Shown here one piece after another: positions 1 to 36,800 of a stretch of 36,800 nt of DNA. The stretch lies in IMG/VR virus record IMGVR_UViG_2721755498_000005. The stretch is one strand, 5' to 3'. The notes under the pieces are model-generated. The model made no database searches, was not told the DNA's origin, and saw only the letters and a list, made by a program, of their open reading frames with translations. This stretch comes from a virus (Duplodnaviria; Heunggongvirae; Uroviricota; Caudoviricetes). The position numbers and the translations under genes were made by a program. Numbering within the stretch: the stretch's first letter is position 1; every line of letters begins with the position of its first letter.

Positions 1-258
1 ATGCAAACCGTTATTTTTGGTCGTTCGGGTTGCCCTTACTGTGTGCGTGCAAAAGATCTGGCTGAGAAATTGAGCAATGAACGCGATGATTTTCAGTATC
101 AGTATGTAGATATTCGTGCGGAAGGGATCACTAAAGAAGATCTACAACAAAAGGCAGGTAAACCCGTAGAAACCGTGCCGCAGATTTTTGTCGATCAGCA
201 ACATATCGGCGGCTATACCGATTTTGCTGCATGGGTGAAAGAAAATCTGGACGCCTGA
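1..258 (+). CDS. grxA: Glutaredoxin 1
   Basis: 85 aa ORF with CPYC redox motif; sequence recognised as E. coli GrxA; starts at the first base of the window. Confidence 0.9.
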   Translation: MQTVIFGRSGCPYCVRAKDLAEKLSNERDDFQYQYVDIRAEGITKEDLQQKAGKPVETVPQIFVDQQHIGGYTDFAAWVKENLDA

Positions 259-265
259 TCGTCTG

Positions 266-300
266 ACAAGCCCTCGCGTTGAGGGCTTTACTGATTTTTT
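266..300. terminator. Putative bidirectional rho-independent terminator between convergent grxA and ybjM
   Basis: GC stem gccctc / gagggc followed by a T-run, sitting between the two convergent gene ends. Confidence 0.4.
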
Positions 301-665
301 CTGTGCTGTGGTTTAAACAAACTACTGATAAATAAGAAACACAGTGCCCCCAGCGCACACCAGAACACCGCGCTTAGTAACCATGCCAGCTCTTGCCAGA
401 ATGAGCGCGTCGGTGAAAAAAACAGCCGCATAATGAGCATCGAACAGGGTGCCGCCAGCATTGCGCCAAACAGAGGTTTCAGGACTTCTCTACGCTGTGA
501 AAAGAAGCTGGCGACTGCTCCAGGAAGAATGAAAAATAGCAAGCCGATTTCAGGATGCCCGGCAGCCCGAAAAGCGCCTTTCATGTGCGTCGCCAGAAAA
601 AGGCACACCACAATGAAGAGGACAAAACAGCAGATTGCCCCCGCCCAACGTTGTTTATGTTTCAC
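288..665 (-). CDS. ybjM: Inner membrane protein YbjM
   Basis: 125 aa hydrophobic ORF in the conserved position next to grxA; recognised as YbjM. Confidence 0.8.
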   Translation of the reverse strand: MKHKQRWAGAICCFVLFIVVCLFLATHMKGAFRAAGHPEIGLLFFILPGAVASFFSQRREVLKPLFGAMLAAPCSMLIMRLFFSPTRSFWQELAWLLSAVFWCALGALCFLFISSLFKPQHRKNQ

Positions 666-934
666 TCGTTCCTCCTGACACTGCGTCTATCGAACACATT
701 TTTCGCCAGTGTGGCGTTCAGTAAGATAAAGCCGCTTCGCATTCCATGCTAATATAGGCCAACGCAATTCATATAGCCGTTGATACCTAATGTGATTACA
801 CTAGTAAAATATATTGTTACTTTACTATCGTTTAGGTGCGCTGAATGAATCTGCGCCCTGAATTCTGGTAAAAAATATTATCGTAAATTACCATTTCTTT
901 CAACAGCTTACTAGTAAACAAGAAGTTAGCCTCC

Positions 935-2620
935 GTGAATATAAACGTCGCCGAATTGTTAAATGGGAATTACATTCTGTTATTATTTGTGGTCCTCGCG
1001 CTTGGGCTATGTCTCGGAAAGTTACGACTTGGTTCGATCCAACTGGGTAATTCCATTGGCGTTTTAGTCGTATCGCTGTTATTAGGCCAACAACATTTCA
1101 GCATTAACACCGATGCGCTTAATCTTGGCTTTATGCTGTTTATTTTCTGCGTCGGGGTCGAAGCCGGACCGAACTTTTTTTCCATTTTTTTTCGCGATGG
1201 GAAAAATTACCTAATGTTAGCACTGGTGATGGTTGGCAGTGCGCTGGTGATCGCCTTAGGGTTAGGTAAGCTGTTTGGCTGGGATATTGGCCTGACGGCC
1301 GGTATGTTAGCAGGCTCTATGACGTCGACACCGGTTCTGGTCGGTGCTGGCGATACACTGCGTCATTCCGGCATGGAAAGCAGGCAGCTCTCACTGGCAC
1401 TGGATAATCTGAGCCTCGGGTATGCCTTAACCTATTTAATCGGTCTGGTGAGTTTGATTGTTGGTGCGCGTTACTTGCCGAAATTGCAGCATCAGGACTT
1501 ACAGACCAGCGCCCAGCAAATCGCCCGCGAACGTGGCCTGGACACTGATGCCAACCGTAAGGTTTATTTACCGGTGATCCGCGCCTATCGCGTCGGCCCG
1601 GAACTGGTGGCCTGGACCGACGGCAAAAATCTGCGTGAACTGGGTATTTATCGACAAACCGGCTGCTACATTGAACGTATTCGACGTAACGGGATTCTGG
1701 CAAATCCAGACGGTGATGCCGTGCTACAAATGGGCGATGAAATAGCGTTGGTAGGCTATCCCGACGCCCATGCCCGACTCGATCCCAGCTTCCGTAACGG
1801 TAAAGAAGTTTTCGATCGTGACCTTCTCGACATGCGTATCGTCACTGAAGAAGTGGTCGTTAAAAACCATAACGCTGTAGGTAAACGTCTCGCACAACTG
1901 AAGTTGACCGATCACGGTTGCTTCCTTAACCGCGTCATTCGTAGCCAGATTGAGATGCCGATAGATGACAACGTCGTGCTTAACAAAGGTGACGTTTTAC
2001 AAGTCAGCGGCGATGCCCGCCGCGTAAAAACCATCGCCGATCGCATCGGCTTTATCTCGATTCACAGCCAGGTCACTGACCTGCTGGCATTCTGCGCCTT
2101 CTTTGTTATTGGGCTGATGATCGGGATGATCACCTTCCAGTTCAGCACATTCAGTTTCGGCATGGGGAACGCTGCCGGGTTGTTATTCGCCGGAATTATG
2201 CTGGGCTTTATGCGTGCTAACCACCCGACCTTCGGTTACATTCCGCAGGGTGCATTAAGCATGGTGAAAGAGTTCGGCTTGATGGTGTTTATGGCAGGCG
2301 TTGGTCTGAGCGCCGGTAGCGGTATTAATAACGGCCTGGGCGCGATTGGCGGTCAGATGTTGATTGCCGGATTGATTGTCAGTCTGGTGCCCGTGGTTAT
2401 CTGTTTCTTGTTCGGTGCTTATGTATTGCGAATGAACCGCGCGCTGTTGTTCGGCGCAATGATGGGCGCACGTACCTGCGCGCCGGCAATGGAGATCATC
2501 AGTGATACAGCTCGCAGTAACATCCCGGCGCTGGGCTATGCGGGCACCTATGCAATCGCCAACGTCCTGCTGACGCTGGCAGGGACAATCATCGTCATGG
2601 TATGGCCAGGATTAGGATAA
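935..2620 (+). CDS. ybjL: Putative AAE-family transporter YbjL (two TrkA-C domains)
   Basis: 561 aa polytopic membrane protein with central soluble domains; recognised as E. coli YbjL; synteny ybjL-ybjM-grxA. Confidence 0.85.
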
Positions 2621-2732
2621 AACTGAAGTTGCCCTGAAAATGAAATTTTTTTGCACAACCGCAGAACTTTTCCGCAGGGCATCAGTCTTAATTAGTGCCA
2701 CTGCTTTTCTTTGATGTCCCCATTTTGTGGAG

Positions 2733-2775
2733 CCCATCAACCCCGCCATTTCGGTTCAAGGTTGATGGGTTTTTT
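2733..2775 (+). terminator. Rho-independent terminator, probably last host feature before the prophage
   Basis: 10 bp stem cccatcaacc / ggttgatggg followed by TTTTTTGTT on the plus strand. Confidence 0.4.
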
Positions 2776-2855
2776 GTTGTCTGAAATTTAAGCTGTTTAA
2801 AATCATGATGTTAGAAGCACTATTCTTTAACGATGGCGACAAAATGGCGGCAGCG

Positions 2856-3074
2856 TCAAAGAGAGAGCGCCACCTGTCCTGATTTCATTGGATGCGGCTG
2901 AACCGGATTTGACTCTTTTGGCGTTGCAATCGAACGAACAAAAGTTTCATGGGTAACAAAAGTATGGCTGCAGTTAATGTTCTGGCACTGGTTGTAACGC
3001 TCTTTGGTCAATGAAGATACCTGAAAACTGCTGCGAGTATGGGCGGCACTTCCACACAGTGGGCAAATCATCAT
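2856..3074 (-). CDS. ogr: Late-gene transcriptional activator Ogr (zinc finger)
   Basis: CPLCG...C-x-N-C zinc-finger pattern resembling P2 Ogr; ATG at 3074 preceded by GGGGAGAG RBS (ORF-track start at 3107 is GTG and probably too long). Confidence 0.8.
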   Translation of the reverse strand: MMICPLCGSAAHTRSSFQVSSLTKERYNQCQNINCSHTFVTHETFVRSIATPKESNPVQPHPMKSGQVALSL

Positions 3075-3164
3075 TTTTCGAGCTCTCCCCATTTTTGCTA
3101 AATTCACAATAATGATACCGCATTATTCCATTTTGCAAACTTAAAAGTTCTCCATTGCGAAGAA

Positions 3165-4265
3165 TCATTCCATTTCGAAATCATCAATCCTCACTTCAAG
3201 CTCCAGACTGGTCGTAAAACCGTTATCCGGGCTGACGGTATGCGTCAGAGTCGTAATGGTCCATTCCGCATCATCTATCGGCTGTTTAAAGCCACTGACC
3301 TTCACAGGCATTTCTGTGTAGAGATCTGCCCGCCCTTCCGCCAGTTGTAGCGAGAATGACGCAACGCCGCGTTGCAGGCGTTCCCACTGCATTTTCGCTG
3401 CCCGTTCAGCGTTGCTCCGGTTGGCATAAGTGCGATTAAGTACCAGCACGTTTTCATCCGTACCCACCAGGTAATCGCCCTGCTTCGCTTCTGGCTCTTT
3501 CTTCTGCTTCTTAGTTCTGCGCTTACGCTTCACCGTGGTGCTTTCTTTCTTCGCAGGTTCGCGGGTATGCAACCAGCTGGCAATTACGCCCGTGTAGGCT
3601 CCGCGATCTGCCAGGGTAAATCGGTGACTGTCGCCGTCCTTGCGTGTGAGAGTGATCACTGGCAGAGGTTTACCAGTGGCGCTTTTGCCCTGCCCCTGCC
3701 GGATGAATAACAGATTGCCATTTTTCACCGACGCGATGGCACCGTACTGTCGCGCCAGCCGCATCAGAAAACTGCCGTCACTCTCATTAGTCTGGTCTAT
3801 ATGCTCCACGGGCTTATCCGACAGGTCTTTACCCAGTGCCATCTTCAGCTTGTGCCGCGCGGCTATTTCCTTCACCACTTCCCCGACGGTGGTCTTATGC
3901 CACGATTTTTCACGGCGGGTATTCAGCGTTTCCCGAAAATCAGCACTTCGCGCCCGGATAGTCAGGCGGTCCGGTGCGCCAGTGTGTTCAATCTCGTCCA
4001 CTGTGAATGCCCCTTTCGGGAAAAGCGGCTGCCCCTTCCAGCCCAGCGCCAGCGTAATAACCGCACCACGGCGCGGCAGCACGATTTTTCCGTCAGCGTC
4101 ATCCAGCTCCAGATCAAGCTGGTCCGCTTCAAAGCCCCGGTTATCCGTCAGCGTCAAACTCATCAGGCGGTTATCCAGCACAGTGGTGATATCCCTGCCC
4201 TCAATACTGATGCTGAATGCGGGAGTTTTGTTGCCTTTGTTAAGCAGTTCAGAGCTGAAATTCAC
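3165..4265 (-). CDS. D: Tail protein gpD
   Basis: 366 aa; position after U and before ogr as in P2; GTG start overlapping the U stop. Confidence 0.75.
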   Translation of the reverse strand: MNFSSELLNKGNKTPAFSISIEGRDITTVLDNRLMSLTLTDNRGFEADQLDLELDDADGKIVLPRRGAVITLALGWKGQPLFPKGAFTVDEIEHTGAPDRLTIRARSADFRETLNTRREKSWHKTTVGEVVKEIAARHKLKMALGKDLSDKPVEHIDQTNESDGSFLMRLARQYGAIASVKNGNLLFIRQGQGKSATGKPLPVITLTRKDGDSHRFTLADRGAYTGVIASWLHTREPAKKESTTVKRKRRTKKQKKEPEAKQGDYLVGTDENVLVLNRTYANRSNAERAAKMQWERLQRGVASFSLQLAEGRADLYTEMPVKVSGFKQPIDDAEWTITTLTHTVSPDNGFTTSLELEVRIDDFEME

Positions 4266-4747
4266 GACAGCAGCCCTCCCACCGTTTTACTGATATCGCT
4301 TAAGGCAGACGTTGCCGTGTCCTGCAGATTATTCAGTTGCGCACTGAGATCACCGAACATATCGGACAGGGATTCATCCACTCGTTTGAGCGACAGGGTG
4401 AACTCAATCCGGCGCGGCATACCGTCGCGGAAAAACTCCGTTTTAGTCTGATTCAGTCCCTCAATCACATACATGCCGTAAATCGTGCCGCTGCCTTCAA
4501 TCAGGGGCCATGCTTTCCCCTGTTCTGCCATCTGCTCCAGTGCCAGCAACGACAGCCTGCCGCCTGTTATTTCCGGCATAAGAACACCGGAAAGCGTCAG
4601 CATGTCGTTTTCCGGTCCCAGAAACTGCGTGGACGGACGTCGGTTTACCCGACTGTTTGCCGCATGTCGCCAGCTGCGTTGATACTGCAGTTCCTGATAC
4701 GGAACGGTGCGCAGCATAAACACGTACAATCCCAGCACCATCATCAT
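4262..4747 (-). CDS. U: Tail protein gpU
   Basis: 161 aa; strong resemblance to P2 gpU (MM.LG.FVFM...GMYVI...DESL). Confidence 0.8.
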   Translation of the reverse strand: MMMVLGLYVFMLRTVPYQELQYQRSWRHAANSRVNRRPSTQFLGPENDMLTLSGVLMPEITGGRLSLLALEQMAEQGKAWPLIEGSGTIYGMYVIEGLNQTKTEFFRDGMPRRIEFTLSLKRVDESLSDMFGDLSAQLNNLQDTATSALSDISKTVGGLLS

Positions 4748-7700
4748 GCGTCGTATCCCCCCTGATCGCTGTAGTTACTCCTGGCTTTTGCCTTCAGCCT
4801 GCGTTCACGTTCATCAAGCTGGCGTGCCACCTCCCGCGCAATATCCTGCGCACTTTGTCCTGGCTGCGTCTGAATGATGATCTGCGTCGGTGCCTCAATC
4901 CGTTGAACGAGCGGCACAGTGGCTGCGCGACTCACAATTGCTTCTCCACCTTTCGCGGGAAGTGCCAAAGGGTGCAACGGTGGAAGCTCTGCTGGCGCGG
5001 CAGCAACGCCCATCATTCCGGCAACAACGGCAGCCAGTGCAGCTGTATTTCTCCGGCTGGTCACATTTGCCGGGCCGTTAACAATTTCCGGCCCGTTTTC
5101 ACCGACGATGCCAAACTGCCCGCGCGGGATATACCCGCCGCTGTCATACATCCCCGCAAAGCCATATCCCCATGATGGAAAACCACCCGATGGCATCATC
5201 ACTTTACCGTCTGCATTCACCGTCGCAGGTTGCTGACGCGTCACGCTTTCCGGCAGTTTTGCCTTTGCGGCCTCTTTACTGACAATGCCGAGCTTCTCCA
5301 GCAACCAGGAAACGCCGGATTTCAGGGAGTCCAGCGGATGCATGACCATATTCAGCCCTTCCGCCAGTGCCTCCCCGAATCGCCGCCCCATTGCCGCTGC
5401 GCTCTGCAGTTCGGCAGAGGTCGACTTAACGGGCGTCAGCAGATCAGTAAACCAGCCCCACAGCGCCTGCACTTTGTCGCCAATCCACTGGAACACGGGC
5501 TTAAGCGGTTCGAACGCTGCACTGATGGGACCTGCCGCCGCTTTGAATCCTTCCACCACGCCACCGAGAAATGCGGTGATGGGTTGCCAGTATTTCCAGA
5601 CAACCAGCGCCACGCCCGCCAGTGCAGTAACCACAAGACCTATCGGACTGAGCAGAGCACCTAACAGACCAGATATGGCATACAGGGCAACGCGCAGCAT
5701 CGCCAGTGGACCAGATGCCAGTACTCGCAGCACCGTGCCTGCGGCGGCCAGTCCACCGCGCAGTACCGCCAGAGGATTCATAAACATCACAGCAACAGCA
5801 CGTAAACCGGATAATCCAGACCGCAAAAGTGCAACCGGCGCACCTGCTACAGTTTTCAGGACATTTCCCGTCAGTGATGCCGTGCGGCGCAAAGACGACA
5901 ACGGCGCAGTAAGTAAACCTGCGGCGTTGCCCGATGAAGCAAGCCCGCGTCGCAGCAGTGCCAGTGGTGCGCCAGCCAGCCAGGACAACGCGCTGCTGGT
6001 TCGAGTTACTGCTGCCGTAACGGAAGATAACGTTTTGATACCCAGCACAGAGAATCCCAGACGGATCACTGCCAGCGGCCCCAGCACTGCAGCCAGCGCC
6101 ACCGCTAAGGTGCCGAGGCCGACGGTAACCGCAGCCACAACAGCCGATGCTTTCATCAGTGTGCCTGTCAGTTCCGGGTTAGCTTCCACCCAGCGACGCA
6201 ACGCCCCCGTGACGCTTTTCACCGTGTACAGAATATCCATCAGCGGCTGGCGCAGCGTTTCGCCCAGGCTGCTGAAGGTGTTCTGCGCTCCGGTTTTGAC
6301 CAGCAACCACTGCGCAGAAAGTGAATCCTTGTTAATGTCGGATTCTTTCTGCATGGAGCCGAGCGCATCATTGCCCGCTGTCAGTTTTAACTGACGCTGC
6401 AGTTCCGGCAGGTTGTTTGCCAGTTTCGCCGCGTCATCGCCAAACTCTTTACCAAACAACATAGTCATGGCAGACAGGCGCTTGTCCTGCGGCAGCGCGT
6501 TTACCTTCTCCAGCACGCGCTGGATGGTTCCCATCGCATCCTTCGTCATCTGCTTTTCAATCACTTCAGGATTGAGTTTCAGCAGATTCATCCCTTCAAA
6601 GAAACTTTTGCTTTGCATGGTGGCAATGGACAATTCACGCACCATCGCGTTTGCTGCACTGGCTGCAACCTCTGGCGCAGCGCCCAGTGTCAGGAAGGTG
6701 GAACCCAGCGCCGCCGCTTTACGATAATCCAGACGGTCAGCCACACCGCCCAGACGTTGCATCACATCAATGATGTCTGCCCCTTTCGACATGGCGTTAT
6801 CATCCAGATAGTTCAGCGCATCACCGAGCTGTTCAATATTGCGGGTGGGGATTTTGTAGAGCTGGGCGATTTTCCCCAGACTTTCTGACAGTTCATCCGC
6901 TGGCAGCTCAAAGGCTGTTGCCGCCTTTGCTGCCGTACTGGCGAAGGCCAGCAGGTCACGTTTCTGATCTTCCCAACTGTCGTCAGGGTTTGCGACGTTC
7001 ATGCGCGCACCACCTTCAACCAGTGCAGCGAAATCCACCGCACCGTTTTCCATCGGCAACTGTTCGCTGGCAGCCTTGATGGCATCCTGCATTTCATAAA
7101 AACGTGCAGTGCGGTTGCCATTATCGTCACGCAGACCATTGACCTGCTTTGCCACACCTTTCATGGCATCTTCCATGCTGGTATAGCTTTTTACTGCCGC
7201 CATCACTGGTGCGCCCATTGCCAGCCCTGCAGCCGTGGTGGTGGCTCCGGCACCTGCAATACGATCACGCACCTCCAGCGAACGGGCATAACTGGCACGC
7301 GCTGCATTCATCCTGCGCTGAGCTTCCCCCAGTCGCTTCAGCCGCGCCTCCTGTTTCGAAAGTTCCTGGTTATAACGTGATGTTTCACGGGCTAAACGGG
7401 CAGTTGCACCCGCATCGTCTTTCGCAGAAATTCCCGCCCGGTACAGTTCAGCACGCACAAGCGCCGTCTGCTGCTGCAGCTTTTTCTGGCGTTCTTCCAG
7501 GCGCTGAACAGCCAGCCGTTGACGGCCCAGAGCAACAACCTGACGTTGCGAAGGCGGCCCCATCGCTCCCAGTTCCTGACTGAGCAAATTTGCACGCTGG
7601 CGGGCATAGTTCAGCCTGTCGCCTAATTTCTGATTTTCTGCCTGCAGCTTTCGGAAGCTGTCCAGACTGCTCCCGGCCTGATCAAGCTGCTTTATTGCAT

Positions 7701-7821
7701 CGCGGGATTTTTTGACAGCAGCAGCCAGTTCTCTTGAACTGGCCTGCGCAGATCGAAATGGGCGGGTGAGCTTGTCAACCGCATTAAGAATGACCTGCAG
7801 ACGCAGGTTGTTATCACTCAT
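4744..7821 (-). CDS. T: Tail tape measure protein gpT
   Basis: 1025 aa Ala/Leu-rich coiled-coil and hydrophobic segments; ATG overlaps the E' stop. Confidence 0.8.
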   Translation of the reverse strand: MSDNNLRLQVILNAVDKLTRPFRSAQASSRELAAAVKKSRDAIKQLDQAGSSLDSFRKLQAENQKLGDRLNYARQRANLLSQELGAMGPPSQRQVVALGRQRLAVQRLEERQKKLQQQTALVRAELYRAGISAKDDAGATARLARETSRYNQELSKQEARLKRLGEAQRRMNAARASYARSLEVRDRIAGAGATTTAAGLAMGAPVMAAVKSYTSMEDAMKGVAKQVNGLRDDNGNRTARFYEMQDAIKAASEQLPMENGAVDFAALVEGGARMNVANPDDSWEDQKRDLLAFASTAAKAATAFELPADELSESLGKIAQLYKIPTRNIEQLGDALNYLDDNAMSKGADIIDVMQRLGGVADRLDYRKAAALGSTFLTLGAAPEVAASAANAMVRELSIATMQSKSFFEGMNLLKLNPEVIEKQMTKDAMGTIQRVLEKVNALPQDKRLSAMTMLFGKEFGDDAAKLANNLPELQRQLKLTAGNDALGSMQKESDINKDSLSAQWLLVKTGAQNTFSSLGETLRQPLMDILYTVKSVTGALRRWVEANPELTGTLMKASAVVAAVTVGLGTLAVALAAVLGPLAVIRLGFSVLGIKTLSSVTAAVTRTSSALSWLAGAPLALLRRGLASSGNAAGLLTAPLSSLRRTASLTGNVLKTVAGAPVALLRSGLSGLRAVAVMFMNPLAVLRGGLAAAGTVLRVLASGPLAMLRVALYAISGLLGALLSPIGLVVTALAGVALVVWKYWQPITAFLGGVVEGFKAAAGPISAAFEPLKPVFQWIGDKVQALWGWFTDLLTPVKSTSAELQSAAAMGRRFGEALAEGLNMVMHPLDSLKSGVSWLLEKLGIVSKEAAKAKLPESVTRQQPATVNADGKVMMPSGGFPSWGYGFAGMYDSGGYIPRGQFGIVGENGPEIVNGPANVTSRRNTAALAAVVAGMMGVAAAPAELPPLHPLALPAKGGEAIVSRAATVPLVQRIEAPTQIIIQTQPGQSAQDIAREVARQLDERERRLKAKARSNYSDQGGYDA

Positions 7822-8250
7822 CGTTGGCCCCGCTTCTCTGAATCGCTTTATACCGCCATTCCAGCACTTCGGTCAGCGGCATAACGTCAGTAACGGATGG
7901 CGGCCAGTGAAAAATGGTGGCGATATCTGCCACCAGATCGTCAACCGTCAGGCTGTCGGTAAACCGGCAAGCACCGACTTCTTCAACAAAAAAGTGACAA
8001 CCTCAACCGACATGGCAGTGAGATCTGCCGGGTCCATCTCTGCAATTTCCTGTGCAGTCAGTGCCGGACTGGAGATGCGGGGGATCACGATCATCATCGC
8101 GTTTACATCCATATCCATAATGGCCTGCAGGCGTGTACCGCGCAGCGCACCGGACTGCGGTTTACGCAGCACAATTTCGGTGATTTCTGTTTTACCGCGC
8201 TTGATGGGGGTATCCAGTTGAATGGTCTTTTCAGTCTGCTTATCGCTCAT
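7814..8250 (-). CDS. E: Tail assembly chaperone gpE and frameshift product gpE+E'
   Basis: gpE ORF 7948..8250; slippery heptamer TTTTTTG on the minus strand (complement of about 7984-7990) near the end of E; the -1 frame continues to a TGA at 7814 overlapping the T start. Confidence 0.7.
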
Positions 8251-8304
8251 TTTGCTGTCCTGTCAATTGGGTTCTGGCGCGGTATCCCGCGCCGTTCAGA
8301 TATA

Positions 8305-8820
8305 TCAGAGGCCGAGGGCGTTGCGGTGCGCTTCCATCAGGTCCACACCGTCCACAATTTCCACCATGTTGATAAGGTCCACTTCATAGAGCACCTCACC
8401 ATTGATGGTCAGCTTCGCGTAGCTGTTGGTACTGGTCACTTTGGTGGTGTTGCTTTCGCCCGTCTTCCACTCGCCGGAATCCACTTCTTTGTGACGTCCA
8501 CGCACGACAAGCTCCACGGCCTGCACTTCCCCGGTATCGTCACGCTGAATAGAGCCGGTAAAACGCAGCTGGATGCCATCCACCGTGGCTTTACCCATCT
8601 GTTTAAACAGCAGCAATTCAGTACCACCAATGGAAAATTCTGTGTCCAGCGCACTGTCATCAAGCCCCAGATCCACATCCACCGCACCCGGCATTCCGCC
8701 GCCGCGATACTTCTCATATTTGCGGGTAAATTTCGGCAGCGTCAGCGACTCAACGATCCCCTGCCAGTTGTTCCCGTCGTTAAACAGGTTCAGGTGTTTT
8801 AATTTGCGTGGTAAAGCCAT
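8305..8820 (-). CDS. FII: Tail tube protein gpFII
   Basis: 171 aa, position and size as P2 FII. Confidence 0.8.
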   Translation of the reverse strand: MALPRKLKHLNLFNDGNNWQGIVESLTLPKFTRKYEKYRGGGMPGAVDVDLGLDDSALDTEFSIGGTELLLFKQMGKATVDGIQLRFTGSIQRDDTGEVQAVELVVRGRHKEVDSGEWKTGESNTTKVTSTNSYAKLTINGEVLYEVDLINMVEIVDGVDLMEAHRNALGL

Positions 8821-8829
8821 GTTGTCCCC

Positions 8830-10002
8830 TTACGCGCTGACCTGGCTGGCGAAATTCACCAGGTACTGATCGGTGATGCGCTGACGCAGCATCAGGTTTT
8901 CAAGTGGCGGCACTGGCGTGTAGTCGTAGTCGATGGTGAGTTTTCCGGCTTTCAGCGTGTCTTTGTCGTTCACCGACTCATCCAGCCAGCAATCACCACC
9001 AATGAGATAGCCCTGACTGACCAGGCTGCGCATTTTGGCGCGGATACCTTCGATAATGTCGCGGGCCAGCGACGGGTTAAGCGGTTTATCCACCGCCCAC
9101 ATGTGTGCTTCTGCCATCGTGTCCATCAGCACCTGCGCCGTGCGGGTGTAGTTTTCGAAGGCAAAGAGCGGGTCATCACTCAGGCAGCGGGAACCCCAGA
9201 AGCGGAAACCGTCTTTACGCACAAGCGTGGTGACGTCGTTCTGGTTCAGCAGACCTGCATCGGTTGCCGGGTCCTGCAGATCCCAGAACACATCTGCAGA
9301 AATTCCGGTGACACCGTTCACGCCCACGTTGGACAGGCTTTTGTGCCATCCGGTCTGCTCGTCAATTTTGGCGCGCAGACCAAGCGCACGGGCGGTGGCA
9401 TATGCCGTTGCTTCGGCATTCAGCACCGTGTCCCAGCCAGTAAAGTCAGGCCAGATCAGCATCCCTTCGCGCTGGCTGAAGTTTTCGCGGTAAGTGATCG
9501 CCTCCTGCACTGTCTTGCAGCCATACGCTGACAGGTAAGCAAATCCACGCAGGCTTTGCGCCACGCTCAGCAACTCAGTAGCTACCGCCTTGGTGTCGTG
9601 GCCTGGCACGCCGAGAATGCGCGGTTTAACGCCGAGCTGTGACTGGGCAGATAACAGGGCTTTCATACCTGTTTTTTTACCTTCAGCAGTCACTGCGCCG
9701 ATGATATTGGTCGTGGTTTCGTCTTCCGTTTCACCCTGCGGCACACGCACAACAATGGTCACGGGTTTTGCCTGGTCAGCGATGGCATCCAGCGAACGGG
9801 CCAGAGTACCGGACTCACCCGCTTTACCGCTGGCAGTCAGCACATCAGTGATCAGCACGGGTTTATTAAGAGGAAACATTTTTGCATCGGCATCATCGCC
9901 CGTGCAGACCATACCCACGATGGCGGTGCTCACCGTGGTAATAGATCGGGTGCCTTCGTTGACTTCAACAACGCGCACCCCGTGGTGGTAATCCTGAGCC
10001 AT
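8830..10002 (-). CDS. FI: Contractile tail sheath protein gpFI
   Basis: 390 aa, position and size as P2 FI; AGGAGG RBS upstream. Confidence 0.85.
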
Positions 10003-10078
10003 AGTGGCGAACCTCCTGATTGGATTAGGCTTCGCCCTATGTTGAAGTGATTGTGCCTGACAAACAGCTAAGCGCAGT

Positions 10079-10096
10079 TGTGTCGTTATTCACACA
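10079..10096 (-). promoter_or_regulatory. Candidate Ogr-dependent late promoter element (TGT-N12-ACA dyad) for the FI operon
   Basis: tgtgtcgttattcacaca centred about 86 bp upstream of the FI start codon. Confidence 0.35.
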
Positions 10097-10144
10097 AAAT
10101 AACGGTATTTGTCTGCTTGCAGGGATAATCAACATAATGCTGAT

Positions 10145-10711
10145 TCAGGGGGATTCATTGATCTTATTTGCCGGAAATTTTCTATAAATGGTAGAAACGC
10201 CTACATCAAAAATCAGTGCAATACGCTGTCTTGATTCTCCGGCCTCGAGTAAACGCCCAATCTGTGCCCACTGTTCGGTGGTCAACTTAGGACGGCGTCC
10301 ACCTACTCTGCCTTTGGCACGAGCTGCAGCCAGCCCTGCCCTGGTACGTTCAACTATCAGTTCGCGTTCCATTTCAGCCAGGGCACCCATGACATGAAAA
10401 AAGAAACGGCCCATTGGGGTACTGGTATCAATACTGTCAGTCAGGCTTCTGAAATTCACACCACGCTGGCGCAACTCTTCTATCAGCGTAACAAGATGCC
10501 GCATACTGCGCCCCAACCTGTCCAGCTTCCAGACAACCAGCGTGTCTCCTGCCGATAGTGTCCTGAGTAGTTTTTTCAGCCCCGGTCTGTCGGACTTAGT
10601 GCCACTGATTTTGTCCTCAAAAATCCGCTCACATCCCGCGCAGTTCAGTGCATTACGTTGCAAATCGGTGTTCTGGTCATTTGTTGACACGCGTACATAG
10701 CCAATAAGCAT
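10145..10711 (-). CDS. Serine DNA invertase (Gin/Hin/Cin/Pin family)
   Basis: MLIGYVRVSTNDQNTDLQRNAL... close to Mu Gin along its length; ATG at 10711 with GGGGG RBS; C-terminal HTH. Confidence 0.9.
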   Translation of the reverse strand: MLIGYVRVSTNDQNTDLQRNALNCAGCERIFEDKISGTKSDRPGLKKLLRTLSAGDTLVVWKLDRLGRSMRHLVTLIEELRQRGVNFRSLTDSIDTSTPMGRFFFHVMGALAEMERELIVERTRAGLAAARAKGRVGGRRPKLTTEQWAQIGRLLEAGESRQRIALIFDVGVSTIYRKFPANKINESP

Positions 10712-10738
10712 GATCATCCCCCTGAATAAAAACCGGAG

Positions 10739-11215
10739 ATGATGCCAGTTAGCTGTTACCTCTGCATTTTCTTAAACGTTGGTTTGGGAGAAGGCTCAGC
10801 ATTACCTGTTGGGGTGCCTGTTCCGTGGCCTTCAGCCACTCCGCCAACAGGCTGGTTGAAATGCAATGGTGCGGCTTTTTCTGCTGAAGAATACCCGGAA
10901 CTGGCAAAGGCTTACCCGACAAATAAATTGCCTGATTTACGCGGTGAATTTATTCGTGGATGGGATGATGGGCGTGGGGTGGATTCCTCTCGTGGTTTGT
11001 TGACATCTCAAGACCATTTATTTGCTTCTCATGAGCACTGGTTTGACCAGTACTATGCGCTAAAAAGTTTTGATCCAACGGGAGGTCGGTTCGTAGTTAC
11101 GGCTGATGCTTTTGGGGAACTTATTACGGCAAATTCAATTTCTACGGTATCGGTTGGTGGTTCTGAAACCCGGCCGCGCAACGTCGCATTTAACTATATC
11201 GTGAGGGCAGCCTGA
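10739..11215 (+). CDS. Alternative tail-fibre C-terminal cassette, silent in this orientation
   Basis: ORF enters the crossover site in frame (..VGLGE..), then tail-fibre-tip-like sequence; lacks its own N-terminus, so expressed only after inversion fuses it to the H N-terminal region. Confidence 0.55.
   Translation: MMPVSCYLCIFLNVGLGEGSALPVGVPVPWPSATPPTGWLKCNGAAFSAEEYPELAKAYPTNKLPDLRGEFIRGWDDGRGVDSSRGLLTSQDHLFASHEHWFDQYYALKSFDPTGGRFVVTADAFGELITANSISTVSVGGSETRPRNVAFNYIVRAA
10767..10792. repeat. Left invertase recombination site (hix/gix-like, 12-2-12)
   Basis: ttttcttaaacg tt ggtttgggagaa; the 15 bp ttggtttgggagaag (10779..10793) is a perfect inverted copy of 12612..12626. Confidence 0.6.
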
Positions 11216-11817
11216 TGAATAAAGCCGTATTAAATAACGAACTCATTGCCATAAAAGCGGGAGACATTACCATTTATAATTATGATGGTGAAACGCGGGA
11301 ATATATTTCCACATCAACTGAATATCTTGCGGTTGGCGTCGGTATACCGGCATGTTCTTGTTTAGATGCACCAGTTACACATAAAGCTGGTTATGCAATC
11401 TGCCGTTCTGCAGATTTTAACTCATGGGAATATGTGCCAGACCATCGCGGTAAAATCATCTATAGCACCGAAACAGGAGAATCGAAAGAAATCACAGCTC
11501 CGGGTGATTACCCTGAAAATACAACCACTATCGCCCCGTTAACGCCATATGATAAATGGGATGGTGAGAAATGGGTGACGGATACTGAGGCACAGCATAG
11601 TGCCGCAGTAGACGCGGCAGAAGCACAGCGCCAGTCACTGATTGATGCAGCAATGGCTTCCATTAGTCTGATTCAGCTGAAATTACAGGCCGGACGGAAG
11701 TTGACGCAGGCAGAAACAACCAGACTTAACGCTGTGCTGGATTACATTGACGCGGTGACGGCAACAGATACCAGCACCGCGCCGGATGTCATCTGGCCTG
11801 AACTGCCGGAGGCGTAG
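11215..11817 (+). CDS. Tail fibre assembly chaperone (partner of the silent cassette)
   Basis: 200 aa with conserved Tfa C-terminus ...VLDYIDAVTATDTSTAPDVIWPELPEA. Confidence 0.7.
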   Translation: MNKAVLNNELIAIKAGDITIYNYDGETREYISTSTEYLAVGVGIPACSCLDAPVTHKAGYAICRSADFNSWEYVPDHRGKIIYSTETGESKEITAPGDYPENTTTIAPLTPYDKWDGEKWVTDTEAQHSAAVDAAEAQRQSLIDAAMASISLIQLKLQAGRKLTQAETTRLNAVLDYIDAVTATDTSTAPDVIWPELPEA

Positions 11818-12241
11818 GCCATTCAATATCTGGCGCACCGGAAGTATCGACTAGCACCAGTGCGTCCAGATAATCCAGCCACAAATTATATTGCGCCAGT
11901 TCGTCATCTTTCAGACGACCAATAGCGGCTTTACCGGGCCATTGCTTACTGTTCATGTATTCGTTGGCCTGGTTAATTAGTAGCTGTCTTTCTGATTCAG
12001 TAATTTCAATAAGCTCTTCATGCGTGGGTGGAGGAATATCTGCCCACGCAGGCATCCCATCATCTCCGGCAATACGGATTTTTCCTTGTGGCGGTTCAGC
12101 CATAAACTCACTGATAATATTTTGATTCACCTCCTTTGCATCTGATAAATCCCATCCCTCTGATTTATATTTATCAATCATATCCACAGGGAAAAAAGCA
12201 TTATGCCTTGCGCTATAAACATATTCGTTCATATAAATCAC
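11789..12241 (-). CDS. G: Tail fibre assembly chaperone gpG (active orientation)
   Basis: 150 aa with Tfa C-terminal motif ...WLDYLDALVLVDTSGAPDIEWPTPP; directly downstream of H. Confidence 0.7.
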   Translation of the reverse strand: MIYMNEYVYSARHNAFFPVDMIDKYKSEGWDLSDAKEVNQNIISEFMAEPPQGKIRIAGDDGMPAWADIPPPTHEELIEITESERQLLINQANEYMNSKQWPGKAAIGRLKDDELAQYNLWLDYLDALVLVDTSGAPDIEWPTPPAVQAR

Positions 12242-12252
12242 CCTGAATAAAA

Positions 12253-13674
12253 TTACTCACCAACAGCCCACCAACTGTAATTCATCGATACTGTGGAACT
12301 GGTTGATGCAGTTCTGTAAGCGGAATTAAAACCGGTTAATGTTGGGCCTTCTGCAGTCATCATGAACCCTCGCCCAGCACCTAAAGGCGCACCACCATCA
12401 CCAGAATGAGTAAGCATGGCGCAGTCCACTTTTTTAGGAAAAGGGATGCTGAATGTAATTCTCATTGTTTGCGTCGATAATGTCGGCGTAACCGCACCAC
12501 GACCATATTGCAGGATTTTCCCGTTGGGTAATTTCATCCATCCATCACCACTGGCAAAAGAGGCCATGTCCGGTATCTGATTTTCCCCTGTCCCCACATC
12601 CCGTTTTGCCGCTTCTCCCAAACCAAGGTATGCGAGAAGACCTGCTACATCCTTTCCACTCAAATGAGTCAGCGTATTGTCCAGCGGTTGTTTACCTGCC
12701 AGCGCATTAAGCATTGTCGTGGCAAAGTTCGGATCATTCCCCAGTGCCGCCGCCAGTTCGTTCAGTGTATCCAGTGCCGCAGGTGCAGAACCCACCATTG
12801 CCGCAATCGCCGATTTCACAAATGCCGTGGTGGCAATCTGTGTATTGTTGACCGACTGTGCCGCAGTAGGTGCTGTTGGCGTTCCGGTGAGTGCCGGACT
12901 CGACAGCGGCGCTTTCAGTGCCAGCGCATTATTAATAGTGGTACTGAATTTCGGGTCATTGTTAATGGCTGCGGCAATTTCTTTCAGTGTGTCCAGCGTG
13001 GCTGGCGCACCGTTAATCAGAGCAGTAATAGCGGCCTGAACAAACTCTGTGGTCGCAATCCGAGTGGTGTTATTTCCTGCTGCAGGCGTCGGCGCTTTTG
13101 GTTCTCCGGTAAATGTCGGATTATGTTTCTGCGCATACTGGGTATGAGGATCTTGTGCGGCAATGTGGTTTCTCATCTGGTCATCCACATACAGCTTTAA
13201 TTCCAGGACTTTATCATCCACGTATTTACGGGTTGCCAGCACTACAGCAGGGTCGATTTTCAGGGTGATATTGTCCGTACTGCTGGTAATCAGCACCATG
13301 CGCACGGTCTGGGTGCGCCCGCTGCCTTCAGCCAGTTGCGGCTTATAGCTTTCCGGGCAGTTGCCCACGGCAATCAATGCCCCGGACTCATCAAACAGGC
13401 CCACTTCACGTATCCACCAACCGCCCTCGTTTTCAGGGATCACCTGTTCAGCAATAATCTGGCTGCTGTTCTGCGGGTCGATATAAAGCATATTCAGCGC
13501 AGCCCGGCGTTTCTCATTTACCAGTGCCGTCTGCTTTGCGTCCGGCGTTGGCAATACTCCGCCGCCATCGCCCACCGCCATATGGGTAATTTTTAGCGGC
13601 ACACCGAGCGCGGCGGCGCTGGCAAGTTTCGCCGCGCCAATATCCGTCAGCAGGGTATAAAATTTTGTGCTCAT
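12253..13674 (-). CDS. H: Tail fibre protein gpH (constant N-terminus plus currently joined variable C-terminus)
   Basis: 473 aa; N-terminus MS.KF.T..T..GAAKLA...MAVGDGGG as in P2 H; crossover site at codon about 349. Confidence 0.8.
   Translation of the reverse strand: MSTKFYTLLTDIGAAKLASAAALGVPLKITHMAVGDGGGVLPTPDAKQTALVNEKRRAALNMLYIDPQNSSQIIAEQVIPENEGGWWIREVGLFDESGALIAVGNCPESYKPQLAEGSGRTQTVRMVLITSSTDNITLKIDPAVVLATRKYVDDKVLELKLYVDDQMRNHIAAQDPHTQYAQKHNPTFTGEPKAPTPAAGNNTTRIATTEFVQAAITALINGAPATLDTLKEIAAAINNDPKFSTTINNALALKAPLSSPALTGTPTAPTAAQSVNNTQIATTAFVKSAIAAMVGSAPAALDTLNELAAALGNDPNFATTMLNALAGKQPLDNTLTHLSGKDVAGLLAYLGLGEAAKRDVGTGENQIPDMASFASGDGWMKLPNGKILQYGRGAVTPTLSTQTMRITFSIPFPKKVDCAMLTHSGDGGAPLGAGRGFMMTAEGPTLTGFNSAYRTASTSSTVSMNYSWWAVGE
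12613..12638. repeat. Right invertase recombination site inside gene H
   Basis: ttctcccaaacc aa ggtatgcgagaa; resembles the hix/gix centre AAACCAAGGT; inverted copy of the left site. Confidence 0.6.
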
Positions 13675-14276
13675 GGATTCACTCTCATTGTGTCAATAAC
13701 ATGGACCGCCCCGCCTTCATGCGCGGTGCCACCGGAAATAATCGTTTCGTTGATATACGGATAGATCGTGATTTCTTCGCCAAGATAGCTGGCGGCTCCC
13801 ACCCAATGCGGGCCGCTGGTCTGCAGATTGATGGACATGCCGATCATGTGGCGGCTACATGGTTTGGCATCGCTTATCAGTCGCTCAAGTTCCAGATAGG
13901 TATCTTCAGTGATGCCCTGGTCCTGCACGCCGATATCTAGGCGAAACGTGCCCGCTGCCTCTCCGGTCTGCCACCACTCAATAATGCGGATCAGAAAGCC
14001 GAACGGCTCCACCACCCGCCGCACGGCACTGGTGGTCCCTTTATGCTGATGAATATAAAAAGCATCCTTCACCACCTGGCGCTTGACGCTTTCTGTCCAG
14101 CCCTCGTCCCAGCGATCCACAGAGAACGCCCAGGCGAGATAAGGCAGGAAACTGACCGGACAGGTTGCCGGATTCCACAAGTCACGAAGCGGCACCTGCA
14201 GATCAGAAATCCCGCTGCAGGTTTGCGCCAGTCGGCGCTCCAGTGGTGTTGAACCCGGTGGCAGCAGACTATTCAT
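13671..14276 (-). CDS. I: Baseplate/tail protein gpI
   Basis: 201 aa; resembles P2 gpI (ELWNP..CP...LP.LAWAFSVDRWDE.W); ATGA overlap with H. Confidence 0.75.
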   Translation of the reverse strand: MNSLLPPGSTPLERRLAQTCSGISDLQVPLRDLWNPATCPVSFLPYLAWAFSVDRWDEGWTESVKRQVVKDAFYIHQHKGTTSAVRRVVEPFGFLIRIIEWWQTGEAAGTFRLDIGVQDQGITEDTYLELERLISDAKPCSRHMIGMSINLQTSGPHWVGAASYLGEEITIYPYINETIISGGTAHEGGAVHVIDTMRVNP

Positions 14277-15177
14277 CCGTTCCTCCGTTGGTTACGCTCC
14301 ACTGCGTACATGATGCCGCCTGTGTTTTGTTCAGGACCACATCCGCCAGAGGAGAAGCCAGCTCCACACGCTGCACACCCTCAACATGCAGGGCGGCAAA
14401 GATGGCGCTACGGCGAATATCCCGACCAAGACGCGTCTGACTGGCGATGTACTTCTGCAGGCTGGCTTTTGCCGCTGCCATTACCGGCTCTGCTTCCGGT
14501 CCCGGATAAAGAAAAATGGTGGCTTCCACGCGATACGGGATGATTTCTGCGCTGCGAACCGTAAGACGGTCAGCCACCGGGCGGACGTTCTCACTGTTCA
14601 GAGCTTTTCCCACCACGTCCAGCAGGTCTTTTTCTGCAGTTCCATCGCCTTCGCGGCTAAGGACAGTCAGCACCACCTCTGCAGGTGCCGGGCTGGTTGC
14701 ACTGGCATCCGCCACGCGACCGTCGGCGCTTCGGGCATGAAATTCATAAGCTGCAGTTGGCCCCGCGACTGAAAGCCCTTCAAAGGCTGCAGGCACACGC
14801 AGGCGTAACGCTTCATCGCTTTCCATCACAGCTGCAACGGGCGGCACAGCGTCATTATCAGCAGGCGTCACCGTCAGGCGTTTCACGTTGTAGTTGGCAG
14901 CGAGCTGGTCAAGATCGCCGCCCATCGCGTAAGCCACCATCACCGCCTGCGCGGCTTCGTTAATGCGCTGGCGCAGAAGCAACTCACGGTAAGCGTTCTC
15001 CTGCAACAATTTGGTGACGGGTTCAGATTCCAGTTCCAGCGTACGCATCACAGCTTCCTGCTCATCTTTCGGATGGAGCGCCACAAATTCTGCCTTACGT
15101 TCTGCAAACAGCGTTTCAAAGTCCGGCACATCCACAATCTGCGGTGCAGGCAACTGCGAAAGGTCAATCACTGCCAT
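14269..15177 (-). CDS. J: Baseplate assembly protein gpJ
   Basis: 302 aa from the ATG at 15177 (AGGAG RBS); position between W and I. Confidence 0.8.
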   Translation of the reverse strand: MAVIDLSQLPAPQIVDVPDFETLFAERKAEFVALHPKDEQEAVMRTLELESEPVTKLLQENAYRELLLRQRINEAAQAVMVAYAMGGDLDQLAANYNVKRLTVTPADNDAVPPVAAVMESDEALRLRVPAAFEGLSVAGPTAAYEFHARSADGRVADASATSPAPAEVVLTVLSREGDGTAEKDLLDVVGKALNSENVRPVADRLTVRSAEIIPYRVEATIFLYPGPEAEPVMAAAKASLQKYIASQTRLGRDIRRSAIFAALHVEGVQRVELASPLADVVLNKTQAASCTQWSVTNGGTDE

Positions 15178-15523
15178 TCTCGGCTCCTGTTGATACGGAA
15201 AGGGAAACAGGCACACCGTTATTACGCTGTCCGGTCAGTTCCACCACCATAGAACCGTCAAAATTGCTGTTGATGGTGATGGATTCCAGCGTCAGCCGAG
15301 GCTCCCAGCGACTCAGCGCCACATACACCGCCGACATAATCTGCAGGCGTAACGCCGGATTTTGTGGCTGGTCTATCAGCGCCGACAGCAGGGAACCATA
15401 TTCACGACGGGCAATGCGGCTACCCTGCGGCGTCAGCAGAATATCCCGCACCGACTGGCGCAGATGGTCAATATCAGTAATGGCTTTACCGCTGGTATTG
15501 TTCATCCCGATATAAAGCGTCAT
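15164..15523 (-). CDS. W: Baseplate protein gpW (gp25-like)
   Basis: 119 aa, position and size as P2 W; ATGA overlap with V. Confidence 0.75.
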   Translation of the reverse strand: MTLYIGMNNTSGKAITDIDHLRQSVRDILLTPQGSRIARREYGSLLSALIDQPQNPALRLQIMSAVYVALSRWEPRLTLESITINSNFDGSMVVELTGQRNNGVPVSLSVSTGAENGSD

Positions 15524-16098
15524 ACCGGGCCTCCGGTGGTGTCGCCACCTTTCTGGACGCCAGTATGCTGATGCGCATCAACCACGATCCCGTTAGAACT
15601 CATCGCACCGCCGCCCTGGGTAACGCCACCATTGATCACCACTTCGCTGTTAATACGTGCGCGGTCAGCCTCCAGTACAAACTCACTGGTTTTCAGGGTG
15701 ATGTTGTCGACAGCCTCAATGACCATTGATTTGATGCCCCTGACATACCAGCGCCCGGTGGCGGGTTCGTATTCAAACCAGCCACCGTCAGGATATTCTG
15801 TCACGCAGGCGTCCGCCGACGTCGACGGCGGCGCGAACTGATTCGAATAGACAGCGGGCAACGCAAAGGCGGTTTCCAGATTGCCACCCAGACTCAGCAG
15901 CACCACCTGCTCACCTTCCGATGGTTTCCACCATGTGCGGGCATTACCCGCACGCAGCGTCAGCCAGCTGATCCAGTTGGTTTCAAGGTCGCCTGTTTTC
16001 ACCCGGCAAAGCCAGTTCTCCCGGTCCACTTCGGTGACTACACCAGTGCGAATCAGGTTGGTGATAAGGCGCATGATTTCGGTTAAATGTGCGTTCAT
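15520..16098 (-). CDS. V: Baseplate spike/assembly protein gpV
   Basis: 192 aa; N-terminus resembles P2 gpV. Confidence 0.8.
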   Translation of the reverse strand: MNAHLTEIMRLITNLIRTGVVTEVDRENWLCRVKTGDLETNWISWLTLRAGNARTWWKPSEGEQVVLLSLGGNLETAFALPAVYSNQFAPPSTSADACVTEYPDGGWFEYEPATGRWYVRGIKSMVIEAVDNITLKTSEFVLEADRARINSEVVINGGVTQGGGAMSSNGIVVDAHQHTGVQKGGDTTGGPV

Positions 16099-16143
16099 GA
16101 GAAAAAACTAACCGCCATTGCAAACGCAATCGAGTAGATAGGA

Positions 16144-16161
16144 ATGTTTGATTCATGGCAC
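16144..16161 (-). promoter_or_regulatory. Candidate Ogr-dependent late promoter element (TGT-N12-ACA) upstream of V
   Basis: tgtttgattcatggcaca centred about 54 bp upstream of the V ATG. Confidence 0.3.
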
Positions 16162-16190
16162 AATACGTTGCTTACTTTTAAGGATATAAA

Positions 16191-16952
16191 ATGAAAGACA
16201 ATTTAAATCTTCTTATAAAAAAATTAATAAGAAAGGCATTTCCTGAATTTAGCAATAAGGTAACATGGACTTTACTCACTGCAGGGATCGGTATTCTTGC
16301 ACTACCTGCACCCACATATTTATTATTCGTAAACCTTATAATTGATTTTTACAACAAAACAACTAATTCAGAAATAAGCCTTCTTAAGATTGATAGCATT
16401 ACACCAAGTAGTGGGGTTGCTTTAACTTTAATTCTATCCGGGCTAGTCTTTCACCTATTAATAAAAGTCCCCCATATATACCAAGAAATTCTAAAAGAGA
16501 ATAACCAAAAAGAAATACAGGAAAGAAAAAGAGTAGCAGACGTTAAACTTTATGAGGCATTTATTGATATTCTACCAACAACCTCGTTATCAATTGAATT
16601 CTTAAAAGACCATAATTTTGAAAACTCCTATCATGATAATAATACAAAAGATATTAGTAATCTTGAATACGGGTGGGGTCATGCAGATCAACATTTTCAT
16701 GACAATGAAATTGAAGATAAAGCCACTCATCTTTACAGTGAAATAATAAAGTTTAATTATTTTCTCGCTTATAAATCGCACAATATCAATAACTATATGT
16801 TTAGCATGCTTACTGACAGAGATCGAGCTATGGTGATGGAATTACTACCTCAAACAAAGGAAAATATAAAAATAGCCAATGAGTGGAGTTCTACAATTCA
16901 TCAGCTTTACTGTGACTTTATCTCCACATGTAGGAATAACTTAGCCATATAA
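16191..16952 (+). CDS. Hypothetical membrane protein, AT-rich moron between V and S
   Basis: 253 aa ORF with AAGGA RBS; visibly AT-rich against GC-rich flanking phage genes; two predicted N-terminal TM helices; opposite strand to the surrounding late operons. Confidence 0.5.
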   Translation: MKDNLNLLIKKLIRKAFPEFSNKVTWTLLTAGIGILALPAPTYLLFVNLIIDFYNKTTNSEISLLKIDSITPSSGVALTLILSGLVFHLLIKVPHIYQEILKENNQKEIQERKRVADVKLYEAFIDILPTTSLSIEFLKDHNFENSYHDNNTKDISNLEYGWGHADQHFHDNEIEDKATHLYSEIIKFNYFLAYKSHNINNYMFSMLTDRDRAMVMELLPQTKENIKIANEWSSTIHQLYCDFISTCRNNLAI

Positions 16953-16970
16953 ATTATATGCTGTAGTTAA

Positions 16971-17414
16971 TTAAGACAAGTAGCGAAAAAAAATATCACG
17001 AGTTATCATTTCCGCTTCGTCGTTAACACCCAAAAGGCGACGCTCTGCGTAACGGACCTCCGGCCCTTTGCGACTGACGCGATCGCGCAGGCCGTAATGG
17101 TGAACACGGGCAATGCGCTGCACCTTACCTTCAAACTGCACGCTGGCAGAATCGGCGCTGGCGGCAGTTTTCAGATATTTTGTGGTGCGTAGCTTTGCAA
17201 ACATCTGACGTTTGATACGCCCCTTTTTACTGCGTGCTGTTACCCGTCGCGGTTCATAACTACTGCCATCTGGATTGCGCTGCATCCTGATGTTCTTCTG
17301 TTGTGTCCTGCGCAGTTCCTGCGCCAGCTGACGCATCATGCGGCTTCTTGCGGCTGGTTCCAGATTCGCCAGTAAGGCACTCAGCCAGTCGTCCACCTTC
17401 TGCAGTTCAGCCAC
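16971..17414 (-). CDS. S: Tail completion protein gpS
   Basis: 147 aa; close match to P2 gpS (MAEL.K.DDWL.ALLANLEPA..); GTG start. Confidence 0.75.
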   Translation of the reverse strand: MAELQKVDDWLSALLANLEPAARSRMMRQLAQELRRTQQKNIRMQRNPDGSSYEPRRVTARSKKGRIKRQMFAKLRTTKYLKTAASADSASVQFEGKVQRIARVHHYGLRDRVSRKGPEVRYAERRLLGVNDEAEMITRDIFFRYLS

Positions 17415-17838
17415 GTTTCACCGTCCACATTTCTTCAGGTTCATCTGGTTCCGCTACCGCTTCAACGTTCGACACACTGCCGTCAGTGCTGACCAGCACA
17501 CGCTCCGTCAGTTGCAGGTTAAGGCTGATATCACAGACATCGTTGCGCAGAATATCCACCTCAAAGGTGAATAGCTTTTCCCGTAACGCCGGGTTATTGA
17601 TGGCATCGGGCTGGTTATCCCGCAGCCACAGCAAAACCGGGGCCATCAGCAGATTCTGGTCGCCGCTGAAATCCTCAATCACCACGTTCAGGGTGTAGCG
17701 GTACTCCCATGACATGGAGCTGGCCCCCGTGGCAACCAGCGAACCGTTATCCACAAACAGATGCAGTTTGTCCGGGTTATTGCGGACATAAGGCACCGCT
17801 TTATTGAGGGCGTGGCGCAGGGATTGTGGTTTGTTCAC
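17407..17838 (-). CDS. R: Tail completion protein gpR
   Basis: Resembles P2 gpR (..FVDNGS...RYTLNV...LLWLR.NQPD); GTG at 17838 with AGGAG RBS preferred over the TTG at 17859. Confidence 0.7.
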   Translation of the reverse strand: MNKPQSLRHALNKAVPYVRNNPDKLHLFVDNGSLVATGASSMSWEYRYTLNVVIEDFSGDQNLLMAPVLLWLRDNQPDAINNPALREKLFTFEVDILRNDVCDISLNLQLTERVLVSTDGSVSNVEAVAEPDEPEEMWTVKRG

Positions 17839-18091
17839 TGTTTCGCTCCTGACACGCAATAATCATGTCCACTTTGTCTGCACAGACCGCCCAGGCGGCC
17901 TCCGTTTCATCCAGCAATGCGTTCAGATCACCGTTAGTGCGCGGCGCTGTCTGATCCAGCCGACACGGCGTCACTCGCGGACAACCACTGACGGTAAGCG
18001 GCACCTCCGGTGAGTGCCGGACGTTCCCGCAGCCGGATAATGTCAGCAGGCAAAGGAGTATCAGCCCAGCGGCGTAAATCCTCGTTCTCAC
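17801..18091 (-). CDS. lysC: LysC, Rz1-like outer-membrane spanin lipoprotein
   Basis: 96 aa with lipobox LTLSGC, Pro-rich; embedded out of frame in the 3' part of lysB as in P2; GTG start. Confidence 0.5.
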   Translation of the reverse strand: MRTRIYAAGLILLCLLTLSGCGNVRHSPEVPLTVSGCPRVTPCRLDQTAPRTNGDLNALLDETEAAWAVCADKVDMIIACQERNSEQTTIPAPRPQ

Positions 18092-18362
18092 GTTTCAGTT
18101 CCTCAATCCGGTGTTGTCGTTGTCTCAGCAGCGCGCTGGTCTGTTCTGCTTCGGCGTAGAGCCGCGCCTGCTCCCGGTTGTTGGTTTCAGTCAGAATGGA
18201 CAGGCTGATAAGCTGGCTGTTGCTCTTTGCCAGCGCCTGGCTTTTGCTCTGCAGTTCGTCTGCCTGCGTGCTGATGGTCTGGCTGGCATCAGCCAGCCGC
18301 CACGTCTGCCATCCCAGCGCCGCCAGTAATAACGCCAGCACAACCAGCAGCAACCGGTTCAT
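17934..18362 (-). CDS. lysB: LysB, Rz-like inner-membrane spanin
   Basis: 142 aa, N-terminal TM then coiled-coil; ATGA overlap with lysA. Confidence 0.65.
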   Translation of the reverse strand: MNRLLLVVLALLLAALGWQTWRLADASQTISTQADELQSKSQALAKSNSQLISLSILTETNNREQARLYAEAEQTSALLRQRQHRIEELKRENEDLRRWADTPLPADIIRLRERPALTGGAAYRQWLSASDAVSAGSDSAAH

Positions 18363-18736
18363 GCTGCTACCTGTTGCGCCATCTGATTACGGGTCATCCA
18401 GAAGGCAATAACGGTCAGTAGATAAAAGACCATGGTAATAGCCCACCCCGTCCAGGCGAGACTTACGACAATCAGCAATCGCATCACCCAGCTGATAAAT
18501 ACGTTTTCTTTTCGGGTAATTGTCTTCAGCAAAGATGCCCTCAACTCCTGCCAGAGCGGGCCATTCTTAATTAACGCAGCCAGAGCTACCGGAATTATCG
18601 CCCATGTCAGCAAACAGGCTACCCAAACGCCGGACGCTGCCAGTACCGGAAAAATCCCCTGCGGATACACCATTGCTGCGATTAACAGCGCCATCCATAA
18701 CATCAGAAACAGCCCGCTGATTAATTTCTTTTTCAT
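18359..18736 (-). CDS. lysA: LysA, holin/antiholin-like membrane protein
   Basis: About 125 aa from the ATG at 18736 (ATGA overlap with the K stop); multiple TM helices. Confidence 0.55.
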   Translation of the reverse strand: MKKKLISGLFLMLWMALLIAAMVYPQGIFPVLAASGVWVACLLTWAIIPVALAALIKNGPLWQELRASLLKTITRKENVFISWVMRLLIVVSLAWTGWAITMVFYLLTVIAFWMTRNQMAQQVAA

Positions 18737-18737
18737 T

Positions 18738-19250
18738 TCAGTTTGCTCCCTGTAAACACCAGGCCATCTCCCGCGCACGGCGGTTATCCAGCCCCTGATT
18801 AAACACACCTTTTACATACACCCAGCGCGGCAACTGTCGGCACGCATCCGCCCAGCGCCGCTGATTGAGCAATTTCACCAGCGTGGAACTGCAGGCATTG
18901 CCCGTACCCACGTTGAAGGCAAACGACACCGCAGCGTCATACACCTTCTGCGGCGGCTGTTGCTTCACACACCTTTCCAGCGCCCGCTCCACACGCAGCA
19001 CGTTGGAGATCAGCCCTTCTGCTGCCTGTCGCTCCGTAATGGTTTTGCCGGGAATGACGCCCGACGTATTACCAATGCCGTCGGTCCAGACACCCGCGCT
19101 GCACTGATACGGCTGCAGACGACAACCTTCGTAATCGGCAATCAGTTTCAGCCCTTCCACGGAGGTGTGAAGCTGCTGAAAACCCGGCAGCGTGGCAGCA
19201 ATAGCCAGCACGGCCCCGACAAGGCAGCGTTTAACGATTGATGGATTCAT
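18738..19250 (-). CDS. K: Endolysin gpK (phage lysozyme, possible signal-anchor-release type)
   Basis: 170 aa, lysozyme-like, hydrophobic N-terminus VGAVLAIAATLPGF. Confidence 0.8.
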   Translation of the reverse strand: MNPSIVKRCLVGAVLAIAATLPGFQQLHTSVEGLKLIADYEGCRLQPYQCSAGVWTDGIGNTSGVIPGKTITERQAAEGLISNVLRVERALERCVKQQPPQKVYDAAVSFAFNVGTGNACSSTLVKLLNQRRWADACRQLPRWVYVKGVFNQGLDNRRAREMAWCLQGAN

Positions 19251-19446
19251 AGTCCTCCCGCGAGATCTGCCCGTCGCGCAGAAGCTGGTAGGCTTTGTGT
19301 TTGTAGTACCAGTTGATAGCCAGCATCAGCACACCAATCATCAGGCCGCCCAGCGTTGAGGCATCCTTGATGGACAAATCGCCCAGCCAGGCCAGCACGA
19401 CGGCGATGCAATACGTGATAAAGGCGCTGATTCGCTCAAGCGTCAT
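19231..19446 (-). CDS. Y: Holin (gpY position)
   Basis: 71 aa, two TM helices and charged C-terminus; between X and K. Confidence 0.6.
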   Translation of the reverse strand: MTLERISAFITYCIAVVLAWLGDLSIKDASTLGGLMIGVLMLAINWYYKHKAYQLLRDGQISREDYESINR

Positions 19447-19449
19447 AAT

Positions 19450-19653
19450 TCAGTCCCATAGCTGGACGGTCTGCACGGTGGTGGTGGTCGGAATGTCCGG
19501 CAGCTCCACCTGCAGCCCGTGAGGTAAAAAGGGGCCGTATTCGGCAAGCCCCGGATTTGCCTTCAGCACCTGCTCCGTGACACCCTGCGTGCGCCCGTAA
19601 TGACGCCAGCAAAGCGCGTCCACCGTGTCATACTGATGCGCACGCACTTTCAT
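19450..19653 (-). CDS. X: Tail protein gpX
   Basis: 67 aa; resembles P2 gpX (..YGRT.GV.E.VL.ANPGLAE.G..LPHG..VELPD). Confidence 0.75.
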   Translation of the reverse strand: MKVRAHQYDTVDALCWRHYGRTQGVTEQVLKANPGLAEYGPFLPHGLQVELPDIPTTTTVQTVQLWD

Positions 19654-20117
19654 CAGATAAGCTCCACTGTGCAGTGCGGCGCATCCTGCACCCGGCTGAT
19701 GGCCCAGCGGGCGTCACGCCACAAATCACCGCTGGCTTCTGCCAGTTCTTCGCCCCGCTTCACACCGGATGCCGTGGCGTCATAGTCCTGGTATCGTTCG
19801 TTGAGCATGGCGCGTGCCCAGCAGTAAACCGCGTTGAAATAGTACTGAATGCGCTCACTTTTGCCGTCCAGCTGCTCCGCCGGAACCTCTGCCAGCGAGG
19901 CATATCCCAGCATCTGCTGGCGTCTGCGAAACTCATACAGCTCTGCGTTGACCTCCGAAATTGCCGACAGCGCAACCTGCTTTAAACGCGGCTGCGTCAC
20001 CGTGCCGTCAGTGCGCATGACACAGCGAAACTCCGACAGGTCCACATCAGGCCAGAACGGCGTATTTCTGATGATTTCCGCCTGTTCCGGTGCCTGTTCT
20101 GGCGCAACAAACTTCAT
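19653..20117 (-). CDS. L: Head completion/stabilisation protein gpL
   Basis: 154 aa from the internal ATG at 20117; position between M and X. Confidence 0.7.
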   Translation of the reverse strand: MKFVAPEQAPEQAEIIRNTPFWPDVDLSEFRCVMRTDGTVTQPRLKQVALSAISEVNAELYEFRRRQQMLGYASLAEVPAEQLDGKSERIQYYFNAVYCWARAMLNERYQDYDATASGVKRGEELAEASGDLWRDARWAISRVQDAPHCTVELI

Positions 20118-20212
20118 GCTGCTTTCTCCTGAAATAAAGGGCGGTGGACGGGATTTTGATGTGGCAGTGCCTTTCGCCACCCCGTGCCGCCCGTGCGCGG
20201 GGGCACGTTCTG

Positions 20213-20863
20213 TCAGCGGCTGCCATTGCGCAGTCTGCGCTCCAGCTGCTGTTTGTCTTTTTTCACGCCACAGCGGGGATCGAGCTGTAACGCATGGTTG
20301 AGATGATTAAGGGCGGAAGCCGGATTGCTTTCACTCAGGACAGCGCCAATCGCTTTATGCAGACGCGCCCGTGACTGGTCCGGCATATCCAGACCGTCTG
20401 TCAGCTCCAGCGTCTGCAGCAACAGATCGGCATCAAAGTCGGTGGCGGCAAGCATTGCGCTCTGCGCTGCATCTGCCATTTCCTCTGCCAGCACGGTCTG
20501 CACGTTGCGGTTACCCAGCGGCATCACCCAGCCATGACGCAGGGCATGACGCCCGATCTCCAGCGCCCCGGCATAATCTCCGGCATCAATGCGCCACAGC
20601 ATCACGTACATCAGCACGTCATCCTGTTGAGCGCCTCCGGCAGCCAGGACGCCCTCCGCCCAGGCGGCGTACTTCGGCAGCAGCTCCACCTTGATTTCCG
20701 CTTTTTTGACCGTGGACTGAACGCCCTTGAGACGGCGGCGGTCTTCCGCCAGTTGCAGCAGCATCAGGTCATAGCCCGACGCGTGGCGAACACTGCCACC
20801 CTCGCGAGCGGCCTGTTCAGCCTGAACGCGCAGGCGATGCTGCCGTGCGGGACTCAGGCTCAT
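20213..20863 (-). CDS. M: Terminase endonuclease (small) subunit gpM
   Basis: 216 aa; resembles P2 gpM (..LLP.....GVL..G.GAQDD.LM.VMLWR.D.GD.AGALEI...AL..G..MP). Confidence 0.75.
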   Translation of the reverse strand: MSLSPARQHRLRVQAEQAAREGGSVRHASGYDLMLLQLAEDRRRLKGVQSTVKKAEIKVELLPKYAAWAEGVLAAGGAQQDDVLMYVMLWRIDAGDYAGALEIGRHALRHGWVMPLGNRNVQTVLAEEMADAAQSAMLAATDFDADLLLQTLELTDGLDMPDQSRARLHKAIGAVLSESNPASALNHLNHALQLDPRCGVKKDKQQLERRLRNGSR

Positions 20864-20866
20864 GAA

Positions 20867-21925
20867 TTACGCTCCGGTTTCTGCTGCGGCGGCGCTGAAG
20901 TCACCAATCTGGATGTTTTCCACCAGTGCAGCGCAGCGATAGTCCTCAACCACATAGGCTTCGTTAACGGATTCAAAGTTTTCAATCCGGTCACGTTTCG
21001 GGTTGTCGATAACTGAACGGCGGCGGGTATCTTCCTGCCAGTAGATGGACAGGTTATCCAGACGGGTGATCAGCAGCGCATTCGGCGGGAAGAACGGCGC
21101 ACGCACCGCCTGCAGGCCACCCATGCGTTTCTGACTGATGATCATATCGGCAGCCAGTTTTTCACTGTTTTCCTGCTCTTTGTTGACCAGCGGGAAATAC
21201 TTGTCAGACAGCAGTTCACGCCCGCAAATCACCACCAGATCGTCATCGTCCTGGTAGACAACGTCGATAAGCTCATTGACGGCATCCATCACCACAGCGT
21301 CCAGGTTGGCATATTCGCCCCCTTTCCCGACTTTCACCGCACCCGGTGTGGTTTCACCGCCCGTGGTGGTGCTGCCCATGACGTGATCCGGTGCATCCTC
21401 ACGGATTTTCTGCAGCCAGCCTTTATTCACATCCTGCAGTAGCGGGTTTTCGCTACGGTTGGAGGTTTTCGCACGCTTCACGCCGTTAAAACCGATCATG
21501 ATGCGGTCCAGTGCCTGACGTTTCACGATGGCATCACGGATGCGCACCTGGAAATCCTGAAACTTCGCCCACAGGTCCAGCTTCGCGTAGGTCAGTACCG
21601 TGTCAAAGTTGGTCTGCTCGCATTTGTATTCCACATCGACCATCAGCGTCGGATCGACAGGCTCACGCTCTTTTGCGGTGGTATCAGTGGTTCCGGCAAT
21701 GGTGCTGCCAACACCCAGCCCCAGCAACTGACCAGACTGCTCAGTCACTGGCGTGACGTTAATCAGCGTCAGGAATGCGGCGGATTGCTGGATCTGGTCT
21801 TCCAGCGTCTGCTGCACGGACGGCTCCACGGTGAACTTGCTGGACAGTTCTTCAACTGCCACACCGTTCAGACGCGCCAGCTGCTGCAGGTAAGCGTTAA
21901 AAGCAAAGCGGGTATTCTTCTTCAT
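20867..21925 (-). CDS. N: Major capsid protein gpN
   Basis: 352 aa, position and size as P2 N. Confidence 0.85.
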   Translation of the reverse strand: MKKNTRFAFNAYLQQLARLNGVAVEELSSKFTVEPSVQQTLEDQIQQSAAFLTLINVTPVTEQSGQLLGLGVGSTIAGTTDTTAKEREPVDPTLMVDVEYKCEQTNFDTVLTYAKLDLWAKFQDFQVRIRDAIVKRQALDRIMIGFNGVKRAKTSNRSENPLLQDVNKGWLQKIREDAPDHVMGSTTTGGETTPGAVKVGKGGEYANLDAVVMDAVNELIDVVYQDDDDLVVICGRELLSDKYFPLVNKEQENSEKLAADMIISQKRMGGLQAVRAPFFPPNALLITRLDNLSIYWQEDTRRRSVIDNPKRDRIENFESVNEAYVVEDYRCAALVENIQIGDFSAAAAETGA

Positions 21926-21941
21926 CAGGTTTTGTGCTCCA

Positions 21942-22775
21942 TCAGCAATTGGTCAGAGTGTCAGCGGGGGCGTTACCGCCTGTTGCACGCTGGCGGTAGT
22001 CCTGGCGGCTGTCTTCATGGCTCAGCTTGTCCACCAGTTCGTTAAAGGCGGTCAGCTGTGCCTGCAGGGCAGTCTCCAGCTCAGACAGGCGTTCTTCCTG
22101 CTCAGACAGGGATTTTTCGGTGCGCGCACTCAGGTTCTGCTGCTCAGTGGCGACCAGTTCCACGGCCTTATGCACATCAGAGAACCGGGCGTCATCGGAC
22201 TGCTCTTTTTTGGTGAACAGCGCCGTGACACGGGCAAACAGGGACGGTTTGTCCTCCTGGATTTCTTCCAGTTCGATCACCGTTTCCTCTGCAGCGGTAA
22301 AGAGATTGGCGGGATTCTGCTTGCGGTTTGCCAGCGGGTTATGGGCTGCACTGGCGCTGAATGTCAGCATTTCAGTGCCCAGACTGGCAGGGTCATCAGT
22401 GGCAGCCAGGCCGACCAGGTAGGCTTTGCCCGTATCAGCAAACTTCGGGCTGACTTCCATAGAGGTGAATAATTTCTGGCCTTTTTTCACCAGTTCCACC
22501 AGGGACTCCGTTGGCTCAACGTCGGCATACAGCGCCATCTTGCCCGCCAGCGGACCTTCCGTGATTTCTTCAGCAAACAGCGCCGTCACCTTGCCGTAGC
22601 GGTTAAAGGTGCTGTCCGGCAGATAAGACTTGATGTGCTCAAGGTTAATCAGCGCGGTATACACCGCCGGGTTGTAGCTGGCTGCCATCTGTTCCAGCCA
22701 TTCACGCTGGATTTCGCGTCCGTCGGTGGTGGCACCTTCCACCCCGATGCGAAAACGCTTTGCTTTCACTGTCAT
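21942..22775 (-). CDS. O: Capsid scaffolding protein gpO
   Basis: 277 aa, acidic coiled-coil C-terminal half; first gene of the leftward late operon, divergent from P. Confidence 0.8.
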   Translation of the reverse strand: MTVKAKRFRIGVEGATTDGREIQREWLEQMAASYNPAVYTALINLEHIKSYLPDSTFNRYGKVTALFAEEITEGPLAGKMALYADVEPTESLVELVKKGQKLFTSMEVSPKFADTGKAYLVGLAATDDPASLGTEMLTFSASAAHNPLANRKQNPANLFTAAEETVIELEEIQEDKPSLFARVTALFTKKEQSDDARFSDVHKAVELVATEQQNLSARTEKSLSEQEERLSELETALQAQLTAFNELVDKLSHEDSRQDYRQRATGGNAPADTLTNC

Positions 22776-22853
22776 GAGCCGTGCTCCGTTAGAAAAAACT
22801 TACTGGAGCCTTATGGTTGCGGTGATGGGGGCAGTGAAACAATGCACGGTATT

Positions 22854-22871
22854 TGTACCGACAACCACACA
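22854..22871. promoter_or_regulatory. Candidate Ogr-binding dyad (TGT-N12-ACA) in the divergent O/P late promoter region
   Basis: tgtaccgacaaccacaca within the 142 bp O-P intergenic region, about 87 bp from the O ATG and 55 bp from the P ATG. Confidence 0.35.
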
Positions 22872-22917
22872 AACCGCAGGCGGGGAAAGCCGTCATTCAA
22901 GGCTGTAGGTTTGTGCC

Positions 22918-24684
22918 ATGAACACCACACTGACACCCGCAGATCTCGATCCCCGTCGGCAGGCCATGCTGCTGTACTTTCAGGGATACCGCGTCGCCCG
23001 CATTGCTGAAATGCTGGGCGAGAAAGTTGCAACCGTTCACAGCTGGAAAAAACGCGACAAGTGGGGTGACTATGGGCCGCTGGATCAGATGCAGCTCACC
23101 ACCGCCGCACGCTACTGCCAGCTCATTATGAAGGAGCACAAAGAAGGGAAAGATTTCAAAGAAATTGACCTGCTGGCACGCCAGTCTGAGCGCCACGCGC
23201 GGATCGGCAAGTTTAACAATGGCGGAAACGAAGCCGACTTAAACCCTAACGTTGCCAACCGCAACAAAGGCCCACGTCGTCAGCCGGAAAAGAATGTTTT
23301 CACCGATGAACAGATTGAGAAACTGGAAGAAATCTTCCATTCCTCTATGTTCAACTACCAGCGCCACTGGTGGGAAGCCGGAAAAACCAACCGCATCCGC
23401 AACCTGCTGAAGTCACGCCAGATCGGCGCGACCTTTTACTTTGCCCGTGAAGCCCTGATTGACGCCCTGCTGACCGGGCGTAACCAGATTTTCCTTTCTG
23501 CCAGCAAGGCTCAGGCCCACGTCTTTAAACAGTACATCATCGACTTTGCCAAAGAAGTGGAGGTGGAGCTGAAAGGCGATCCGATGGTGCTTCCTAACGG
23601 GGCCACGCTTTACTTCCTCGGCACCAATGCCCGCACGGCCCAGAGTTACCACGGCAACCTGTATCTGGATGAATATTTCTGGATACCAAAATTCCAGGAG
23701 CTGCGCAAAGTGGCTTCCGGTATGGCTATTCACAAGAAATGGCGACAAACCTATTTTTCCACGCCATCCAGTCTGACACACAGTGCTTATCCGTTCTGGT
23801 CCGGTGCGCTGTTCAACCGTGGGCGCAACAAAGCCGATAAGGTGGACATCGACCTGTCCCACAGCAATCTGGCCCCCGGCCTGCTGTGCGCAGACGGGCA
23901 ATACCGCCAGATAGTCACCGTGGAAGATGCGGTGCGCGGCGGCTGTAACCTGTTCGACCTCGACCAACTACGCATGGAGTACAGCCCGGACGAATACCAG
24001 AACCTGCTGATGTGCGAGTTTGTGGACGATCTCGCGTCCGTGTTTCCGCTCAGCGAGCTGCAGGCGTGCATGGTGGACAGCTGGGAAGTCTGGACCGACT
24101 TTCATGCACTGGCCCTTCGCCCGTTTGGGTGGCGCGAAGTGTGGATCGGTTATGACCCGGCAAAAGGTACGCAGAACGGCGACAGCGCCGGATGCGTGGT
24201 GGTGGCACCGCCAGCCGTGCCGGGCGGTAAGTTCCGTATTCTTGAGCGCCACCAGTGGCGCGGGATGGACTTCCGCGCCCAGGCGGACGCCATCAAAAAA
24301 CTGACCGAACAGTACAACGTGACATATATCGGCATCGACTCGACGGGTGTCGGTCACGGAGTTTATGAGAACGTGAAAGCGTTTTTTCCAGCCGTCCGGG
24401 AGTTTGTCTACAACCCCAACGTTAAAAACGCTCTGGTACTCAAGGCCTACGACATTATCAGCCACCGCCGTCTGGAGTTTGACGCCGGGCACAGCGACAT
24501 TGCGCAGTCATTCATGGCAATCCGTCGCGCCACCACCGCCAGCGGCAACCGCCCGACCTATGAAGCCAGCCGCAGCGAAGAAGCCAGCCACGCCGATCTG
24601 GCCTGGGCAACGATGCACGCATTGTTTAACGAACCGCTGCAGGGCGAATCCGCCAATACCAGCAATATTGTGGAGATTTTTTGA
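22918..24684 (+). CDS. P: Terminase ATPase (large) subunit gpP
   Basis: 588 aa, size and position as P2 P; divergent from O. Confidence 0.9.
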   Translation: MNTTLTPADLDPRRQAMLLYFQGYRVARIAEMLGEKVATVHSWKKRDKWGDYGPLDQMQLTTAARYCQLIMKEHKEGKDFKEIDLLARQSERHARIGKFNNGGNEADLNPNVANRNKGPRRQPEKNVFTDEQIEKLEEIFHSSMFNYQRHWWEAGKTNRIRNLLKSRQIGATFYFAREALIDALLTGRNQIFLSASKAQAHVFKQYIIDFAKEVEVELKGDPMVLPNGATLYFLGTNARTAQSYHGNLYLDEYFWIPKFQELRKVASGMAIHKKWRQTYFSTPSSLTHSAYPFWSGALFNRGRNKADKVDIDLSHSNLAPGLLCADGQYRQIVTVEDAVRGGCNLFDLDQLRMEYSPDEYQNLLMCEFVDDLASVFPLSELQACMVDSWEVWTDFHALALRPFGWREVWIGYDPAKGTQNGDSAGCVVVAPPAVPGGKFRILERHQWRGMDFRAQADAIKKLTEQYNVTYIGIDSTGVGHGVYENVKAFFPAVREFVYNPNVKNALVLKAYDIISHRRLEFDAGHSDIAQSFMAIRRATTASGNRPTYEASRSEEASHADLAWATMHALFNEPLQGESANTSNIVEIF

Positions 24685-25712
24685 TGGGAAAGATTAAGAA
24701 AAACCGCGCTGCGGCGACGAATCAGCTCAAGCATAAAAGCCAGACTTCAGCCGAAGCATTCAGCTTCGGTGATCCCGTTCCTGTACTTGACCGCCGCGAA
24801 CTGCTGGACTATGTGGAATGCGTACAGACAGATCGCTGGTATGAGCCTCCTGTCAGCTTTGACGGACTGGCGCGCACCTTCCGCGCTGCCGTGCATCACA
24901 GTTCACCAATTGCGGTGAAATGCAACATTCTGACCAGCACCTACATCCCTCACCCGCTACTCAGCCAGCAGGCTTTTTCGCGTTTTGTGCAGGACTATCT
25001 GGTTTTTGGTAACGCCTACCTGGAGAAACGCACGAACCGCTTCGGTGAAGTTATCGCCCTTGAGCCTGCACTGGCAAAATACACCCGACGCGGGTTAGAC
25101 CTGGATACCTACTGGTTTGTGCAATACGGTATGACAACCCAGCCGTATCAGTTCACGAAAGGCAGCATTTTTCATCTGATGGAACCGGACATTAACCAGG
25201 AGATCTACGGCCTGCCCGGTTATCTTTCTGCCATTCCGTCAGCTCTGCTCAACGAGTCCGCCACGCTGTTCCGCCGCAAGTATTACATTAACGGCAGTCA
25301 TGCAGGCTTCATCATGTACATGACCGATGCTGCGCAGAACCAGGAGGATGTGAACAACCTCCGCAATGCGATGAAAAGCGCCAAAGGACCAGGTAACTTC
25401 CGCAATCTGTTTATGTACTCGCCTAACGGCAAAAAGGACGGACTTCAGATCATCCCATTGTCAGAAGTCGCGGCGAAGGATGAGTTTCTGAATATCAAGA
25501 ACGTGAGCCGGGATGACATGATGGCTGCGCACCGCGTGCCGCCGCAGATGATGGGGATCATGCCGAATAATGTTGGGGGGTTTGGGGATGTAGAGAAAGC
25601 TGCTAATGTTTTTGTGAGGAATGAACTCATCCCTTTACAAAAAAGACTAGAAGAGCTGAACGAATGGATAAATGAAGAAGTTATTAATTTCGTGAGTTAT
25701 TCAATTACCTAA
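24681..25712 (+). CDS. Q: Portal protein gpQ
   Basis: 343 aa, overlaps the P stop; size and order as P2 Q; last 25 or so codons are AT-rich. Confidence 0.85.
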   Translation: MMGKIKKNRAAATNQLKHKSQTSAEAFSFGDPVPVLDRRELLDYVECVQTDRWYEPPVSFDGLARTFRAAVHHSSPIAVKCNILTSTYIPHPLLSQQAFSRFVQDYLVFGNAYLEKRTNRFGEVIALEPALAKYTRRGLDLDTYWFVQYGMTTQPYQFTKGSIFHLMEPDINQEIYGLPGYLSAIPSALLNESATLFRRKYYINGSHAGFIMYMTDAAQNQEDVNNLRNAMKSAKGPGNFRNLFMYSPNGKKDGLQIIPLSEVAAKDEFLNIKNVSRDDMMAAHRVPPQMMGIMPNNVGGFGDVEKAANVFVRNELIPLQKRLEELNEWINEEVINFVSYSIT

Positions 25713-25715
25713 TAA

Positions 25716-25746
25716 ACAAAAAGGCCATTAAATGGCCTTTTTGTTT
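25716..25746. terminator. Bidirectional rho-independent terminator between Q and the retron RT
   Basis: aaaaaggccatt aa atggccttttt hairpin with an A-run on one side and a T-run on the other; overlaps the RT stop codon. Confidence 0.5.
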
Positions 25747-26702
25747 TTAGGAAAAAGAACACTTAGATCAACCCCATATGCTTCAGACATTTTATTTGAG
25801 AAAGTCATCAATTTTCTATAGTTTTTCTTGTCTACACTTTTAACAAACGCAATAAGTCCTTTAACATGTTCGAAATCAGAATTTCTTTTTACCGCCAGAT
25901 AATGGATCTTACTTCTAATTTCGCGATAACGTATTCTGCCAACTCCAACATTATCAATAGATAAAACGAGCCCAGTAACCTCCTTCCTTGCTTTGGGGCC
26001 ATGAATCGCAACTTTATTATAATTAACCTTCAAAGATTCACTTGGTATTATAGAGCATACAAATGACTTAGCTTTAAGTATTTTTTTTAAAGATTGAGCA
26101 GATAAAGTCAAATCATCGGCATATCGAGTAAATACGATCCCCTTACTACCTGCATATCCATGTATTCTATAATCTAATTTAGTTAAAACAAGATTCGCAA
26201 TCTTTGGAGAAGATGGTGCACCTTGAGGTAGCGAACCATTAAATGAACACAATCTTGCTAAAGCATTAGAAATAGTAGAGTTATACCCCAGAGAATGAAA
26301 AACAGTATAGATTTTCTCTATCAGAATAGTATTAAAACAATCTTCTAAATCAATATTTAATACATAGTTAGCTCCTACATGTGGGCTGGCATTATTTAAT
26401 ATTGATTGCCCTTTTTCAAAGCCTTTGGAAAATGGGGATGAATGTAACTTATCAAGGATGTTTCTTAACACCCAAGCTTGCAATGCCTTCAGCTCACGTG
26501 ATGGCTGTGAAATGATGCGGGATCTCTTGCCATCTCTTTTTGGCAACGAATAAACCTTATAGTATTTGTCAGCACGATAAATGTACAACCGGAGTATGTC
26601 TACTGATAAACGCATTTCTCTAGACATATCCTCTAAAGAGGACATAACAGGCAATCCAAGATTGCGTAAGCGAAAAACCTGAGATGGTGTTGCGGAAGTC
26701 AT
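25728..26702 (-). CDS. Retron-type reverse transcriptase
   Basis: 324 aa; RT motifs NIDLEDCF and FTRYADDLTLS (YxDD); size like retron RTs; ATG directly after the a2 repeat of the msr-msd. Confidence 0.85.
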   Translation of the reverse strand: MTSATPSQVFRLRNLGLPVMSSLEDMSREMRLSVDILRLYIYRADKYYKVYSLPKRDGKRSRIISQPSRELKALQAWVLRNILDKLHSSPFSKGFEKGQSILNNASPHVGANYVLNIDLEDCFNTILIEKIYTVFHSLGYNSTISNALARLCSFNGSLPQGAPSSPKIANLVLTKLDYRIHGYAGSKGIVFTRYADDLTLSAQSLKKILKAKSFVCSIIPSESLKVNYNKVAIHGPKARKEVTGLVLSIDNVGVGRIRYREIRSKIHYLAVKRNSDFEHVKGLIAFVKSVDKKNYRKLMTFSNKMSEAYGVDLSVLFPKNKKAI

Positions 26703-26866
26703 GAGCGCACCCTTACGTCATAAAAATCAGATTCCGAAGTGAAAGGAGAACATCGGGAGATGTTCTCCTTTCAATGAGGGAACTGGTAAAACTTCAGATT
26801 GTATGTAGGACAGCGAAACACTGTCCAGTGAACTTCCGGAGAAGCCACTCGCTAAGGGTGCGCAAA
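26703..26866 (-). ncRNA. Retron msr-msd non-coding RNA (template for multicopy single-stranded DNA)
   Basis: Flanking 11-13 bp inverted repeats (26705..26717 gcgcacccttacg and 26851..26863 cgtaagggtgcgc) in a1/a2 arrangement; perfect 14 bp stem with 4 nt loop at 26741..26772; minus-strand 5' end TGCGCACCCTTAGCGAG and 3' end GACGTAAGGGTGCGC match my recollection of Ec86. Confidence 0.65.
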
Positions 26867-27763
26867 ACGCATCCTATCATAGTGGAGTATTGTTTTACCA
26901 CGATTTTCGAAGTTCATCATATCCAGTCGTAGATTGTCCAAAGCCTTTCGATCAAAATGCTCAAGAACGTATTGCATACCAATTTCTGTAATATGGTATC
27001 CTTGAACTGAACGCCTAATTATTGACTCTTTAATCAAGCTTGAAATAACAGACTTAACGATAATTTCACAAAGAATAGCATCTTTCTTAGTCACCAAATG
27101 TAATAGCTCATATAGAAGTATATTATCTATACCATCCATCAAATATATACATGGCAGTATAAAACGCCGAGCGTGAAGAATATTATCTATTGAGTGATTA
27201 ACTGGGTTATTTTTTTTGATGTCATTAATACTTTTTATAATTCTATTATAAAAAGCTTTACCTGTACTCAAGCTTTCAAGAGTCGACAAATCTCCTCGCA
27301 ATACTGCACCGCTATTAGCACGCCGAAGCAGTTTTATAGGCCCATAATTAAGAAAGCTTTTTTTAAGTTTGAATTTGTCATCCTGAAGACATATCATTTT
27401 TTTGCACAGTTTTTCATTATTTGAAAATGCGCCCAATTCAGCGAAAGACCCTGGGCTTTCAGGAATAATAATAATAACATCGACTGAATCAGCTAAAATA
27501 TTCTCCAAACTTAAAAGACTATGCTGACCTTGTCCATACAAAAGCTCATCAAACAACTCCTCAGGATAGAATATTTCTATTTTGGGATGTGTTTCCAACA
27601 CTCTTTTAACTTTATTTCTACAAAAAAACGGATCATTCAAATCGCCCCCGCAAAGGAAAACAGTAACTTTATTTTTATTTTTCTGTTGAAAAAGCCGACT
27701 TTTAATTAAATTTGCCAGATTTTGCTTCTGCAACTCCGGAATAGTTTTCTTTTTCATATCCAC
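26852..27763 (-). CDS. Retron effector, nucleoside 2-deoxyribosyltransferase-like (NDT-like) protein
   Basis: 303 aa AT-rich ORF immediately upstream of the msr-msd; motif IIIIPESPGSFAELGAF resembles the NDT catalytic-glutamate motif; stop codon lies inside the a1 repeat. Confidence 0.7.
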   Translation of the reverse strand: MDMKKKTIPELQKQNLANLIKSRLFQQKNKNKVTVFLCGGDLNDPFFCRNKVKRVLETHPKIEIFYPEELFDELLYGQGQHSLLSLENILADSVDVIIIIPESPGSFAELGAFSNNEKLCKKMICLQDDKFKLKKSFLNYGPIKLLRRANSGAVLRGDLSTLESLSTGKAFYNRIIKSINDIKKNNPVNHSIDNILHARRFILPCIYLMDGIDNILLYELLHLVTKKDAILCEIIVKSVISSLIKESIIRRSVQGYHITEIGMQYVLEHFDRKALDNLRLDMMNFENRGKTILHYDRMRFAHP

Positions 27764-27823
27764 TTTTCCTCAGAATGATCCCATCTTTTATACAACATTC
27801 AAATCTGAGTTTCCACCCGCTGC

Positions 27824-27847
27824 GCGCGCTCGTATCCCCGCCACGCC
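27824..27847. other. Putative cos site (cohesive-end region)
   Basis: Minus-strand reading GGCGTGGCGGGGATACGAG matches the first 13 nt of the 186/P2 19-nt cohesive end as I recall it; lies in a GC-rich 244 bp intergenic region. Confidence 0.35.
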
Positions 27848-28007
27848 TGCCCGCTTTATGTAGCGGTTTTCATGCGCCTGCATGACATAAGCAAAATCCC
27901 GCCACTCCTGGCGGGCCTCAGCTAAAACGATCCTCAAACGATCATGCGGATTCATGCGGCATAGACATGCACAATCTCCAAAGCGGGCATCGAGACTTTT
28001 TGGAAAC

Positions 28008-28619
28008 CTACGTAACCACAGTTAATGTGTGCATCCTGTCTCGAATTGCATCACACGTCTCATCAAAAAGCTTGGTGATGGTTGTATGGTTCAACTCCGC
28101 CTCTTTCCAATAATTTTGCCCGTCAAATTCTGGATCGCTATGCTTAAACGATATTGACTCTGAAAGGCATTCCTTCCGGAAACGGTCCAAGATTATATAA
28201 ACCTCTGGTGAGATGAACGGTTTGTTAGATTCAACACTTGTAACAAAAGTGTTAAATGCATCAGAAAAAACTTTCAACCTTCTAAATTTTCTCTCTTCAA
28301 ATGGTTCGTTGGGGTCAACATGATCCAGCGCAGGCCTCAGCTTAAGCACGCTTTCTCTGGTTTCAAACATCGAATTCCAAATGAGACTATATGCTGATAA
28401 CTCCTTATCAAAATACGCTTTCGTTACATAAACAGAATTGTCTAACTTAGCCTTTATTCTTTCATTAGTTGCACTCAGTTGTGATTGAAATTCAGCAATA
28501 TCTTTGTTTAGCCGCGACTTATATCTTTCTAAATAAACTTTCCCGATCCAAACAAATATGCCAGATGCAACAAAAGACACCCCACCCAACGAAGCCAGAA
28601 CTTTAAAGACTAAATCCAT
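28008..28619 (-). CDS. Hypothetical membrane-anchored protein (accessory region next to cos)
   Basis: 203 aa ORF; ATG with GGTGGGGG RBS; N-terminal TM helix then a predicted coiled-coil/soluble domain; no family recognised. Confidence 0.5.
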   Translation of the reverse strand: MDLVFKVLASLGGVSFVASGIFVWIGKVYLERYKSRLNKDIAEFQSQLSATNERIKAKLDNSVYVTKAYFDKELSAYSLIWNSMFETRESVLKLRPALDHVDPNEPFEERKFRRLKVFSDAFNTFVTSVESNKPFISPEVYIILDRFRKECLSESISFKHSDPEFDGQNYWKEAELNHTTITKLFDETCDAIRDRMHTLTVVT

Positions 28620-28667
28620 TGCGCCCCCACCTGCAAAAATAGTATTCCATTATAAGCTAATACATTT

Positions 28668-28883
28668 TTAATCAAACAGGGGATAATTCGCGTCAACCTC
28701 ATCACTTCTCTGCTCTACCCTAGTGACTTCCATCAAAAACCCCAGGCCGTCATATAGCGAAACGGGGAATTCCAGCTCAAGCCAGAAGCAGTCTTCATAG
28801 ATGCGGCCCAACCAAAAACCTCCGCCACACTCCTTTGGGCGTTGAAAGAAGACCCAGTCGCCAAGGGTTAAACGTTCCAGCAC
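28668..28883 (-). CDS. Hypothetical small protein (doubtful)
   Basis: 71 aa ORF with GTG start and weak RBS, 48 bp upstream of the 203 aa gene; may be a remnant. Confidence 0.25.
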   Translation of the reverse strand: MLERLTLGDWVFFQRPKECGGGFWLGRIYEDCFWLELEFPVSLYDGLGFLMEVTRVEQRSDEVDANYPLFD

Positions 28884-29001
28884 CTAGCCCCGATAAATAA
28901 TCTGGTGATTACTGTCTTTTTTACCCATGGCTAACGCCTCGCTACTCTCGTTGTTCAACCTTGCTGACGTCAGATTCAAGTTCTTACATCAGGAACGTTC
29001 C

Positions 29002-29235
29002 TTAGTGCAGCCAGCTGTCGTCTTCCCAAACCTGTTGCATAATTTCCATCACCCGCTTTTTGTCTTCATCAAGCTTTAAGCCACTCAGCTCAACGCCGTT
29101 TGCCGACCCTTTACGGATGCGGATAGCGGTCTTGGGATAGATGGGTTGCAGGTTGCGGTAAAGCTCGGACTCCAGAGCGTCCAGGGTAGACTGGCTAATC
29201 TTCTGCTCTTTATCGATCATTATTTCAATGCGCAT
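29002..29235 (-). CDS. DinI-family protein (Tum-like module)
   Basis: 78 aa from the ATG at 29235 (GAGGTGA RBS); MRIEI.I.K......L..L..EL.......P...IR resembles DinI. Confidence 0.7.
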   Translation of the reverse strand: MRIEIMIDKEQKISQSTLDALESELYRNLQPIYPKTAIRIRKGSANGVELSGLKLDEDKKRVMEIMQQVWEDDSWLH

Positions 29236-29245
29236 AAAAGTCACC

Positions 29246-29434
29246 TCAGCTGATGACATCCATTGAGCGGTTGTATTCGTGGCTTCTGATTTTTGCCATG
29301 AGTTCATCAGTCAATTCAGAAACCCACTGCAGGGCCAGCCCCTTCTCTTCATCACTACACTCACTAGCCGCTACAAGCTTAAGAAAAAAATCAATGCGCT
29401 GGAGCTTCAAAGACTCCAAAAAATAGTCCTGCAT
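29246..29434 (-). CDS. Hypothetical small protein, first gene of the LexA-box-controlled operon
   Basis: 62 aa from the ATG at 29434 with AGGAGG RBS; LexA box 44 bp upstream. Confidence 0.45.
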   Translation of the reverse strand: MQDYFLESLKLQRIDFFLKLVAASECSDEEKGLALQWVSELTDELMAKIRSHEYNRSMDVIS

Positions 29435-29477
29435 CTTTCCTCCTATGACACCGCAAACAATACTGTACAGATAACCA

Positions 29478-29493
29478 CTGTTTATATTTACAG
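29478..29493. promoter_or_regulatory. LexA operator (SOS box)
   Basis: ctgtttatatttacag fits CTGT-N8-ACAG with an AT-rich spacer; tatgat/gataat -10-like hexamers adjacent. Confidence 0.55.
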
Positions 29494-29587
29494 TATATGA
29501 TAATCTTACTGATGTAAAACGTTTTTTTACGTTCATCAGCCTGATATGCCTGGTATTATTAAGAGCACGAATTGTTAACCCGCGTAA

Positions 29588-32002
29588 TTAATACAGGTTC
29601 CGCCACTTATCATCTTCCTGCAAACGCTGGTTCCGATAGAAGACACGCAGGCCTGCTCCTGACGGAATACTGCCGCCGCGAAGGAGTAAATCGACCTCTT
29701 TCTCGCTGCCATCAAATCCTCTGGACTTCAGTTCATAGACGAGCTGCTGTCGTTGATGGTCTGTAATTCGCTGTTTGTAGTCTCTACGCCGTTTCGGTTT
29801 CACCAGGCGTAACCTTGCAGCCAGTTCCCGGCGCTCTTTTTTGTTCATACTGTGCAGGTAATCGTGCAACTCCTTGTCATCCATGTGGGTAATGTCCGTT
29901 CTGGTATCCCCATCAGCTGATTTGTCTTTCCCTTGTTGGTTCAAATTTTCAGCAAGGGGACAGTTATTGCCACGAGTCCAAGGGGCGCAAGCGCCCTGGT
30001 CGGCTGCCGCCTCCTGAACGTCAACGGCTTTACGAACCATTTTCCACTTCACTGCATGAGTGCAGATCTTGCCCTCTGCAATGGGTGACCAGATGCCATA
30101 AATACGAATGCCGTGATCGCCATAGGCGGTCGGCTCTTCGTTGATTTCATAAGCGGTTCTGATGAGGTGATATTTACGGGGAACCAGTACGCCGCCCTGC
30201 TTCATGATGTAGGTGGCAAAACAACCAGCATCAGCAGCAGCCAGGATGGCATCAAGGCGCGGGTTATCCAGTACCGGCGCACCTGCTTTTTTGTCCCCCT
30301 TTTGCCTTACCGCCTGACCAGCCAGCAATCGCAGTTCACGGTAAGCCTGACGCCCCGGAATGCCAAAGAAGCGGAATTGCTGAACACGATGCAAAGACGC
30401 CCAGGCATTCACGTATTCAGCGTTATCACGCAGAGATTTACCCGTTTCCTTGCTGATCTCGCCAGCCAGACCACGCCCGTCAATGTTCTTACTGATGTAT
30501 TTCGCTATGTAGCTTGTCGGCGTTCCTTTGCGCGGGTTAATCAGCTCAGACTTAAAGCGCGGCCCCGTGTTATTGCCCAGCTCCTCGCGGTCTTCACGGA
30601 TAGCAAACTTACGCAACAATGCTGTAATGGCGCGGCGGTCTTTTTTGCGCATGAAACACAACAGGTGCCAGTGAACTGTGCCGTCGTGATGCGGCTCAGC
30701 CACCCGCACGCCATACCAGCGCAACCCGGCTTTGTGCATCGCCTTACGAAATGCAGCAAACATACCGACCAGATAATCGCTGCTTTGTCTTACCGTCGCA
30801 TTTGTCCAGGTCGGGTTGGGCCTGCCGTTATTTAGCGTGGAATGGAAACGTGACGGACAGGTGATGGTGTAGAAAACGGCGCAGTCACCGCGCATTTCCG
30901 CGATAAGCTCCAGACCTTTAACACAGGCCATCATCTCATTGCGGCGATGCGCAGGGTTGCTGCTGCTGGCGTTTACCACATCCTCCATGTCTAGCGTGTC
31001 GCCGTCTTCGTTCACCAGTTCATGAGAACGGAAAAACTCCAGCGACTTACGGCGCTGCTCACGTTTATGCAACACGGCTTCATAGCTGACATAGGGAGAT
31101 GCTTTTTTGCTGACAAGGCAGACAGCACGCAACTGCTCTTCCCGCCATTCGCAACGCATCTTCCATAATTTCCGATACCACCAGTCGGCGCACAACATAC
31201 GCGCCAGCGAACCCGGAATGAGTTCATAGGGCACGGGTTTACGGCGGTTTCTTTTCCGACGGAGTTGCTCAAACGCAGGCGGGATGACATCCAGACGCAG
31301 GGTTTCCGCTGCCACCCTTTCCCATGTATTGCGGATTTCTTCTGGCTTAACGTCATCGGTGGCATACAAATCGCCACAAGCGGCATCAAGGCACATACTC
31401 ATATGCGCAGCTACCAGGGTGGACAGGCGTTTCACCTGATCCTGACTCATTTCAGGCAGGATCAGCAGGCCGTCCAGCCCTTCATGGCTTGCCATAAAGC
31501 GAAAAGATGCAGATAGCTGACTGTCGCGTACATGCTCCAGTCGTTCCAGACATGGCTTAATCGTCTCACGTAAATAGCGGGAATAAGCCTTTGGCCTGCC
31601 CAGGCTGCTGAAGTATTCAATACGTTGCATCAGCGGCTTGCTGATATGGGAAGGCTGGGCGTTGACGTCCGCCAGAATGACCATATCCGGATTAAAACGC
31701 TGCTGCTCATGCGCCAGCTTTGCCCGACTAATGAGCTTATCCTGTTCCATTTCGCGCTGGACAGGATCACGGGATTCATTAAAGAAATAACGCTCCCAGA
31801 CCTGATCACTCAGCGCCTCACGGCGCAGCTGTTCCTGCTCGTTATCGGCAGCGTACAGAGTGATCAGGTTTGAAAGCGTAGAAACCGGCGCAACTTCCAC
31901 CGGGTCCAGATAAGGGTTAATGGCCTTTTTCGAGCTGTTCCATGAGAACGATGCGGCAGCTTCGTTAAAGCCGCAGCAGTTGTTCATATCGGCATGACTC
32001 AT
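29588..32002 (-). CDS. A: Replication initiation endonuclease gpA (rolling-circle)
   Basis: 804 aa with the active-site tyrosine motif [12 protein letters not shown]. Confidence 0.85.
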
Positions 32003-32856
32003 GCACGTACTCCGTACACGGCAGAACTATCCACGCCACGCGAATAATCAAATCCCACCCAGCAGCGCGGCCCGGAAACAGCAATGATTTCTGTTGCTGA
32101 TTTACCCTCGCCAGCTGCCACACCGATGCTGCGTTTTGCCTTGATGTAGTGGTGAGTAAAATTGCGATACAGCGAACGGATCAGGGATGTGTCACTGTTA
32201 GAAACAATGACCGGATGTCCTTCTGATGACCGATGTTCAAGAACAGATGCCAGGTGATACTGGTCATCTTCAGTGAAGCCGTCAGTGTGATAGCCGGAAA
32301 ACGTACCGTCATACGGCGGATCGCAATACACCACATCCCCCGCCTTCAACATCGCCAGCGTTTCATCAAAGCTGGCGCAGATAAACGTTGCTCGCTGGGC
32401 CTTTTCTGCAAATGCGCGAATTTCTTTTTCAGGGAAATACGGATTTTTATAATTACCGTAGGGAATGTTGAAATGCCCGCTCTTGTTATAGCGACATAAA
32501 CCACGGTAACCGTGACGATTGAGATACAGGAAATATACCGCTTTCATGAAATCAGTAATTTCAGTTGAGTAATTAAACTCCTGCCTTATGTTGTAATAAG
32601 CCACCTCCCTGTTTGCGATCTCAAATAAAACTCTGGCGCGAGATATAAACGATTCACAATCAGCGGCAACCTTTTTATAGAGGTTGATTAAATCAGGATT
32701 AATATCCGCAACCAGATAGCTGGGATAATCCGTCTCCATCATCACAGCACAGGAACCCGCGAAAGGTTCAACCAGTCGCGGGCCAGCAGGAAGATGTTTT
32801 TTTAGTTCGGACATTATGGCAGTTTTATTTCCCGCCCATTTCAGGATGGTGCTCAT
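31999..32856 (-). CDS. DNA N6-adenine methyltransferase (Dam-like)
   Basis: 285 aa from the ATG at 32856 (GGAGGTG RBS); [12 protein letters not shown]-terminus, FAGS and DPPY motifs; ATGA overlap with the upstream gene. Confidence 0.8.
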
Positions 32857-33080
32857 ACAGCACCTCCGTTGTAATGTTTGCCTTTCAGCTCTGCGATTTC
32901 CTGACAGGTAATGCAAAGCTGCACACCCGGAATGGCACGGCGGCGTGCTGGCGGAATTGGCGCTTCACACTCAATGCAAAGCACGCGGGACACGCCCGGC
33001 GTTTTGGCACGGGCAGCACGGATATGGCGTTGGCGTTCTTCTTCAACGCGCTGCTGTACGAGATCCATTGCATCAGCCAT
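32853..33080 (-). CDS. TraR/DksA-family C4 zinc-finger protein
   Basis: 75 aa with CIECEAPIP...CITCQE (C-x2-C-x17-C-x2-C). Confidence 0.7.
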   Translation of the reverse strand: MADAMDLVQQRVEEERQRHIRAARAKTPGVSRVLCIECEAPIPPARRRAIPGVQLCITCQEIAELKGKHYNGGAV

Positions 33081-33319
33081 TAGTGGATCTCCTGCGCTTC
33101 GTTCTGGATTGCTTCAGCAGTCACACGAAGCAGTTCTGCCGCTTCGACGTGGGTTAGCTGGCGGGATGTGATATGACACGCCAGGCTATCAAGGCGAGCT
33201 GCCATTGCTTCAGCCCTTGCCCGGCGTTCTTCCAGACGAGCCTCTGTCAGTAAAATATTAAGCCCTGCGTCATCCGGTCCGGTTTTGGTCGAGAGGGTTT
33301 CAATATTACGCATAATCAA
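33080..33319 (-). CDS. Hypothetical early-region protein
   Basis: 79 aa ORF translationally coupled (TAATG) to the TraR-like gene. Confidence 0.4.
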   Translation of the reverse strand: MIMRNIETLSTKTGPDDAGLNILLTEARLEERRARAEAMAARLDSLACHITSRQLTHVEAAELLRVTAEAIQNEAQEIH

Positions 33320-33380
33320 TTCTCCTGAATTTAGATAAAGGGATGCCCGGCGGGTTTACGCCATTAATTTCATTAGTTGG

Positions 33381-33722
33381 TTAATTCGGCATGGTTAGCC
33401 GTCTGGGAAATAAGCTCACCACTGCACGAAAATGATTCATTGCTTTAATCAACTCCCGCTTTTCGTCAGTGGTCAGCTCATTAATGCTGATGCTATGACG
33501 TTCAGCTGGAATTTTTGCCATAAAGAATATGGCAGCCAGTGCCCGTTTATTTTGTTCGCTATTAATATCCCGTGAATCACGCATATCTTTAATAAACCGC
33601 TCAAGCTCTGACTCAATATTCAGGCCAAAAACTTTCGCCCTTAACTCCGCAATGTGATTAAGTCCATTCAGGCGTTCACCGGGGCTTAATGGAACAGTCG
33701 CCGCAGTGCCTTCAATAGCCAT
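33381..33722 (-). CDS. Hypothetical early-region protein
   Basis: 113 aa ORF in the lytic early operon downstream of cII. Confidence 0.4.
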   Translation of the reverse strand: MAIEGTAATVPLSPGERLNGLNHIAELRAKVFGLNIESELERFIKDMRDSRDINSEQNKRALAAIFFMAKIPAERHSISINELTTDEKRELIKAMNHFRAVVSLFPRRLTMPN

Positions 33723-33916
33723 TTGTTCCCCCGTTTTTTCGTAGATAGTTCTGCCAGCAATTCATCTTGTGAACGGCACGGATGCCAGCGTTTACCATCC
33801 TCCCCCATGATCCAGCCGTGACCGTAATGCATTGCCGGGCTTTGTTTAACCAGCAGCGATGCAAATGATGGTTCTTTCGTCAGCATAAGCACCTCACAGC
33901 AAACCAAATGAAGCAC
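33686..33916 (-). CDS. Hypothetical early-region protein (Fil-like position)
   Basis: 76 aa ORF overlapping the cII 3' end; start codon uncertain. Confidence 0.3.
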   Translation of the reverse strand: MLHLVCCEVLMLTKEPSFASLLVKQSPAMHYGHGWIMGEDGKRWHPCRSQDELLAELSTKKRGNKWLLKALRRLFH

Positions 33917-34409
33917 CGAGGCCAGTCACGGTATCAACTGCACTCGCCATCGCAGGATTAGCCTGTAAACGGGCCTGCAATGAAACAGCCGCCAGCGCCA
34001 TCAGTCGTGTTACAGAGTTAATGCTGCTGATAGCATCACGACGACCGGCACAGGTTTTTACATCGCCAGACACCGCACCTGCAGCAACACGCCCGATCTC
34101 TGCGGTTGCACTCATGACGTAATGTGGCAGTTTCTCTTTTGCCACCTCATTAATCGGTACACATGGCAGACAATGAATCTGTGCCAGAAAACCATCTACC
34201 AGCGTTGAATCTTCAGTCAGATCGGTAAGCAGCCAGATTTCTGGTGCGGTTAATAAATGAGGCTGAGCTGGGTTCAGCTTGTTCCGCAGAATCTGCACAT
34301 TCATGCCTGCACGTTCTGCCAGTTGCACCAGATTGTGGCGCAGTGCAAATGCACGACAGGCTTCATCAAAATGTGGATGTTTGGAAACTTGGTAATCAAA
34401 CATGGTCAA
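33894..34409 (-). CDS. cII: CII-like transcriptional activator (186 type)
   Basis: [21 protein letters not shown]...[50 protein letters not shown] closely matches 186 CII. Confidence 0.75.
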
Positions 34410-34435
34410 TGCCTCTGATGTATTTCAGAATCGAA

Positions 34436-34657
34436 CTAATTAAGGTTTAGATTGCATTCTGAAAGCGCATCAACGGTCATTGCTGCTATGTTGATCATCA
34501 CTTTTTCGCGTTTTTTATCTTTGCGCAGACGGTGACGGATAAGGCGTCCATCAGCCAACATGTCATTGATGGTATCGATGGATAGCCCTGTCAGCTCGCT
34601 ATAGCGTTCAATAGTCACATGAGGCGTGGTAAGAGTGATTGAAATGTTAGGTCTCAT
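34436..34657 (-). CDS. apl: Apl/Cox-like excisionase and lytic-switch regulator
   Basis: 73 aa HTH protein, first gene of the lytic operon facing cI; GAGGAA RBS. Confidence 0.6.
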
Positions 34658-34782
34658 GATGCAACATTCCTCGTTTAATGATGATTAATCAGGACGAATA
34701 CGGATCGTTTGTATTTTGTGAACACCATAAACATACGATCGCACGGTGAAATCGTCAAGATAAAAGTTCACTTGGAGTGACC
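34658..34782. promoter_or_regulatory. Lysis-lysogeny switch region (pR/pL and operators) between apl and cI
   Basis: 125 bp AT-rich divergent intergenic region with partial dyads containing CGATCG; by analogy with the 186 switch. Confidence 0.4.
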
Positions 34783-35352
34783 ATGAATTTGGAGAAAGGC
34801 GGACGAGGCGCCATAGAGCGCATGGTAGAAGCTTATGGATTCAAGACTCGACAGGCGTTGTGCGATCATTTAGGAATCTCTAAAAGTACACTCGCCACAC
34901 GCTACATGCGTGACTCATTCCCAGCAGAATGGGTAATCCAGTGCGCCCTTGAAACAGGCACCTCGCTTAATTGGCTCACAACCGGGCATGGTTCAAAGCA
35001 AACTTCAGGTAATACAAATACTATGGAAGTTGCTAAATATGTATTATCTGATGGGGCCTTGTGTGAAGACGGTTTTTATATTTTCGATAGAGAATTTCTA
35101 CCGTCGGCATTCAAGAATCTTTTTGTAATCACAGATAATAATTCTGAATTTATTTGTGATAAGGAATTTGATGATATACGTGATGGTAAATGGGTAATAA
35201 GTATTGATGGCGAAATAACGATCCGTGACATTACTCGTTTACCCGGTGGAAGAATCTTCGTCGAGGGTGGAAACAGAGCCTTTGAATGTAAGATAGAAGA
35301 CATTGAAATAATTGGTAAAATTATAAGTTTAACAGTCAAGTATGTTAAATAG
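34783..35352 (+). CDS. cI: CI immunity repressor (186 type)
   Basis: 189 aa from the ATG at 34783 (GGAG RBS); EAYGF...L..H..I..S.LS.RY.R....AE.VI.CALETG..L.WL.TG and C-terminus resemble 186 CI. Confidence 0.8.
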   Translation: MNLEKGGRGAIERMVEAYGFKTRQALCDHLGISKSTLATRYMRDSFPAEWVIQCALETGTSLNWLTTGHGSKQTSGNTNTMEVAKYVLSDGALCEDGFYIFDREFLPSAFKNLFVITDNNSEFICDKEFDDIRDGKWVISIDGEITIRDITRLPGGRIFVEGGNRAFECKIEDIEIIGKIISLTVKYVK

Positions 35353-35367
35353 TACCGGGAGGAAATT

Positions 35368-35559
35368 ATGCTTGGTAAGGTATTTTTTGTGGTTTTGTCA
35401 TGTTCTTTGTTATTAAACCCACTAGCTACCTATGCTAGAAATTATCCCTGCTCAGGGAAAAAGGGAGGTGTTTCTCACTGTACCTCTGATGGCAAATTCG
35501 TTTGCAATGATGGAACTATTAGTAAATCCAAAAAAATCTGTACTAAAAACTCACGATAA
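35368..35559 (+). CDS. Hypothetical small secreted Cys-containing protein (moron between cI and int)
   Basis: 63 aa, strong GGGAGG RBS, predicted signal peptide, five Cys; AT-rich. Confidence 0.4.
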
Positions 35560-35747
35560 CTTTTGCTTTTATATCTGCGCCTAAAATAAAAATGAGCCAC
35601 AGGTTAACCGCAAAAGTTACATGATCACATAGCAAAAAGAATAGCCTACTTCATTATGGCTTCAGTGAGATGTATGGTCGCAGGATTTCATACATTGACA
35701 CTGGTTATACATACAGTAAAAATGCTCTCTATTGGAGGGCATTTTTT

Positions 35748-36800
35748 ATGGCTGTACGAAAACTCACCACAGGAAAATGGCTTTGCGAATGTTACCCCGC
35801 CGGACGTAGTGGGCGTCGTGTGCGTAAACAATTCGCCACCAAAGGCGAAGCACTGGCTTTTGAGCGTCACACGATGGAAGAAACCGAAGCAAAGCCCTGG
35901 CTAGGTGAATCAGTGGATCGTCGAACACTGAAAGACGTGGTTGAGCTATGGTTCAAACTACATGGTAAATCACTGACTGCTGGGCAGCATGTCTATGACA
36001 AATTGCTGCTGATGGTTGACGCTCTGGGCAATCCCCTTGCAACTGATCTAACCTCTAAAATGTTTGCCCACTATCGAGATAAACGCCTGACAGGTGAGAT
36101 CTACTTCAGCGAGAAATGGAAGAAAGGAGCAAGCCCGGTCACCATTAACCTGGAGCAAAGCTATCTAAGTAGTGTTTTTAGCGAACTATCCCGCCTGGGC
36201 GAATGGTCGTATCCGAACCCACTGGAGAACATGCGAAAATTCACCATCGCAGAAAAAGAGATGGCATGGCTTACCCATGAGCAGATTGTTGAATTACTGG
36301 CTGATTGCAAACGTCAGGACCCAATTCTGGCACTGGTAGTTAAGATATGCTTAAGCACAGGCGCACGCTGGCGAGAAGCCGTAAATCTTACTCGTTCACA
36401 GGTGACCAAATACCGAATTACCTTTGTAAGAACGAAGGGGAAGAAAAACAGAAGCATCCCTATCAGTAAAGAGCTTTACGAAGAGATCATGGCGCTTGAT
36501 GGGTTCAATTTCTTCACAGACTGCTATTTTCAATTTTTATCCGTGATGGAAAAAACGTCTATCGTGCTCCCTCGCGGTCAACTCACACACGTTCTGCGCC
36601 ATACGTTTGCGGCGCACTTCATGATGTCGGGTGGAAACATTCTGGCCTTACAAAAAATTCTCGGACACCACGATATAAAAATGACTATGCGTTACGCACA
36701 TCTGGCACCGGATCATCTGGAAACGGCGCTCCGTTTCAATCCTCTGGCAACGCTGCCAAGTGGCGACAAAGTGGCGGCAGCGGTTGGCATTACCCCGTAA
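35748..36800 (+). CDS. int: Tyrosine integrase (P2/186 family)
   Basis: 350 aa from the ATG at 35748 (GGAGGG RBS); conserved C-terminal catalytic region (..LSTGARW.EA, HVLRHTFA..F, MRYAHLAP); stop at 36798..36800. Confidence 0.85.
   Translation: MAVRKLTTGKWLCECYPAGRSGRRVRKQFATKGEALAFERHTMEETEAKPWLGESVDRRTLKDVVELWFKLHGKSLTAGQHVYDKLLLMVDALGNPLATDLTSKMFAHYRDKRLTGEIYFSEKWKKGASPVTINLEQSYLSSVFSELSRLGEWSYPNPLENMRKFTIAEKEMAWLTHEQIVELLADCKRQDPILALVVKICLSTGARWREAVNLTRSQVTKYRITFVRTKGKKNRSIPISKELYEEIMALDGFNFFTDCYFQFLSVMEKTSIVLPRGQLTHVLRHTFAAHFMMSGGNILALQKILGHHDIKMTMRYAHLAPDHLETALRFNPLATLPSGDKVAAAVGITP

Follow-up and report, generated by a model that had tools for sequence, protein, structure and literature searches.

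A probable Pin/Gin-type inversion switch for the tail-fibre ends of a P2-like prophage in E. coli

The stretch of DNA analysed here (the window, 36,800 nt) holds a P2-like prophage that adjoins grxA in the E. coli chromosome. Its late-gene order, V-W-J-I-H-G...FI, is homologous to that of P2; gpI is 56% identical, and the constant part of the tail-fibre protein H is 54% identical to residues 1-332 of P2 H. An invertase gene and a 1,848-bp segment are placed between H and the late promoter of the sheath gene (Table 1). The activator site of this promoter, PF, is conserved and lies about 85 nt from the ATG of FI, in agreement with the annotated activator site of P2, and its position indicates that the invertase and the segment occupy the Z/fun hotspot of P2, between G and FI. 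The initial annotation held that P2 itself lacks the switch, and in gene content this is so: P2 possesses H, G, fun(Z) and FI but no invertase, whose place is taken by fun(Z), and its H-G cassette is the only one. The H gene of P2 does, however, contain one vestigial Mu-gix-like sequence.

Table 1. Features of the invertase and tail-fibre region, with positions in the window
Feature	Position	Strand	Evidence or remark
Ogr-type activator site TGT-N12-ACA, sheath (PF) late promoter	10079..10096	.	direct sequence reading
DNA invertase, small serine recombinase, Pin/Gin/Cin/Hin subfamily, 188 aa	10145..10711	-	Pfam and homology; outside the invertible segment
Putative recombinational (Fis) enhancer in the invertase 5' coding region	10627..10690	-	inferred from synonymous constraint
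Invertase-proximal crossover site, TTTTCTTAAACG-TT-GGTTTGGGAGAA	10767..10792	+	56-81 nt upstream of the invertase ATG
Invertible segment, 1,848 bp between central dinucleotides	10779..12626	.	in-silico inversion; natural inverted alleles
Silent alternative H C-terminus, Phage Tail Collar domain	10781..11215	+	PF07484, 9.9e-16
Tfa chaperone of the silent cassette, 200 aa	11215..11817	+	PF02413, 1.2e-32
Tfa chaperone of the expressed cassette, 150 aa	11789..12241	-	PF02413, 2.1e-30
Variable H C-terminus now expressed, gp53-like_C domain	12253..12626	-	PF21882, 5.7e-12
Crossover site within H, TTCTCGCATACC-TT-GGTTTGGGAGAA	12613..12638	-	encodes L-A-Y-L-G-L-G-E
Constant N-terminal part of tail-fibre gene H, ~349 codons	12627..13674	-	PF12571, 6.2e-65; outside the segment

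The invertase ORF spans 10145..10717 on the minus strand; the ATG at 10711 is the likely start, and the RefSeq annotation of relatives uses the matching start of a 188-aa protein. The product contains a Resolvase domain (PF00239, residues 3-135, 2.2e-53) and an HTH_7 domain (PF02796, residues 138-181, 1.4e-15), and the Mu Gin structures 3UJ3 and 4M6F match it end to end (E=1e-92). It had been described as very similar to Mu Gin; it is indeed a serine invertase of 188 aa, but its closest named relative is PinE of e14 (85.3% identity) and not Gin (75.7%), the invertase of the EPEC P2-like locus being 77.7% identical. The catalytic serine, whose possible inactivation had been raised at the outset, is intact (Ser9, in GYVRVSTNDQ), as is the ORF; R7, D64, R65 and R68 of the active site are all present, and so are the wild-type-like H106 and M114. 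The residues uniquely conserved in invertases for activation by Fis and the enhancer, which in Hin are Q151, R154, L155 and basic residues at 47, 48 and 51 (PMC3798978), are kept here as Q150, R153, L154, K46, K47 and R50 (Hin numbering minus 1). Upstream of the gene, a simple sigma-70 scan gave no consensus promoter, and a terminator scan returned only a weak hairpin (10750-10731). A sigma-54-like reading of the conserved TGGCAT was rejected because the -12 GC is missing in the window and also in many relatives; an extended -10-like element, TGnCATCAT, is a more plausible candidate promoter. An SD-sequestering hairpin 5' of the invertase was also discarded, as the small hairpins seen in single loci are out of register and RNAalifold yielded no consensus pairs. 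The Rfam scan of 9900-13800 gave no match, and NCBIfam has no model specific to these proteins.

The two inverted, hix/gix-like 26-bp sites of the initial annotation, with their perfect 15-bp core, were recovered at the same positions. The arms of the inverted repeat (10767-10793 and 12612-12638) are 27 nt long, 81% complementary and separated by 1818 nt, and the core lies at 10779-10793 and 12612-12626. A hix-like 26-mer pattern matched the 36.8 kb only at these two sites (shuffles expect 0.00), and no third crossover site was found in the whole window with up to 3 mismatches allowed. On the H-sense strand both sites have TT at the centre, and they have the inner half-site in common. The half-sites are TTTTCTTAAACG and TTCTCGCATACC, with TTCTCCCAAACC as the common one, compared with TTATCCAAAACC in Mu; AAACG and ATACC in the outer half-sites depart from the AAACC consensus. 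The EPEC E2348/69 P2-like locus has exactly the same proximal site, from which the e14 site departs by 1 nt, and the repeats of e14 and EPEC Mu agree with the 15-bp core. For these comparisons the annotated record supplied the Mu gix sites, and Table S1 of PMC4272514 the repeats of e14 and EPEC. A site at -80 from the invertase is conserved across more than 20 genera. One site had been assigned to the GLGE codons of H and the other to the start of a silent cassette, and the reading frames agree: in the proximal site, ...N-V-G-L-G-E runs in frame into the silent C-terminus. Two kinds of shufflon were considered and rejected, the multi-site serine-invertase kind (p15B Min; the three-repeat EPEC P2-like locus) on the presence of only two sites in the window, and the Rci kind (R64; tyrosine recombinase, sfx repeats) on the serine type of the recombinase.

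The gp53-like_C end is continuous with the constant part of H in a single ORF of 473 aa. The Tfa that follows it is 70% identical to its EPEC homologue and 50% to TfaP of e14, and the Tfa of the silent cassette is 92.5% identical to TfaE of e14. The two tfa genes overlap convergently by 29 nt (11789..11817) and both match PF02413, in keeping with the earlier statement that each cassette has its own chaperone. In-silico inversion of the segment gave an in-frame alternative H' of 494 aa, of which the 141 aa past GLGE match the H expressed in E. coli FLI21 at 100% identity; the predicted swap of C-terminus together with chaperone is therefore in frame and matches a natural protein. As read from the sequence, late transcription from the V-operon promoter always runs through the constant part of H and then through the cassette that happens to face it. 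As the segment now lies, this is the gp53-like C-terminus with the 150-aa Tfa, and after inversion the Collar-domain C-terminus with the 200-aa TfaE-like chaperone. The two C-terminal domains differ, one being gp53-like_C and the other Collar.

An enhancer inside the invertase gene is established for Gin, Cin and Hin. Among 66 unique invertase genes, synonymous identity peaked at codons 9-12 (0.88-0.97) and 25-27 (0.83-0.87), with about 0.2-0.5 as background. About 48-49 bp separate the peaks, which coincide with 15-mers of the form G-N13-C; the candidate cores here are GTGTCAACAAATGAC (10676-10690) and GCGCGGGATGTGAGC (10627-10641), with centres 49 bp apart. Between the two constrained patches lies ATTTG...TAATG, which matches the ATTTA/TAATG spacers between the Fis sites of the hin enhancer, a Fis-dependent element located at the corresponding codons (PMC3798978). 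The two patches fit an embedded Fis enhancer, which we predict at this place. Codon 25 of the invertase, within the putative second Fis site, is GCG here and GCA in 54 of the 66 relatives; this could lower the inversion rate.

Several known systems resemble the locus. The EPEC E2348/69 P2-like locus (NC_011601.1, 2977580-2979467) likewise has its invertase beside the sheath gene of a P2-type tail module, along with the identical proximal site, the same cassette families (gp53-like with Tfa, Collar with TfaE-like) and a 29-nt tfa overlap. It differs in the modest identity of its invertase and in its cassettes (70-93% identical), in being a remnant in which an integrase fragment replaces the constant part of H, and in its degenerate outer distal half-site. 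Both of its orientations were found by sequencing, in a ratio of 93:7, and PCR confirmed the co-existence of variants at other loci (Goldberg et al. 2014, PMC4272514); in clonal cultures both orientations co-exist at the EPEC P2-like locus, at e14 and at the EPEC Mu loci (PMC4272514, Table S1). The P-region of e14 in E. coli K-12 (pinE, stfP-tfaP / tfaE-stfE) is alike in switch type, and its inversion has been demonstrated experimentally. It shares the crossover core AAAC(C/G)TTGGTTTGGGAGAAG and the convergent 29-nt tfa overlap in addition to the similar invertase and TfaE, but e14 is a defective lambdoid element with a fibre whose constant part bears no relation to P2 H, and for its second cassette, StfP/TfaP, identity is no more than about 50%. 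The G segment of Mu with Gin (and also the P1 C segment with Cin) has the same arrangement, namely a constant 5' part of the fibre gene, a site, Sv-U, an inverted U'-Sv', a site and an invertase in the same direction, and its 26-bp sites follow the half-site pattern TTxTCxxAAACC; in contrast, the Mu segment measures 3 kb and has perfect 34-bp repeats with TC as central dinucleotide, the fibres and chaperones are others, and the phage family differs (Mu vs Peduoviridae). Salmonella Hin/hix shares the recombinase subfamily and 26-bp sites, whereas Hin lies inside its segment and flips a promoter rather than a coding 3' end.

The segment was found in both orientations in nature. Among complete E. 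coli genomes with coverage of at least 80%, 78 have the orientation of the window and 95 the one obtained by in-silico inversion. The close relatives in which both orientations occur, the following pair included, have loci 95-99% identical. The near-identical prophages of GPEC1366 and GPEC1040 differ only by inversion: their flanks agree at 100% and 99.95%, a middle part of 1,914 bp matches at 99.95% in the opposite direction, and the breakpoints fall within the 15-bp core. The natural inverted alleles L002 and L003 have their breakpoints in this core. In other genera, thirteen draft-genome contigs begin inside the homologous site, at its first base or at most 10 nt before it. Cultures of mixed orientation should give such breaks, although multi-copy invertase genes could cause them as well.

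With an intact recombinase, two inverted sites, a reading frame kept on inversion and both orientations occurring naturally, the proposal of a Gin/Hin-type switch with alternative tail-fibre C-termini holds up, and we consider it highly likely that this P2-like E. coli prophage carries a site-specific DNA inversion switch of the Pin/Gin type that serves to change phage host range. Following the Hin/Gin paradigm, invertase dimers would bind both 26-bp sites and synapse on the Fis-bound enhancer, which would lie in the 5' end of the invertase gene at about 100 bp distance from the proximal site; Ser9 would then cut both sites at the central TT/AA dinucleotide, and a 180-degree rotation of one subunit pair followed by religation would leave 10779-12626 inverted. 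By analogy with Mu and P1, a lysogen population would probably release two virion types that differ in receptor specificity. The implied novelty of the switch, however, has to be withdrawn. Pin/Gin-type switches that swap tail-fibre ends in P2-like prophages have already been described and annotated, and conceptually the locus adds nothing over the Mu, P1, e14 and EPEC P2-like loci.

We infer that the segment is currently flipping in exactly this prophage. Alternatively, the switch could be a frozen relic here, its orientation effectively fixed, with no inversion or with inversion only by invertases acting in trans, such as Pin of e14. The imperfect outer half-sites, the rare GCG in putative Fis site II where GCA is the consensus, and the failure to detect a strong invertase promoter are in line with such a state, as is the 93:7 ratio at the EPEC P2-like locus, which indicates that loci of this kind can be strongly biased. 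Yet the alleles L001, L002 and L003 carry the identical GCG and identical sites and occur in both orientations, the invertase ORF is intact with all its catalytic residues, and the proximal site is identical to one that is experimentally active, so that we regard a relic as unlikely. It is scarcely credible that the orientation differences among genomes have their origin in RecA-dependent recombination between the repeats or in a cassette block replaced by horizontal transfer rather than in the adjacent invertase: fibre cassettes are indeed mosaic and exchanged among P2-like, Mu-like and lambdoid elements, as with TfaE, for which e14 and this prophage are 92% identical although their constant parts of H differ, but the perfect repeat of only 15 bp is far below efficient RecA substrates, the GPEC pair breaks exactly in the core with the rest 99.95-100% identical and no sign of imported DNA, and the repeat is built as half-site, central dinucleotide and half-site, as in hix/gix, at a fixed distance from the invertase in more than 20 genera.

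A fixed ATG (10739/10742), preceded by GGAG, lies outside the segment and in frame with GLGE, so that the cassette on the invertase side, whichever it is, makes up a separate ORF of about 136-158 aa with its chaperone gene behind it; such ORFs are annotated in RefSeq. Selection on this orphan ORF was considered and rejected: it is open in 11 of the 17 ATG-CCA relatives and has stops in 6, approximately the chance expectation, and we therefore judge it a by-product. That the invertase-proximal "silent" cassette is not fully silent appears very improbable; its expression in lysogens would supply a free receptor-binding domain, which could serve receptor masking or exclusion. For an inversion switch of the Pin/Gin type, the practical value lies in annotation: in such prophages the 3' end of H exists in two alternative forms, which in RefSeq are split up or wrongly labelled ("phage tail protein", "gp53-like domain-containing protein" or pseudogenes). 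The crossover site is a point at which draft assemblies break, and host-range prediction for P2-like phages and tailocins should weigh both cassettes.

The window comes from an E. coli chromosome. Several complete E. coli genomes match its first 3.1 kb, which hold ybjL-ybjM-grxA and then ogr, at 100% identity; the remainder is a P2-like prophage, with a late region 96-97% identical over 80-85% to deposited P2-like phages. On the minus strand, baseplate genes J and I are followed by the tail-fibre gene H and a gene for a tail-fibre assembly chaperone (Tfa); next come two plus-strand ORFs, a minus-strand recombinase gene and the sheath gene. Since the distance from the Ogr-type site to the sheath gene matches that of P2, the recombinase gene and the adjoining segment occupy the place of P2's fun(Z). 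The two tfa genes converge and share 29 nt at their 3' ends (11789-11817), so both chaperone C-termini are encoded by opposite strands of one DNA stretch. This overlap, already pointed out in the initial annotation, is kept in e14, in the P2-like inversion locus of EPEC E2348/69 and in other E. coli prophages.

Coordinates of the features of the inversion locus and of the retron
Feature	Position	Strand	Basis
Tail-fibre H, 473 aa	12253..13674	-	ORF + Pfam
Tfa chaperone	11789..12241	-	ORF + Pfam
Tfa, 200 aa	11215..11817	+	ORF + Pfam
Collar-domain fibre C-terminus	10739/10781..11215	+	ORF + Pfam
Recombinase, 188 aa	10145..10711	-	ORF + Pfam
TGT-N12-ACA Ogr-type site, ahead of sheath gene	10079-10096		Spacing to sheath gene equals P2's
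Retron reverse transcriptase	25728-26702	-	PADLOC RT_II-A 4.9e-123; Pfam RVT_1
Retron NDT-type effector	26852-27763	-	NDT_II-A 2.6e-97

The recombinase carries Resolvase and HTH_7 domains (Pfam), and its alignment to the sequences of the Mu Gin crystal structures covers the full length (E=1e-92). It is 85.3% identical to e14 PinE, 77.7% to the EPEC P2-like invertase and 75.7% to Gin, the protein to which it had been called very similar. The catalytic Ser9, whose inactivation had been named as an argument against a functional switch, is present, together with the arginines and the aspartate of the active site. Two residues lie at positions of hyperactive Fis-independent mutants: H106 (the position of Hin-H107Y, cited as such a mutant) and M114 (V114 in the Gin structures). 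The residues described by McLean et al. (PMC3798978) as uniquely conserved in Fis-dependent invertases were also found, by the criteria of that paper (Q150/R153/L154 and K46/K47/R50).

The top inverted pair of the region is 10767-10793 versus 12612-12638 (27 nt, 81% complementary), with a perfect 15-bp core, TTGGTTTGGGAGAAG. A hix-like 26-mer pattern matches only these two sites in 36.8 kb, where 0.00 matches are expected by chance. In the sense of H, both consist of a half-site, TT and a half-site: TTCTCGCATACC-TT-GGTTTGGGAGAA within H and TTTTCTTAAACG-TT-GGTTTGGGAGAA beside the invertase, compared with TTATCCAAAACC-TC-GGTTTACAGGAA for Mu gix. By sequence, the EPEC locus and the window have the same invertase-proximal site, and the e14 site differs from it at one base. 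All coordinates of the initial annotation are correct.

We then built the inverted allele of 10779-12626 in silico, with exchange at the central dinucleotides; in this allele H is a protein of 494 aa, in frame. Among 5,426 complete E. coli genomes searched, the window's orientation was present in 78 and the inverted one in 95 (at least 80% coverage). The cleanest pair is that of the chicken isolates GPEC1366 and GPEC1040: the flanks are 100% and 99.95% identical, the 1,914-bp middle is inverted at 99.95% identity, and the alignments overlap within the 15-bp core only. In E. coli FLI21 the window's segment is inverted at 98.3% identity, and the expressed H C-terminus is the window's silent cassette (100% identity over 141 aa). 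The locus has the parts and geometry of a switch, the frame is kept across the crossover, and both orientations occur in nature with breakpoints in the core. An origin of the two orientations by RecA-mediated inversion or by cassette replacement is unlikely: the repeat has 15 bp, the breakpoints are exact, and the hix-like structure keeps a constant spacing to the invertase in different genera. That the switch is a frozen relic is also unlikely, as identical alleles are found in both orientations. The finding is real and the initial annotation interpreted it correctly: this is a textbook Pin/Gin-type tail-fibre inversion switch.

Such switches are already known, having been experimentally demonstrated in E. 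coli P2-like prophages and being routinely annotated. Goldberg et al. (2014; PMC4272514) found by deep sequencing of clonal cultures that orientations coexist at e14, one Mu prophage and two P2-like prophages of EPEC E2348/69, with PCR confirmation stated for the e14 locus and the four-variant P2-like locus; the repeats in their Table S1 share the window's core, AAACCTTGGTTTGGGAGAA(GG). A 2024 preprint mentions that the P2 Z/fun hotspot contains invertases with inversions next to them, and deposited phages such as pro483 and Cartapus are annotated with an invertase and duplicate fibre and tfa genes. In RefSeq, H of the close E. coli relatives L001 (4349-4738) and L002 (3191-4737) appears as a pseudogene, frameshifted, or as separate 'phage tail protein' and 'gp53-like' CDSs; automatic annotation thus mishandles the invertible fibre gene.

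On the Hin/Gin model, dimers of the invertase bound to the two sites would synapse on a Fis-bound enhancer ~100 bp from the proximal site, Ser9 would cut at the central dinucleotide, and subunits would rotate by 180 degrees before religation. By analogy to Mu and P1, the gp53-like_C and Collar fibres, each with its cognate Tfa, would recognise different receptors. A codon alignment of 66 distinct invertase genes gives indirect support for a putative Fis enhancer within the 5' region of the gene, where the initial annotation had proposed looking for one. Over most of the gene, synonymous identity is ~0.2-0.5; it peaks at 0.88-0.97 at codons 9-12 (TCA ACA AAT GAC) and 0.83-0.87 at codons 25-27 (GCA GGA TGT). 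The six columns of greatest excess all lie within the first 27 codons, and codons 9-12 are the best four-codon window (permutation p=0.02). The constrained patches coincide with two G-N13-C 15-mers, centres 49 bp apart, flanking ATTTG...TAATG, in agreement with the hin enhancer description (PMC3798978). Codon 25, in the putative second Fis site (10627-10641), is GCG in the window and GCA in 54 of the 66 genes; GCG is shared by the close relatives L001-L003, which are found in both orientations. GCG at this synonymously constrained position might affect the switching rate.

Invertase relatives were found at 79 loci in more than 25 enterobacterial genera. In most loci with a detected 26-bp site, the site lies at -80..-55 relative to the start codon. 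Dryocola, Siccibacter, Pseudocitrobacter, Pantoea and Mixta also have the complete P2-type arrangement (I, H constant part, cassettes, invertase, sheath), and in partial contigs of Enterobacter, Pantoea and Mixta only the invertase-sheath junction is present. Thirteen draft contigs from many genera (L008, L014, L015, L020, L027, L031, L033, L036, L039, L040, L062, L070, L071) begin within the crossover site that precedes the invertase gene, exactly on its first base or at most 10 nt before it. These assemblies break at the inversion point, as would be expected if both orientations were present in the sequenced culture; multi-copy invertases could contribute to the breaks. Contig L008, only 716 bp long, has ~3x coverage, suggesting that its genome holds several copies of the invertase.

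P2 (L087) lacks the switch, as had been noted: it has fun(Z) at that place, no invertase and no second crossover site. Its H carries a single sequence (1858-1883, TTATCGAATATCTCGGTTTACAGGAA) matching Mu gixL at 23/26 positions, just past the part homologous to the constant region of the window prophage; since invertase and second site are lacking, this looks like a fossil crossover site.

A TGGCAT(G/C)AT motif (10739-10747 (+), reading TGGCATCAT on the minus strand) lies ~30-45 nt ahead of the invertase start; Mu, e14, EPEC and many genera carry it unchanged, with varying flanks. It may be an extended -10 element of the invertase promoter beside the crossover site, which would allow autoregulation. 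A sigma-54-like reading of TGGCAT failed across loci and in the window, no consensus structure was obtained for a conserved SD-occluding hairpin, and an Rfam scan of 9900-13800 gave no matches. The complement of the motif provides the ATG of a RefSeq-annotated orphan ORF; selection on the frame from the fixed ATG at 10739 was rejected, the frame being open in 11/17 relatives, the chance level.

Two low-GC regions were also observed. A 253-aa ORF (16191-16952 (+), GC 0.335), on the opposite strand within the late tail/baseplate block and with no Pfam or PADLOC match, probably represents a moron in the position of P2 orf30. Between the portal gene and gpA, the P2 old/tin cargo hotspot holds a type II-A retron (25728-27763 (-), GC 0.37).

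Follow-up and report, generated by a model that had tools for sequence, protein, structure and literature searches.

The orf30 slot of a P2-family prophage, between the tail-completion gene S and the baseplate spike gene V, carries a single exchanged gene that may encode a one-protein antiphage defense, in which a two-transmembrane (2-TM) effector would be joined to a four-helix-bundle sensor or regulator. As a whole, this reading, drawn from sequence comparison and structure prediction, stands in our estimate at about an even chance. The element that hosts the cargo is a 186-type P2-family prophage, and the window referred to below is the whole stretch of DNA that was analyzed, 36,800 nucleotides in length. 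The locus contains the following features.

15520..16098, minus strand: gpV, baseplate spike gene and first gene of the V late operon, left flank (PF04717 Phage_base_V, 1e-17; PF18946 Apex, 6e-8)
16145..16162, no strand: TGT-N12-ACA dyad (TGTTTGATTCATGGCACA), activator site of the late promoter P_V, belonging to the phage backbone and not to the cargo
16155..16164, plus strand: candidate extended -10 element for the cargo gene, ATGG[C/T]ACAAT (TGn plus CACAAT)
16163..16970, no strand: foreign AT-rich cargo segment of 808 bp (GC about 0.31 versus about 0.56), missing from empty-site relatives
16180..16184, plus strand: ribosome-binding site (RBS) AAGGA, read from the sequence; a purine-rich AAGG/GGAG element is kept in the family
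16191..16952, plus strand: cargo ORF, 253 aa, ATG start, identical (100%) to RefSeq WP_058101143
16218..16224, plus strand: A7 homopolymer tract close to the 5' end of the ORF (A6 in the relative L037, shifting the frame)
16971..17414, minus strand: gpS, tail-completion gene, right flank (PF05069, 7e-41), with gpR next

The 253-aa ORF was found exactly where the original prediction had placed it, on the strand opposite to its neighbors, and its RefSeq counterpart from E. coli HH194M is annotated as a 'hypothetical protein'. The predicted AT-richness was borne out as well: the GC content of the ORF is 0.31 (GC3, 0.26) against about 0.56 in the flanks (gpV, 0.57; gpS, 0.54; entire window, 0.51), and in a windowed calculation the stretch 16099-16970, with a GC of 0.315, is the minimum of the window among 872-bp values, approximately 3 SD under the mean. 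The RBS that had been attributed to the gene is present as AAGGA, 6 nt 5' of the ATG. The cargo ORF and gpV are divergent in all family loci, and the cargo ORF and gpS converge on an 18-bp spacer.

The insert had been assigned to the whole of 16099-16970; this is correct for the 808 bp of 16163..16970, whereas 16099-16162 is the conserved P_V late-promoter region. The dyad within that region, which on established P2 knowledge we take to be an Ogr/Delta-type site, has an identical offset to the V start in the window, in the empty-site phage KP12 and in Cartapus, and in P2 an activator-binding site is annotated at the corresponding place (NC_001895). In empty-site relatives, the cargo segment is missing and the S stop codon lies no more than 7 nt after the dyad. 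No direct or inverted repeats were found flanking the 808-bp segment, and a transposon-like insertion was therefore rejected.

Contrary to the original prediction, in which P2 was held to lack a gene between S and V, the P2 record NC_001895 annotates a nonessential gene of 261 aa there, Orf30, on the opposite strand. P2-like phages have three recognized sites with horizontally acquired genes, namely the orf30 locus, the TO region and the Z/fun region (PMC3091744; PMC6823313). The position of the cargo is therefore expected rather than anomalous. Presence and absence at the junction support its description as horizontally acquired cargo and not a conserved structural gene: in close relatives whose V and S are 90-95% identical, the insert is absent and the two genes lie 68 bp apart, as at the empty junction of Klebsiella phage KP12, and the base composition is foreign. 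In a rank-spread sample of E. coli, the slot was empty in about half, and each occupied slot held a single gene, of many unrelated kinds. As in a moron, the insert separates genes that adjoin in relatives (KP12, many E. coli prophages) and deviates in base composition, but a terminator of its own is lacking, with no intrinsic terminator predicted in 15900-17200, including between the convergent cargo ORF and gpS. By position, lying between gpS and the P_V promoter and varying among relatives, it is a P2 orf30-region cargo.

The resemblance to P2 Orf30 is one of place and kind. Both lie between the P_V activator site and the end of gpS, both run opposite to the late genes, and each is a single gene of about 250-260 aa, either nonessential or accessory, with membrane segments predicted in its product. 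However, the two proteins have no detectable relationship (BLASTP E, 4.5; hhalign probability, 0.1%), and a terminator is predicted after S in P2 but none in the window. Searches with the HMM of the cargo family against Orf30 and against a DUF6216-annotated cargo of the slot gave E values of 0.17 or worse, placing the cargo protein in neither family. The DUF6216-annotated cargo, itself unrelated to the cargo protein, is about the size of Orf30. Homology was likewise rejected for the Cartapus cargo and for the TIR, FRG, DUF2971, DUF6216 and four further hypothetical cargos of the slot.

The window gene belongs to a small family in Enterobacterales, which comprises 31 clusters of 45-99% identity; the cargo DNA itself occurs in only 11 of 5,426 complete E. 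coli genomes. The V-S slot is its location in all 27 of the 27 related loci examined, and is kept even in decayed prophages of Erwinia, Enterobacter and Pseudescherichia in which little other phage is left. Identity of the cargo is uncoupled from that of the backbone; in one example, V is 95% identical and the cargo 47%. The gene is under purifying selection, with a dN/dS of 0.10-0.36 in both halves of the protein at dS values of up to 1.6. Disruptions do occur: IS1 interrupts two of the 11 E. coli copies, in prophage regions that are otherwise intact, and two of 13 viral-contig copies are frameshifted. The A6 tract of L037 could be either a sequencing error or a real inactivation. A tblastn search of the cargo protein against 50,697 phage records returned no match, and therefore no isolated, deposited phage among those records has the gene. 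A scan of species-representative genomes by degenerate patterns returned three loci only, because such patterns are narrow.

Upstream of the ORF, a sigma-70 consensus scan found no site with at least 9 of 12 matches. The ATGG[C/T]ACAAT block lies 26 nt before the cargo ATG, where it overlaps the dyad in its right half. It is kept in 17 loci of the family, at protein identities as low as 45%, and is a promoter-like candidate only for an extended -10 element of the cargo gene. This overlap, the location in the late region and the adjacency of a two-TM protein to the lysis cassette would suit a role in the phage life cycle: the protein might set the timing of lysis or act in the manner of a holin, assist tail assembly, or modulate the late promoter P_V, which the gene's candidate -10 overlaps. 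We regard such a role as very improbable, since the gene is AT-rich and runs opposite to all late genes, about half of the close relatives have no cargo while their dyad is intact and S and V are adjacent, unrelated genes replace it in other relatives, P2 Orf30 in the same place is annotated as nonessential, and the IS1-disrupted copies reside in otherwise intact prophage regions.

The lack of a consensus promoter and terminator and the disruption of some copies could also be read as signs of a decaying or silent hitch-hiker, functionless foreign DNA that persists only through its linkage to the prophage. In E. coli, H-NS often silences foreign genes rich in AT, and the composition of the cargo is typical of such DNA. 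This explanation is hardly credible in view of the dN/dS values at dS up to 1.6, full-length homologs down to 45% identity, invariant protein motifs, and conservation of the -10-like block and RBS; moreover, 253 stop-free codons would arise by chance at the base composition of the ORF with a probability of 1.1e-9.

The encoded protein is divided into an N-terminal membrane module and a C-terminal domain.

16239..16268, plus strand: motif FPEFSNKVTW (residues 17-26), juxtamembrane, preceded by an amphipathic helix at the N-terminus and invariant in 29 sequences of the family
16269..16469, plus strand: two predicted TM helices (approximately residues 27-53 and 73-93) with a short loop between them (Kyte-Doolittle)
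16512..16949, plus strand: C-terminal four-helix-bundle domain of about 145 aa (residues 108-253; AlphaFold and profile search)

The two N-terminal TM helices that had been read from the translation appear as two hydrophobic segments in the Kyte-Doolittle prediction. Remote 2-TM relatives keep a form of the juxtamembrane motif, FPDFSNK[IL]TW, as do proteins in which the N-module is joined to a different C-terminus. The net charge is +4 in the N-terminal 24 residues and -1 in the loop, from which the positive-inside rule predicts an N-in/C-in topology. AlphaFold places helices at residues 23-37, 40-58 and 74-127, with low confidence in the TM part (pLDDT about 50-60). The modeled product is a predicted inner-membrane protein in which a long stalk helix would lead to a cytoplasmic bundle domain.

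The soluble domain, estimated beforehand at roughly 150 aa, comprises about 145 aa (residues ~108-253), and its AlphaFold model built with a deep alignment reached a pLDDT of 97.5 and a pTM of 0.90. The earlier statement that it has no recognizable family is valid for curated libraries, as the domain had no match in Pfam, NCBIfam, PADLOC, PHROGs or PDB sequences. For the full protein, PADLOC v2 protein models gave no match even at E<=10, Pfam gave no family at E<=1, including the SLATT and DUF4231 models, PHROG families gave none at E<0.09, and solved structures searched by sequence (single protein and deep profile) gave nothing below E 0.17. No validated defense family therefore vouches for the cargo protein. 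Beyond curated libraries the statement fails: the protein belongs to a family fixed in the slot, and its soluble domain is a widespread, uncurated module. An exhaustive profile search recovered the C-domain in 931 cluster representatives (E<=1e-3); at 50% identity its clusters number at least 931, and their taxonomic range runs from Gammaproteobacteria to Campylobacterota and Aquificota.

The architecture of these proteins is modular. Among the best 150 of the 931 representatives, the C-domain is joined to the 2-TM module of the family in 44, to other anchors with at least two TM helices in 21, to a single TM helix in 47 and to soluble N-termini in 19, and it stands alone in 16. The soluble N-termini identified are TIR_2, a CAP12/Pycsar-type TIR, Schlafen AlbA_2 and HNH, and the N-module, for its part, is also found joined to other C-termini. 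Defense models of PADLOC and NCBIfam match only the swapped N-termini of the superfamily (ThsB-like, PycTIR, Cap12, retron-TIR) and never the shared domain; for PADLOC, the matches lie in the TIR, Schlafen or HNH portions. Across the superfamily, only D117, W162 and F169 are near-invariant, and no residue pattern pointing to catalysis is conserved; the C-domain thus fits a binding or regulatory role better than that of an enzyme. The QHFHD stretch was rejected as a metal or catalytic site, H168 and H170 being kept in the close family only and not in the superfamily. As for genomic neighborhoods, one remote member adjoins a Gabija-like pair and an integrase, one is integrase-proximal cargo in a satellite-like element, others lie in islands that are rich in toxin-antitoxin (TA) genes or carry a NERD-helicase, and one has a housekeeping context.

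Other bundle proteins were considered as relatives. Homology to Csx28, the membrane-pore accessory of Cas13b (PDB 8gi1), is not supported: the match was no better than those of hundreds of generic bundles, de novo designs scored higher, Csx28 has one TM helix, and no Cas13b lies near the cargo ORF. A 4HB_MCP-type sensor domain was rejected, as there was no Pfam match and the similarity was that of a generic fold. In the cargo protein, the bundle comes after TM2 and has a predicted cytoplasmic location, whereas the bundles of 4HB_MCP, TorS, NarQ and Tar are periplasmic, lie between two TM helices and share 4-9% identity with it. These comparisons also bear on the proposal that the gene serves lysogenic conversion or host fitness as a membrane protein unrelated to defense, for example as an envelope-stress or small-molecule sensor or a colonization factor. 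That proposal appears rather improbable: the matches to sensor folds are generic, with de novo designed bundles scoring equally high, 4HB sensor domains are periplasmic, an output domain is missing from the cargo protein, the modules fused to the bundle elsewhere (TIR, CAP12-TIR, Schlafen and HNH) are typical effectors of immunity, and the cargo is rare and patchy.

Small membrane proteins such as P22 SieA and T4 Imm exclude incoming phage, and the cargo product might likewise act in superinfection exclusion, as an inner-membrane protein of the lysogen that stops DNA entry or an early membrane step without cell death. The predicted inner-membrane location with two TM helices, the prophage slot next to loci where P2 has exclusion genes (fun/Z, tin, old) and the single-gene architecture would all agree with this. 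We nevertheless consider exclusion unlikely, because the C-domain also occurs in soluble TIR, Schlafen and HNH fusions and in standalone forms, which a portable sensor or regulatory module fits better than a role at the site of DNA entry. No similarity to PHROG exclusion families was found; exclusion proteins are diverse and poorly covered by models.

The abortive-infection or exclusion function offered in the original prediction is best described as plausible, and the domain fusions and neighborhoods appear to strengthen it; together with the hotspot position, they make the gene a single-gene defense candidate on circumstantial grounds. In the defense mechanism that we favor, the horizontally exchanged 808-bp single-gene cargo, whose slot separates the P_V activator site from the stop codon of gpS, would have its protein made in the lysogen as a one-protein antiphage defense. 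The bundle domain may sense a cue of infection or be regulated by one, and the 2-TM module would then act as the effector and compromise the membrane; this division into a sensor half and an effector half is an assumption. The end result would be abortive infection or a block to the replication of a competing phage.

The same combinatorial logic, one regulatory domain with alternative TM, TIR or nuclease effectors, is seen in PycTM and PycTIR of Pycsar and in the Cap effectors of CBASS. In contrast to those systems, however, a partner gene that would generate a signal, such as one for a cyclase or CD-NTase, is missing from the cargo slot, the module common to these proteins is a four-helix bundle and not a cNMP-binding or SAVED domain, and no Pfam or PADLOC model of those systems matches the cargo protein. 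With neither a signal-generating partner nor a nucleotide-sensing domain, a second messenger is therefore not indicated.

The slot itself also appears to behave as a defense hotspot, judging from its alternative single-gene cargos, three of which match PADLOC candidate-defense families: TIR (PDC-S66/SpbK-like), FRG (PDC-S15) and DUF2971 (PDC-S31). This link is weak, because PDC families are themselves untested candidates. The TIR cargo of the slot is without the C-domain of the window protein. Like the cargo in the defense hotspots of P4 satellites and P2-like phages (PMC9122126; PMC13586616), that of the S-V slot varies, is swapped rapidly, often consists of a single gene, lies between conserved core genes and has a similarity uncoupled from that of the core. 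In P2-like phages, the hotspot that has been studied is the gpA-gpQ one (Rousset et al. 2022, PMC9122126; PMC13586616), whereas the present cargo lies between S and V. In the literature on P2-like and P4 defense hotspots, we did not find the S-V slot described as one, and nothing specific was found on WP_058101143 or on an S-V hotspot.

A broader proposal, which we advance tentatively and with somewhat less confidence than the defense reading of the cargo itself, is that the bundle defines a large uncurated immunity-type family, in which one sensor or regulatory domain would drive swappable effectors (2-TM or 1-TM, TIR, CAP12-type TIR, Schlafen and HNH). The window protein would then represent, in P2 prophages, a new abortive-infection system made up of one gene, and the S-V (orf30) slot would be a further, as yet untapped defense hotspot of P2-like phages. 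If so, the phage-defense genes would gain a new family from this 808-bp one-gene module, and hundreds of uncharacterized proteins with TIR, Schlafen, HNH or membrane modules would be flagged by the new domain as candidates for a role in immunity. The search for new systems by way of hotspots, which in P2-like prophages has already yielded PARIS and others from the gpA-gpQ site, would extend to the orf30 slot, where most cargos are unannotated. If the gene has no part in defense, it would be an accessory gene of the ordinary kind, at a locus already known to vary. The gpA-gpQ hotspot of the same window is occupied by a separate reverse-transcriptase gene.

The sequence-level observation of an AT-rich ORF in the S-V junction was confirmed, and the junction is organized as follows.

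15520..16098, minus strand: gpV (baseplate), matching PF04717 and the Apex motif
16145-16162: TGT-N12-ACA dyad between the V start codon and the cargo ORF
16155-16164: ATGG[C/T]ACAAT block, 26 nt before the cargo ATG, conserved in an alignment of 17 upstream regions
6 nt 5' of the cargo ATG: ribosome-binding site AAGGA
16191..16952, plus strand: cargo ORF, 253 aa, ATG start
16971..17414, minus strand: gpS (tail completion), matching PF05069, with gpR next

The ORF, its own ribosome-binding site and its two N-terminal transmembrane (TM) helices (hydrophobic segments at residues ~27-53 and ~73-93) were all borne out as sequence features. Windowed GC calculation likewise bore out the AT-richness relative to the flanking late genes: GC falls from ~0.56 to ~0.30 in the region and is 0.31 in the ORF (GC3 0.26), and the 872-bp segment is the lowest-GC stretch of the entire window, ~3 SD under the mean of 0.51.

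The original prediction erred in holding that P2 has no gene between S and V, since the P2 record NC_001895 annotates exactly there, on the opposite strand, a 261-aa 'Orf30; nonessential'. The orf30 position is one of three common sites of horizontally acquired genes in P2-like phages, alongside TO and Z/fun (PMC3091744), and in phage R18C orf30 is replaced by a 741-bp ORF (PMC6823313). A gene at this position is thus expected for the group, and the cargo is of a familiar kind, namely prophage hotspot cargo combining a modular effector with a regulatory domain. The defence-hotspot literature that we found focuses on the gpA-gpQ locus, Z/fun and a tail-CI locus, with no specific treatment of the S-V slot.

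The proposed insert of 16099-16970 proved too long at one end. Relative to the V start codon, the dyad occupies an identical position in the window, in Klebsiella phage KP12 (empty S-V junction) and in Escherichia phage Cartapus (a different gene in the junction); P2 is annotated with an activator-binding site for P_V, a late promoter, at the corresponding place. Accordingly, 16099-16162 belongs to the phage backbone, leaving 16163..16970 (808 bp) as the foreign segment. Neither direct nor inverted repeats were found flanking this segment, which suggests cargo exchange through recombination within conserved flanking DNA, not through transposition.

To characterize the family, we searched 5.8 billion proteins and recovered 31 clusters with 45-99% identity, nearly all of ~250-265 aa, none with a protein name or Pfam domain. 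The named members all belong to Enterobacterales, including Salmonella, Enterobacter, Klebsiella, Raoultella, Lonsdalea and Erwinia. The family keeps to the S-V slot: in 27 of 27 loci examined from genomes, metagenomes and viral contigs, gpV lay upstream in divergent orientation and gpS 17-54 bp downstream in convergent orientation, with an upstream gap of 92-105 bp except in loci with an intervening IS, second gene or frameshift. All 27 were AT-rich (GC 0.31-0.36 versus 0.49-0.61 in the flanks), and the placement holds in decayed prophages of Erwinia, Enterobacter and Pseudescherichia that retain only V or S fragments. Three further BLAST-matching loci (25-32% identity), not among the 27, represent distant relatives in non-P2 settings.

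The ORF is a genuine gene evolving under selection. A stop-free run of 253 codons has p = 1.1e-9 at the ORF's own base composition, and pairwise dN/dS from unsaturated pairs was 0.10-0.36 in both protein halves. Broken copies, in a minority, result from IS1 insertions, found within the ORF in 2 of the 11 E. coli genomes carrying the window cargo, and from frameshifts in two relatives (L037 and L044); that the gene is a functionless hitch-hiker is scarcely credible. In E. coli ETEC4089 (locus L004, 1592-3130) and ETEC1702, both porcine ETEC, IS1B splits the ORF into 75-aa and 192-aa pieces, with the neighbouring prophage genes annotated intact. The ORF carries an A7 tract near its 5' end (16218-16224), and the frameshift in L037, a 92% identical relative, falls at this tract, where A6 (~3590-3600) replaces A7; this could represent sequencing error, decay or slippage-based on/off switching.

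Slot contents were surveyed using V, cargo and S as megablast queries; 1,039 of the 5,426 complete E. coli genomes searched contained the flanks. Among 49 places sampled across the ranking, each with both flanks present, ~25 slots were empty (span 1,094 bp), 8 held a DUF6216 protein, 2 an FRG-domain protein, 1 a TIR protein, 1 a DUF2971 protein and 9 other unrelated hypotheticals (2 of Cartapus type), while 3 held the window family, as the window allele and two divergent 250-aa alleles. The TIR (PDC-S66/SpbK-like), FRG (PDC-S15) and DUF2971 (PDC-S31) cargos match PADLOC candidate-defence families. Window cargo DNA was present in only 11 of the 5,426 genomes, all at ≥99% identity, and cargo identity is uncoupled from the backbone (V 95% with cargo 47%; elsewhere, V 71% with cargo 74%). 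As accessory cargo, the 808-bp segment is exchangeable and occupies a slot already known to vary; a function in the phage life cycle is very improbable. The TIR cargo of E. coli strain 410 (L014, 856-1656) lies on the late-gene strand, the other slot cargos examined being on the opposite strand. One P2-like prophage (L009/L010, 4263-6011) has two plus-strand slot genes. The first encodes a multi-TM protein of 220 aa, for which the sole Pfam match, AI-2E_transport-like, is sub-threshold; the second is a family member whose 72-residue N-terminal extension is probably a mis-called start.

The cargo protein consists of two separable modules. In the family alignment, FPEFSNKVTW is invariant immediately N-terminal to the first TM segment, both TM segments and the C-domain (residues ~108-253) are conserved, and the charged linker varies in length. 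AlphaFold with the family alignment gave a pLDDT of 77.8 for the full protein, low in the membrane part (~50-60) and ~90 over residues 100-253; the C-domain alone, with a 150-sequence deep alignment, was predicted as a four-helix bundle carrying a short inserted hairpin (pLDDT 97.5, pTM 0.90). With net charges of +4 in the N-terminal 24 residues and -1 in the inter-TM loop, both termini would be cytoplasmic by the positive-inside rule. Two proteins, P0158 and P0163, join the 2-TM N-module, with the motif FPDFSNK[LI]TW, to unrelated C-terminal regions, indicating that the membrane module is itself portable.

When 1.84 billion cluster representatives were searched exhaustively with a profile, 931 proteins matched at E≤1e-3 (187 at E≤1e-10), most sharing only the C-terminal ~145 residues. 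Among the best 150 of the 931 matches, the N-terminus was the family-type 2-TM module in 44, another anchor with at least two TM segments in 21, a single TM in 47 and soluble in 19; 16 were standalone C-domains, and 4 had the N-module without the C-domain. The C-module thus also occurs in proteins that carry a classic immunity effector as their other half: the soluble N-termini that could be identified were TIR_2, CAP12/Pycsar-type TIR, Schlafen AlbA_2 and HNH, and PADLOC and NCBIfam matches (ThsB-like, PycTIR, PDC-S35/-S50/-S66, mREase_IV, retron-TIR and Cap12) were confined to the N-terminal parts, with none to the shared C-domain. Neither the family nor the C-domain is represented in Pfam (2025 copy), NCBIfam (2026), PADLOC v2 or PHROGs v4, and nothing on them was found in the searchable literature. 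Only D117, W162 and F169 are near-invariant across the superfamily, and the His-rich QHFHD motif is restricted to the close family, making a conserved catalytic site unlikely.

Named superfamily members (Pseudoalteromonas, Psychrosphaera, Pseudomonas, Sulfurimonas and Persephonella) are all annotated 'hypothetical'. Defence-type genes occur in several remote neighbourhoods, as they do in the S-V slot. One member adjoins the integrase in a satellite-like element that also carries AlpA, Terminase_4 and a GmrSD_C-like gene; in a metagenomic island splitting a thymidylate synthase gene (L046, 3759-9981), the standalone C-domain protein P0080 lies beside an integrase and a Gabija-like pair (AAA/OLD-TOPRIM and UvrD helicase); a Pseudomonas island contains a NERD-helicase and a ParS-type antitoxin; and a Schlafen fusion neighbours HigBA- and MNT-type toxin-antitoxin genes. 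The L046 island also encodes two large unannotated proteins of 701 and 985 aa. One remote member has a housekeeping context.

Collectively, accessory status, selection, slot association, modularity, effector fusions and defence neighbours lead us to infer a single-gene antiphage defence, in which the cytoplasmic bundle would sense or regulate and the 2-TM module would act on the membrane. On this circumstantial evidence, a defence role as such is slightly favoured, the complete reading is evenly balanced, and a membrane abortive-infection mechanism specifically is tentative; a non-lethal superinfection-exclusion protein is rather unlikely, and a non-defence membrane protein serving host fitness is improbable. 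The gene offers a well-defined candidate for inexpensive testing, and leads on to a large domain family that lacks annotation.

A consensus scan found no sigma-70 site with at least 9/12 matches upstream of the ORF and predicted no terminator for it. The ATGG[C/T]ACAAT block reads as a candidate extended -10 (TGn with CACAAT or TACAAT), consistent with a weak, constitutively active promoter standing back to back with P_V. As this element shares positions with the dyad's right half (16145-16164 region), late activator binding might, from geometry, shut off the cargo promoter, or the reverse. In P2, a rho-independent terminator is annotated between S and orf30 (L013, 898-934), whereas in the window (16953-16973) the convergent cargo ORF and gpS are separated by just 18 bp with no predicted terminator, so that transcription from the upstream late operon would cross the cargo antisense.

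Elsewhere in the prophage, the gpQ-gpA ('TO') hotspot (25728-28619) is likewise AT-rich.

25728-26702, minus strand: reverse-transcriptase ORF (PF00078, 1e-24)
26852-27763: unannotated ORF, 303 aa
28008-28619: unannotated ORF, 203 aa

This cargo is probably a retron or RT-type defence, which would give the prophage at least two separate accessory loci. No tRNA gene was found within the 36,800-nt window. The immunity and integration end (33894-36800) is of 186 type, and an AT-rich dip at ~34350-35300 corresponds to the immunity region.

33894-34409, minus strand: CII-like protein (PF06892)
34777-35352, plus strand: CI repressor (PF07022 and PF16452)
35670-end, plus strand: integrase, running off the window

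What the first reader, a model, noticed from the sequence alone, without database searches (positions are those of the whole stretch)
25600..28007. Retron sits between portal gene Q and the putative cos site, with an AT-rich junction replacing the Q 3' end
In P2 the Q 3' end lies a short distance from cos. Here about 2.1 kb of AT-rich DNA (the retron) separates the Q stop (25712) from a cos-like sequence at 27824..27847. The last 25 or so codons of Q are themselves AT-rich, suggesting the insertion recombined within the Q 3' end. The retron would be packaged at the extreme left end of the virion genome. The cos call rests on a remembered 13 nt match only.
Basis: partly seen in the sequence, partly recalled or inferred. 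Interest (0 to 1): 0.5.

Follow-up and report, generated by a model that had tools for sequence, protein, structure and literature searches.

The report
Ec86-like retron in prophage cos–portal slot
A complete Ec86-type anti-phage retron sits between the packaging (cos) site and the portal gene of a P2/186-family prophage, a position reported for retrons Ec67 and Ec86 in 1996, so the finding is correct but largely ordinary.

Summary
The 19-nt cohesive end maps to 27829..27847 (minus strand, GGCGTGGCGGGGATACGAG). It is identical to the cos of phages SEN8 and Cartapus and lies in the roughly 55-bp core shared with P2, 186 and P4. It is the only such site in the window. Between it and the portal (Q) stop lie 2.1 kb at 35% GC. 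This DNA encodes a complete type II-A retron: NDT-like effector, 160-nt msr-msd RNA and reverse transcriptase. The RT is 59% and the effector 50% identical to Retron-Eco1/Ec86, which occupies the same slot in E. coli BL21. Phages with an empty slot (P2, 186, Yersinia phage MLG42) have only 151-169 nt there.

A near-identical block, 25581..27857, recurs in different prophage backbones. It comprises the last ~130 nt of Q, the retron and the cos core. This Q-tail allele occurs only in genomes with this retron. Q tails next to cargo are low in GC (GC3 0.27-0.54); empty-slot tails are not (0.72-0.82).

The placement was described by Dodd & Egan (1996) and falls within the gpA-gpQ defence hotspot of Rousset et al. 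(2022). The modest new point is that the portal tail and cos act as cassette boundaries.

The parts
24681..25712 (+). Portal gene Q. RefSeq relatives start at the ATG at 24684.
   Evidence: TIGR01540 portal_PBSX 2.3e-109. Full-length alignment with P2 Q, 186 W, and the SEN8 and Cartapus portals.
25581..25712 (+). Cassette-linked Q tail: the last ~37-44 codons of Q. Homologous to other portal C-termini but low in GC (last 111 nt: GC 0.315, GC3 0.30).
   Evidence: Mismatch maps put the left edge of the near-identical block at 25578-25581. Similarity to portals with other cargo breaks at about 25598. The allele is found only in genomes with this retron. GC and GC3 values.
25714..25746 (.). Perfect 16-nt-arm palindrome flanked by A and T runs. 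Probably a bidirectional intrinsic terminator for the P-Q operon and the retron operon. It contains the RT stop codon and takes the place of tQ/tW.
   Evidence: Inverted repeat I4, 100% complementary. Folds at -24.9 and -24.5 kcal/mol on the two strands. P2 tQ and 186 tW occupy the equivalent position. Function is inferred.
25728..26702 (-). Retron reverse transcriptase, 324 aa, with the YADD motif.
   Evidence: PADLOC RT_II-A 4.9e-123. NCBIfam retron_St85_RT 272 bits against a cut-off of 235. PDB Ec86 RT 5e-124. 59.5% identical to the Ec86 RT.
26705..26864 (-). msr-msd non-coding RNA, 160 nt. The a1 repeat (26864-26853) lies inside the effector's last codons. The a2 repeat (26715-26705) lies just upstream of the RT ATG. 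The msd hairpin is at 26785-26728. Predicted msDNA is about 82 nt.
   Evidence: The 11-nt a1/a2 repeat is perfect (I24). The region aligns column by column with the Ec86 msr-msd of BL21. The fold gives -59 kcal/mol, z = -5.15. Length estimate. No Rfam family matched.
26852..27757 (-). Retron effector, 301 aa: nucleoside-deoxyribosyltransferase-like N-glycosidase of the Ec86/St85 family.
   Evidence: PADLOC NDT_II-A 2.5e-97. NCBIfam NF038232 186 bits against a cut-off of 100. PDB 7v9x_C/8qbm Ec86 effector 5e-92 over the full length. 49.7% identical to the Ec86 effector.
27787..27815 (-). Putative sigma-70 promoter of the retron operon (TGGAAA-17 nt-TATAAA), within the 64-nt leader between the cos core and the effector ATG.
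   Evidence: Read directly from the sequence. A similar TATAAA box sits in the Ec86 leader of BL21. It was not reported by the consensus scan, which requires T at position 6 of the -10 hexamer. Inferred only.
27822..27875 (-). cos core of about 54 nt. It comprises the 19-nt cohesive end (27847..27829), CGCGCGC on the Q side (27828..27822) and about 28 nt on the A side (27875..27848).
   Evidence: Junction alignment with P2, 186, P4, SEN8, Cartapus and five E. coli prophages. Unique in the window. The 55-bp core concept of Ziermann & Calendar 1990 is cited in PMC5694545 and PMC9122126.
27898..27915 (-). Intrinsic-terminator-like hairpin that ends transcription from the A-side cargo before cos. 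It is in a position analogous to 186 t95b.
   Evidence: Terminator scan hit. Folds at -18.4 kcal/mol. Conserved in Cartapus, SEN8 and the E. coli relatives. 186 t95b annotation.
27973..28900 (-). Separate A-side cargo slot, the position of P2 old/tin. Here it holds a 203-aa ORF (28008-28619) and a 71-aa ORF (28668-28883), both of unknown function.
   Evidence: No hits in NCBIfam, PADLOC or Pfam. The same pair occurs in Cartapus and E. coli WEC. This slot differs among genomes that share the retron.

Best explanation
The region is an intact type II-A retron defence cassette, a sister of Retron-Eco1/Ec86. It occupies the cargo slot between cosL and the portal gene of a 186/Fels-2-like (Peduoviridae) prophage integrated at the rybB-ybjL locus.

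Expression (inferred). The cassette carries its own expression signals. A likely promoter lies in the 64 nt after the cos core. The genes run effector, then msr-msd, then RT. A palindromic bidirectional terminator is shared with the convergent P-Q operon.

Defence mechanism (by homology with Eco1). The RT copies the msd into an msDNA of about 82 nt. The msDNA-RT complex holds the N-glycosidase effector in check. Infection by another phage perturbs the msDNA, and the effector then hydrolyses NAD(P)+, aborting the infection.

Cassette exchange. The cassette moves between related prophages by homologous recombination, not by any mobility of its own. The left crossover lies in the last well-conserved stretch of Q, about 25580-25600, so the last ~37-44 codons of Q travel with the cargo. 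The right crossover lies in the conserved cos core. The cargo on the other side of cos assorts independently.

Virion position. After cos cleavage the retron would occupy roughly nt 27-2135 of the virion chromosome, at its left end.

Shown here: gene identities, ncRNA homology, cos homology, block boundaries and linkage. Inferred: promoter, terminator function, msDNA synthesis, defence activity, cos cleavage and packaging.
For: Retron identity:
- RT and effector match type II-A models and the solved Ec86 structures.
- They are 59.5% and 49.7% identical to Ec86.
- The ncRNA aligns with the Ec86 msr-msd and has perfect 11-nt a1/a2 repeats.

Same slot as Ec86: BL21(DE3) has portal, convergent Ec86 RT, effector, then cos, in the same order and spacing. 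Its slot is 2133 nt against 2109 nt here.

cos: the 19-mer is identical to SEN8 and Cartapus, and the core is conserved with P2, P4 and 186. It is unique in the window.

Empty-slot comparators: P2 160 nt, 186 169 nt and MLG42 151 nt, each with a GC-rich terminator.

Cassette exchange:
- The block 25581-27857 has 0-5 mismatches against nine genomes whose flanks differ by about 4-7%; a tenth, L028, is offset by an effector frameshift.
- CP184822.1 is identical on the Q side and in the block, but differs from 27864 onwards.
- At least 6 different A-side contents occur among 10 contexts of the identical RT.
- The Q-tail allele is exclusive to retron carriers.
- There are no flanking direct repeats and no transposase or integrase.

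Literature:
- Ec67 and Ec86 replace about 180 bp between cos and the packaging-gene terminator (PMC6868368, PMC5694545, PMC7826664, citing Dodd & Egan 1996).
- The gpA-gpQ cos-proximal defence hotspot includes retrons (PMC9122126).
- The Eco1 mechanism is summarised in PMC12673091.
Against: - No experiment here shows msDNA, defence activity, cos cleavage or packaging.
- No isolated phage in the phage collection carries this retron; the best phage RT hits are 32% identical or less. Viability of a phage carrying it is therefore inferred from gene content and genome size.
- The Ec86 msd has a CCWGG site, the target of the phage Dcm trigger reported for Eco1. This ncRNA has none, so the trigger may differ.
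- The consensus promoter scan found no promoter in the leader.
- Why the Q tail is low in GC is not explained by recombination alone.
Confidence: 0.88

Rival explanations
1. The retron inserted here by its own mobility, either by retrotransposition or by site-specific insertion into the free cos end of linear phage DNA. On this view the low-GC Q end is insertion-junction DNA.
For: Retrons were once proposed to be mobile. The right cargo boundary lies exactly at the edge of the cos core in this window and in BL21, Cartapus and SEN8. That could suggest end-directed insertion.
Against: The low-GC Q end encodes a full-length, homologous portal C-terminus, so it derives from another portal gene and not from junction DNA. 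There are no target-site duplications, terminal repeats or recombinase genes. Unrelated cargo (DUF4145, AIPR, Hypoth_Ymh, HNH) uses the same boundaries. Block edges coincide with conserved sequence on both sides.
Confidence: 0.04
2. The prophage is a defective remnant, as in E. coli B. The cos-like site is then a relic and the retron is never packaged.
For: The Ec86-bearing prophage of BL21 is degraded, with truncated A, cII and lysozyme genes. No isolated virion genome in the phage collection carries this retron.
Against: The window has uninterrupted ORFs of the expected sizes for D through Q, A, Dam, CII, CI and int. It is colinear with the relatives over 17.7-35.1 kb. The cos core is identical to that of the isolated or induced phages Cartapus, SEN8 and MLG42. 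The prophage is about 34 kb, within the 31-35 kb range of packaged relatives. The identical cassette occurs in several diverged backbones, which suggests ongoing phage-mediated exchange.
Confidence: 0.1
3. The low-GC Q tail is a lineage trait of Fels-2/Elveevirus-type portals and has nothing to do with the cargo.
For: Every cargo-bearing example examined belongs to this lineage. P2 and 186, which have empty slots and GC-typical tails, belong to other genera.
Against: Yersinia phage MLG42 is an Elveevirus whose portal is 88% identical. It has an empty slot of 151 nt and a GC-typical tail (GC 0.586, GC3 0.78). Tail sequences differ by cargo type and are identical within a cargo type. Mean pairwise identity along Q falls from about 0.88 to 0.53 only in the last 150 nt. 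The same-lineage control is, however, a single phage type.
Confidence: 0.08

Closest known systems
Retron-Eco1 (Ec86) in the defective 186-related prophage of E. coli B/BL21 (Dodd & Egan 1996; structures 7v9x, 8qbk-8qbm)
   Same: Same slot, between the cos core and the portal stop, and the same order and orientation: effector, msr-msd, RT convergent on the portal gene. Leader length is similar (about 64-67 nt) and slot length is similar (2133 against 2109 nt). The 19-nt cos is the same. The ncRNAs are homologous, with the a1 repeat inside the effector 3' end.
   Different: The RT is 59.5% identical, the effector 49.7% and the DNA about 68%. The predicted msDNA is about 82 nt rather than 85-86 nt. 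There is no CCWGG site in the msd. The Q-tail allele differs (GC 0.315 against 0.414). The host prophage here looks intact rather than degraded.
Retron-Eco2 (Ec67) in a 34-kb 186-related prophage carrying a Dam methylase
   Same: Reported to replace the same ~180 bp between cos and the packaging-gene terminator (PMC6868368, PMC7826664). This prophage also encodes a Dam methylase (31999-32916) and is about 34 kb.
   Different: Ec67 is a single RT-nuclease fusion of a different retron type. The RT here matches it only at 8e-29. The Ec67 locus itself was not examined here.
The gpA-gpQ cos-proximal defence hotspot of P2-like phages (Rousset et al. 2022, PMC9122126) and the old/tin locus of P2
   Same: Low-GC defence cargo next to cos in P2-family prophages. 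Retrons are listed among the cargo.
   Different: That work treats gpA to gpQ as one hotspot. Here the interval resolves into two slots separated by the cos core, and they assort independently. P2's own cargo, old and tin, is on the A side, and its Q-side slot is empty.
Type II-A retron (St85-like gene order) of Klebsiella phage 4LV2017 and related Klebsiella prophages
   Same: Another retron with an St85-family effector and an RT, lying between cos and the portal gene of an Elveevirus. Its Q tail is also low in GC, at 0.297.
   Different: The RT is only 29% identical. The effector and RT genes abut with no room for an ncRNA between them, so the msr-msd presumably lies upstream.

Membership tests
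Type II-A retron (Ec86/Eco1-like) | Retron-clade reverse transcriptase with a YADD catalytic motif | tested here: met
   PADLOC RT_II-A 4.9e-123. NCBIfam NF038233 272 bits against a cut-off of 235. PDB Ec86 RT 5e-124. RYADDL is present in the translation.
Type II-A retron (Ec86/Eco1-like) | Adjacent NDT-like (N-glycosidase) effector of the STM3845/St85 family | tested here: met
   PADLOC NDT_II-A 2.5e-97. NF038232 186 bits against a cut-off of 100. PDB 7v9x_C 5e-92 over residues 1-301.
Type II-A retron (Ec86/Eco1-like) | msr-msd ncRNA bounded by a1/a2 inverted repeats, with msr stem-loops and an msd hairpin directly upstream of the RT | tested here: met
   Perfect 11-nt a1/a2 repeat at 26853-26863 and 26705-26715. 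Alignment to the Ec86 ncRNA, including the TTAGCGAG context after a1. Fold z-score -5.15. No Rfam family matched.
Type II-A retron (Ec86/Eco1-like) | Production of branched msDNA, and RT/msDNA-dependent restraint of a toxic effector that confers phage defence | not testable with these tools
   Needs msDNA gels or sequencing, toxicity assays and plaque assays.
P2/186-family cos site | 19-nt cohesive-end sequence homologous to experimentally defined P2/186 ends | tested here: met
   15 of 19 positions match 186 and 14 of 19 match P2. 19 of 19 match the annotated putative cos of SEN8 and Cartapus.
P2/186-family cos site | Conserved ~55-bp core: the A-side ~28 nt, the cohesive end, and YGCGCGC | tested here: met
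   Junction alignment of P2, P4, 186, SEN8, Cartapus, the window and the E. coli prophages.
P2/186-family cos site | Cleavage by terminase to give the virion DNA ends | not testable with these tools
   Requires induction and end sequencing.
cosL-Q cargo slot (Dodd & Egan 1996) | Foreign DNA replaces the ~150-180 nt, including the terminator, between the cos core and the portal stop | tested here: met
   Empty slots are 151-169 nt with a terminator in MLG42, P2 and 186. The slot is 2109 nt here, with a new palindromic terminator.

The most novel reading that the evidence does not exclude
The cos-proximal 'hotspot' of P2-family phages may really be two independently assorting cargo slots separated by the ~55-bp cos core. 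On the Q side the exchanged unit would include the last ~37-44 codons of the essential portal gene. That portal tail would then evolve with the accessory cargo: it is cargo-specific, 3-7 residues shorter than in empty-slot phages, and has synonymous sites shifted to AT (GC3 0.27-0.54 against 0.72-0.82). If so, part of a core structural gene behaves as accessory genome. The portal tail could also be used as a barcode for the neighbouring defence cassette, and cos itself would be a recombination junction.
Probability: 0.6. Interest if true: 0.35.

Novelty: new member of a known kind. Interest (0 to 1): 0.22.

Why it matters
The placement itself adds little, because retrons at cosL-Q have been known since 1996 and the cos-proximal hotspot since 2022.

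The practical value is an exact delimitation of a naturally portable Ec86-family retron with its own promoter, ncRNA and terminator. The cassette spans the cos core edge at 27821 down to the palindromic terminator at 25714.

The evidence also suggests that such cassettes move between P2-family prophages by homologous recombination anchored in the portal 3' end and in cos. If that is general, it gives a simple rule for finding and delimiting defence cargo in these phages. It also flags that swapping a cassette changes the portal C-terminus.

Tried and rejected
- **Rfam:** a gathering-threshold scan of the whole window found only RybB and no retron ncRNA family. The ncRNA was identified instead by alignment to Ec86.
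- **Promoter scan:** the consensus scan found nothing in the cos-effector leader. The proposed promoter was read by eye and is only inferred.
- **First genome-contig scan:** run with the RT alone, it found no relatives.
- **Second genome-contig scan:** run with an RT alignment, it found only 56-57% relatives in Bowmanella and Rheinheimera. Both are low-GC islands and neither lies beside a P2-type portal or cos. The search for a low-GC donor phage that would explain the Q tail therefore failed.
- **Phage collection:** no isolated phage carries this retron.
- **Dodd & Egan 1996:** the paper is not held, so its content is taken from three citing papers.
- **Self-mobility:** no direct repeats or mobility genes flank the cassette, so this explanation was rejected.
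- **The 55-aa ORF across cos (27788-27955):** judged unlikely to be a gene. It has no family hit and is unannotated in most relatives.
Full report
**Layout.** In window orientation the region reads:
- scaffold gene O, 21942-22775 (-)
- terminase gene P, 22918-24684 (+)
- portal gene Q, 24681-25712 (+)
- a 324-aa ORF, 25728-26702 (-)
- a 150-nt gap
- a 301-aa ORF, 26852-27757 (-)
- a GC-rich stretch of about 250 nt
- a 203-aa ORF, a DinI-like gene and replication gene A, 29588-32002 (-)

GC drops from about 0.53 to about 0.31 near 25600 and recovers near 27800. This is the P2/186 gene order read in reverse.

**The retron.**
- The 324-aa protein is a type II-A retron reverse transcriptase. It scores PADLOC RT_II-A 4.9e-123 and NCBIfam retron_St85_RT 272 bits against a cut-off of 235. 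It matches the PDB Ec86 RT at 5e-124.
- The 301-aa protein is the matching NDT-like effector. It scores NDT_II-A 2.5e-97 and NF038232 186 bits against a cut-off of 100. It matches the Ec86 effector in PDB 7v9x/8qbm at 5e-92 over its full length.
- The gap holds the msr-msd RNA, 26864..26705 on the minus strand. It has perfect 11-nt a1/a2 repeats, two msr stem-loops and a long msd hairpin. The fold gives -59 kcal/mol, z = -5.15.
- The RNA aligns column by column with the Ec86 msr-msd of BL21.
- The RT is 59.5% and the effector 49.7% identical to Ec86. The msd-equivalent segment is 82 nt.
- Unlike Ec86, the ncRNA has no CCWGG site. PMC12673091 reports that a phage Dcm methylase triggers Eco1 by methylating the msd. 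The trigger here may therefore differ.

**The cos site.**
- The reverse complement of 27829..27847 is GGCGTGGCGGGGATACGAG.
- This is the first 19 nt of the Salmonella phage SEN8 record, annotated as the putative cos. It also lies inside Cartapus's annotated cos.
- It matches the experimentally defined 186 and P2 cohesive ends at 15 and 14 of 19 positions.
- I circularised the ends of P2, 186, P4, SEN8 and Cartapus and aligned them with the window and five E. coli prophages. This shows one conserved core: about 28 nt on the A side, the 19-nt end, then YGCGCGC. Beyond that, all sequences diverge on the Q side.
- P4 shares only this core with P2, in line with the 55-bp core of Ziermann & Calendar cited in PMC5694545 and PMC9122126.
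- The site is unique in the window.
- Cargo therefore starts at 27821. The slot is 2109 nt long.

**Comparison with other slots.**
- The slot is empty in P2 (160 nt), 186 (169 nt) and Yersinia phage MLG42 (151 nt), apart from a GC-rich terminator.
- It holds other cargo in many relatives: DUF4145 in Cartapus and E. coli WEC, AIPR, Hypoth_Ymh, a hypothetical protein plus HNH in SEN8, and a 1.7-kb ORF in Fels-2.
- Klebsiella phage 4LV2017 carries a different type II-A retron there.
- BL21(DE3) carries Ec86 in exactly this slot with the same architecture.

**This is published knowledge.**
- Dodd & Egan (Virology 1996) showed that Ec67 and Ec86 replace about 180 bp between cos and the packaging-gene terminator of a 186-related prophage.
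- The cosL-Q position was proposed then as a site for picking up foreign genes (PMC6868368, PMC5694545, PMC7826664).
- Rousset et al. 2022 described the gpA-gpQ cos-proximal hotspot, with retrons among its cargo.

**The Q 3' end.**
- Q is full length and its C-terminus is homologous to other portals.
- Its last 111 nt have GC 0.315 and GC3 0.30, against 0.53 and 0.64 for the rest of the gene.
- I compared the window with genomes that carry the same retron: KFu015, 97.3, VG888-46E9, LR-48 and ten loci found through the exact RT protein, one of which is strain 97.3 again. Mismatches are dense up to 25577/25580. There are then 0-5 across 25581-27857, and they are dense again from 27853-27864.
- One locus, L028, is an exception only because a frameshift in the effector offsets the ungapped comparison.
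- The exchanged unit is therefore the Q tail, the terminator, the retron, its leader and the cos core.
- Among 5,426 complete E. coli genomes the Q-tail allele occurs at 99% identity or better only in the four that carry this retron. In one of them IS1 has cut the retron 226 nt after the Q stop.
- Across about a dozen portals of this lineage, mean pairwise identity is 0.83-0.93 along most of Q. It falls to 0.78, 0.67 and 0.53 in the last 150 nt. GC falls to 0.30 in cargo-bearing genomes but stays at about 0.59 in empty-slot MLG42.
- Each cargo type has its own tail.
It extends to other cargo in this slot.

**Two slots, not one.**
- The identical RT protein is indexed in 888 blocks of the assembly collection.
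- In all 10 contexts read, it lies between the effector and the portal gene. The A side of cos carries at least six different contents.
- CP184822.1 is identical to the window through Q and the cassette but differs from 27864 onwards. This places a recent breakpoint at cos.
- A conserved terminator-like hairpin at 27915-27898 separates A-side transcription from cos. The retron therefore presumably uses its own promoter. TGGAAA-17-TATAAA at 27815-27787 is a candidate, but only an inferred one.
- A perfect 16-nt-arm palindrome at 25714-25746 replaces tQ/tW and contains the RT stop codon.

**What remains unexplained.**
- The AT shift of the Q tail is not accounted for. I found no low-GC donor phage.
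- The nearest non-enterobacterial relatives of the retron, in Bowmanella and Rheinheimera, are low-GC islands that are not beside a P2-type portal.
- The retron's low GC therefore seems intrinsic to it.
- One possible reading is long-term linkage of the tail to the cargo, without recombination with the GC-typical backbone. That is speculation.

**Verdict.** The placement is a further instance of an arrangement known since 1996, involving a distinct Ec86-family retron that is already annotated in RefSeq genomes. The portal-tail and cos cassette boundaries are a modest refinement.

Noticed in passing
window 935-2778: A ybjL-type permease gene (935-2620; Asp-Al_Ex plus TrkA_C) and the RybB sRNA gene (2700-2778; Rfam 105 bits) abut the D-gene end of the prophage. 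The prophage therefore sits at the rybB-ybjL locus. This is the same chromosomal neighbourhood as the Ec86 prophage of BL21 (873-885 kb).
   Followed up: partly
window 27973-28900: The A-side cargo slot holds a 203-aa ORF (28008-28619) and a 71-aa ORF (28668-28883), with no NCBIfam, PADLOC or Pfam family. Some RefSeq genomes name the 203-aa protein 'valyl-tRNA synthetase'. That name seems to rest only on a weak, sub-threshold coiled-coil hit (PF10458, E = 0.009).
   Followed up: partly
L011 (E. coli LR-48) 5001-5979; L028 (CP184814.1) 2947-3851: This retron shows decay in two relatives. In LR-48 an IS1 truncates it 226 nt after the Q stop and removes cos. In CP184814.1 a frameshift splits the effector into 140-aa and 145-aa pieces while the RT stays intact.
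   Followed up: partly
window 26705-26864: The ncRNA lacks any CCWGG or GATC site. The Ec86 msd has one CCWGG, the motif targeted by the phage Dcm trigger reported for Retron-Eco1.
   Followed up: partly
window 31999-32916: The prophage encodes a D12-class adenine methyltransferase (Dam; PF02086, 1.2e-76) next to gene A, as reported for the Ec67-bearing prophage.
   Followed up: no
window 10145-12241: A serine DNA invertase (10145-10717; Resolvase plus HTH_7) lies beside oppositely oriented tail-fibre-region ORFs. This suggests an invertible host-range segment.
   Followed up: no
window 16191-16952: A 253-aa ORF lies on the strand opposite the late genes, between the V-like and S-like genes, at the position of P2 orf30. 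It has no Pfam hit and is possibly another cargo gene.
   Followed up: no
window 27788-27955: A 55-aa ORF on the minus strand runs straight across the cos core. It has no family hit. A similar small ORF is annotated in MLG42 and XH988. It is probably an artefact of the conserved cos flank.
   Followed up: no
L014 (E. coli O68:H12 97.3) 12307-13794: A group II intron RT/maturase is inserted between the DinI-side small ORF and gene A in an otherwise near-identical prophage.
   Followed up: no
L036 (Bowmanella denitrificans) 2431-4400; L037 (Rheinheimera tangshanensis) 2437-4406: Effector-RT pairs 56-57% (RT) and 46-47% (effector) identical to this retron form low-GC islands (GC 0.34-0.41) in genomes of higher GC. 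No P2-type portal, terminase or cos lies within 3.5 kb.
   Followed up: partly

Follow-up and report, generated by a model that had tools for sequence, protein, structure and literature searches.

We found that the block at 25728-27763 of the window, the whole 36,800-nt stretch of viral DNA analysed here, is very probably an intact retron of type II-A3, in the Retron-Eco1/Ec86 family, carried as cargo by a P2/186-like prophage with cos on one side and the portal gene on the other. An effector gene, an msr-msd region and a reverse transcriptase (RT) gene, in that order on the minus strand, were all present where a preliminary description had placed them, and the strong AT-richness it had reported was borne out (GC content of 35.4% in 25728-27763 compared to 54.3% in the terminase and portal genes and 50.9% in the whole window). 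This relative of Ec86 is diverged, and it is rare in E. coli; since it occupies the same slot in the same kind of prophage, we count it within a system that is already known, and the kind of system is not new. An anti-phage role is predicted by analogy with Ec86. The features were located as follows.

24681..25712, plus strand: phage portal gene, gpQ-like, inner boundary (Pfam Phage_portal, 3.9e-17; PGAP in the identical E. coli H1 record)
25715..25745, no strand assigned: hairpin at the junction of the convergent RT and portal genes, overlapping the stop codon of the RT gene
25728..26702, minus strand: retron reverse transcriptase, 324 aa (Pfam RVT_1, PADLOC RT_II-A, NCBIfam)
26704..26864, minus strand: ncRNA (msr-msd), 161 nt (alignment to the BL21 Ec86 ncRNA, fold, covariation)
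26705-26715, minus strand: a2 repeat, pairing with a1
26717..26798, minus strand: msd (columns homologous to the 86-nt Ec86 msd)
26728-26754 and 26759-26785, minus strand: arms of the msd hairpin, with a perfect 15-bp core
26808-26826, minus strand: msr stem-loop 2 (Ec86 ncRNA alignment and fold)
about 26827-26849, minus strand: msr stem-loop 1 (Ec86 ncRNA alignment and fold)
26852, minus strand: branching G, bulged, invariant and unpaired in homologues
26853-26863, minus strand: a1 repeat, pairing with a2
26852..27757, minus strand: effector gene, 301 aa (N-terminal NDT-like N-glycosidase domain, C-terminal winged-helix domain)
27813..27879, minus strand: phage cos region, outer boundary of the insertion (local alignment to the P2 cosR/cosL junction)
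about 27829-27847, minus strand: homologue of the 19-nt cohesive end (P2 cosR/cosL alignment)

The best PADLOC model for the RT was RT_II-A PDLC02941 (408 bits, 4.9e-123), which was also the best model for the Ec86 RT (424 bits), while the other II-A sub-models scored far lower (223 and 197 bits). The RT also matched NCBIfam retron_St85_RT (NF038233) with 272 bits, above the curated cut-off of 235, and Pfam RVT_1 at 1e-24. Its assignment to sub-clade II-A3 is defined by the best PADLOC model together with 59% identity to the Ec86 RT (PDB 7v9u/8qbk). The YADD motif described earlier was present at residues 194-197 of the 324-aa protein, and the NAxxH residues (N104, A105, H108) and VTG residues (T243, G244) were invariant in an alignment of 26 RTs. 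Pairwise alignment revealed that the N-terminal FRLRNLGLPVM is conserved between the Ec86 RT and the present one; according to PMC12673091, the N-terminal segment is said to mediate Eco1 dimerisation.

Likewise, the effector had the same best PADLOC model as the Ec86 effector, NDT_II-A PDLC02930 (324 bits, and a near-equal score for the Ec86 effector), with 127 and 38 bits on the other II-A effector sub-models, and scored 186 bits on NCBIfam STM3845_fam (NF038232), above the curated cut-off of 100. The Pfam search of the effector returned no match; the Pfam copy searched apparently lacked PF28093 STM3845, which appears in precomputed annotations only. The N-glycosidase/NDT-like effector of Ec86 was a full-length homologue with 50% identity (E = 5e-92). 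The AlphaFold model of the effector (mean pLDDT 81) superposed on PDB 8qbl/8qbk/7xjg with TM scores of 0.84-0.86 (0.85 to 8qbl_E), and weaker structural matches to nucleoside 2'-deoxyribosyltransferases and to winged-helix (wHTH) DNA-binding domains were obtained; the NDT fold thus stood up when it was put to the test. The start codon of the proposed 303-aa protein probably needs correction: the ORF including the GTG start spans 26852..27763, PGAP starts the gene at ATG 27757, two codons inside, in the E. coli H1 record, which is identical, and this ATG corresponds in the alignment to Met1 of the Ec86 protein, so that 301 aa is likelier than 303 aa. Glu107 (in FAELG) aligned with E106 of Ec86, the residue by which PDB 8qbl differs from wild type (E106A), was invariant in 32 homologues, and is the predicted catalytic residue. 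Identity to the Ec86 effector was 66-70% over residues 51-150 and 34-52% over residues 151-300, and the putative DNA-binding half is the most diverged portion of the protein in this comparison.

For the ncRNA, the inverted repeats previously put at 11-13 bp were confirmed as a closing stem made of the perfect 11-nt a1/a2 pair and 2 further pairs beyond the bulged G, and G26852 also serves as the last base of the effector's TAG stop codon. The 173-nt region around the ncRNA had a minimum free energy of -73.7 kcal/mol (z = -7.9), and the structure is well beyond chance, since 0/200 shuffles were as stable. In 19 distinct homologous ncRNAs, the 36 consensus pairs were paired at 94.7% and 24 of them showed compensatory changes, whereas pairing with slid partners reached only 38-45% and 0/500 shuffles reached the observed values. 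The conservation of the inverted repeats in homologous loci, which the preliminary description had left to be checked, was therefore found, with repeats and stems kept through compensatory changes. Overall identity to the Ec86 ncRNA was 63%, the present ncRNA being 8 nt shorter. The impression that the ends match Ec86 and the interior differs was correct: the first 17 positions and 12 of the last 13 aligned positions were identical, compared to 25/53 in the msr and 52/86 in the msd. Rfam returned no retron family in the window (gathering thresholds) or in the ncRNA region (E <= 10); this null is uninformative, because the genuine Ec86 ncRNA, as a positive control, was unmatched too and the library holds no usable model.

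An msDNA of about 82 nt is predicted, compared to 85-86 nt for Ec86, and it folds at -19.1 kcal/mol (z -7.0). The sequence that we take to be the Ec86 msd matched positions 71-156 of the BL21 ncRNA exactly, and relative to it the present msd has a different stem sequence and a net deletion of 4 nt. The perfect hairpin noted earlier was present, with a core of 15 bp rather than 14 bp, and the sequence comparison with Ec86 supports the claim of a distinct msDNA species.

We then compared the locus with known retrons. Ec86 of E. coli B/BL21 (type II-A3) has the same gene order on the strand opposite the portal gene and the same cos-to-gpQ position in a P2/186-like prophage, and both prophages occupy the chromosomal rybB/rcdA site. 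The claim of prophage cargo was correct, the retron lying on the portal side of cos; the order of effector, msr-msd and RT and the cos-to-portal position recur in related loci. The P2-like hotspot between gpA and gpQ, next to cos, houses cargo (PMC9122126), and of the whole query nothing but the cos region was conserved in other E. coli genomes and in P2-like phages. Ec86 and the present retron share the a1/a2 repeats, the bulged branching G in TTAGC, the msr stem-loop 2 loop GTTTCG, the YADD of the RT and the effector glutamate equivalent to E106, whereas msr stem-loop 1 is rebuilt in the present ncRNA. With the Ec86 sub-models, the homologous proteins and the ncRNA homology, the identification as an Ec86-like retron was supported, and the computable refutation tests named with it all came out favourably. 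Retron-Sen2 (St85)/RcaT, of type II-A1, is likewise a tripartite toxin-antitoxin system, and its NDT-like effector also includes a DNA-binding domain (PMC7736814). PGAP gives 'retron St85 family' names in the identical records, and this NCBI label covers both the St85 and the Ec86 groups, which Mestre et al. separate as RT clade 1 and clade 9 with different ncRNA types.

Of 5,426 complete E. coli genomes, four carried the allele, with 99.8-100% identity across them; these carriers are unrelated isolates from river water, cattle and calf housing. The RT cluster had 71 members and the effector clusters 43 and 2. As read from these comparisons, the block is intact and shows purifying conservation. 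A literature search with the protein accessions, the hairpin sequence and an RT peptide, including the supplements of a retron census preprint, returned no paper describing the allele. The matches listed in the genome-contig search were mostly distant RTs, with usable loci in L004, L005, L006 and L022; the close relatives came from the viral-contig search and exact-protein look-ups, and the locus of the nearest RT (P0002) was reached through its partner effector (P0123). The nearest relatives found were uncharacterised II-A3 retrons of Serratia oryzae, Erwinia rhapontici, Pantoea and Pectobacterium, with RT identities of 63-75% and effector identities of 58-74%. They share an ncRNA subtype with the present retron (157-166 nt, msd hairpin tip GAACATCTCYCGATGTTC), the tip being slightly different (GAACATCCCCTGATGTTC) and msr stem-loop 1 longer in Serratia oryzae; ncRNA identity to them was only 68-74%, and the lower msd stem differs via compensatory changes. 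Several adjoin a P2-type portal gene, as the present retron does, and some lie outside prophages, such as L168 beside a Thoeris system and L173 in a Serratia integrase island.

If the retron works as Ec86 does, its mechanism would follow the published Ec86 work as summarised in PMC12673091 and PMC12640716. The RT would bind the msr, prime from the 2'-OH of G26852 and copy the msd into the stem-loop msDNA of about 82 nt. RT-msDNA would then bind the effector and assemble into filaments that restrain its N-glycosidase. Once phage infection perturbed the msDNA, the effector would hydrolyse NAD(P)+, with ADP-ribosylation, and stop the growth of the infected cell; the outcome would be abortive infection via a tripartite toxin-antitoxin system.

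The trigger may be where the two retrons part. A motif search found neither CCWGG (Dcm) nor GATC (Dam) in the present ncRNA, so a canonical Dcm/Dam target is missing, while the Ec86 ncRNA carries one CCWGG. This motif was missing from 2 of 6 aligned Ec86-type ncRNAs and carried by 8/19 family ncRNAs and is therefore not a conserved family feature; a Dcm target in the msd stem is part of the reported Ec86 trigger rather than a family-defining trait. Together, the different msd stem, the missing CCWGG and the most diverged DNA-binding half of the effector hint, if weakly, that the phage cue probably differs from the Dcm methylation by which Ec86 is reportedly triggered. Triggering exactly as reported for Ec86, with Dcm-type methylation of the msDNA by a phage, would suit the close family kinship, the same overall msd stem-loop architecture and the CCWGG found in the msd of near relatives (L004, L168, L163 and L164), but it is unlikely for an ncRNA with neither target.

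Other readings concern what the block does at all. It could be an inactive relic that makes no msDNA and gives no defence, as the rarity of the allele and a promoter scan of 25600-28100 without a convincing promoter (7 promoter-like sites compared to 8.2 in shuffles) would allow; however, neither ORF is truncated, all residues that are invariant in the family are present, the ncRNA pairs are intact, and the near-identity in four unrelated isolates, in an apparently complete prophage, makes decay very unlikely. A working toxin-antitoxin retron might instead be kept mainly for the benefit of the prophage, through addiction or stabilisation or by excluding P2/P4-type rivals, rather than for general host defence. 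Retrons act as tripartite toxin-antitoxin systems (PMC12673091), and exclusion genes of P2-like phages, old and tin among them, lie in the cos-proximal hotspot (PMC9122126; P2 annotation). However, the family members beside Thoeris and in the Serratia island are outside P2 prophages, Ec86 reportedly gives defence when cloned without its prophage (PMC7736814), and the two roles are not mutually exclusive; we consider a mainly prophage-serving role improbable. Finally, the RVT_1 domain is common to retron, group II intron, DGR, Abi and DRT enzymes, and the flanking hairpins might be coincidental. This reading is already refuted for practical purposes by the retron-model scores and by ncRNA covariation within the retron family: the RT scored 60 bits on the group II intron model TIGR04416 (cut-off 300), 32 on Drt2 (cut-off 390) and 29 on Drt3a (cut-off 200), compared to 408 on the retron II-A model, in agreement with the earlier view that it is retron-type rather than of the group II intron or DGR kind.

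Retron-Eco1 is a structural and genome-editing workhorse among retrons. The present retron, with proteins 50-59% and an ncRNA 63% identical in an equivalent prophage context, offers a comparison partner for the study of msDNA as a phage sensor, and possibly an orthogonal RT/ncRNA pair for editing tools. We tentatively suggest, at somewhat less than even confidence, that this allele and Ec86 form a natural allelic pair whose msDNA stems and effector DNA-binding halves co-diverged to sense different phage cues, on the basis of the same slot, kind of prophage and chromosomal site, the lack of a Dcm/Dam target and the sub-clade hairpin tip. If this is true, swaps of the msd and the effector C-terminal part would map msDNA sequence onto trigger specificity in filament-forming retrons. 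The locus also adds to the cases of allele turnover at the cargo slot that P2-like phages have next to cos; no concept is altered, and standard defence-finder models and the NCBI annotation pipeline already recognise the retron.

Two neighbouring ORFs were considered and set aside. The 203-aa upstream gene (28008-28619) was rejected as a fourth retron component, as it lies across cos and neither BL21 nor JNE082640 has it at the Ec86 locus; phage Cartapus carries it and was absent from the nucleotide hits of the retron region. The 55-aa ORF at 27788-27955 was judged spurious because it overlaps cos and is unannotated by PGAP. On the portal side, the hairpin at 25715..25745 (AACAAAAAGGCCAT-TTA-ATGGCCTTTTTGTT) was not listed by a consensus scan; the surrounding 71 nt had a folding energy of -29.4 kcal/mol (z -7.4), and the hairpin is likely a bidirectional terminator. 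The equivalent position in P2 holds the tQ terminator.

We inspected the open reading frames and sequence of the minus strand between 25728 and 27763, where a three-part retron resembling Ec86 (Retron-Eco1 of E. coli B/BL21, type II-A3) had been proposed, and found all of its elements. The finding is real and its interpretation correct: the locus is a new and rare, and apparently uncharacterised, member of a well-characterised family, one that current models and NCBI's annotation can already identify. The elements and the landmarks around them are:

25728-26702, minus strand: reverse transcriptase (RT), 324 aa, YADD at residues 194-197
26704-26864, minus strand: structured ncRNA, 161 nt, between and overlapping the effector and RT genes
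up to GTG 27763 or ATG 27757, minus strand: effector, 303 or 301 aa
27813-27879: P2 cos homologue, by alignment to P2 cos
2700-2778: RybB sRNA (Rfam, 105 bits), one prophage flank
31206-31742 of the identical E. coli H1 record, just past the window end: rcdA, beyond the integrase, the other prophage flank

The RT was assigned to the retron class rather than to group II introns. It scored 408 bits on the PADLOC model PDLC02941 (RT_II-A), on which the genuine Ec86 RT, run as a positive control, also scored best (424 bits), and it exceeded the curated cut-off of the NCBIfam "retron St85 family" (272 vs 235 bits); the group II intron model gave 60 bits, with 300 required. Over its full length it is 59% identical to the structurally solved Ec86 RT. 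In BL21(DE3), RefSeq gives the Ec86 RT as an 888-nt CDS with an internal start (L002 3707-4594, NC_012971.2); the full 320-aa frame is intact there, and is so annotated in JNE082640 and likewise in the PDB chains.

The effector scored 324 bits on PADLOC PDLC02930 (NDT_II-A), also the best model for the genuine Ec86 effector (positive control, 314 bits), exceeded its NCBIfam "retron St85 family" cut-off (186 vs 100 bits), and is 50% identical to the solved Ec86 effector over its full length. The proposed NDT-like fold was borne out by an AlphaFold model (mean pLDDT 81), which matched the Retron-Eco1 effector with a TM of 0.85 and, more weakly, nucleoside 2'-deoxyribosyltransferases, the CMP N-glycosidase MilB and winged-helix DNA-binding domains. 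Glu107 in the FAELG motif, invariant across 32 homologues, is the equivalent of Ec86 E106; E106A is the sole difference from wild type in PDB 8qbl, titled as an inactive effector. The frame does reach GTG 27763 as the preliminary description stated, but a start at ATG 27757 (301 aa) is more likely than its 303 aa, because Met1 of the Ec86 effector aligns to this codon, at which PGAP also starts the gene in the E. coli H1 record, a sequence identical to the window.

The ends of the ncRNA pair through a perfect 11-nt inverted repeat, a1/a2 (26705-26715 / 26853-26863), and inside lies the expected hairpin, whose perfect core is 15 bp rather than the 14 bp first described. The region's minimum free energy is -73.7 kcal/mol (z = -7.9 vs dinucleotide shuffles). 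As first described, its ends match the Ec86 ncRNA of BL21 and its interior differs: the first 17 positions, which take in a1 and the TTAGC around the branching G, and 12 of the last 13 are identical, whereas identity falls to 25/53 in the msr and 52/86 in the msd. To assess conservation, we aligned 19 different homologues of the ncRNA, gathered from prophages in IMG/VR, from GTDB genomes and through look-ups by exact protein, and derived a consensus with RNAalifold. The results showed that the inverted repeats and stems are kept, with compensatory changes in 24 of 36 consensus pairs and 94.7% of cells paired; sliding the 3' partners by 1-3 columns reduced this to 38-45%, and none of 500 shuffles attained the observed values on any measure. 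The branching G (G26852) shows no variation across the alignment and is bulged. Because it also forms the third position of the effector's TAG stop codon, a1 is encoded within the final effector codons, as in Ec86; positions 26852-26864 thus fall in the effector end ...AHP-TAG. In the homologue consensus this C-terminal AHP and its overlap with a1 are conserved family-wide, which implies a dual constraint on protein and RNA.

The family ncRNAs form two subtypes, that of Ec86 (169 nt, hairpin tip GAGAGCATCGYYTGATGCTCTC) and that of the window (157-166 nt, hairpin tip GAACATCTCYCGATGTTC), the latter common to Pectobacterium, Erwinia, Pantoea and other loci. The Serratia oryzae ncRNA has a tip closely related to GAACATCTCYCGATGTTC and a longer msr stem-loop 1, and the sampled relatives are at most 74% identical to the window ncRNA. 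Scans of window 26600-26950 and L002 4500-4900 showed that no Rfam release 15 model detects even the canonical Ec86 msr-msd; covariance scans for such retrons therefore need a custom model, which our ncRNA alignment could seed.

The 86-nt sequence that we took to be the Ec86 msd matched the BL21 ncRNA exactly as reverse complement, and mapping it onto the ncRNA alignment placed the window msd template at 26717-26798. The predicted 82-nt msDNA folds at -19.1 kcal/mol (z = -7.0). Since recent structures revise Ec86 msDNA to 85 nt (PMC12673091), we estimate a length of 81-82 nt.

E. coli strain H1 matches the window at 100% identity, and the host element, a P2/186-like prophage, seems to have its full gene set. 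Given the cos homologue, the retron occupies the interval from cos to the portal stop codon, as prophage cargo, and a strong hairpin overlapping the RT stop codon lies at the position of the P2 tQ terminator. Its GC content (35.4%) is well below that of the adjacent terminase and portal genes (54.3%) and of the window overall (50.9%), in line with the AT-richness noted earlier. Ec86 in BL21 lies in the same cos-portal interval and orientation, on a defective prophage between rcdA and ybjL. The RybB and rcdA flanks match that chromosomal slot, placing both retron alleles on related prophages at one attachment site. Dodd and Egan (1996) reportedly described a 186-related prophage in which Ec67 and Ec86 take the place of DNA between cos and a terminator. 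The cos-proximal gpA-to-gpQ region is a defence hotspot that includes retrons (Rousset et al., PMC9122126). Some relatives likewise adjoin P2-type portal genes, and others neighbour a Thoeris system or form part of an integrase island. One (L168 4193-5682, RT 64% identical) is directly upstream of a ThsA Macro and ThsB TIR pair, in a chromosomal defence island rather than a P2 prophage.

For Retron-Eco1, RT-msDNA and an N-glycosidase effector are reported to form filaments that restrain the effector, and phage-caused msDNA change to lead to NAD(P)+ hydrolysis, ADP-ribosylation and abortive infection (PMC12673091, PMC12640716). By homology, the window RT-msDNA complex would bind its N-glycosidase effector in filaments that hold it in check; infection would alter the msDNA and free the effector, whose NAD(P)+ hydrolysis and ADP-ribosylation would abort infection. 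For Ec86 the reported trigger is msd methylation by a phage Dcm. The phage cue of the window retron is likely different, since its ncRNA contains neither CCWGG (one in the Ec86 msd) nor GATC, and effector identity to Ec86 drops from 66-70% in the catalytic core (residues 51-150) to 34-52% in the DNA-binding half (151-300). This argument is weak, however, because CCWGG is carried by just 8 of 19 family ncRNAs and is missing from 2 of 6 aligned Ec86-type ncRNAs.

The window allele occurred in 4 of 5,426 complete E. coli genomes (99.8-100% identity), and the Ec86 allele in about 48, mostly BL21/B-derived laboratory strains among the matches listed. Clustering at 90% identity puts the RT in a group of 71 members; the nearest other cluster is 75% identical, with a partner effector from Serratia oryzae. 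No genome in the GenBank phage collection carried the window retron, and a non-exhaustive search of papers and supplements found no mention of its accessions or sequences. The window retron is valuable for comparison, being a natural allelic counterpart to Ec86, rather than for any new concept.

Elsewhere in the prophage, a tail-fibre fragment beside an invertase-type recombinase (L001 7586-7975, window ~13285-13674), called an incomplete pseudogene by PGAP, may be an invertible segment rather than prophage decay. A 55-aa minus-strand ORF (27788-27955) overlaps cos and is unannotated by PGAP in the identical record, so it is unlikely to be a gene. An AT-rich 203-aa ORF (28008-28619, minus strand, 38.7% GC) with a hydrophobic N-terminus is separated from the retron by cos; it occupies the gpA side, as old/tin do in P2, but on the strand opposite to those genes. 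Its sole match was PHROG 26391 (unknown function); phage Cartapus has a version 96.6% identical to it towards the right end of its genome, and Enterobacter ludwigii (L169 1050-1661) an 83% identical copy upstream of an Ec86-type retron. This ORF is possibly independent defence cargo.

Follow-up and report, generated by a model that had tools for sequence, protein, structure and literature searches.

Genes and Features at the Locus

The window, meaning the whole stretch of 36,800 nucleotides from IMG/VR record IMGVR_UViG_2721755498_000005 that was analyzed, is most of a P2-like prophage located between rybB and rcdA. Within it, an effector gene, a noncoding RNA (ncRNA) gene and a reverse transcriptase (RT) gene follow one another on the minus strand, with the coordinates and assignments given below.

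26852..27763, minus strand: NDT-like/winged-helix effector, 303 aa from a GTG start (PADLOC, NCBIfam and PDB matches)
26705..26864, minus strand: retron ncRNA gene (msr-msd), running from T26864 and a1 to the end of a2 (Ec86 alignment, fold and covariation)
26853..26863, minus strand: inverted repeat a1, GCGCACCCUUA, the 5' arm of helix P1 (11 nt, 100% complementary)
26852, minus strand: predicted branching (priming) G, directly 3' of a1 and the third base of the effector TAG
26705..26715, minus strand: inverted repeat a2, UAAGGGUGCGC, the 3' arm of helix P1
25728..26702, minus strand: retron reverse transcriptase, 324 aa (PADLOC RT_II-A, Pfam RVT_1 and NCBIfam matches)

The reference for this locus is Ec86, the Retron-Eco1 of E. 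coli B/BL21, which is classified as type II-A3 with an RT of clade 9 (Mestre et al. 2020, PMC7736814). The RT of the window matches PADLOC RT_II-A (4.9e-123) and Pfam RVT_1, as well as the NCBIfam model retron_St85_RT with 272 bits against a cut-off of 235. Its best relative in the PDB is the Ec86 RT (5.4e-124), followed by the next retron RT at 1.9e-34, and the motifs typical of retron RTs are visible in the alignment: NAxxH (as NNASPH), YADD (as RYADD) and VTG (as VTGLV).

Regarding the effector, it matches PADLOC NDT_II-A (2.6e-97), NCBIfam STM3845_fam (186 bits; cut-off 100) and, over its full length, the Ec86 effector in the PDB (7v9x_C, 5e-92). The effector has no match in the Pfam copy that was searched, and its homologues carry PF28093 (STM3845) in the contig look-up. 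In the Ec86 effector, E106 has been described as the catalytic residue and E65, D69, S100, F128, K131, S133 and N136 as forming the ATP pocket; the equivalents of all eight are conserved here. RefSeq starts this protein at the ATG at 27757, resulting in 301 aa, and annotates both flanking proteins, leaving the ncRNA unannotated. Both open reading frames, RT and effector, are intact.

The RT reading frame begins 149 nt past the end of the effector frame, with its ATG at 26702, and the minus strand between the genes reads TGCGCACCCTTAGCGAG ... GACGTAAGGGTGCGC-TC-ATG. Direct reading thus confirms the start and end sequences that an earlier inspection of the letters (the sequence-only reading) had given for the interval. 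The repeats a1 (26863-26853) and a2 (26705-26715) are a perfect complement over 11 nt, for which simple arithmetic gives a chance expectation of about 0.015 per 351-nt region, and T26864 has no pairing partner. The effector stop codon TAG occupies 26854-26852 and overlaps a1, which doubles as coding sequence for the C-terminal Ala-His-Pro of the effector and the first two bases of its stop codon.

The same reading had set the stop codon within a 13-nt a1 (26851..26863) and the RT start codon immediately after an a2 of 26705..26717. The overlap and the close spacing hold, but the exact repeat is 11 nt long and two bases (26704 and 26703) separate a2 from the ATG. Beyond the unpaired G26852, the minimum free energy (MFE) fold does contain two extra pairs, 26851-26716 and 26850-26717.

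Structure and Covariation of the ncRNA

Folding of the minus-strand RNA yields helix P1, formed by a1 and a2, two msr hairpins and a long msd stem, located as follows.

26827..26849, minus strand: msr stem-loop P2 of the MFE fold (arms 26849-26841 and 26836-26827)
26808..26826, minus strand: msr stem-loop P3, 8 bp with a UUU loop (arms 26826-26819 and 26815-26808)
26728..26785, minus strand: msd stem P4, a 15-bp core with an outer imperfect helix

The 171-nt stretch that was folded has an MFE of -73.7 kcal/mol, compared to -39.7 +/- 4.0 kcal/mol in 200 dinucleotide shuffles (z = -8.5). The repeat and hairpin feature is therefore confirmed, as none of the 200 shuffles folds as well. The core of P4 has 15 bp, pairing 26773-26759 with 26740-26754 around the loop UCCC, and extends to imperfect arms of 27 nt (26785-26759 with 26754-26728). 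The helices P1 to P4 of the Eco1 ncRNA have been obtained by chemical mapping (PMC8989520), and the RNA of the window has the same architecture, when the two secondary structures are compared.

For the covariation analysis, 14 distinct ncRNAs of the clade were collected by RT-alignment scans and contig look-ups, coming from E. coli, Erwinia, Pantoea, other prophage contigs, Bowmanella and Rheinheimera. As each species is represented there by a single genome, the contig scan yielded no more than two loci. All 14 relatives keep the gene order effector-ncRNA-RT seen in the window, and the closest RT homologue (P0002) has 75% identity.

RNAalifold applied to 11 relatives returned P1, both msr hairpins and the long msd stem; compensatory changes were seen at 23 of 48 pairs, and the consensus structure was unchanged with 14 sequences. 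In this structure, 95.8% of the cells are paired, compared to approximately 40% in slid controls, where the pairing partners are shifted by 1-3 columns, and the 23 pairs with double changes stand against 4-7 in the same controls. None of 500 shuffles reached the pair counts observed. Compensatory changes occur in all four helices: three pairs in P1, two of five pairs of the P2 consensus helix with both sides changed, four of eight pairs in P3, where 100% of the cells are paired, and 14 of 22 pairs in P4.

The changes in P1 concern a repeat that is also translated. In L010-L013, the GCG of a1 becomes GUG (Ala to Val) with the matching change in a2, while L023 carries the synonymous GCA, again covarying with a2. 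Bowmanella (CACCUUUA) provides a further case of a coding a1 that covaries with a2. As for the priming site, G26852 is unpaired in both the MFE and the consensus folds and lies inside the motif UAGCGAG, which is invariant across the 14 relatives, including Ec86. By its position and the homology with Ec86, it is predicted to be the branching G.

The identification of the interval as an msr-msd is borne out by the flanking genes, the homology with the Ec86 ncRNA, which has been defined by experiment, the fold and the covariation. It had also been proposed that the long hairpin is the msd stem and that the short hairpins (26807..26826 and 26831..26846) belong to the msr. The fold is in agreement with both short intervals, the long and the short hairpins match P4 and P2/P3 of Ec86, respectively, and the covariation agrees in both cases. 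These observations support the conclusion that a retron ncRNA gene is present in the interval and was correctly recognized from the sequence alone; retrons are bacterial anti-phage systems that produce short single-stranded DNA.

Transcription of the Unit

Two sites flanking the unit are of interest for its transcription.

27787..27815, minus strand: promoter-like site TGGAAA-17-TATAAA, agreeing with nine of 12 consensus positions (a consensus match only)
25718..25737, minus strand: palindrome GGCCAT-UUA-AUGGCC with a U5 tail, resembling a terminator and overlapping the RT stop codon TAA (25730-25728)

The promoter-like site (27815-27787) is the best of its region and lies within the approximately 60 nt of cargo-specific sequence that precede the effector; it is unlisted in a stricter promoter scan. 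The palindrome, flanked by an A-run and a T-run, is located between the convergent RT and portal genes and is absent from the listing of the consensus terminator scan. The palindrome looks like a bidirectional terminator common to the RT and portal genes, and Ec86 has a comparable hairpin after its RT in the same arrangement.

As proposed by the sequence-only reading, the tight packing may reflect one effector-ncRNA-RT transcript that acts as both mRNA and RT template. This is plausible and the more likely reading, because a promoter-like site is present upstream, no convincing internal promoter was found, a terminator-like hairpin follows the RT, and, in published work, the effector-ncRNA-RT unit has been cloned together with the native promoter that precedes the effector and expressed from it. 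A search for an internal sigma-70 promoter covered the final 300 nt of the effector gene, where nothing reached nine of 12 consensus positions. A promoter-like site within the msr (26827..26798) agrees with 10 of 12 positions and was rejected, as its transcript would begin inside the ncRNA and lose a1. The region also holds fewer promoter-like matches than its shuffles, for which this site was likewise discounted.

In classic descriptions of retrons, a promoter is located directly before the msr. The ncRNA could thus be a separate short transcript whose promoter lies within the 3' end of the effector gene and has TATGAT (26882-26877) as its -10 element, in which case the effector mRNA and the RT template would be different molecules. 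This hexamer (26877-26882, minus strand) lies 11 nt upstream of a1, and TATGAT or TATGNT is found at a near-fixed distance before a1 in all 14 relatives, including the distant ones from Bowmanella and Rheinheimera. However, this conservation can be explained by protein coding, since the hexamer encodes a conserved Tyr-Asp/Gly/Ala. Moreover, it has no acceptable -35 element 15-19 nt upstream and no TG extension, and the published expression of the whole unit from a promoter upstream of the effector also speaks for the single transcript. A separate transcript is therefore considered rather unlikely, although it deserves more weight than the other alternatives discussed below.

Overlap of the Stop Codon with a1 and Possible Translational Coupling

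The effector stop codon is a TAG made of the last two bases of a1 and the unpaired G in 12 of the 14 loci, and the effector C-terminal ..AHP* is conserved among the relatives. In the two exceptions, the stop codon lies 8 nt before a1 (L005, from Rheinheimera) or at the 5' edge of a1 (L038), and the RNA sequence is intact in both. On the other side of the ncRNA, the gap between a2 and the RT ATG ranges from 1 to 9 nt in the family, with the short version in the window and in L036 and L037. The AAGGG within a2 precedes the RT ATG by 7 nt in the window and in these two nearest relatives, and by approximately 12 nt in Ec86. By its spacing in the window, it is a plausible candidate for the Shine-Dalgarno sequence of the RT.

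The overlap of the stop codon belongs to Ec86 itself, as the effector of the latter ends in AHP* with its TAG inside a1. The tight gene overlaps are consequently a family trait and not a peculiarity of the window locus, and they have already been published for Retron-Eco11. The overlap in this interval is thus a published trait of the clade rather than a discovery.

For the overlap, the best explanation is that of a by-product: the effector frame stays open into the ncRNA as far as the invariant UAG, and the AHP is dictated by a1. Considering that L005 and L038 shift the stop codon yet keep the RNA, the RNA seems to be what is selected, rather than the position of the stop.

A functional role of the overlap can also be imagined, where the UAG would be both the toxin stop and the priming site, a2 would be the ribosome-binding site, and the competition between ribosomes and P1 folding would fix the ratio of toxin, RT and msDNA. 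In such a translational switch, P1 would hide the RT Shine-Dalgarno sequence, a ribosome stopping in a1 would melt P1, and translation of the toxin and RT would exclude the folding of the msDNA template. The position of the stop at a1 and the priming G in 12 of the 14 relatives fits such a switch, as does the 7-nt spacing of AAGGG in the window, L036 and L037, where no other Shine-Dalgarno-like sequence precedes the RT ATG. However, the two loci with a displaced stop keep the RNA, the distance from a2 to the ATG varies within the family and places AAGGG farther away in Ec86, and, as published, engineered Ec86 ncRNA and RT function when separately expressed. Both the switch and the setting of the ratio by ribosomes are thus improbable, and the by-product explanation is preferred.

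Predicted msDNA and Probable Mode of Action

Taking the genes, the RNA and their location together, the locus is read as a three-part type II-A3 retron defense system that a P2-like E. coli prophage beside rybB and rcdA carries as cargo in its gpA-gpQ hotspot, with a probability of about 0.9. An ordinary intergenic structure (terminator, attenuator or REP-like element) or a decayed retron without msDNA is very improbable: the U-rich run AUUUUUA (26727-26721) after the msd stem resembles a terminator and RefSeq has no RNA feature in the interval, but the RNA is homologous base for base to the functional Ec86 ncRNA, four helices show compensatory changes, the priming motif is invariant, RT and effector are intact with their catalytic residues kept, and a working terminator at this point would sever a2 and the RT from the rest.

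26717..26798, minus strand: predicted msd template, approximately 82 nt, with boundaries transferred from the Ec86 msd by alignment

We infer that the msd is copied from C26717 towards U26798, with both ends extrapolated from Ec86, whose own msd length has been revised in the literature from 86 to 85 nt. The predicted msDNA would start at its 5' end with GTCATAAAAATC... and end with ...ACTTCAG(A). Its fold, at -19.1 kcal/mol (z = -7.0), is that of a stable DNA hairpin.

Defense by Ec86 depends on a CCTGG Dcm motif in its msd stem, and Dcm methylation by the phage is the trigger. A search of the whole window ncRNA found neither CCWGG nor GATC; the position of the Ec86 CCAGG site is occupied by UCGGA, and the CCTGG Dcm motif is also absent from several relatives. 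The trigger is thus probably other than Dcm methylation, since CCWGG is absent, and the sensing step cannot simply be transferred from Ec86, as the CCTGG motif is missing. If so, the missing Dcm motif would imply that the locus responds to a signal as yet undescribed for type II-A3 retrons.

Other methylation sites were considered as replacements and dropped. A GANTC or GATC site in place of the Dcm site was abandoned, since the window ncRNA has no GATC. A bulge keeps the GAAUC of the outer msd helix from forming a symmetric duplex site, and the GATC found in L022 is not at the position of the Ec86 CCWGG.

The following mode of action is likely, in which msDNA production, the shape of the transcript and the defense function are those expected from homology with Ec86. 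The effector-ncRNA-RT unit would be transcribed from a promoter approximately 30-60 nt upstream of the effector, and the transcript would end at the hairpin that overlaps the RT stop codon. Its ncRNA portion would adopt the fold described above, with P1 made of a1 and a2, a pair of msr hairpins and the long msd stem. The RT would then bind the msr, and the 2'-OH of G26852 would prime the copying of the msd from C26717 to near U26798. After removal of the template by RNase H1, a branched msDNA of approximately 82 nt with a DNA stem-loop would be obtained.

The NDT-like N-glycosidase effector would be bound and kept inactive by the RT-msDNA; in Ec86, the complex of RT, msDNA and effector forms filaments. 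A phage-induced change in the msDNA would free the effector, resulting in the hydrolysis of NAD(P)+ or nucleosides and in the abortion of the infection.

Genomic Context and Distribution

When the whole window was searched with Rfam at gathering thresholds, only RybB was found, as a full-length sRNA at 2700-2778 on the plus strand, beside the end of the prophage (105 bits, E = 7e-21). A permissive Rfam search of 26650-26920 returned only chance matches to miRNA and scaRNA families, far below threshold; thus, Rfam evidently has no model for the retron ncRNA. The site between rybB and rcdA is also that of the defective prophage bearing Ec86 in E. coli B.

Identical copies of the retron are present in three of 5,426 complete E. 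coli genomes and in three IMG/VR contigs. The retron was unmatched in a blastn search of the phage GenBank collection. In the part of the supplementary text of a retron census that was available (PMC10849725), the window ncRNA, the RT accession and the RT N-terminus do not appear.

The retron occupies the gpA-gpQ hotspot of the prophage, which is known in P2 to carry defense systems, including retrons (PMC9122126). When the window is compared to the Ec86 locus, the homology of the phage backbone stops at 27822 and resumes in the 3' part of the cassette and the portal gene.

An element of approximately 150 nt at 27822-27972, containing GGCGTGGCGGGGATACGAG, is found with 87-93% identity in many P2-like phages and at the Ec86 locus, its carriers including Fels-2, SopEphi and phages of Klebsiella and Yersinia. 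Presumably, it is the cos region. This element splits the hotspot into two cargo slots, with the retron between the element and the portal gene.

The other slot (27973-28926) has two minus-strand reading frames, 28008..28619 and 28668..28883, neither of which has a match in Pfam, PADLOC or NCBIfam. The slot differs from that of strain KFu015, where a DUF2971 gene sits, and its DNA is present in 51 of the 5,426 E. coli genomes, where the annotations read hypothetical or, strangely, 'valyl-tRNA synthetase'. Its reading frames are candidates for a defense or accessory gene.

Elsewhere in the prophage, the segment 11536-12095 is inverted relative to KFu015 (88% identity), with collinear surroundings. 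Its counterpart in that strain lies over tail-fibre-assembly genes, with a recombinase gene approximately 550 nt further on. The segment may be an invertible tail-fibre region related to host range; alternatively, two opposed tail-fibre-assembly genes could merely be paralogous.

Among the relatives, L038 (1437-5182) has an Ec86-like retron outside any prophage, with ThsA (Macro) and ThsB (TIR), the genes of a Thoeris system, directly after it. The retron and the Thoeris genes make up a small defense island.

Comparison with Ec86 and Other Retrons

The comparison with Ec86 is based on the BL21(DE3) locus and on the version from an intact prophage, and the Ec86 ncRNA sequence used in the literature has an exact match in the former. 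In RefSeq, the Ec86 RT of BL21(DE3) (NC_012971.2, L002) is annotated from an internal start (6985..7872, 295 aa). In another strain, identical DNA is annotated from 6910, giving 320 aa, which is the published length; the annotation is thus inconsistent.

Both loci have the gene order effector-ncRNA-RT, with identities of 59% between the RTs and 50% between the effectors. The repeats a1 and a2 and the UAGCGAG priming motif are identical, and the intergenic RNAs align end to end and share the P1-P4 architecture. The effectors are alike in having NDT-like and wHTH parts with E106 and the ATP-pocket residues conserved, and in terminating in ..AHP* with the TAG inside a1. Both retrons are also found in the slot between the conserved cos-proximal element and the portal gene Q, in a P2-like prophage at the rybB/rcdA site.

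Besides these similarities, the P2 hairpin of the msr is shorter in the window than in Ec86 and the sequence of the msd stem is different, with a predicted msd of approximately 82 nt compared to 85-86 nt. The gap from a2 to the RT ATG is 2 nt instead of 6-7 nt, and the CCWGG Dcm motif of the Ec86 msd stem is absent.

The locus is a natural and intact sister of Ec86, the structurally best understood retron and the one most widely applied in genome editing. A comparison of the two is therefore useful for asking which msDNA features the effector reads and how the specificity for the trigger evolves, and the locus could provide an alternative pair of RT and ncRNA for editing.

Retron-Eco11 is of type III-A3, with an RT also of clade 9, and is likened here to the window locus from its description. 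Its ncRNA gene extends into both flanking genes on the same strand, the effector at its 3' end and the RT at its 5' end, and its effector stop codon lies inside the inverted repeats (PMC12746101). In contrast, its effector is PRTase-like, whereas that of the window is NDT-like, its inverted repeats span 25 bp and contain bulged adenosines, and it is triggered by phage helicases (PMC12746101).

As in the window, an NDT-like effector of the STM3845 family accompanies a retron RT in Retron-Sen2 (St85), of type II-A1, and the NCBIfam models named after St85 match both proteins of the window above their cut-offs. However, Retron-Sen2 belongs to another RT clade and ncRNA type (IA/IIA1; Mestre et al., PMC7736814), and the St85-like Vm85 has the order msr-msd, effector and RT (PMC11701397), unlike the effector-ncRNA-RT of the window. 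With its NDT-like effector, Ec86-type ncRNA, RT closest to that of Ec86 and gene order, the locus has the features of type II-A3 and, as judged from these, is a new, uncharacterized member of this type and a close relative of Ec86.

Follow-up and report, generated by a model that had tools for sequence, protein, structure and literature searches.

Lambda and P22 SieB and lambda RexB are small inner-membrane proteins of prophages that are expressed in the lysogen from accessory loci and have a minimal architecture with no enzymatic domain, and lambda rexAB and sieB lie near CI. P2 carries tin and old at the position between gpA and cos, and expresses them from the prophage. The interval from gpA to gpQ is the main defence hotspot of P2 (Rousset et al.; Moura de Sousa et al.). 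Here we describe a gene for a 203-aa protein on the gpA side of cos in a P2/186-like prophage, which behaves as an autonomous, low-GC prophage moron with a probable control region of its own and a terminator-like hairpin. The DNA analysed (hereafter, the window) is 36,800 nt long, and the features of the region are given below in minus-strand order.

29588-32002, minus strand: gpA replication endonuclease (ORF and profile searches)
29478-29493, minus strand: perfect LexA box, CTGTTTATATTTACAG (sequence scan)
29246-29434, minus strand: 62-aa ORF, PHROG 698 (PHROG match), a neighbour
29002-29235, minus strand: DinI-family gene (profile match), a neighbour
29002..29493, minus strand: head of an SOS-type operon comprising the LexA box, the 62-aa ORF and the DinI-family gene, a neighbour
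28668..28928, minus strand: PHROG 2100 frame of 86 codons, interrupted by an amber codon, a neighbour outside the module
28620..28700, minus strand: upstream control region of the 203-aa gene (sequence, conservation, LF82 RNA-seq)
28008..28619, minus strand: 203-aa gene, PHROG 26391 (ORF, profile, AF2 and dN/dS analyses)
27888..27915, minus strand: terminator-like hairpin and tail (hairpin scan, MFE fold)
27821..27879, minus strand: cos region, the module boundary (Cartapus annotation, multi-prophage alignment)
25728..27763, minus strand: type II-A (Ec86/St85-like) retron, the variable cargo on the portal side of cos
26852-27763, minus strand: retron NDT effector (PADLOC NDT_II-A, E 2.6e-97)
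about 26703-26862, minus strand: retron msr-msd (a1/a2 repeats, z -6.8)
25728-26702, minus strand: retron RT (PADLOC RT_II-A, E 4.9e-123)
24681-25712, plus strand: portal gene, abutted by the retron

An earlier note on this DNA had placed the gene between cos and gene A and had seen neither an Old-like nor a Tin-like protein there. Both points held: a P2-type cos core, GGCGTGGCGGGGATACGAG, was found at 27847-27829 (minus strand), and no ORF from gpA to the portal gene gave an Old- or Tin-like match. The 203-aa gene occupies the same slot on the gpA side of cos as P2 tin and old and is likewise an accessory gene expressed from the prophage, but its protein is unrelated to theirs in sequence and domains, is membrane-anchored, and has no ATPase/TOPRIM or PADLOC match. 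An OLD-family nuclease was also rejected as a candidate, given the all-helical prediction, the lack of an ABC-type ATPase or TOPRIM domain, and no match to such a family in Pfam, PADLOC or NCBIfam.

The cos region was placed from the Cartapus annotation and from alignment. In the record of Cartapus, a prophage of E. coli LF82, the equivalent 59 nt are annotated as cos, the core of the window lies inside this equivalent, and the 203-aa gene closes the record. A few bases past ...GCGCGC (~27821) all similarity among the aligned prophages is lost, and megablast matches to other E. coli prophages begin at window positions 27816-27822. A query with a presumed 186 cos sequence gave no match within 3 mismatches. 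As homology ends right past cos, no further gene comes after the 203-aa gene on the gpA side, and the cargo lies on the portal side. The earlier note was incomplete in this respect, being silent on cos as the divide between the 203-aa gene and the truly variable retron sub-locus.

The stretch of 245 bp between the 203-aa ORF and the NDT gene is non-coding. The 186 nt past the stop codon have 88% identity between E. coli and Enterobacter, compared with 82% for the gene itself. A hairpin that had been proposed as a possible terminator was found at 27915-27898 (minus strand), just before cos, and is terminator-like. It lies 93 nt past the stop codon of the 203-aa gene, has a 7-bp stem with six G-C pairs (CCCGCCA-GGAG-UGGCGGG, followed by AUUUUGCUUA) and forms in the MFE fold. 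Its U-tract is interrupted; the substitutions in Cartapus and in one Enterobacter locus keep the pairing via G-U. Two other readings of this stretch were rejected. The gap at 27764-28007 is not the retron ncRNA, as Rfam gave no msr even in a permissive search, the gap consists of cos and the hairpin, and the msr-msd was located between the NDT and RT genes. A 55-aa ORF at 27788-27955 (PHROG 28685) shares its DNA with the hairpin and cos and at other loci continues into unrelated ORFs of the cargo, and we treated it as a non-coding, conserved artefact of the cos flank.

The 203-aa gene is real, conserved and under purifying selection. The ORF starts at ATG 28619, with a Shine-Dalgarno sequence (AGGTGG, 28632-28627) 7 nt upstream, in line with the good ribosome-binding site reported from the sequence earlier. 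Relative to its Enterobacter orthologs (83% aa identity), dN/dS is 0.11 at a dS of 0.84. An exhaustive HMM search returned at least 908 homologous 50%-identity clusters at E<=1e-3 (381 at E<=1e-10), nearly all of 190-220 aa and aligned end to end; a word-indexed search found enterobacterial relatives only. The dN/dS, the 908 clusters and the transcription of the LF82 ortholog together argue that this is a real gene and no chance ORF. In a genome scan, family members were detected in Acidobacteriota, Nitrospirota, delta- and gamma-proteobacteria, Planctomycetota, Bacillota, Bacteroidota, Cyanobacteria, Verrucomicrobiota and one CPR genome.

The earlier note had recognised no family, and profile searches with the window protein and 143 diverse members led to the same result for curated families, with no significant match in Pfam, NCBIfam, PADLOC or PDB sequences. 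The protein is a full-length member of PHROG 26391 (E 2.6e-141, residues 1-203 on profile positions 1-203), which carries no function label and is far exceeded by the wider family. The Pfam scan of the 143 members (E<=0.01) gave only coiled-coil noise among the best 25 of 27 families, each family beyond these being matched by a single member. In PADLOC-DB v2 the window protein had 0 matches at E<=1, and the 143 members, searched also against the PDC candidates (families derived from defence-island enrichment), had scattered matches of coiled-coil type, each to at most four members and with a best E of 1.2e-4, so that the defence-finder search gave no meaningful match. A sub-threshold coiled-coil match to Val_tRNA-synt_C is probably the reason why several orthologs are labelled 'valyl-tRNA synthetase' in RefSeq. 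The orf1 protein of Haemophilus phage HP1 was an attractive BFVD match, being a 205-aa protein from the int-cI region of a P2-like phage, but with an hhalign probability of 0.4% we did not accept it as a homolog.

The protein has one hydrophobic segment (residues ~7-25), and the transmembrane helix, coiled coil and soluble domain described earlier were recovered by AF2 with the 143-sequence alignment (pLDDT 95.1, pTM 0.78). A continuous helix (13-92) forms the membrane segment, the stalk and the first bundle helix in this model, and is followed by helices at 107-131, 138-160 and 168-199, giving a predicted coiled-coil stalk at ~aa 27-60 and a predicted C-terminal four-helix bundle at ~aa 60-199. 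The stalk differs in length by up to ~60 residues among family members. In 136 of the 143 members there is an excess of K+R on the C-terminal flank of the membrane segment (3.1 versus 0.42 on the N-terminal flank), and a second hydrophobic segment was found in one member only, where it is N-terminal and signal-peptide-like. From the flank bias and this lone segment, the protein is predicted to be an N-out/C-in inner-membrane protein with a cytoplasmic four-helix bundle.

Several residues are nearly invariant in the family alignment (E73, W81, L94-R95-P96, P134-F135, E154, I192-R193 and R195). Judging by their helix positions, they lie at the two ends of the bundle, where they would form salt bridges and helix caps. 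A small-residue face of the membrane helix (G12/G13, G20, G26) runs into the coiled-coil stalk, and the protein probably oligomerises through both. The anchor at the N terminus (GG...WLGKVWANRILEQDR) recurs in P0222 and P0223, joined there to helical C-terminal domains of unrelated kinds, and many genome-scan matches are confined to the N-terminal part of the family, so the anchor appears to be modular.

The confident four-helix bundle is a generic fold without functional signal, and the structure searches returned only generic resemblances. Sensor bundles of chemoreceptors and histidine kinases (Tar/Tsr, TorS and Adeh_2942) were matched by Foldseek at E>=0.02, which is not significant, and de novo designed bundles score similarly. 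A 4HB_MCP-type sensor was rejected, as there is one hydrophobic segment, a bundle predicted to be cytoplasmic, no second membrane helix, HAMP or signalling domain, and no 4HB_MCP match. Csx28, the membrane pore accessory to Cas13b, was a structural match far down a list of generic helical bundles, and the 203-aa family differs from it in having no CRISPR association. HEPN was rejected too: Rx4-6H is not conserved, R193-x3-H197 being present in enterobacterial proteins only, and among distant members no histidine is conserved past R193 and R195.

The gene lies downstream of a 71-aa ORF that the earlier note had called doubtful and had considered as a possible partner. The ORF (28668-28883, minus strand) does exist and matches PHROG 2100 (E 1.4e-28, profile positions 17-84 of 85), but it is a truncated copy of a separate gene. 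The same frame opens at ATG 28928 and has 86 codons, with a TAG at 28886-28884 that breaks it. The corresponding codon of Cartapus is CAG, and its 86-aa gene (CARTA_46) is intact; the 71-aa ORF is therefore the remainder of an 86-aa gene after an amber mutation (CAG>TAG). Diverged PHROG 2100 genes without the 203-aa gene adjoin an Old-like nuclease or an Ec78-type retron, and only the last ~140 nt of the PHROG 2100 gene are kept in Enterobacter prophages and an E. cloacae island.

The region upstream of the 203-aa gene contains TTGACG (28696-28691), TTGATT (28675-28670), a perfect TATAAT (28654-28649) and the Shine-Dalgarno sequence, and it overlaps the 3' end of the PHROG 2100 frame. The spacer between TTGATT and TATAAT is only 15 nt, which is non-canonical, and a strict sigma-70 consensus scan called no promoter in 28620-28700. 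The region moves together with the 203-aa gene and is conserved in Cartapus, in the Enterobacter prophages and in the E. cloacae island, the latter two without an intact upstream ORF; since it is kept in all these loci, it probably holds the promoter of the 203-aa gene.

Published transcriptomes of E. coli LF82 provide expression levels for the Cartapus ortholog (LF82_789/CARTA_47, 96.6% identity), which is from another strain than that of the window and is one of two Cartapus morons (PMC9928086 Table 1). In log2(fpkm+5), CARTA_47 was at 5.4-5.6 in stationary LB, 7.1-7.3 after 1 h and 8.5-8.6 after 6 h in DMEM, and 9.0 after 1 h and 10.5 after 6 h in macrophages (PMC9928086, S1 Table). The values for the upstream gene CARTA_46 under the same conditions were 3.1-3.3 in LB, 3.3-3.6 and 2.6-2.8 in DMEM, and 4.9-5.2 and 7.5-7.7 in macrophages (PMC9928086). 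CARTA_47 was 7-fold above the prophage background in LB and rose stepwise from LB to DMEM to macrophages, ~30-fold overall. Its ratio to CARTA_46 was 4- to 63-fold in every sample (55-63-fold in DMEM at 6 h), so CARTA_47 must have its own start. Expression from the repressed prophage independently of the neighbouring genes, as of a moron, was thus found for the LF82 ortholog.

The orthologs of the 62-aa ORF and the DinI-family gene (CARTA_44 and CARTA_45) were induced in macrophages only, which fits the perfect LexA box upstream of them. This pattern also fits the tum operon of phage 186, which is LexA-controlled. CARTA_1, the cargo gene just past cos, tracked CARTA_47 (r = 0.96 over ten samples), a co-variation compatible with read-through or with shared regulation. 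A moron would also be expected to have a promoter and a terminator of its own and a base composition unlike that of the phage; the 203-aa gene has a GC content of 0.39, as against 0.52-0.61 in structural genes and the phage body, the hairpin is terminator-like, and the conserved TATAAT has a -35 at a spacing of only 15 nt, with no strict promoter call. The suggestion of an autonomous single-gene accessory module is in keeping with the low GC, the conserved upstream region and the published expression of the ortholog in the lysogen.

We then profiled the distribution of the gene and of the cargo beyond cos. The 203-aa gene was present in 51 of 5426 complete E. coli genomes, in 40 of them as a copy at least 95% identical to that of the window. 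The other 11 copies (80-95% identity) carry indels, and those of the 11 that we inspected lie in a decayed remnant adjoining DprA and PRTase. About 1280 genomes match some part of a 1.9-kb query that reaches from the 203-aa gene across the DinI region into the end of gpA, which indicates that the 203-aa gene is accessory and confined to a minority lineage.

Among relatives of the 203-aa gene, the position past cos is empty or occupied by AbiU, a type II-A retron, an OLD-like protein, a DUF4145 protein with a weak PD-T7-4 match (E 1.2e-06), a ShosA-like protein with PRTase, AAA_21 with RloB, a Schlafen/AlbA_2 protein, PDC-S33, PDC-S49, PDC-S59, PDC-M03A, or uncharacterised proteins. The neighbourhood is conserved in related prophages in the sense that the gene stays constant as the cargo past cos is swapped: it stands beside at least 12 cargos other than the type II-A retron, or beside none, and an Enterobacter protein (P0004) is unchanged beside five of them. 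All cargos seen have the same orientation and begin a short way past the junction at cos (~58 nt from the junction to the NDT start in the window). In the published survey of the hotspot the gene appears within such arrangements only as an unlabelled 'hypothetical' (Rousset et al., Table S5).

Distant homologs were solitary, with no recurrent partner in the loci surveyed, and had a GC content below that of their own contig in most loci. On viral contigs (L051-L055) a P4-type integrase and AlpA directly precede the homolog, and the elements also carry an AAA_25 replication protein and resemble satellites or islands. Elsewhere it adjoins a type IV restriction enzyme (L057) or a resolvase (L058), is tandemly duplicated after the small terminase gene in a Clostridium phage, and in Pseudomonas phage Riah has a ParB-like gene on one side and CI on the other, and so is near CI, as are lambda rexAB and sieB. 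The 132 neighbours at 25 chromosomal loci, which were surveyed without a control set and are used only qualitatively, had as their commonest families resolvase (n = 4), ResIII (n = 3), and SNF2, rve, recombinase and AAA_21 (n = 2 each). The 25 loci included a type III and a type I R-M locus; defence and recombinase neighbours were a minority, and many neighbours were housekeeping genes.

Position and architecture tentatively suggest that the 203-aa protein is a single-gene, membrane-anchored phage-exclusion factor of the Abi/Sie type, which we regard as quite possible. The product would insert N-out/C-in in the inner membrane, and the transmembrane helix would lead into the coiled-coil stalk and hold the bundle some nanometres below the membrane. 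There, at the membrane, the cytoplasmic bundle may capture some component of a phage that is entering or developing, upon which the oligomer of membrane helices and stalks would stand in the way of genome entry or of maturation, or abort the infection by leaking ions. A non-enzymatic role of the SieB/RexB kind is suggested because the invariant residues look structural and not catalytic. The likeness to SieB and RexB would be one of size, membrane location, lysogenic expression and accessory position; no sequence relationship was found, none of the 143 members (0/143) matches SieB or any other Abi/Sie model among the best 25 of 27 Pfam families or in PADLOC, and the 203-aa protein has a single membrane helix, a long stalk and a four-helix bundle and is not polytopic.

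In favour of exclusion, the gene is the final one ahead of cos within the gpA-gpQ defence hotspot of P2-like phages, and the family is solitary and mobile, occurring in satellites, near CI (in Riah), and beside restriction enzymes, resolvases and type I and III R-M systems. Against it stand the lack of a meaningful PADLOC or PDC match in the 143 members and the many housekeeping neighbours of the chromosomal homologs. Literature and supplement searches by RefSeq accession gave no paper testing the gene and no phenotype, and DefensePredictor and the LF82 CRISPRi study had nothing on its RefSeq accessions. The gene is also stable where the defence cargo of the hotspot turns over fast, and so looks more like a lineage-core function. 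The strong induction in DMEM and macrophages fits a role in host fitness equally well.

The stability beside changing cargo, the missing PADLOC/PDC signal and the induction under stress and in macrophages keep two other explanations alive. The gene could be a moron for lysogen fitness, unrelated to phages, that helps the envelope of the host against stress in stationary phase, in nutrient-poor medium or in the phagosome, a kind of help that numerous prophage morons give; the ~30-fold stepwise rise of the ortholog, the constancy of the gene next to swapped defence cargo and the housekeeping surroundings of many distant homologs would all agree with this, and the architecture may resemble that of LemA or YhcB, envelope proteins with a membrane helix and a cytoplasmic helical bundle. 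We consider it unlikely, however, as the family is patchily distributed, has a low GC content and is often found on phages, on satellites and in resolvase or integrase contexts and not in conserved chromosomal operons, the gene is in so few complete E. coli genomes (51 of 5426), and no envelope-stress family was matched. Less probable still is a function for the prophage or its cargo, either as a superinfection or lysis-timing accessory of the 186-like lineage or as a promoter cassette that reads through the weak terminator and cos and gives newly acquired cargo lysogenic expression. The common strand of the cargos and their closeness to the junction (~58 nt for NDT), the co-variation of CARTA_1 with CARTA_47, the interrupted U-tract and the constancy across at least 12 cargos are what such a cassette would predict, but the strong purifying selection and the hundreds of homologs outside P2-like phages indicate that the coding sequence has its own function, most P2-like prophages lack the gene and still carry cargo, and the co-variation may merely reflect shared regulation of AT-rich DNA.

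The remaining two explanations tie the gene to a neighbour and are already contradicted. That the 71-aa and 203-aa ORFs form a two-gene module, as the earlier note had allowed, is very improbable: they are adjacent on one strand, 48 nt apart, and co-occur in ~40 E. coli genomes, but the upstream frame has an amber codon here, PHROG 2100 occurs without the 203-aa gene, the Enterobacter orthologs and the E. cloacae island have only the 3' remnant and no such ORF upstream, and the two genes are expressed very differently in LF82. An accessory role in the adjacent type II-A retron has a next to negligible probability on grounds of distribution. The effector gene follows it at a distance of 245 nt on the same strand, and the same pairing is found in an Enterobacter relative, but cos lies between them, homology breaks exactly between the 203-aa gene and the retron, and the gene also precedes at least 12 other cargos or nothing.

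Returning to phage exclusion, a broader form of this reading would extend it to the whole family (at least 900 clusters, no Pfam model). Its members would be single-gene, membrane-anchored anti-phage proteins in which a modular 'GG...WLGKVWANRI' TM-stalk anchor carries a cytoplasmic bundle as sensor, and in 186-like prophages they would provide a constant first line of exclusion beside a swappable second system across cos. We hold this extension to be somewhat unlikely.

The gene, PHROG 26391 and the moron status in LF82 are already on record, and the breadth of the family, its architecture, its exact relation to cos and the arrangement of constant gene and variable cargo are, as far as we found, undescribed. 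PADLOC and Pfam miss the family completely, and RefSeq sometimes mislabels it as 'valyl-tRNA synthetase'. Whatever the function, these results sharpen the picture of the P2 gpA-gpQ hotspot: in this lineage cargo is swapped at a junction only a few bases away from the cos core, with a stable moron on the gpA side and fast-changing cargo on the gpQ side. If the protein is a true exclusion factor, a widespread single-gene membrane system of ~0.8 kb (with control regions) would be added to the defence catalogue. Because it is strongly induced in macrophages in LF82, a Crohn's-associated strain, the gene is a concrete candidate for prophage-mediated immunity or host fitness in vivo.

In the prophage, a complete type II-A retron separates cos from the portal gene, and further features were delineated in the tail/baseplate region, at cos and on the gpA side of cos:

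16191-16952, + strand: 253-aa ORF with a hydrophobic segment, very AT-rich (GC 0.31-0.36)
25728-27763, - strand: complete type II-A retron
~26703-26862, - strand: retron ncRNA (msr-msd), with a1/a2 repeats GCGCACCCUUA/UAAGGGUGCGC
27788-27955, - strand: 55-aa ORF matching PHROG 28685
28884-28886, - strand: amber codon (CAG>TAG) that cuts short the 86-aa PHROG-2100 gene
29478-29493: perfect LexA box, CTGTTTATATTTACAG, 44 nt upstream of the operon formed by a 62-aa ORF and a DinI-family gene

The retron is arranged as an NDT effector, then the msr-msd, then the RT. Its ncRNA has a predicted fold of -78.7 kcal/mol (z -6.8), and the a1/a2 repeats appear to be the same as those of Ec86; a search of the msr gave no Rfam match. 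The 253-aa ORF is inserted among tail/baseplate genes, on the strand opposite to the flanking - strand ORFs (15520-16098 and 16971-17414), and had no PADLOC match. Its site may be the second P2 accessory hotspot.

The 55-aa ORF shares sequence with the cos core and with the terminator-like hairpin, and in other loci it fuses into unrelated cargo ORFs; PHROG 28685 is probably a spurious ORF family resting on the conserved cos flank. The 203-aa membrane-anchored protein is named 'valyl-tRNA synthetase' in several RefSeq records (e.g., WP_020218871.1; L001, a related locus, 6187-6798), probably a misannotation that goes back to a coiled-coil hit to Val_tRNA-synt_C below the threshold (E 0.009, 16.7 bits; cut-off 25.9).

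The truncated PHROG-2100 allele (216 nt) accompanies those copies of the 203-aa gene whose product matches that of the window (loci L030-L038); the full-length frame is retained beside the 97% copies of the type found in Cartapus, the E. coli LF82 prophage. For the 62-aa ORF/DinI operon, induction of the orthologs in LF82 is confined to bacteria within macrophages, the pattern expected of a 186 tum-like operon under SOS control.

A degraded copy of the 203-aa gene (~90% identity, with indels) was detected in E. coli RM10410 and AHB30 (loci L005/L006, positions 3160-5590), adjoining an intact DprA and PRTase defence pair in a prophage remnant without phage structural genes; this may exemplify a 'cryptic island' that arose from a P2 hotspot. 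In Clostridium phage Maintenon-like contigs (L059/L060, 5944-7273), two diverged family paralogs, 24% and 23% identical to the protein of the window, stand in tandem after the small terminase gene. Many matches among loci L081-L141 are partial, covering the N-terminal TM-stalk module (…LSSWLGKVWANRILEQDR…). This module also occurs in proteins such as P0222 and P0223, whose C-terminal helical domains are unrelated, and such sharing suggests a modular membrane anchor that several families reuse.

Follow-up and report, generated by a model that had tools for sequence, protein, structure and literature searches.

A split Tum-type SOS-induction module in a 186/Fels-2-type prophage of Escherichia coli, with a candidate second LexA-box promoter upstream of the integrase gene

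We find that two small minus-strand genes in a 36,800-nt stretch of viral DNA (the window, i.e. the whole stretch that was analysed) most probably serve as the SOS-induction module of a P2-like prophage (Peduoviridae) of the 186/Fels-2 type, located beside ybjL and rybB in E. coli, with the upstream gene (ORF1) encoding the antirepressor and the downstream gene (ORF2) a DinI paralogue; we assign this reading a probability of roughly 90%. For the window it builds on sequence, homology, operator conservation and identity to genes that have been studied experimentally, and LexA dependence as well as the requirement for tum are taken from the literature on the identical system. The split Tum module as such is already documented, and the system is a known and common one: among 5426 complete E. 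coli genomes, 1125 (~21%) carry the tum module.

Prophage and gene layout

The window contains a P2-family prophage of the 186/Fels-2 type, which is encoded mostly on the minus strand. Its host flank carries ybjL (561 aa ORF, 935-2620) and marks the same chromosomal site as that of the prophage DuoHS of E. coli HS. The SOS module starts just downstream of the replication endonuclease gene A, and the order of gene A followed by the SOS module is common to 186, PSP3, Fels-2, Cartapus and DuoHS. The relevant features are as follows:

2700-2778, plus strand: host sRNA RybB (Rfam RF00110, 105 bits), flanked by ybjL on one side and by the ogr end of the prophage on the other
29002..29235, minus strand: ORF2, 77 aa, TumB, DinI family (Pfam DinI PF06183)
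29241..29247, minus strand: GAGGTGA, ribosome-binding site of ORF2, overlapping the ORF1 stop codon TGA (29246-29248)
29246..29434, minus strand: ORF1, 62 aa, predicted TumA-type antirepressor and helical hairpin, homologous at the profile level to the N-terminal half of 186 Tum
29439..29444, minus strand: AGGAGG, Shine-Dalgarno sequence of ORF1, 4 nt before the ATG at 29434
29476..29495 (core 29478-29493), no strand assigned: predicted LexA operator TACTGTAAATATAAACAGTG, whose left arm TACTGT (29490-29495) is also the putative -10 element
29513..29518, minus strand: TTTACA, putative -35 element of the SOS promoter (5/6 match to TTGACA), 17 nt from TACTGT
29588..32002, minus strand: replication endonuclease gene A (Pfam Phage_GPA, E 1.6e-127)

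The first-pass annotation had described a 62 aa ORF behind a strong AGGAGG ribosome-binding site, and both were recovered on the minus strand (29246..29434 and 29444..29439, respectively). For the second gene it had given a DinI-family ORF of 78 aa; the family assignment holds (86.1 bits), but the protein is 77 aa long, the 78th codon being the stop. ORF1 and ORF2 lie in different reading frames with 10 nt between the ORF1 stop and the ORF2 ATG (29235), and from this arrangement we infer that the two genes may be translationally coupled. No intrinsic terminator was found after ORF2, and the SOS transcript may therefore continue past ORF2 into the downstream ORFs. Thus, of the proposed two-gene operon ending in a DinI-family gene, the two genes and their order stand, but the operon need not end there. 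In phage 186, tum is followed by a partial terminator and orf97, which is partly reached by the p95 transcripts, whereas in the window no such terminator was found. For this reason the 203 aa ORF that separates the tum module from the retron (28008-28619, minus strand), a member of phrog_26391 without a match in Pfam or PADLOC, may share the SOS-controlled transcript, by analogy with 186 orf97.

The region downstream of the module holds further cargo. At 28668-28928 on the minus strand we observed a counterpart of Cartapus gp46 (86 aa, phrog_2100), which follows the DinI gene in that phage; the window copy has an in-frame TAG at codon 15 (28884-28886), a position occupied by CAG in Cartapus, which makes it a pseudogene unless translation starts again at the GTG that comes next. 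A type II-A retron (25728-27763, minus strand) forms variable cargo between the tum module and the portal gene Q and consists of the following genes:

25728-26702, minus strand: retron reverse transcriptase (PADLOC RT_II-A, E 4.9e-123; Pfam RVT_1)
26852-27763, minus strand: retron NDT-like effector (PADLOC NDT_II-A, E 2.6e-97)

Its msr-msd RNA is expected at about 27764-28000; a whole-window Rfam scan at gathering thresholds reported RybB alone. DuoHS differs from the window in this region, carrying two other hypothetical genes after its DinI gene in place of the two small ORFs and the type II-A retron.

The predicted LexA operator and SOS promoter

A LexA operator core had been proposed at 29478..29493, 44 bp upstream of the 62 aa ORF. 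It is present as described, with the box ending 44 nt before the ATG, and reads CTGTAAATATAAACAG on the minus strand (29493..29478). The bare core motif (CTGT-N8-ACAG) occurs once in the window compared to 0.40 expected occurrences, and at least one copy was found in 36 of 100 shuffled sequences. Therefore the core does not reach significance by itself, in contrast to the full 20-mer TACTGTAAATATAAACAGTG (29495..29476). The latter agrees with the consensus TACTGTATATATATACAGTA at 17 of 20 positions and has a heterology index of 4.9, with training sites spanning 1.8-12.4 and the best of 30 shuffled windows reaching 10.75 (the weight matrix is an approximate one based on E. coli SOS boxes, and all heterology indices given here are approximate as well). 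An apparent second half-site 3' of the box (CTGTACAG, 29463-29470) was rejected with a poor index of 12.5, and its pairing with the 186/PSP3 box in a MAFFT alignment was treated as an alignment artefact.

The operator had also been described as overlapping a promoter-like region, and this is borne out by the arrangement of the elements: the putative -10 element TACTGT (29495..29490) forms the left arm of the LexA box, as it does in the annotated p95 promoter of 186, where TTCACA, an 18-nt spacer and TACTGT parallel the TTTACA, 17 nt and TACTGT of the window. A generic sigma-70 promoter scan called no promoter at the tum module, because TACTGT matches the -10 consensus at only 3 of 6 positions. 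The LexA box is identical in the window, DuoHS of E. coli HS, Fels-2 and Cartapus, the tum promoter is identical in the Fels-2 group as well, and the Shine-Dalgarno sequence is likewise conserved. To this can be added 20 diverged loci of other Enterobacterales, collected by a profile search with a narrower ORF1-family alignment and encoding ORF1 relatives that are ~40-46% identical: a CTG-N10-CAG box is located 32-54 nt before the start in 17 of them, and one further locus has a LexA box with a one-base deletion.

It could be argued that the palindrome is not a working operator and that the genes are expressed constitutively or by read-through from the early lytic operon after gene A. Indeed, chance would place 0.4 copies of the bare core motif in a window, and the interval from gene A to the box yielded no strong terminator. 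However, none of the shuffles comes near the score of the 20-mer, the box is the same in Fels-2, DuoHS and Cartapus and has been kept upstream of diverged homologues, and the identical DuoHS system needs a cleavable LexA for induction (PMC12055606), which leaves this explanation very improbable. Taken together, the 20-mer represents a strong and conserved predicted LexA operator that overlaps the promoter of the module. From the sequence we predict that LexA represses the tum promoter, and the behaviour of the lexA(Ind-) strain in the DuoHS system supports this prediction.

ORF1, a TumA-type protein

ORF1 is 100% identical to ECHS_RS04495 of E. coli HS, the gene named 'tum' in prophage DuoHS, and it shares 96.8% identity with Fels-2 STM2728 and the RE2010 protein and 90.3% with the SopEPhi protein. 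DuoHS (tum ECHS_RS04495, DinI-like gene ECHS_RS04500) has the LexA box, the position after gene A and the chromosomal site (rcdA...ybjL) in common with the window. In E. coli HS, deletion of tum or a lexA(Ind-) background results in neither lysis nor virions after mitomycin C (PMC12055606). The window CI repressor is also 100% identical to that of DuoHS; therefore the repressor/antirepressor pair of the window is the pair that was tested in that study. The first-pass suggestion that the prophage is SOS-inducible via an antirepressor agrees with these experiments, in which deletion of the identical ORF1 gene abolished induction.

Alignment to 186 Tum had been proposed as a check and gave a divided result: ORF2 aligned readily (43% identity to residues 71-145, E 2e-25), but BLASTP returned no hit between ORF1 and 186 Tum, and the relationship of ORF1 emerged only with an HMM of the ORF1 family (31 diverse relatives), which matches residues 6-48 of Tum with 34.9 bits. 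BLASTP likewise detected no similarity between ORF1 and PSP3 TumA or between PSP3 TumA and 186 Tum, and the ORF1-family HMM scores PSP3 TumA at 4.2 bits only. Among the PHROG profiles ORF1 belongs to phrog_698 (E 5.9e-38; phrog_1993, E 0.002) and PSP3 TumA to phrog_1993, while 186 Tum matches both (phrog_698, E 2.7e-5; phrog_1993, E 1.4e-22), and cross-hits among phrog_698, phrog_8554 and phrog_1993 tie ORF1 to the N-terminal half of Tum. ORF1 is thus homologous to the N-terminal half of 186 Tum, at the profile level only. Together with the match of ORF2 to residues 71-145 and the split precedents of PSP3 and Fels-2, this upholds the first-pass description of a Tum-like SOS module divided into two small proteins.

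No Pfam, NCBIfam or PADLOC family was assigned to ORF1, and its profile found no relative among solved structures. An AlphaFold2 model (pLDDT 87) predicts a two-helix hairpin with helices at residues 2-23 and 28-61. A word-indexed protein search gave ORF1 relatives of >80% identity only, and the diversity for the profile was supplied by an exhaustive search of representatives, which identified 67 clusters related to ORF1, all of them short proteins and none (0/67) with a C-terminal DinI fusion. Many distant relatives carry a glycine-rich C-terminal tail (KNPQxGGxxGGxxLQ), which is missing from the ORF1 of the window.

The absence of such fusions also bears on a programmed frameshift that would join ORF1 and ORF2 into one 186-like Tum polypeptide. 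Both parts are indeed a single protein in 186, and the ORF2 frame is open upstream to 29307, so that it overlaps the 3' end of ORF1. However, a +1 shift would be required, the sequence offers no obvious slippery motif, and ORF2 is equipped with a ribosome-binding site and ATG for itself; we consider this origin of a fused product exceedingly improbable and rejected it on account of the lacking slippery site and the separate ribosome-binding site. We thus retain two separately translated proteins as the preferred reading.

In 18 of the 20 diverged tumA-like loci a DinI-like gene is absent from the ~500 nt downstream, and most of these loci keep the LexA box, which argues that the small upstream (TumA) protein is the core of the module. 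A 60 aa 'tum protein' of a Yersinia phage also has no DinI gene right downstream.

ORF2, a DinI-family protein

ORF2 matches Pfam DinI PF06183 over the entire profile (positions 1-63 of 63) with E 2e-24 and 86.1 bits (cutoff 24.2), belongs to phrog_189 (E 1.6e-30) and is identical to PSP3 TumB at 71 of 77 residues (counted by eye); PADLOC gave no match. It aligns over its full length with the structure of E. coli DinI (1GHH/7YWA, E 2e-9), including the acidic C-terminal helix and conserved W residues, and by this similarity it may bind RecA filaments. With the NCBIfam DinI equivalog NF007893, ORF2 reached 53.7 bits and stayed below the cutoff of 111; since it does so, we regard it as a phage paralogue of DinI and not as an orthologue of host DinI.

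An alternative view is that the DinI-like ORF2 triggers induction, e.g. via RecA or CI, and that ORF1 is accessory or unrelated. This would fit with ORF2 being the only half that is functionally annotated in databases, and with the shorter Tum products of 186, which correspond to the DinI part and are annotated as modulating SOS induction. Moreover, in the DuoHS tum deletion the start codon of tum was joined directly to its stop codon (PMC12055606), and because this stop overlaps the ribosome-binding site of the DinI-like gene close behind it, less of the DinI-like protein might be translated; the deletion could thus be polar on ORF2 and does not strictly separate the two proteins. On the other hand, it is the upstream gene to which antirepressor activity is ascribed in PSP3 (known second-hand, from a personal communication quoted in PMC3121763), non-polar dinI deletions in the Gifsy prophages caused no significant change in induction (PMC3121763), ORF1 matches the non-DinI half of 186 Tum, and the diverged loci described above mostly lack a DinI-like gene altogether within the distance considered. 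We therefore judge a triggering role of ORF2 to be improbable and maintain ORF1 as the antirepressor. The first-pass picture of a DinI-like antirepressor module is accordingly kept with respect to the split antirepressor, but the antirepressor part is ORF1 and not the DinI-like ORF2.

The CI repressor and its pairing with TumA

The presumed target of ORF1 is encoded on the opposite strand:

34777..35352, plus strand: 186-type CI immunity repressor, presumed ORF1 target (the start annotated in E. coli HS is the ATG at 34783)

The protein contains the Pfam domains Phage_CI_repr and Phage_CI_C, and no S24 peptidase domain was detected by Pfam. It is 33% identical to 186 CI overall, with 39% identity in the N-terminal HTH domain and 26% elsewhere. 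When the CI proteins of phages with a TumA 85-98% identical to ORF1 were compared, conservation proved to be unevenly distributed: these repressors are only 38-56% identical to the window CI overall, and their N-terminal HTH domain is conserved to 61-77% compared to 23-40% for the linker and C-terminal domain. Likewise, the CI proteins of the Fels-2 group are ~41-43% identical to that of the window overall and 68-76% in the HTH domain. This pattern suggests that TumA may recognise the DNA-binding (N-terminal HTH) domain of CI.

Between cI and int lies a 63 aa ORF (35368-35559, plus strand; phrog_6000) with a signal-peptide-like N-terminus and several cysteines; relatives hold nothing or another gene at this spot.

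A second LexA box and a hairpin upstream of int

A further LexA box was found in front of the integrase gene, together with a potential RNA hairpin:

35695..35723, plus strand: predicted second LexA-box promoter (TTGACA, a 17-nt spacer holding CTGGTTATACATACAG at 35701-35716, AAAAAT)
35718-35747, plus strand: terminator-like hairpin AAAAATGCTCTC-TATT-GGAGGGCATTTTT, located after the LexA box of int and ahead of its ATG
35748-36800, plus strand: int, with the promoter 25 nt upstream of its ATG

The int box CACTGGTTATACATACAGTA (35699-35718) is a strong one, with a heterology index of 4.5 (same approximate matrix), and is located exactly in the 17-nt spacer of a near-consensus promoter. We collected 160 viral contigs with this integrase type, which yielded 58 distinct upstream sequences; the CTG-N10-CAG pattern is kept in all of them (58/58) and at the same place after a conserved ACATTGA, with 23 different 16-mers represented and with unrelated DNA further upstream. 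In Fels-2, unlike in the window, int abuts cI and has no LexA-box promoter.

The hairpin is similarly widespread, as it was recovered by per-sequence folding in 31 of 31 distinct leaders between the int box and the ATG (in the MAFFT leader alignment used for RNAalifold the hairpin types were out of register and the consensus was weak, for which reason the sequences were folded individually). The stems differ between leaders (GCTCTC/GAGGGC, GCCCTC/GAGGGC, GTCCTC/GAGGAC, ACCCC/GGGGT and CTCTCCTAA/TTAGGAGAG), and the changes are apparently compensating. Leaders of the window type and of the GCCCTC type have a T-run after the hairpin and before the ATG. The 3' arm holds the Shine-Dalgarno sequence of int; the 5' arm overlaps the -10 element and contains the predicted start of transcription. 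Read-through transcripts from the cI operon would be terminated at the hairpin, or their ribosome-binding site would be occluded; SOS-initiated int transcripts would start inside the 5' arm, escape the hairpin and be translatable. The conserved int box suggests that integrase expression may be SOS-induced. No description of the int LexA box and hairpin was found in the literature searched, and the promoter is possibly undescribed.

Comparison with known systems

Tum of 186 has been described as resembling an antirepressor fused to DinI, with Fels-2 and PSP3 carrying tum in two halves (PMC3121763). 186 and the window are alike in the LexA box over the TACTGT -10 element, the position after gene A and the 186-type CI; they differ in that 186 Tum is a single 146 aa polypeptide with internal starts and the window has two separate genes. 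In Fels-2 (STM2728/STM2726.1), and also in SopEPhi and RE2010, the module is split into two genes after gene A as in the window. PSP3 is the precedent in which the two halves bear names of their own: its record is annotated with tumA/tumB, tumA being the antirepressor gene in the upstream position and tumB the DinI homologue behind it; its TumA subfamily (phrog_1993) shows only weak profile similarity to that of ORF1 (phrog_698), and its two genes are in the same frame with a stop codon between them, whereas those of the window are in different frames. The LexA-repressed dinI-gfoA/gftA/gfhA operons of Gifsy-1/2/3 resemble the window in combining a dinI homologue with a small antirepressor against a non-cleavable repressor (PMC3121763); however, they belong to lambdoid phages and have the reversed order with dinI first, and they are likened to the window by description only. 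The module occurs in three architectures: fused (186), split (PSP3, Fels-2 and the window) and TumA alone (18/20 diverged loci and the Yersinia phage).

Discussion

The data are consistent with the following course of events. In the lysogen, host LexA would occupy the 29476-29495 operator overlapping the -10 element and keep the promoter shut. Upon DNA damage RecA would be activated, LexA would cleave itself, and the promoter would fire, so that the two small proteins are made. ORF1, the 62 aa helical hairpin, would then bind the non-self-cleaving 186-type CI and take it off its operators, which would release the early lytic promoter. Inactivation of CI through binding is established for 186 Tum, which binds CI as cited in PMC3121763, and is proposed for ORF1 by analogy. 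ORF2 most likely binds RecA filaments and may adjust how strong the SOS signal is or how long it lasts; for derepression itself it is probably dispensable. We infer a direct contact between TumA and CI, the N-terminal domain of CI as its target and the role of TumB.

As a broader reading, the prophage might possess a two-promoter SOS regulon (tum and int) with a hairpin-gated int and a TumA that targets the CI HTH domain with possible cross-induction; we put this combination forward tentatively and place it somewhat short of even odds. If TumA targets the HTH domain, it could cross-induce P2-like prophages with a CI that is diverged elsewhere.

The sole gap left by the tum finding is the annotation of the antirepressor. 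ORF1 is labelled 'hypothetical protein' in RefSeq and 'unknown function' in PHROGs, even though a role has been demonstrated for an identical gene. As the antirepressor is unannotated, automated prophage analyses miss the actual induction switch. It depends on the tum module whether the prophage is woken by DNA damage (antibiotics, colibactin, UV). If confirmed, the LexA-controlled int promoter would subject excision to a further SOS input and would matter more than the tum finding.
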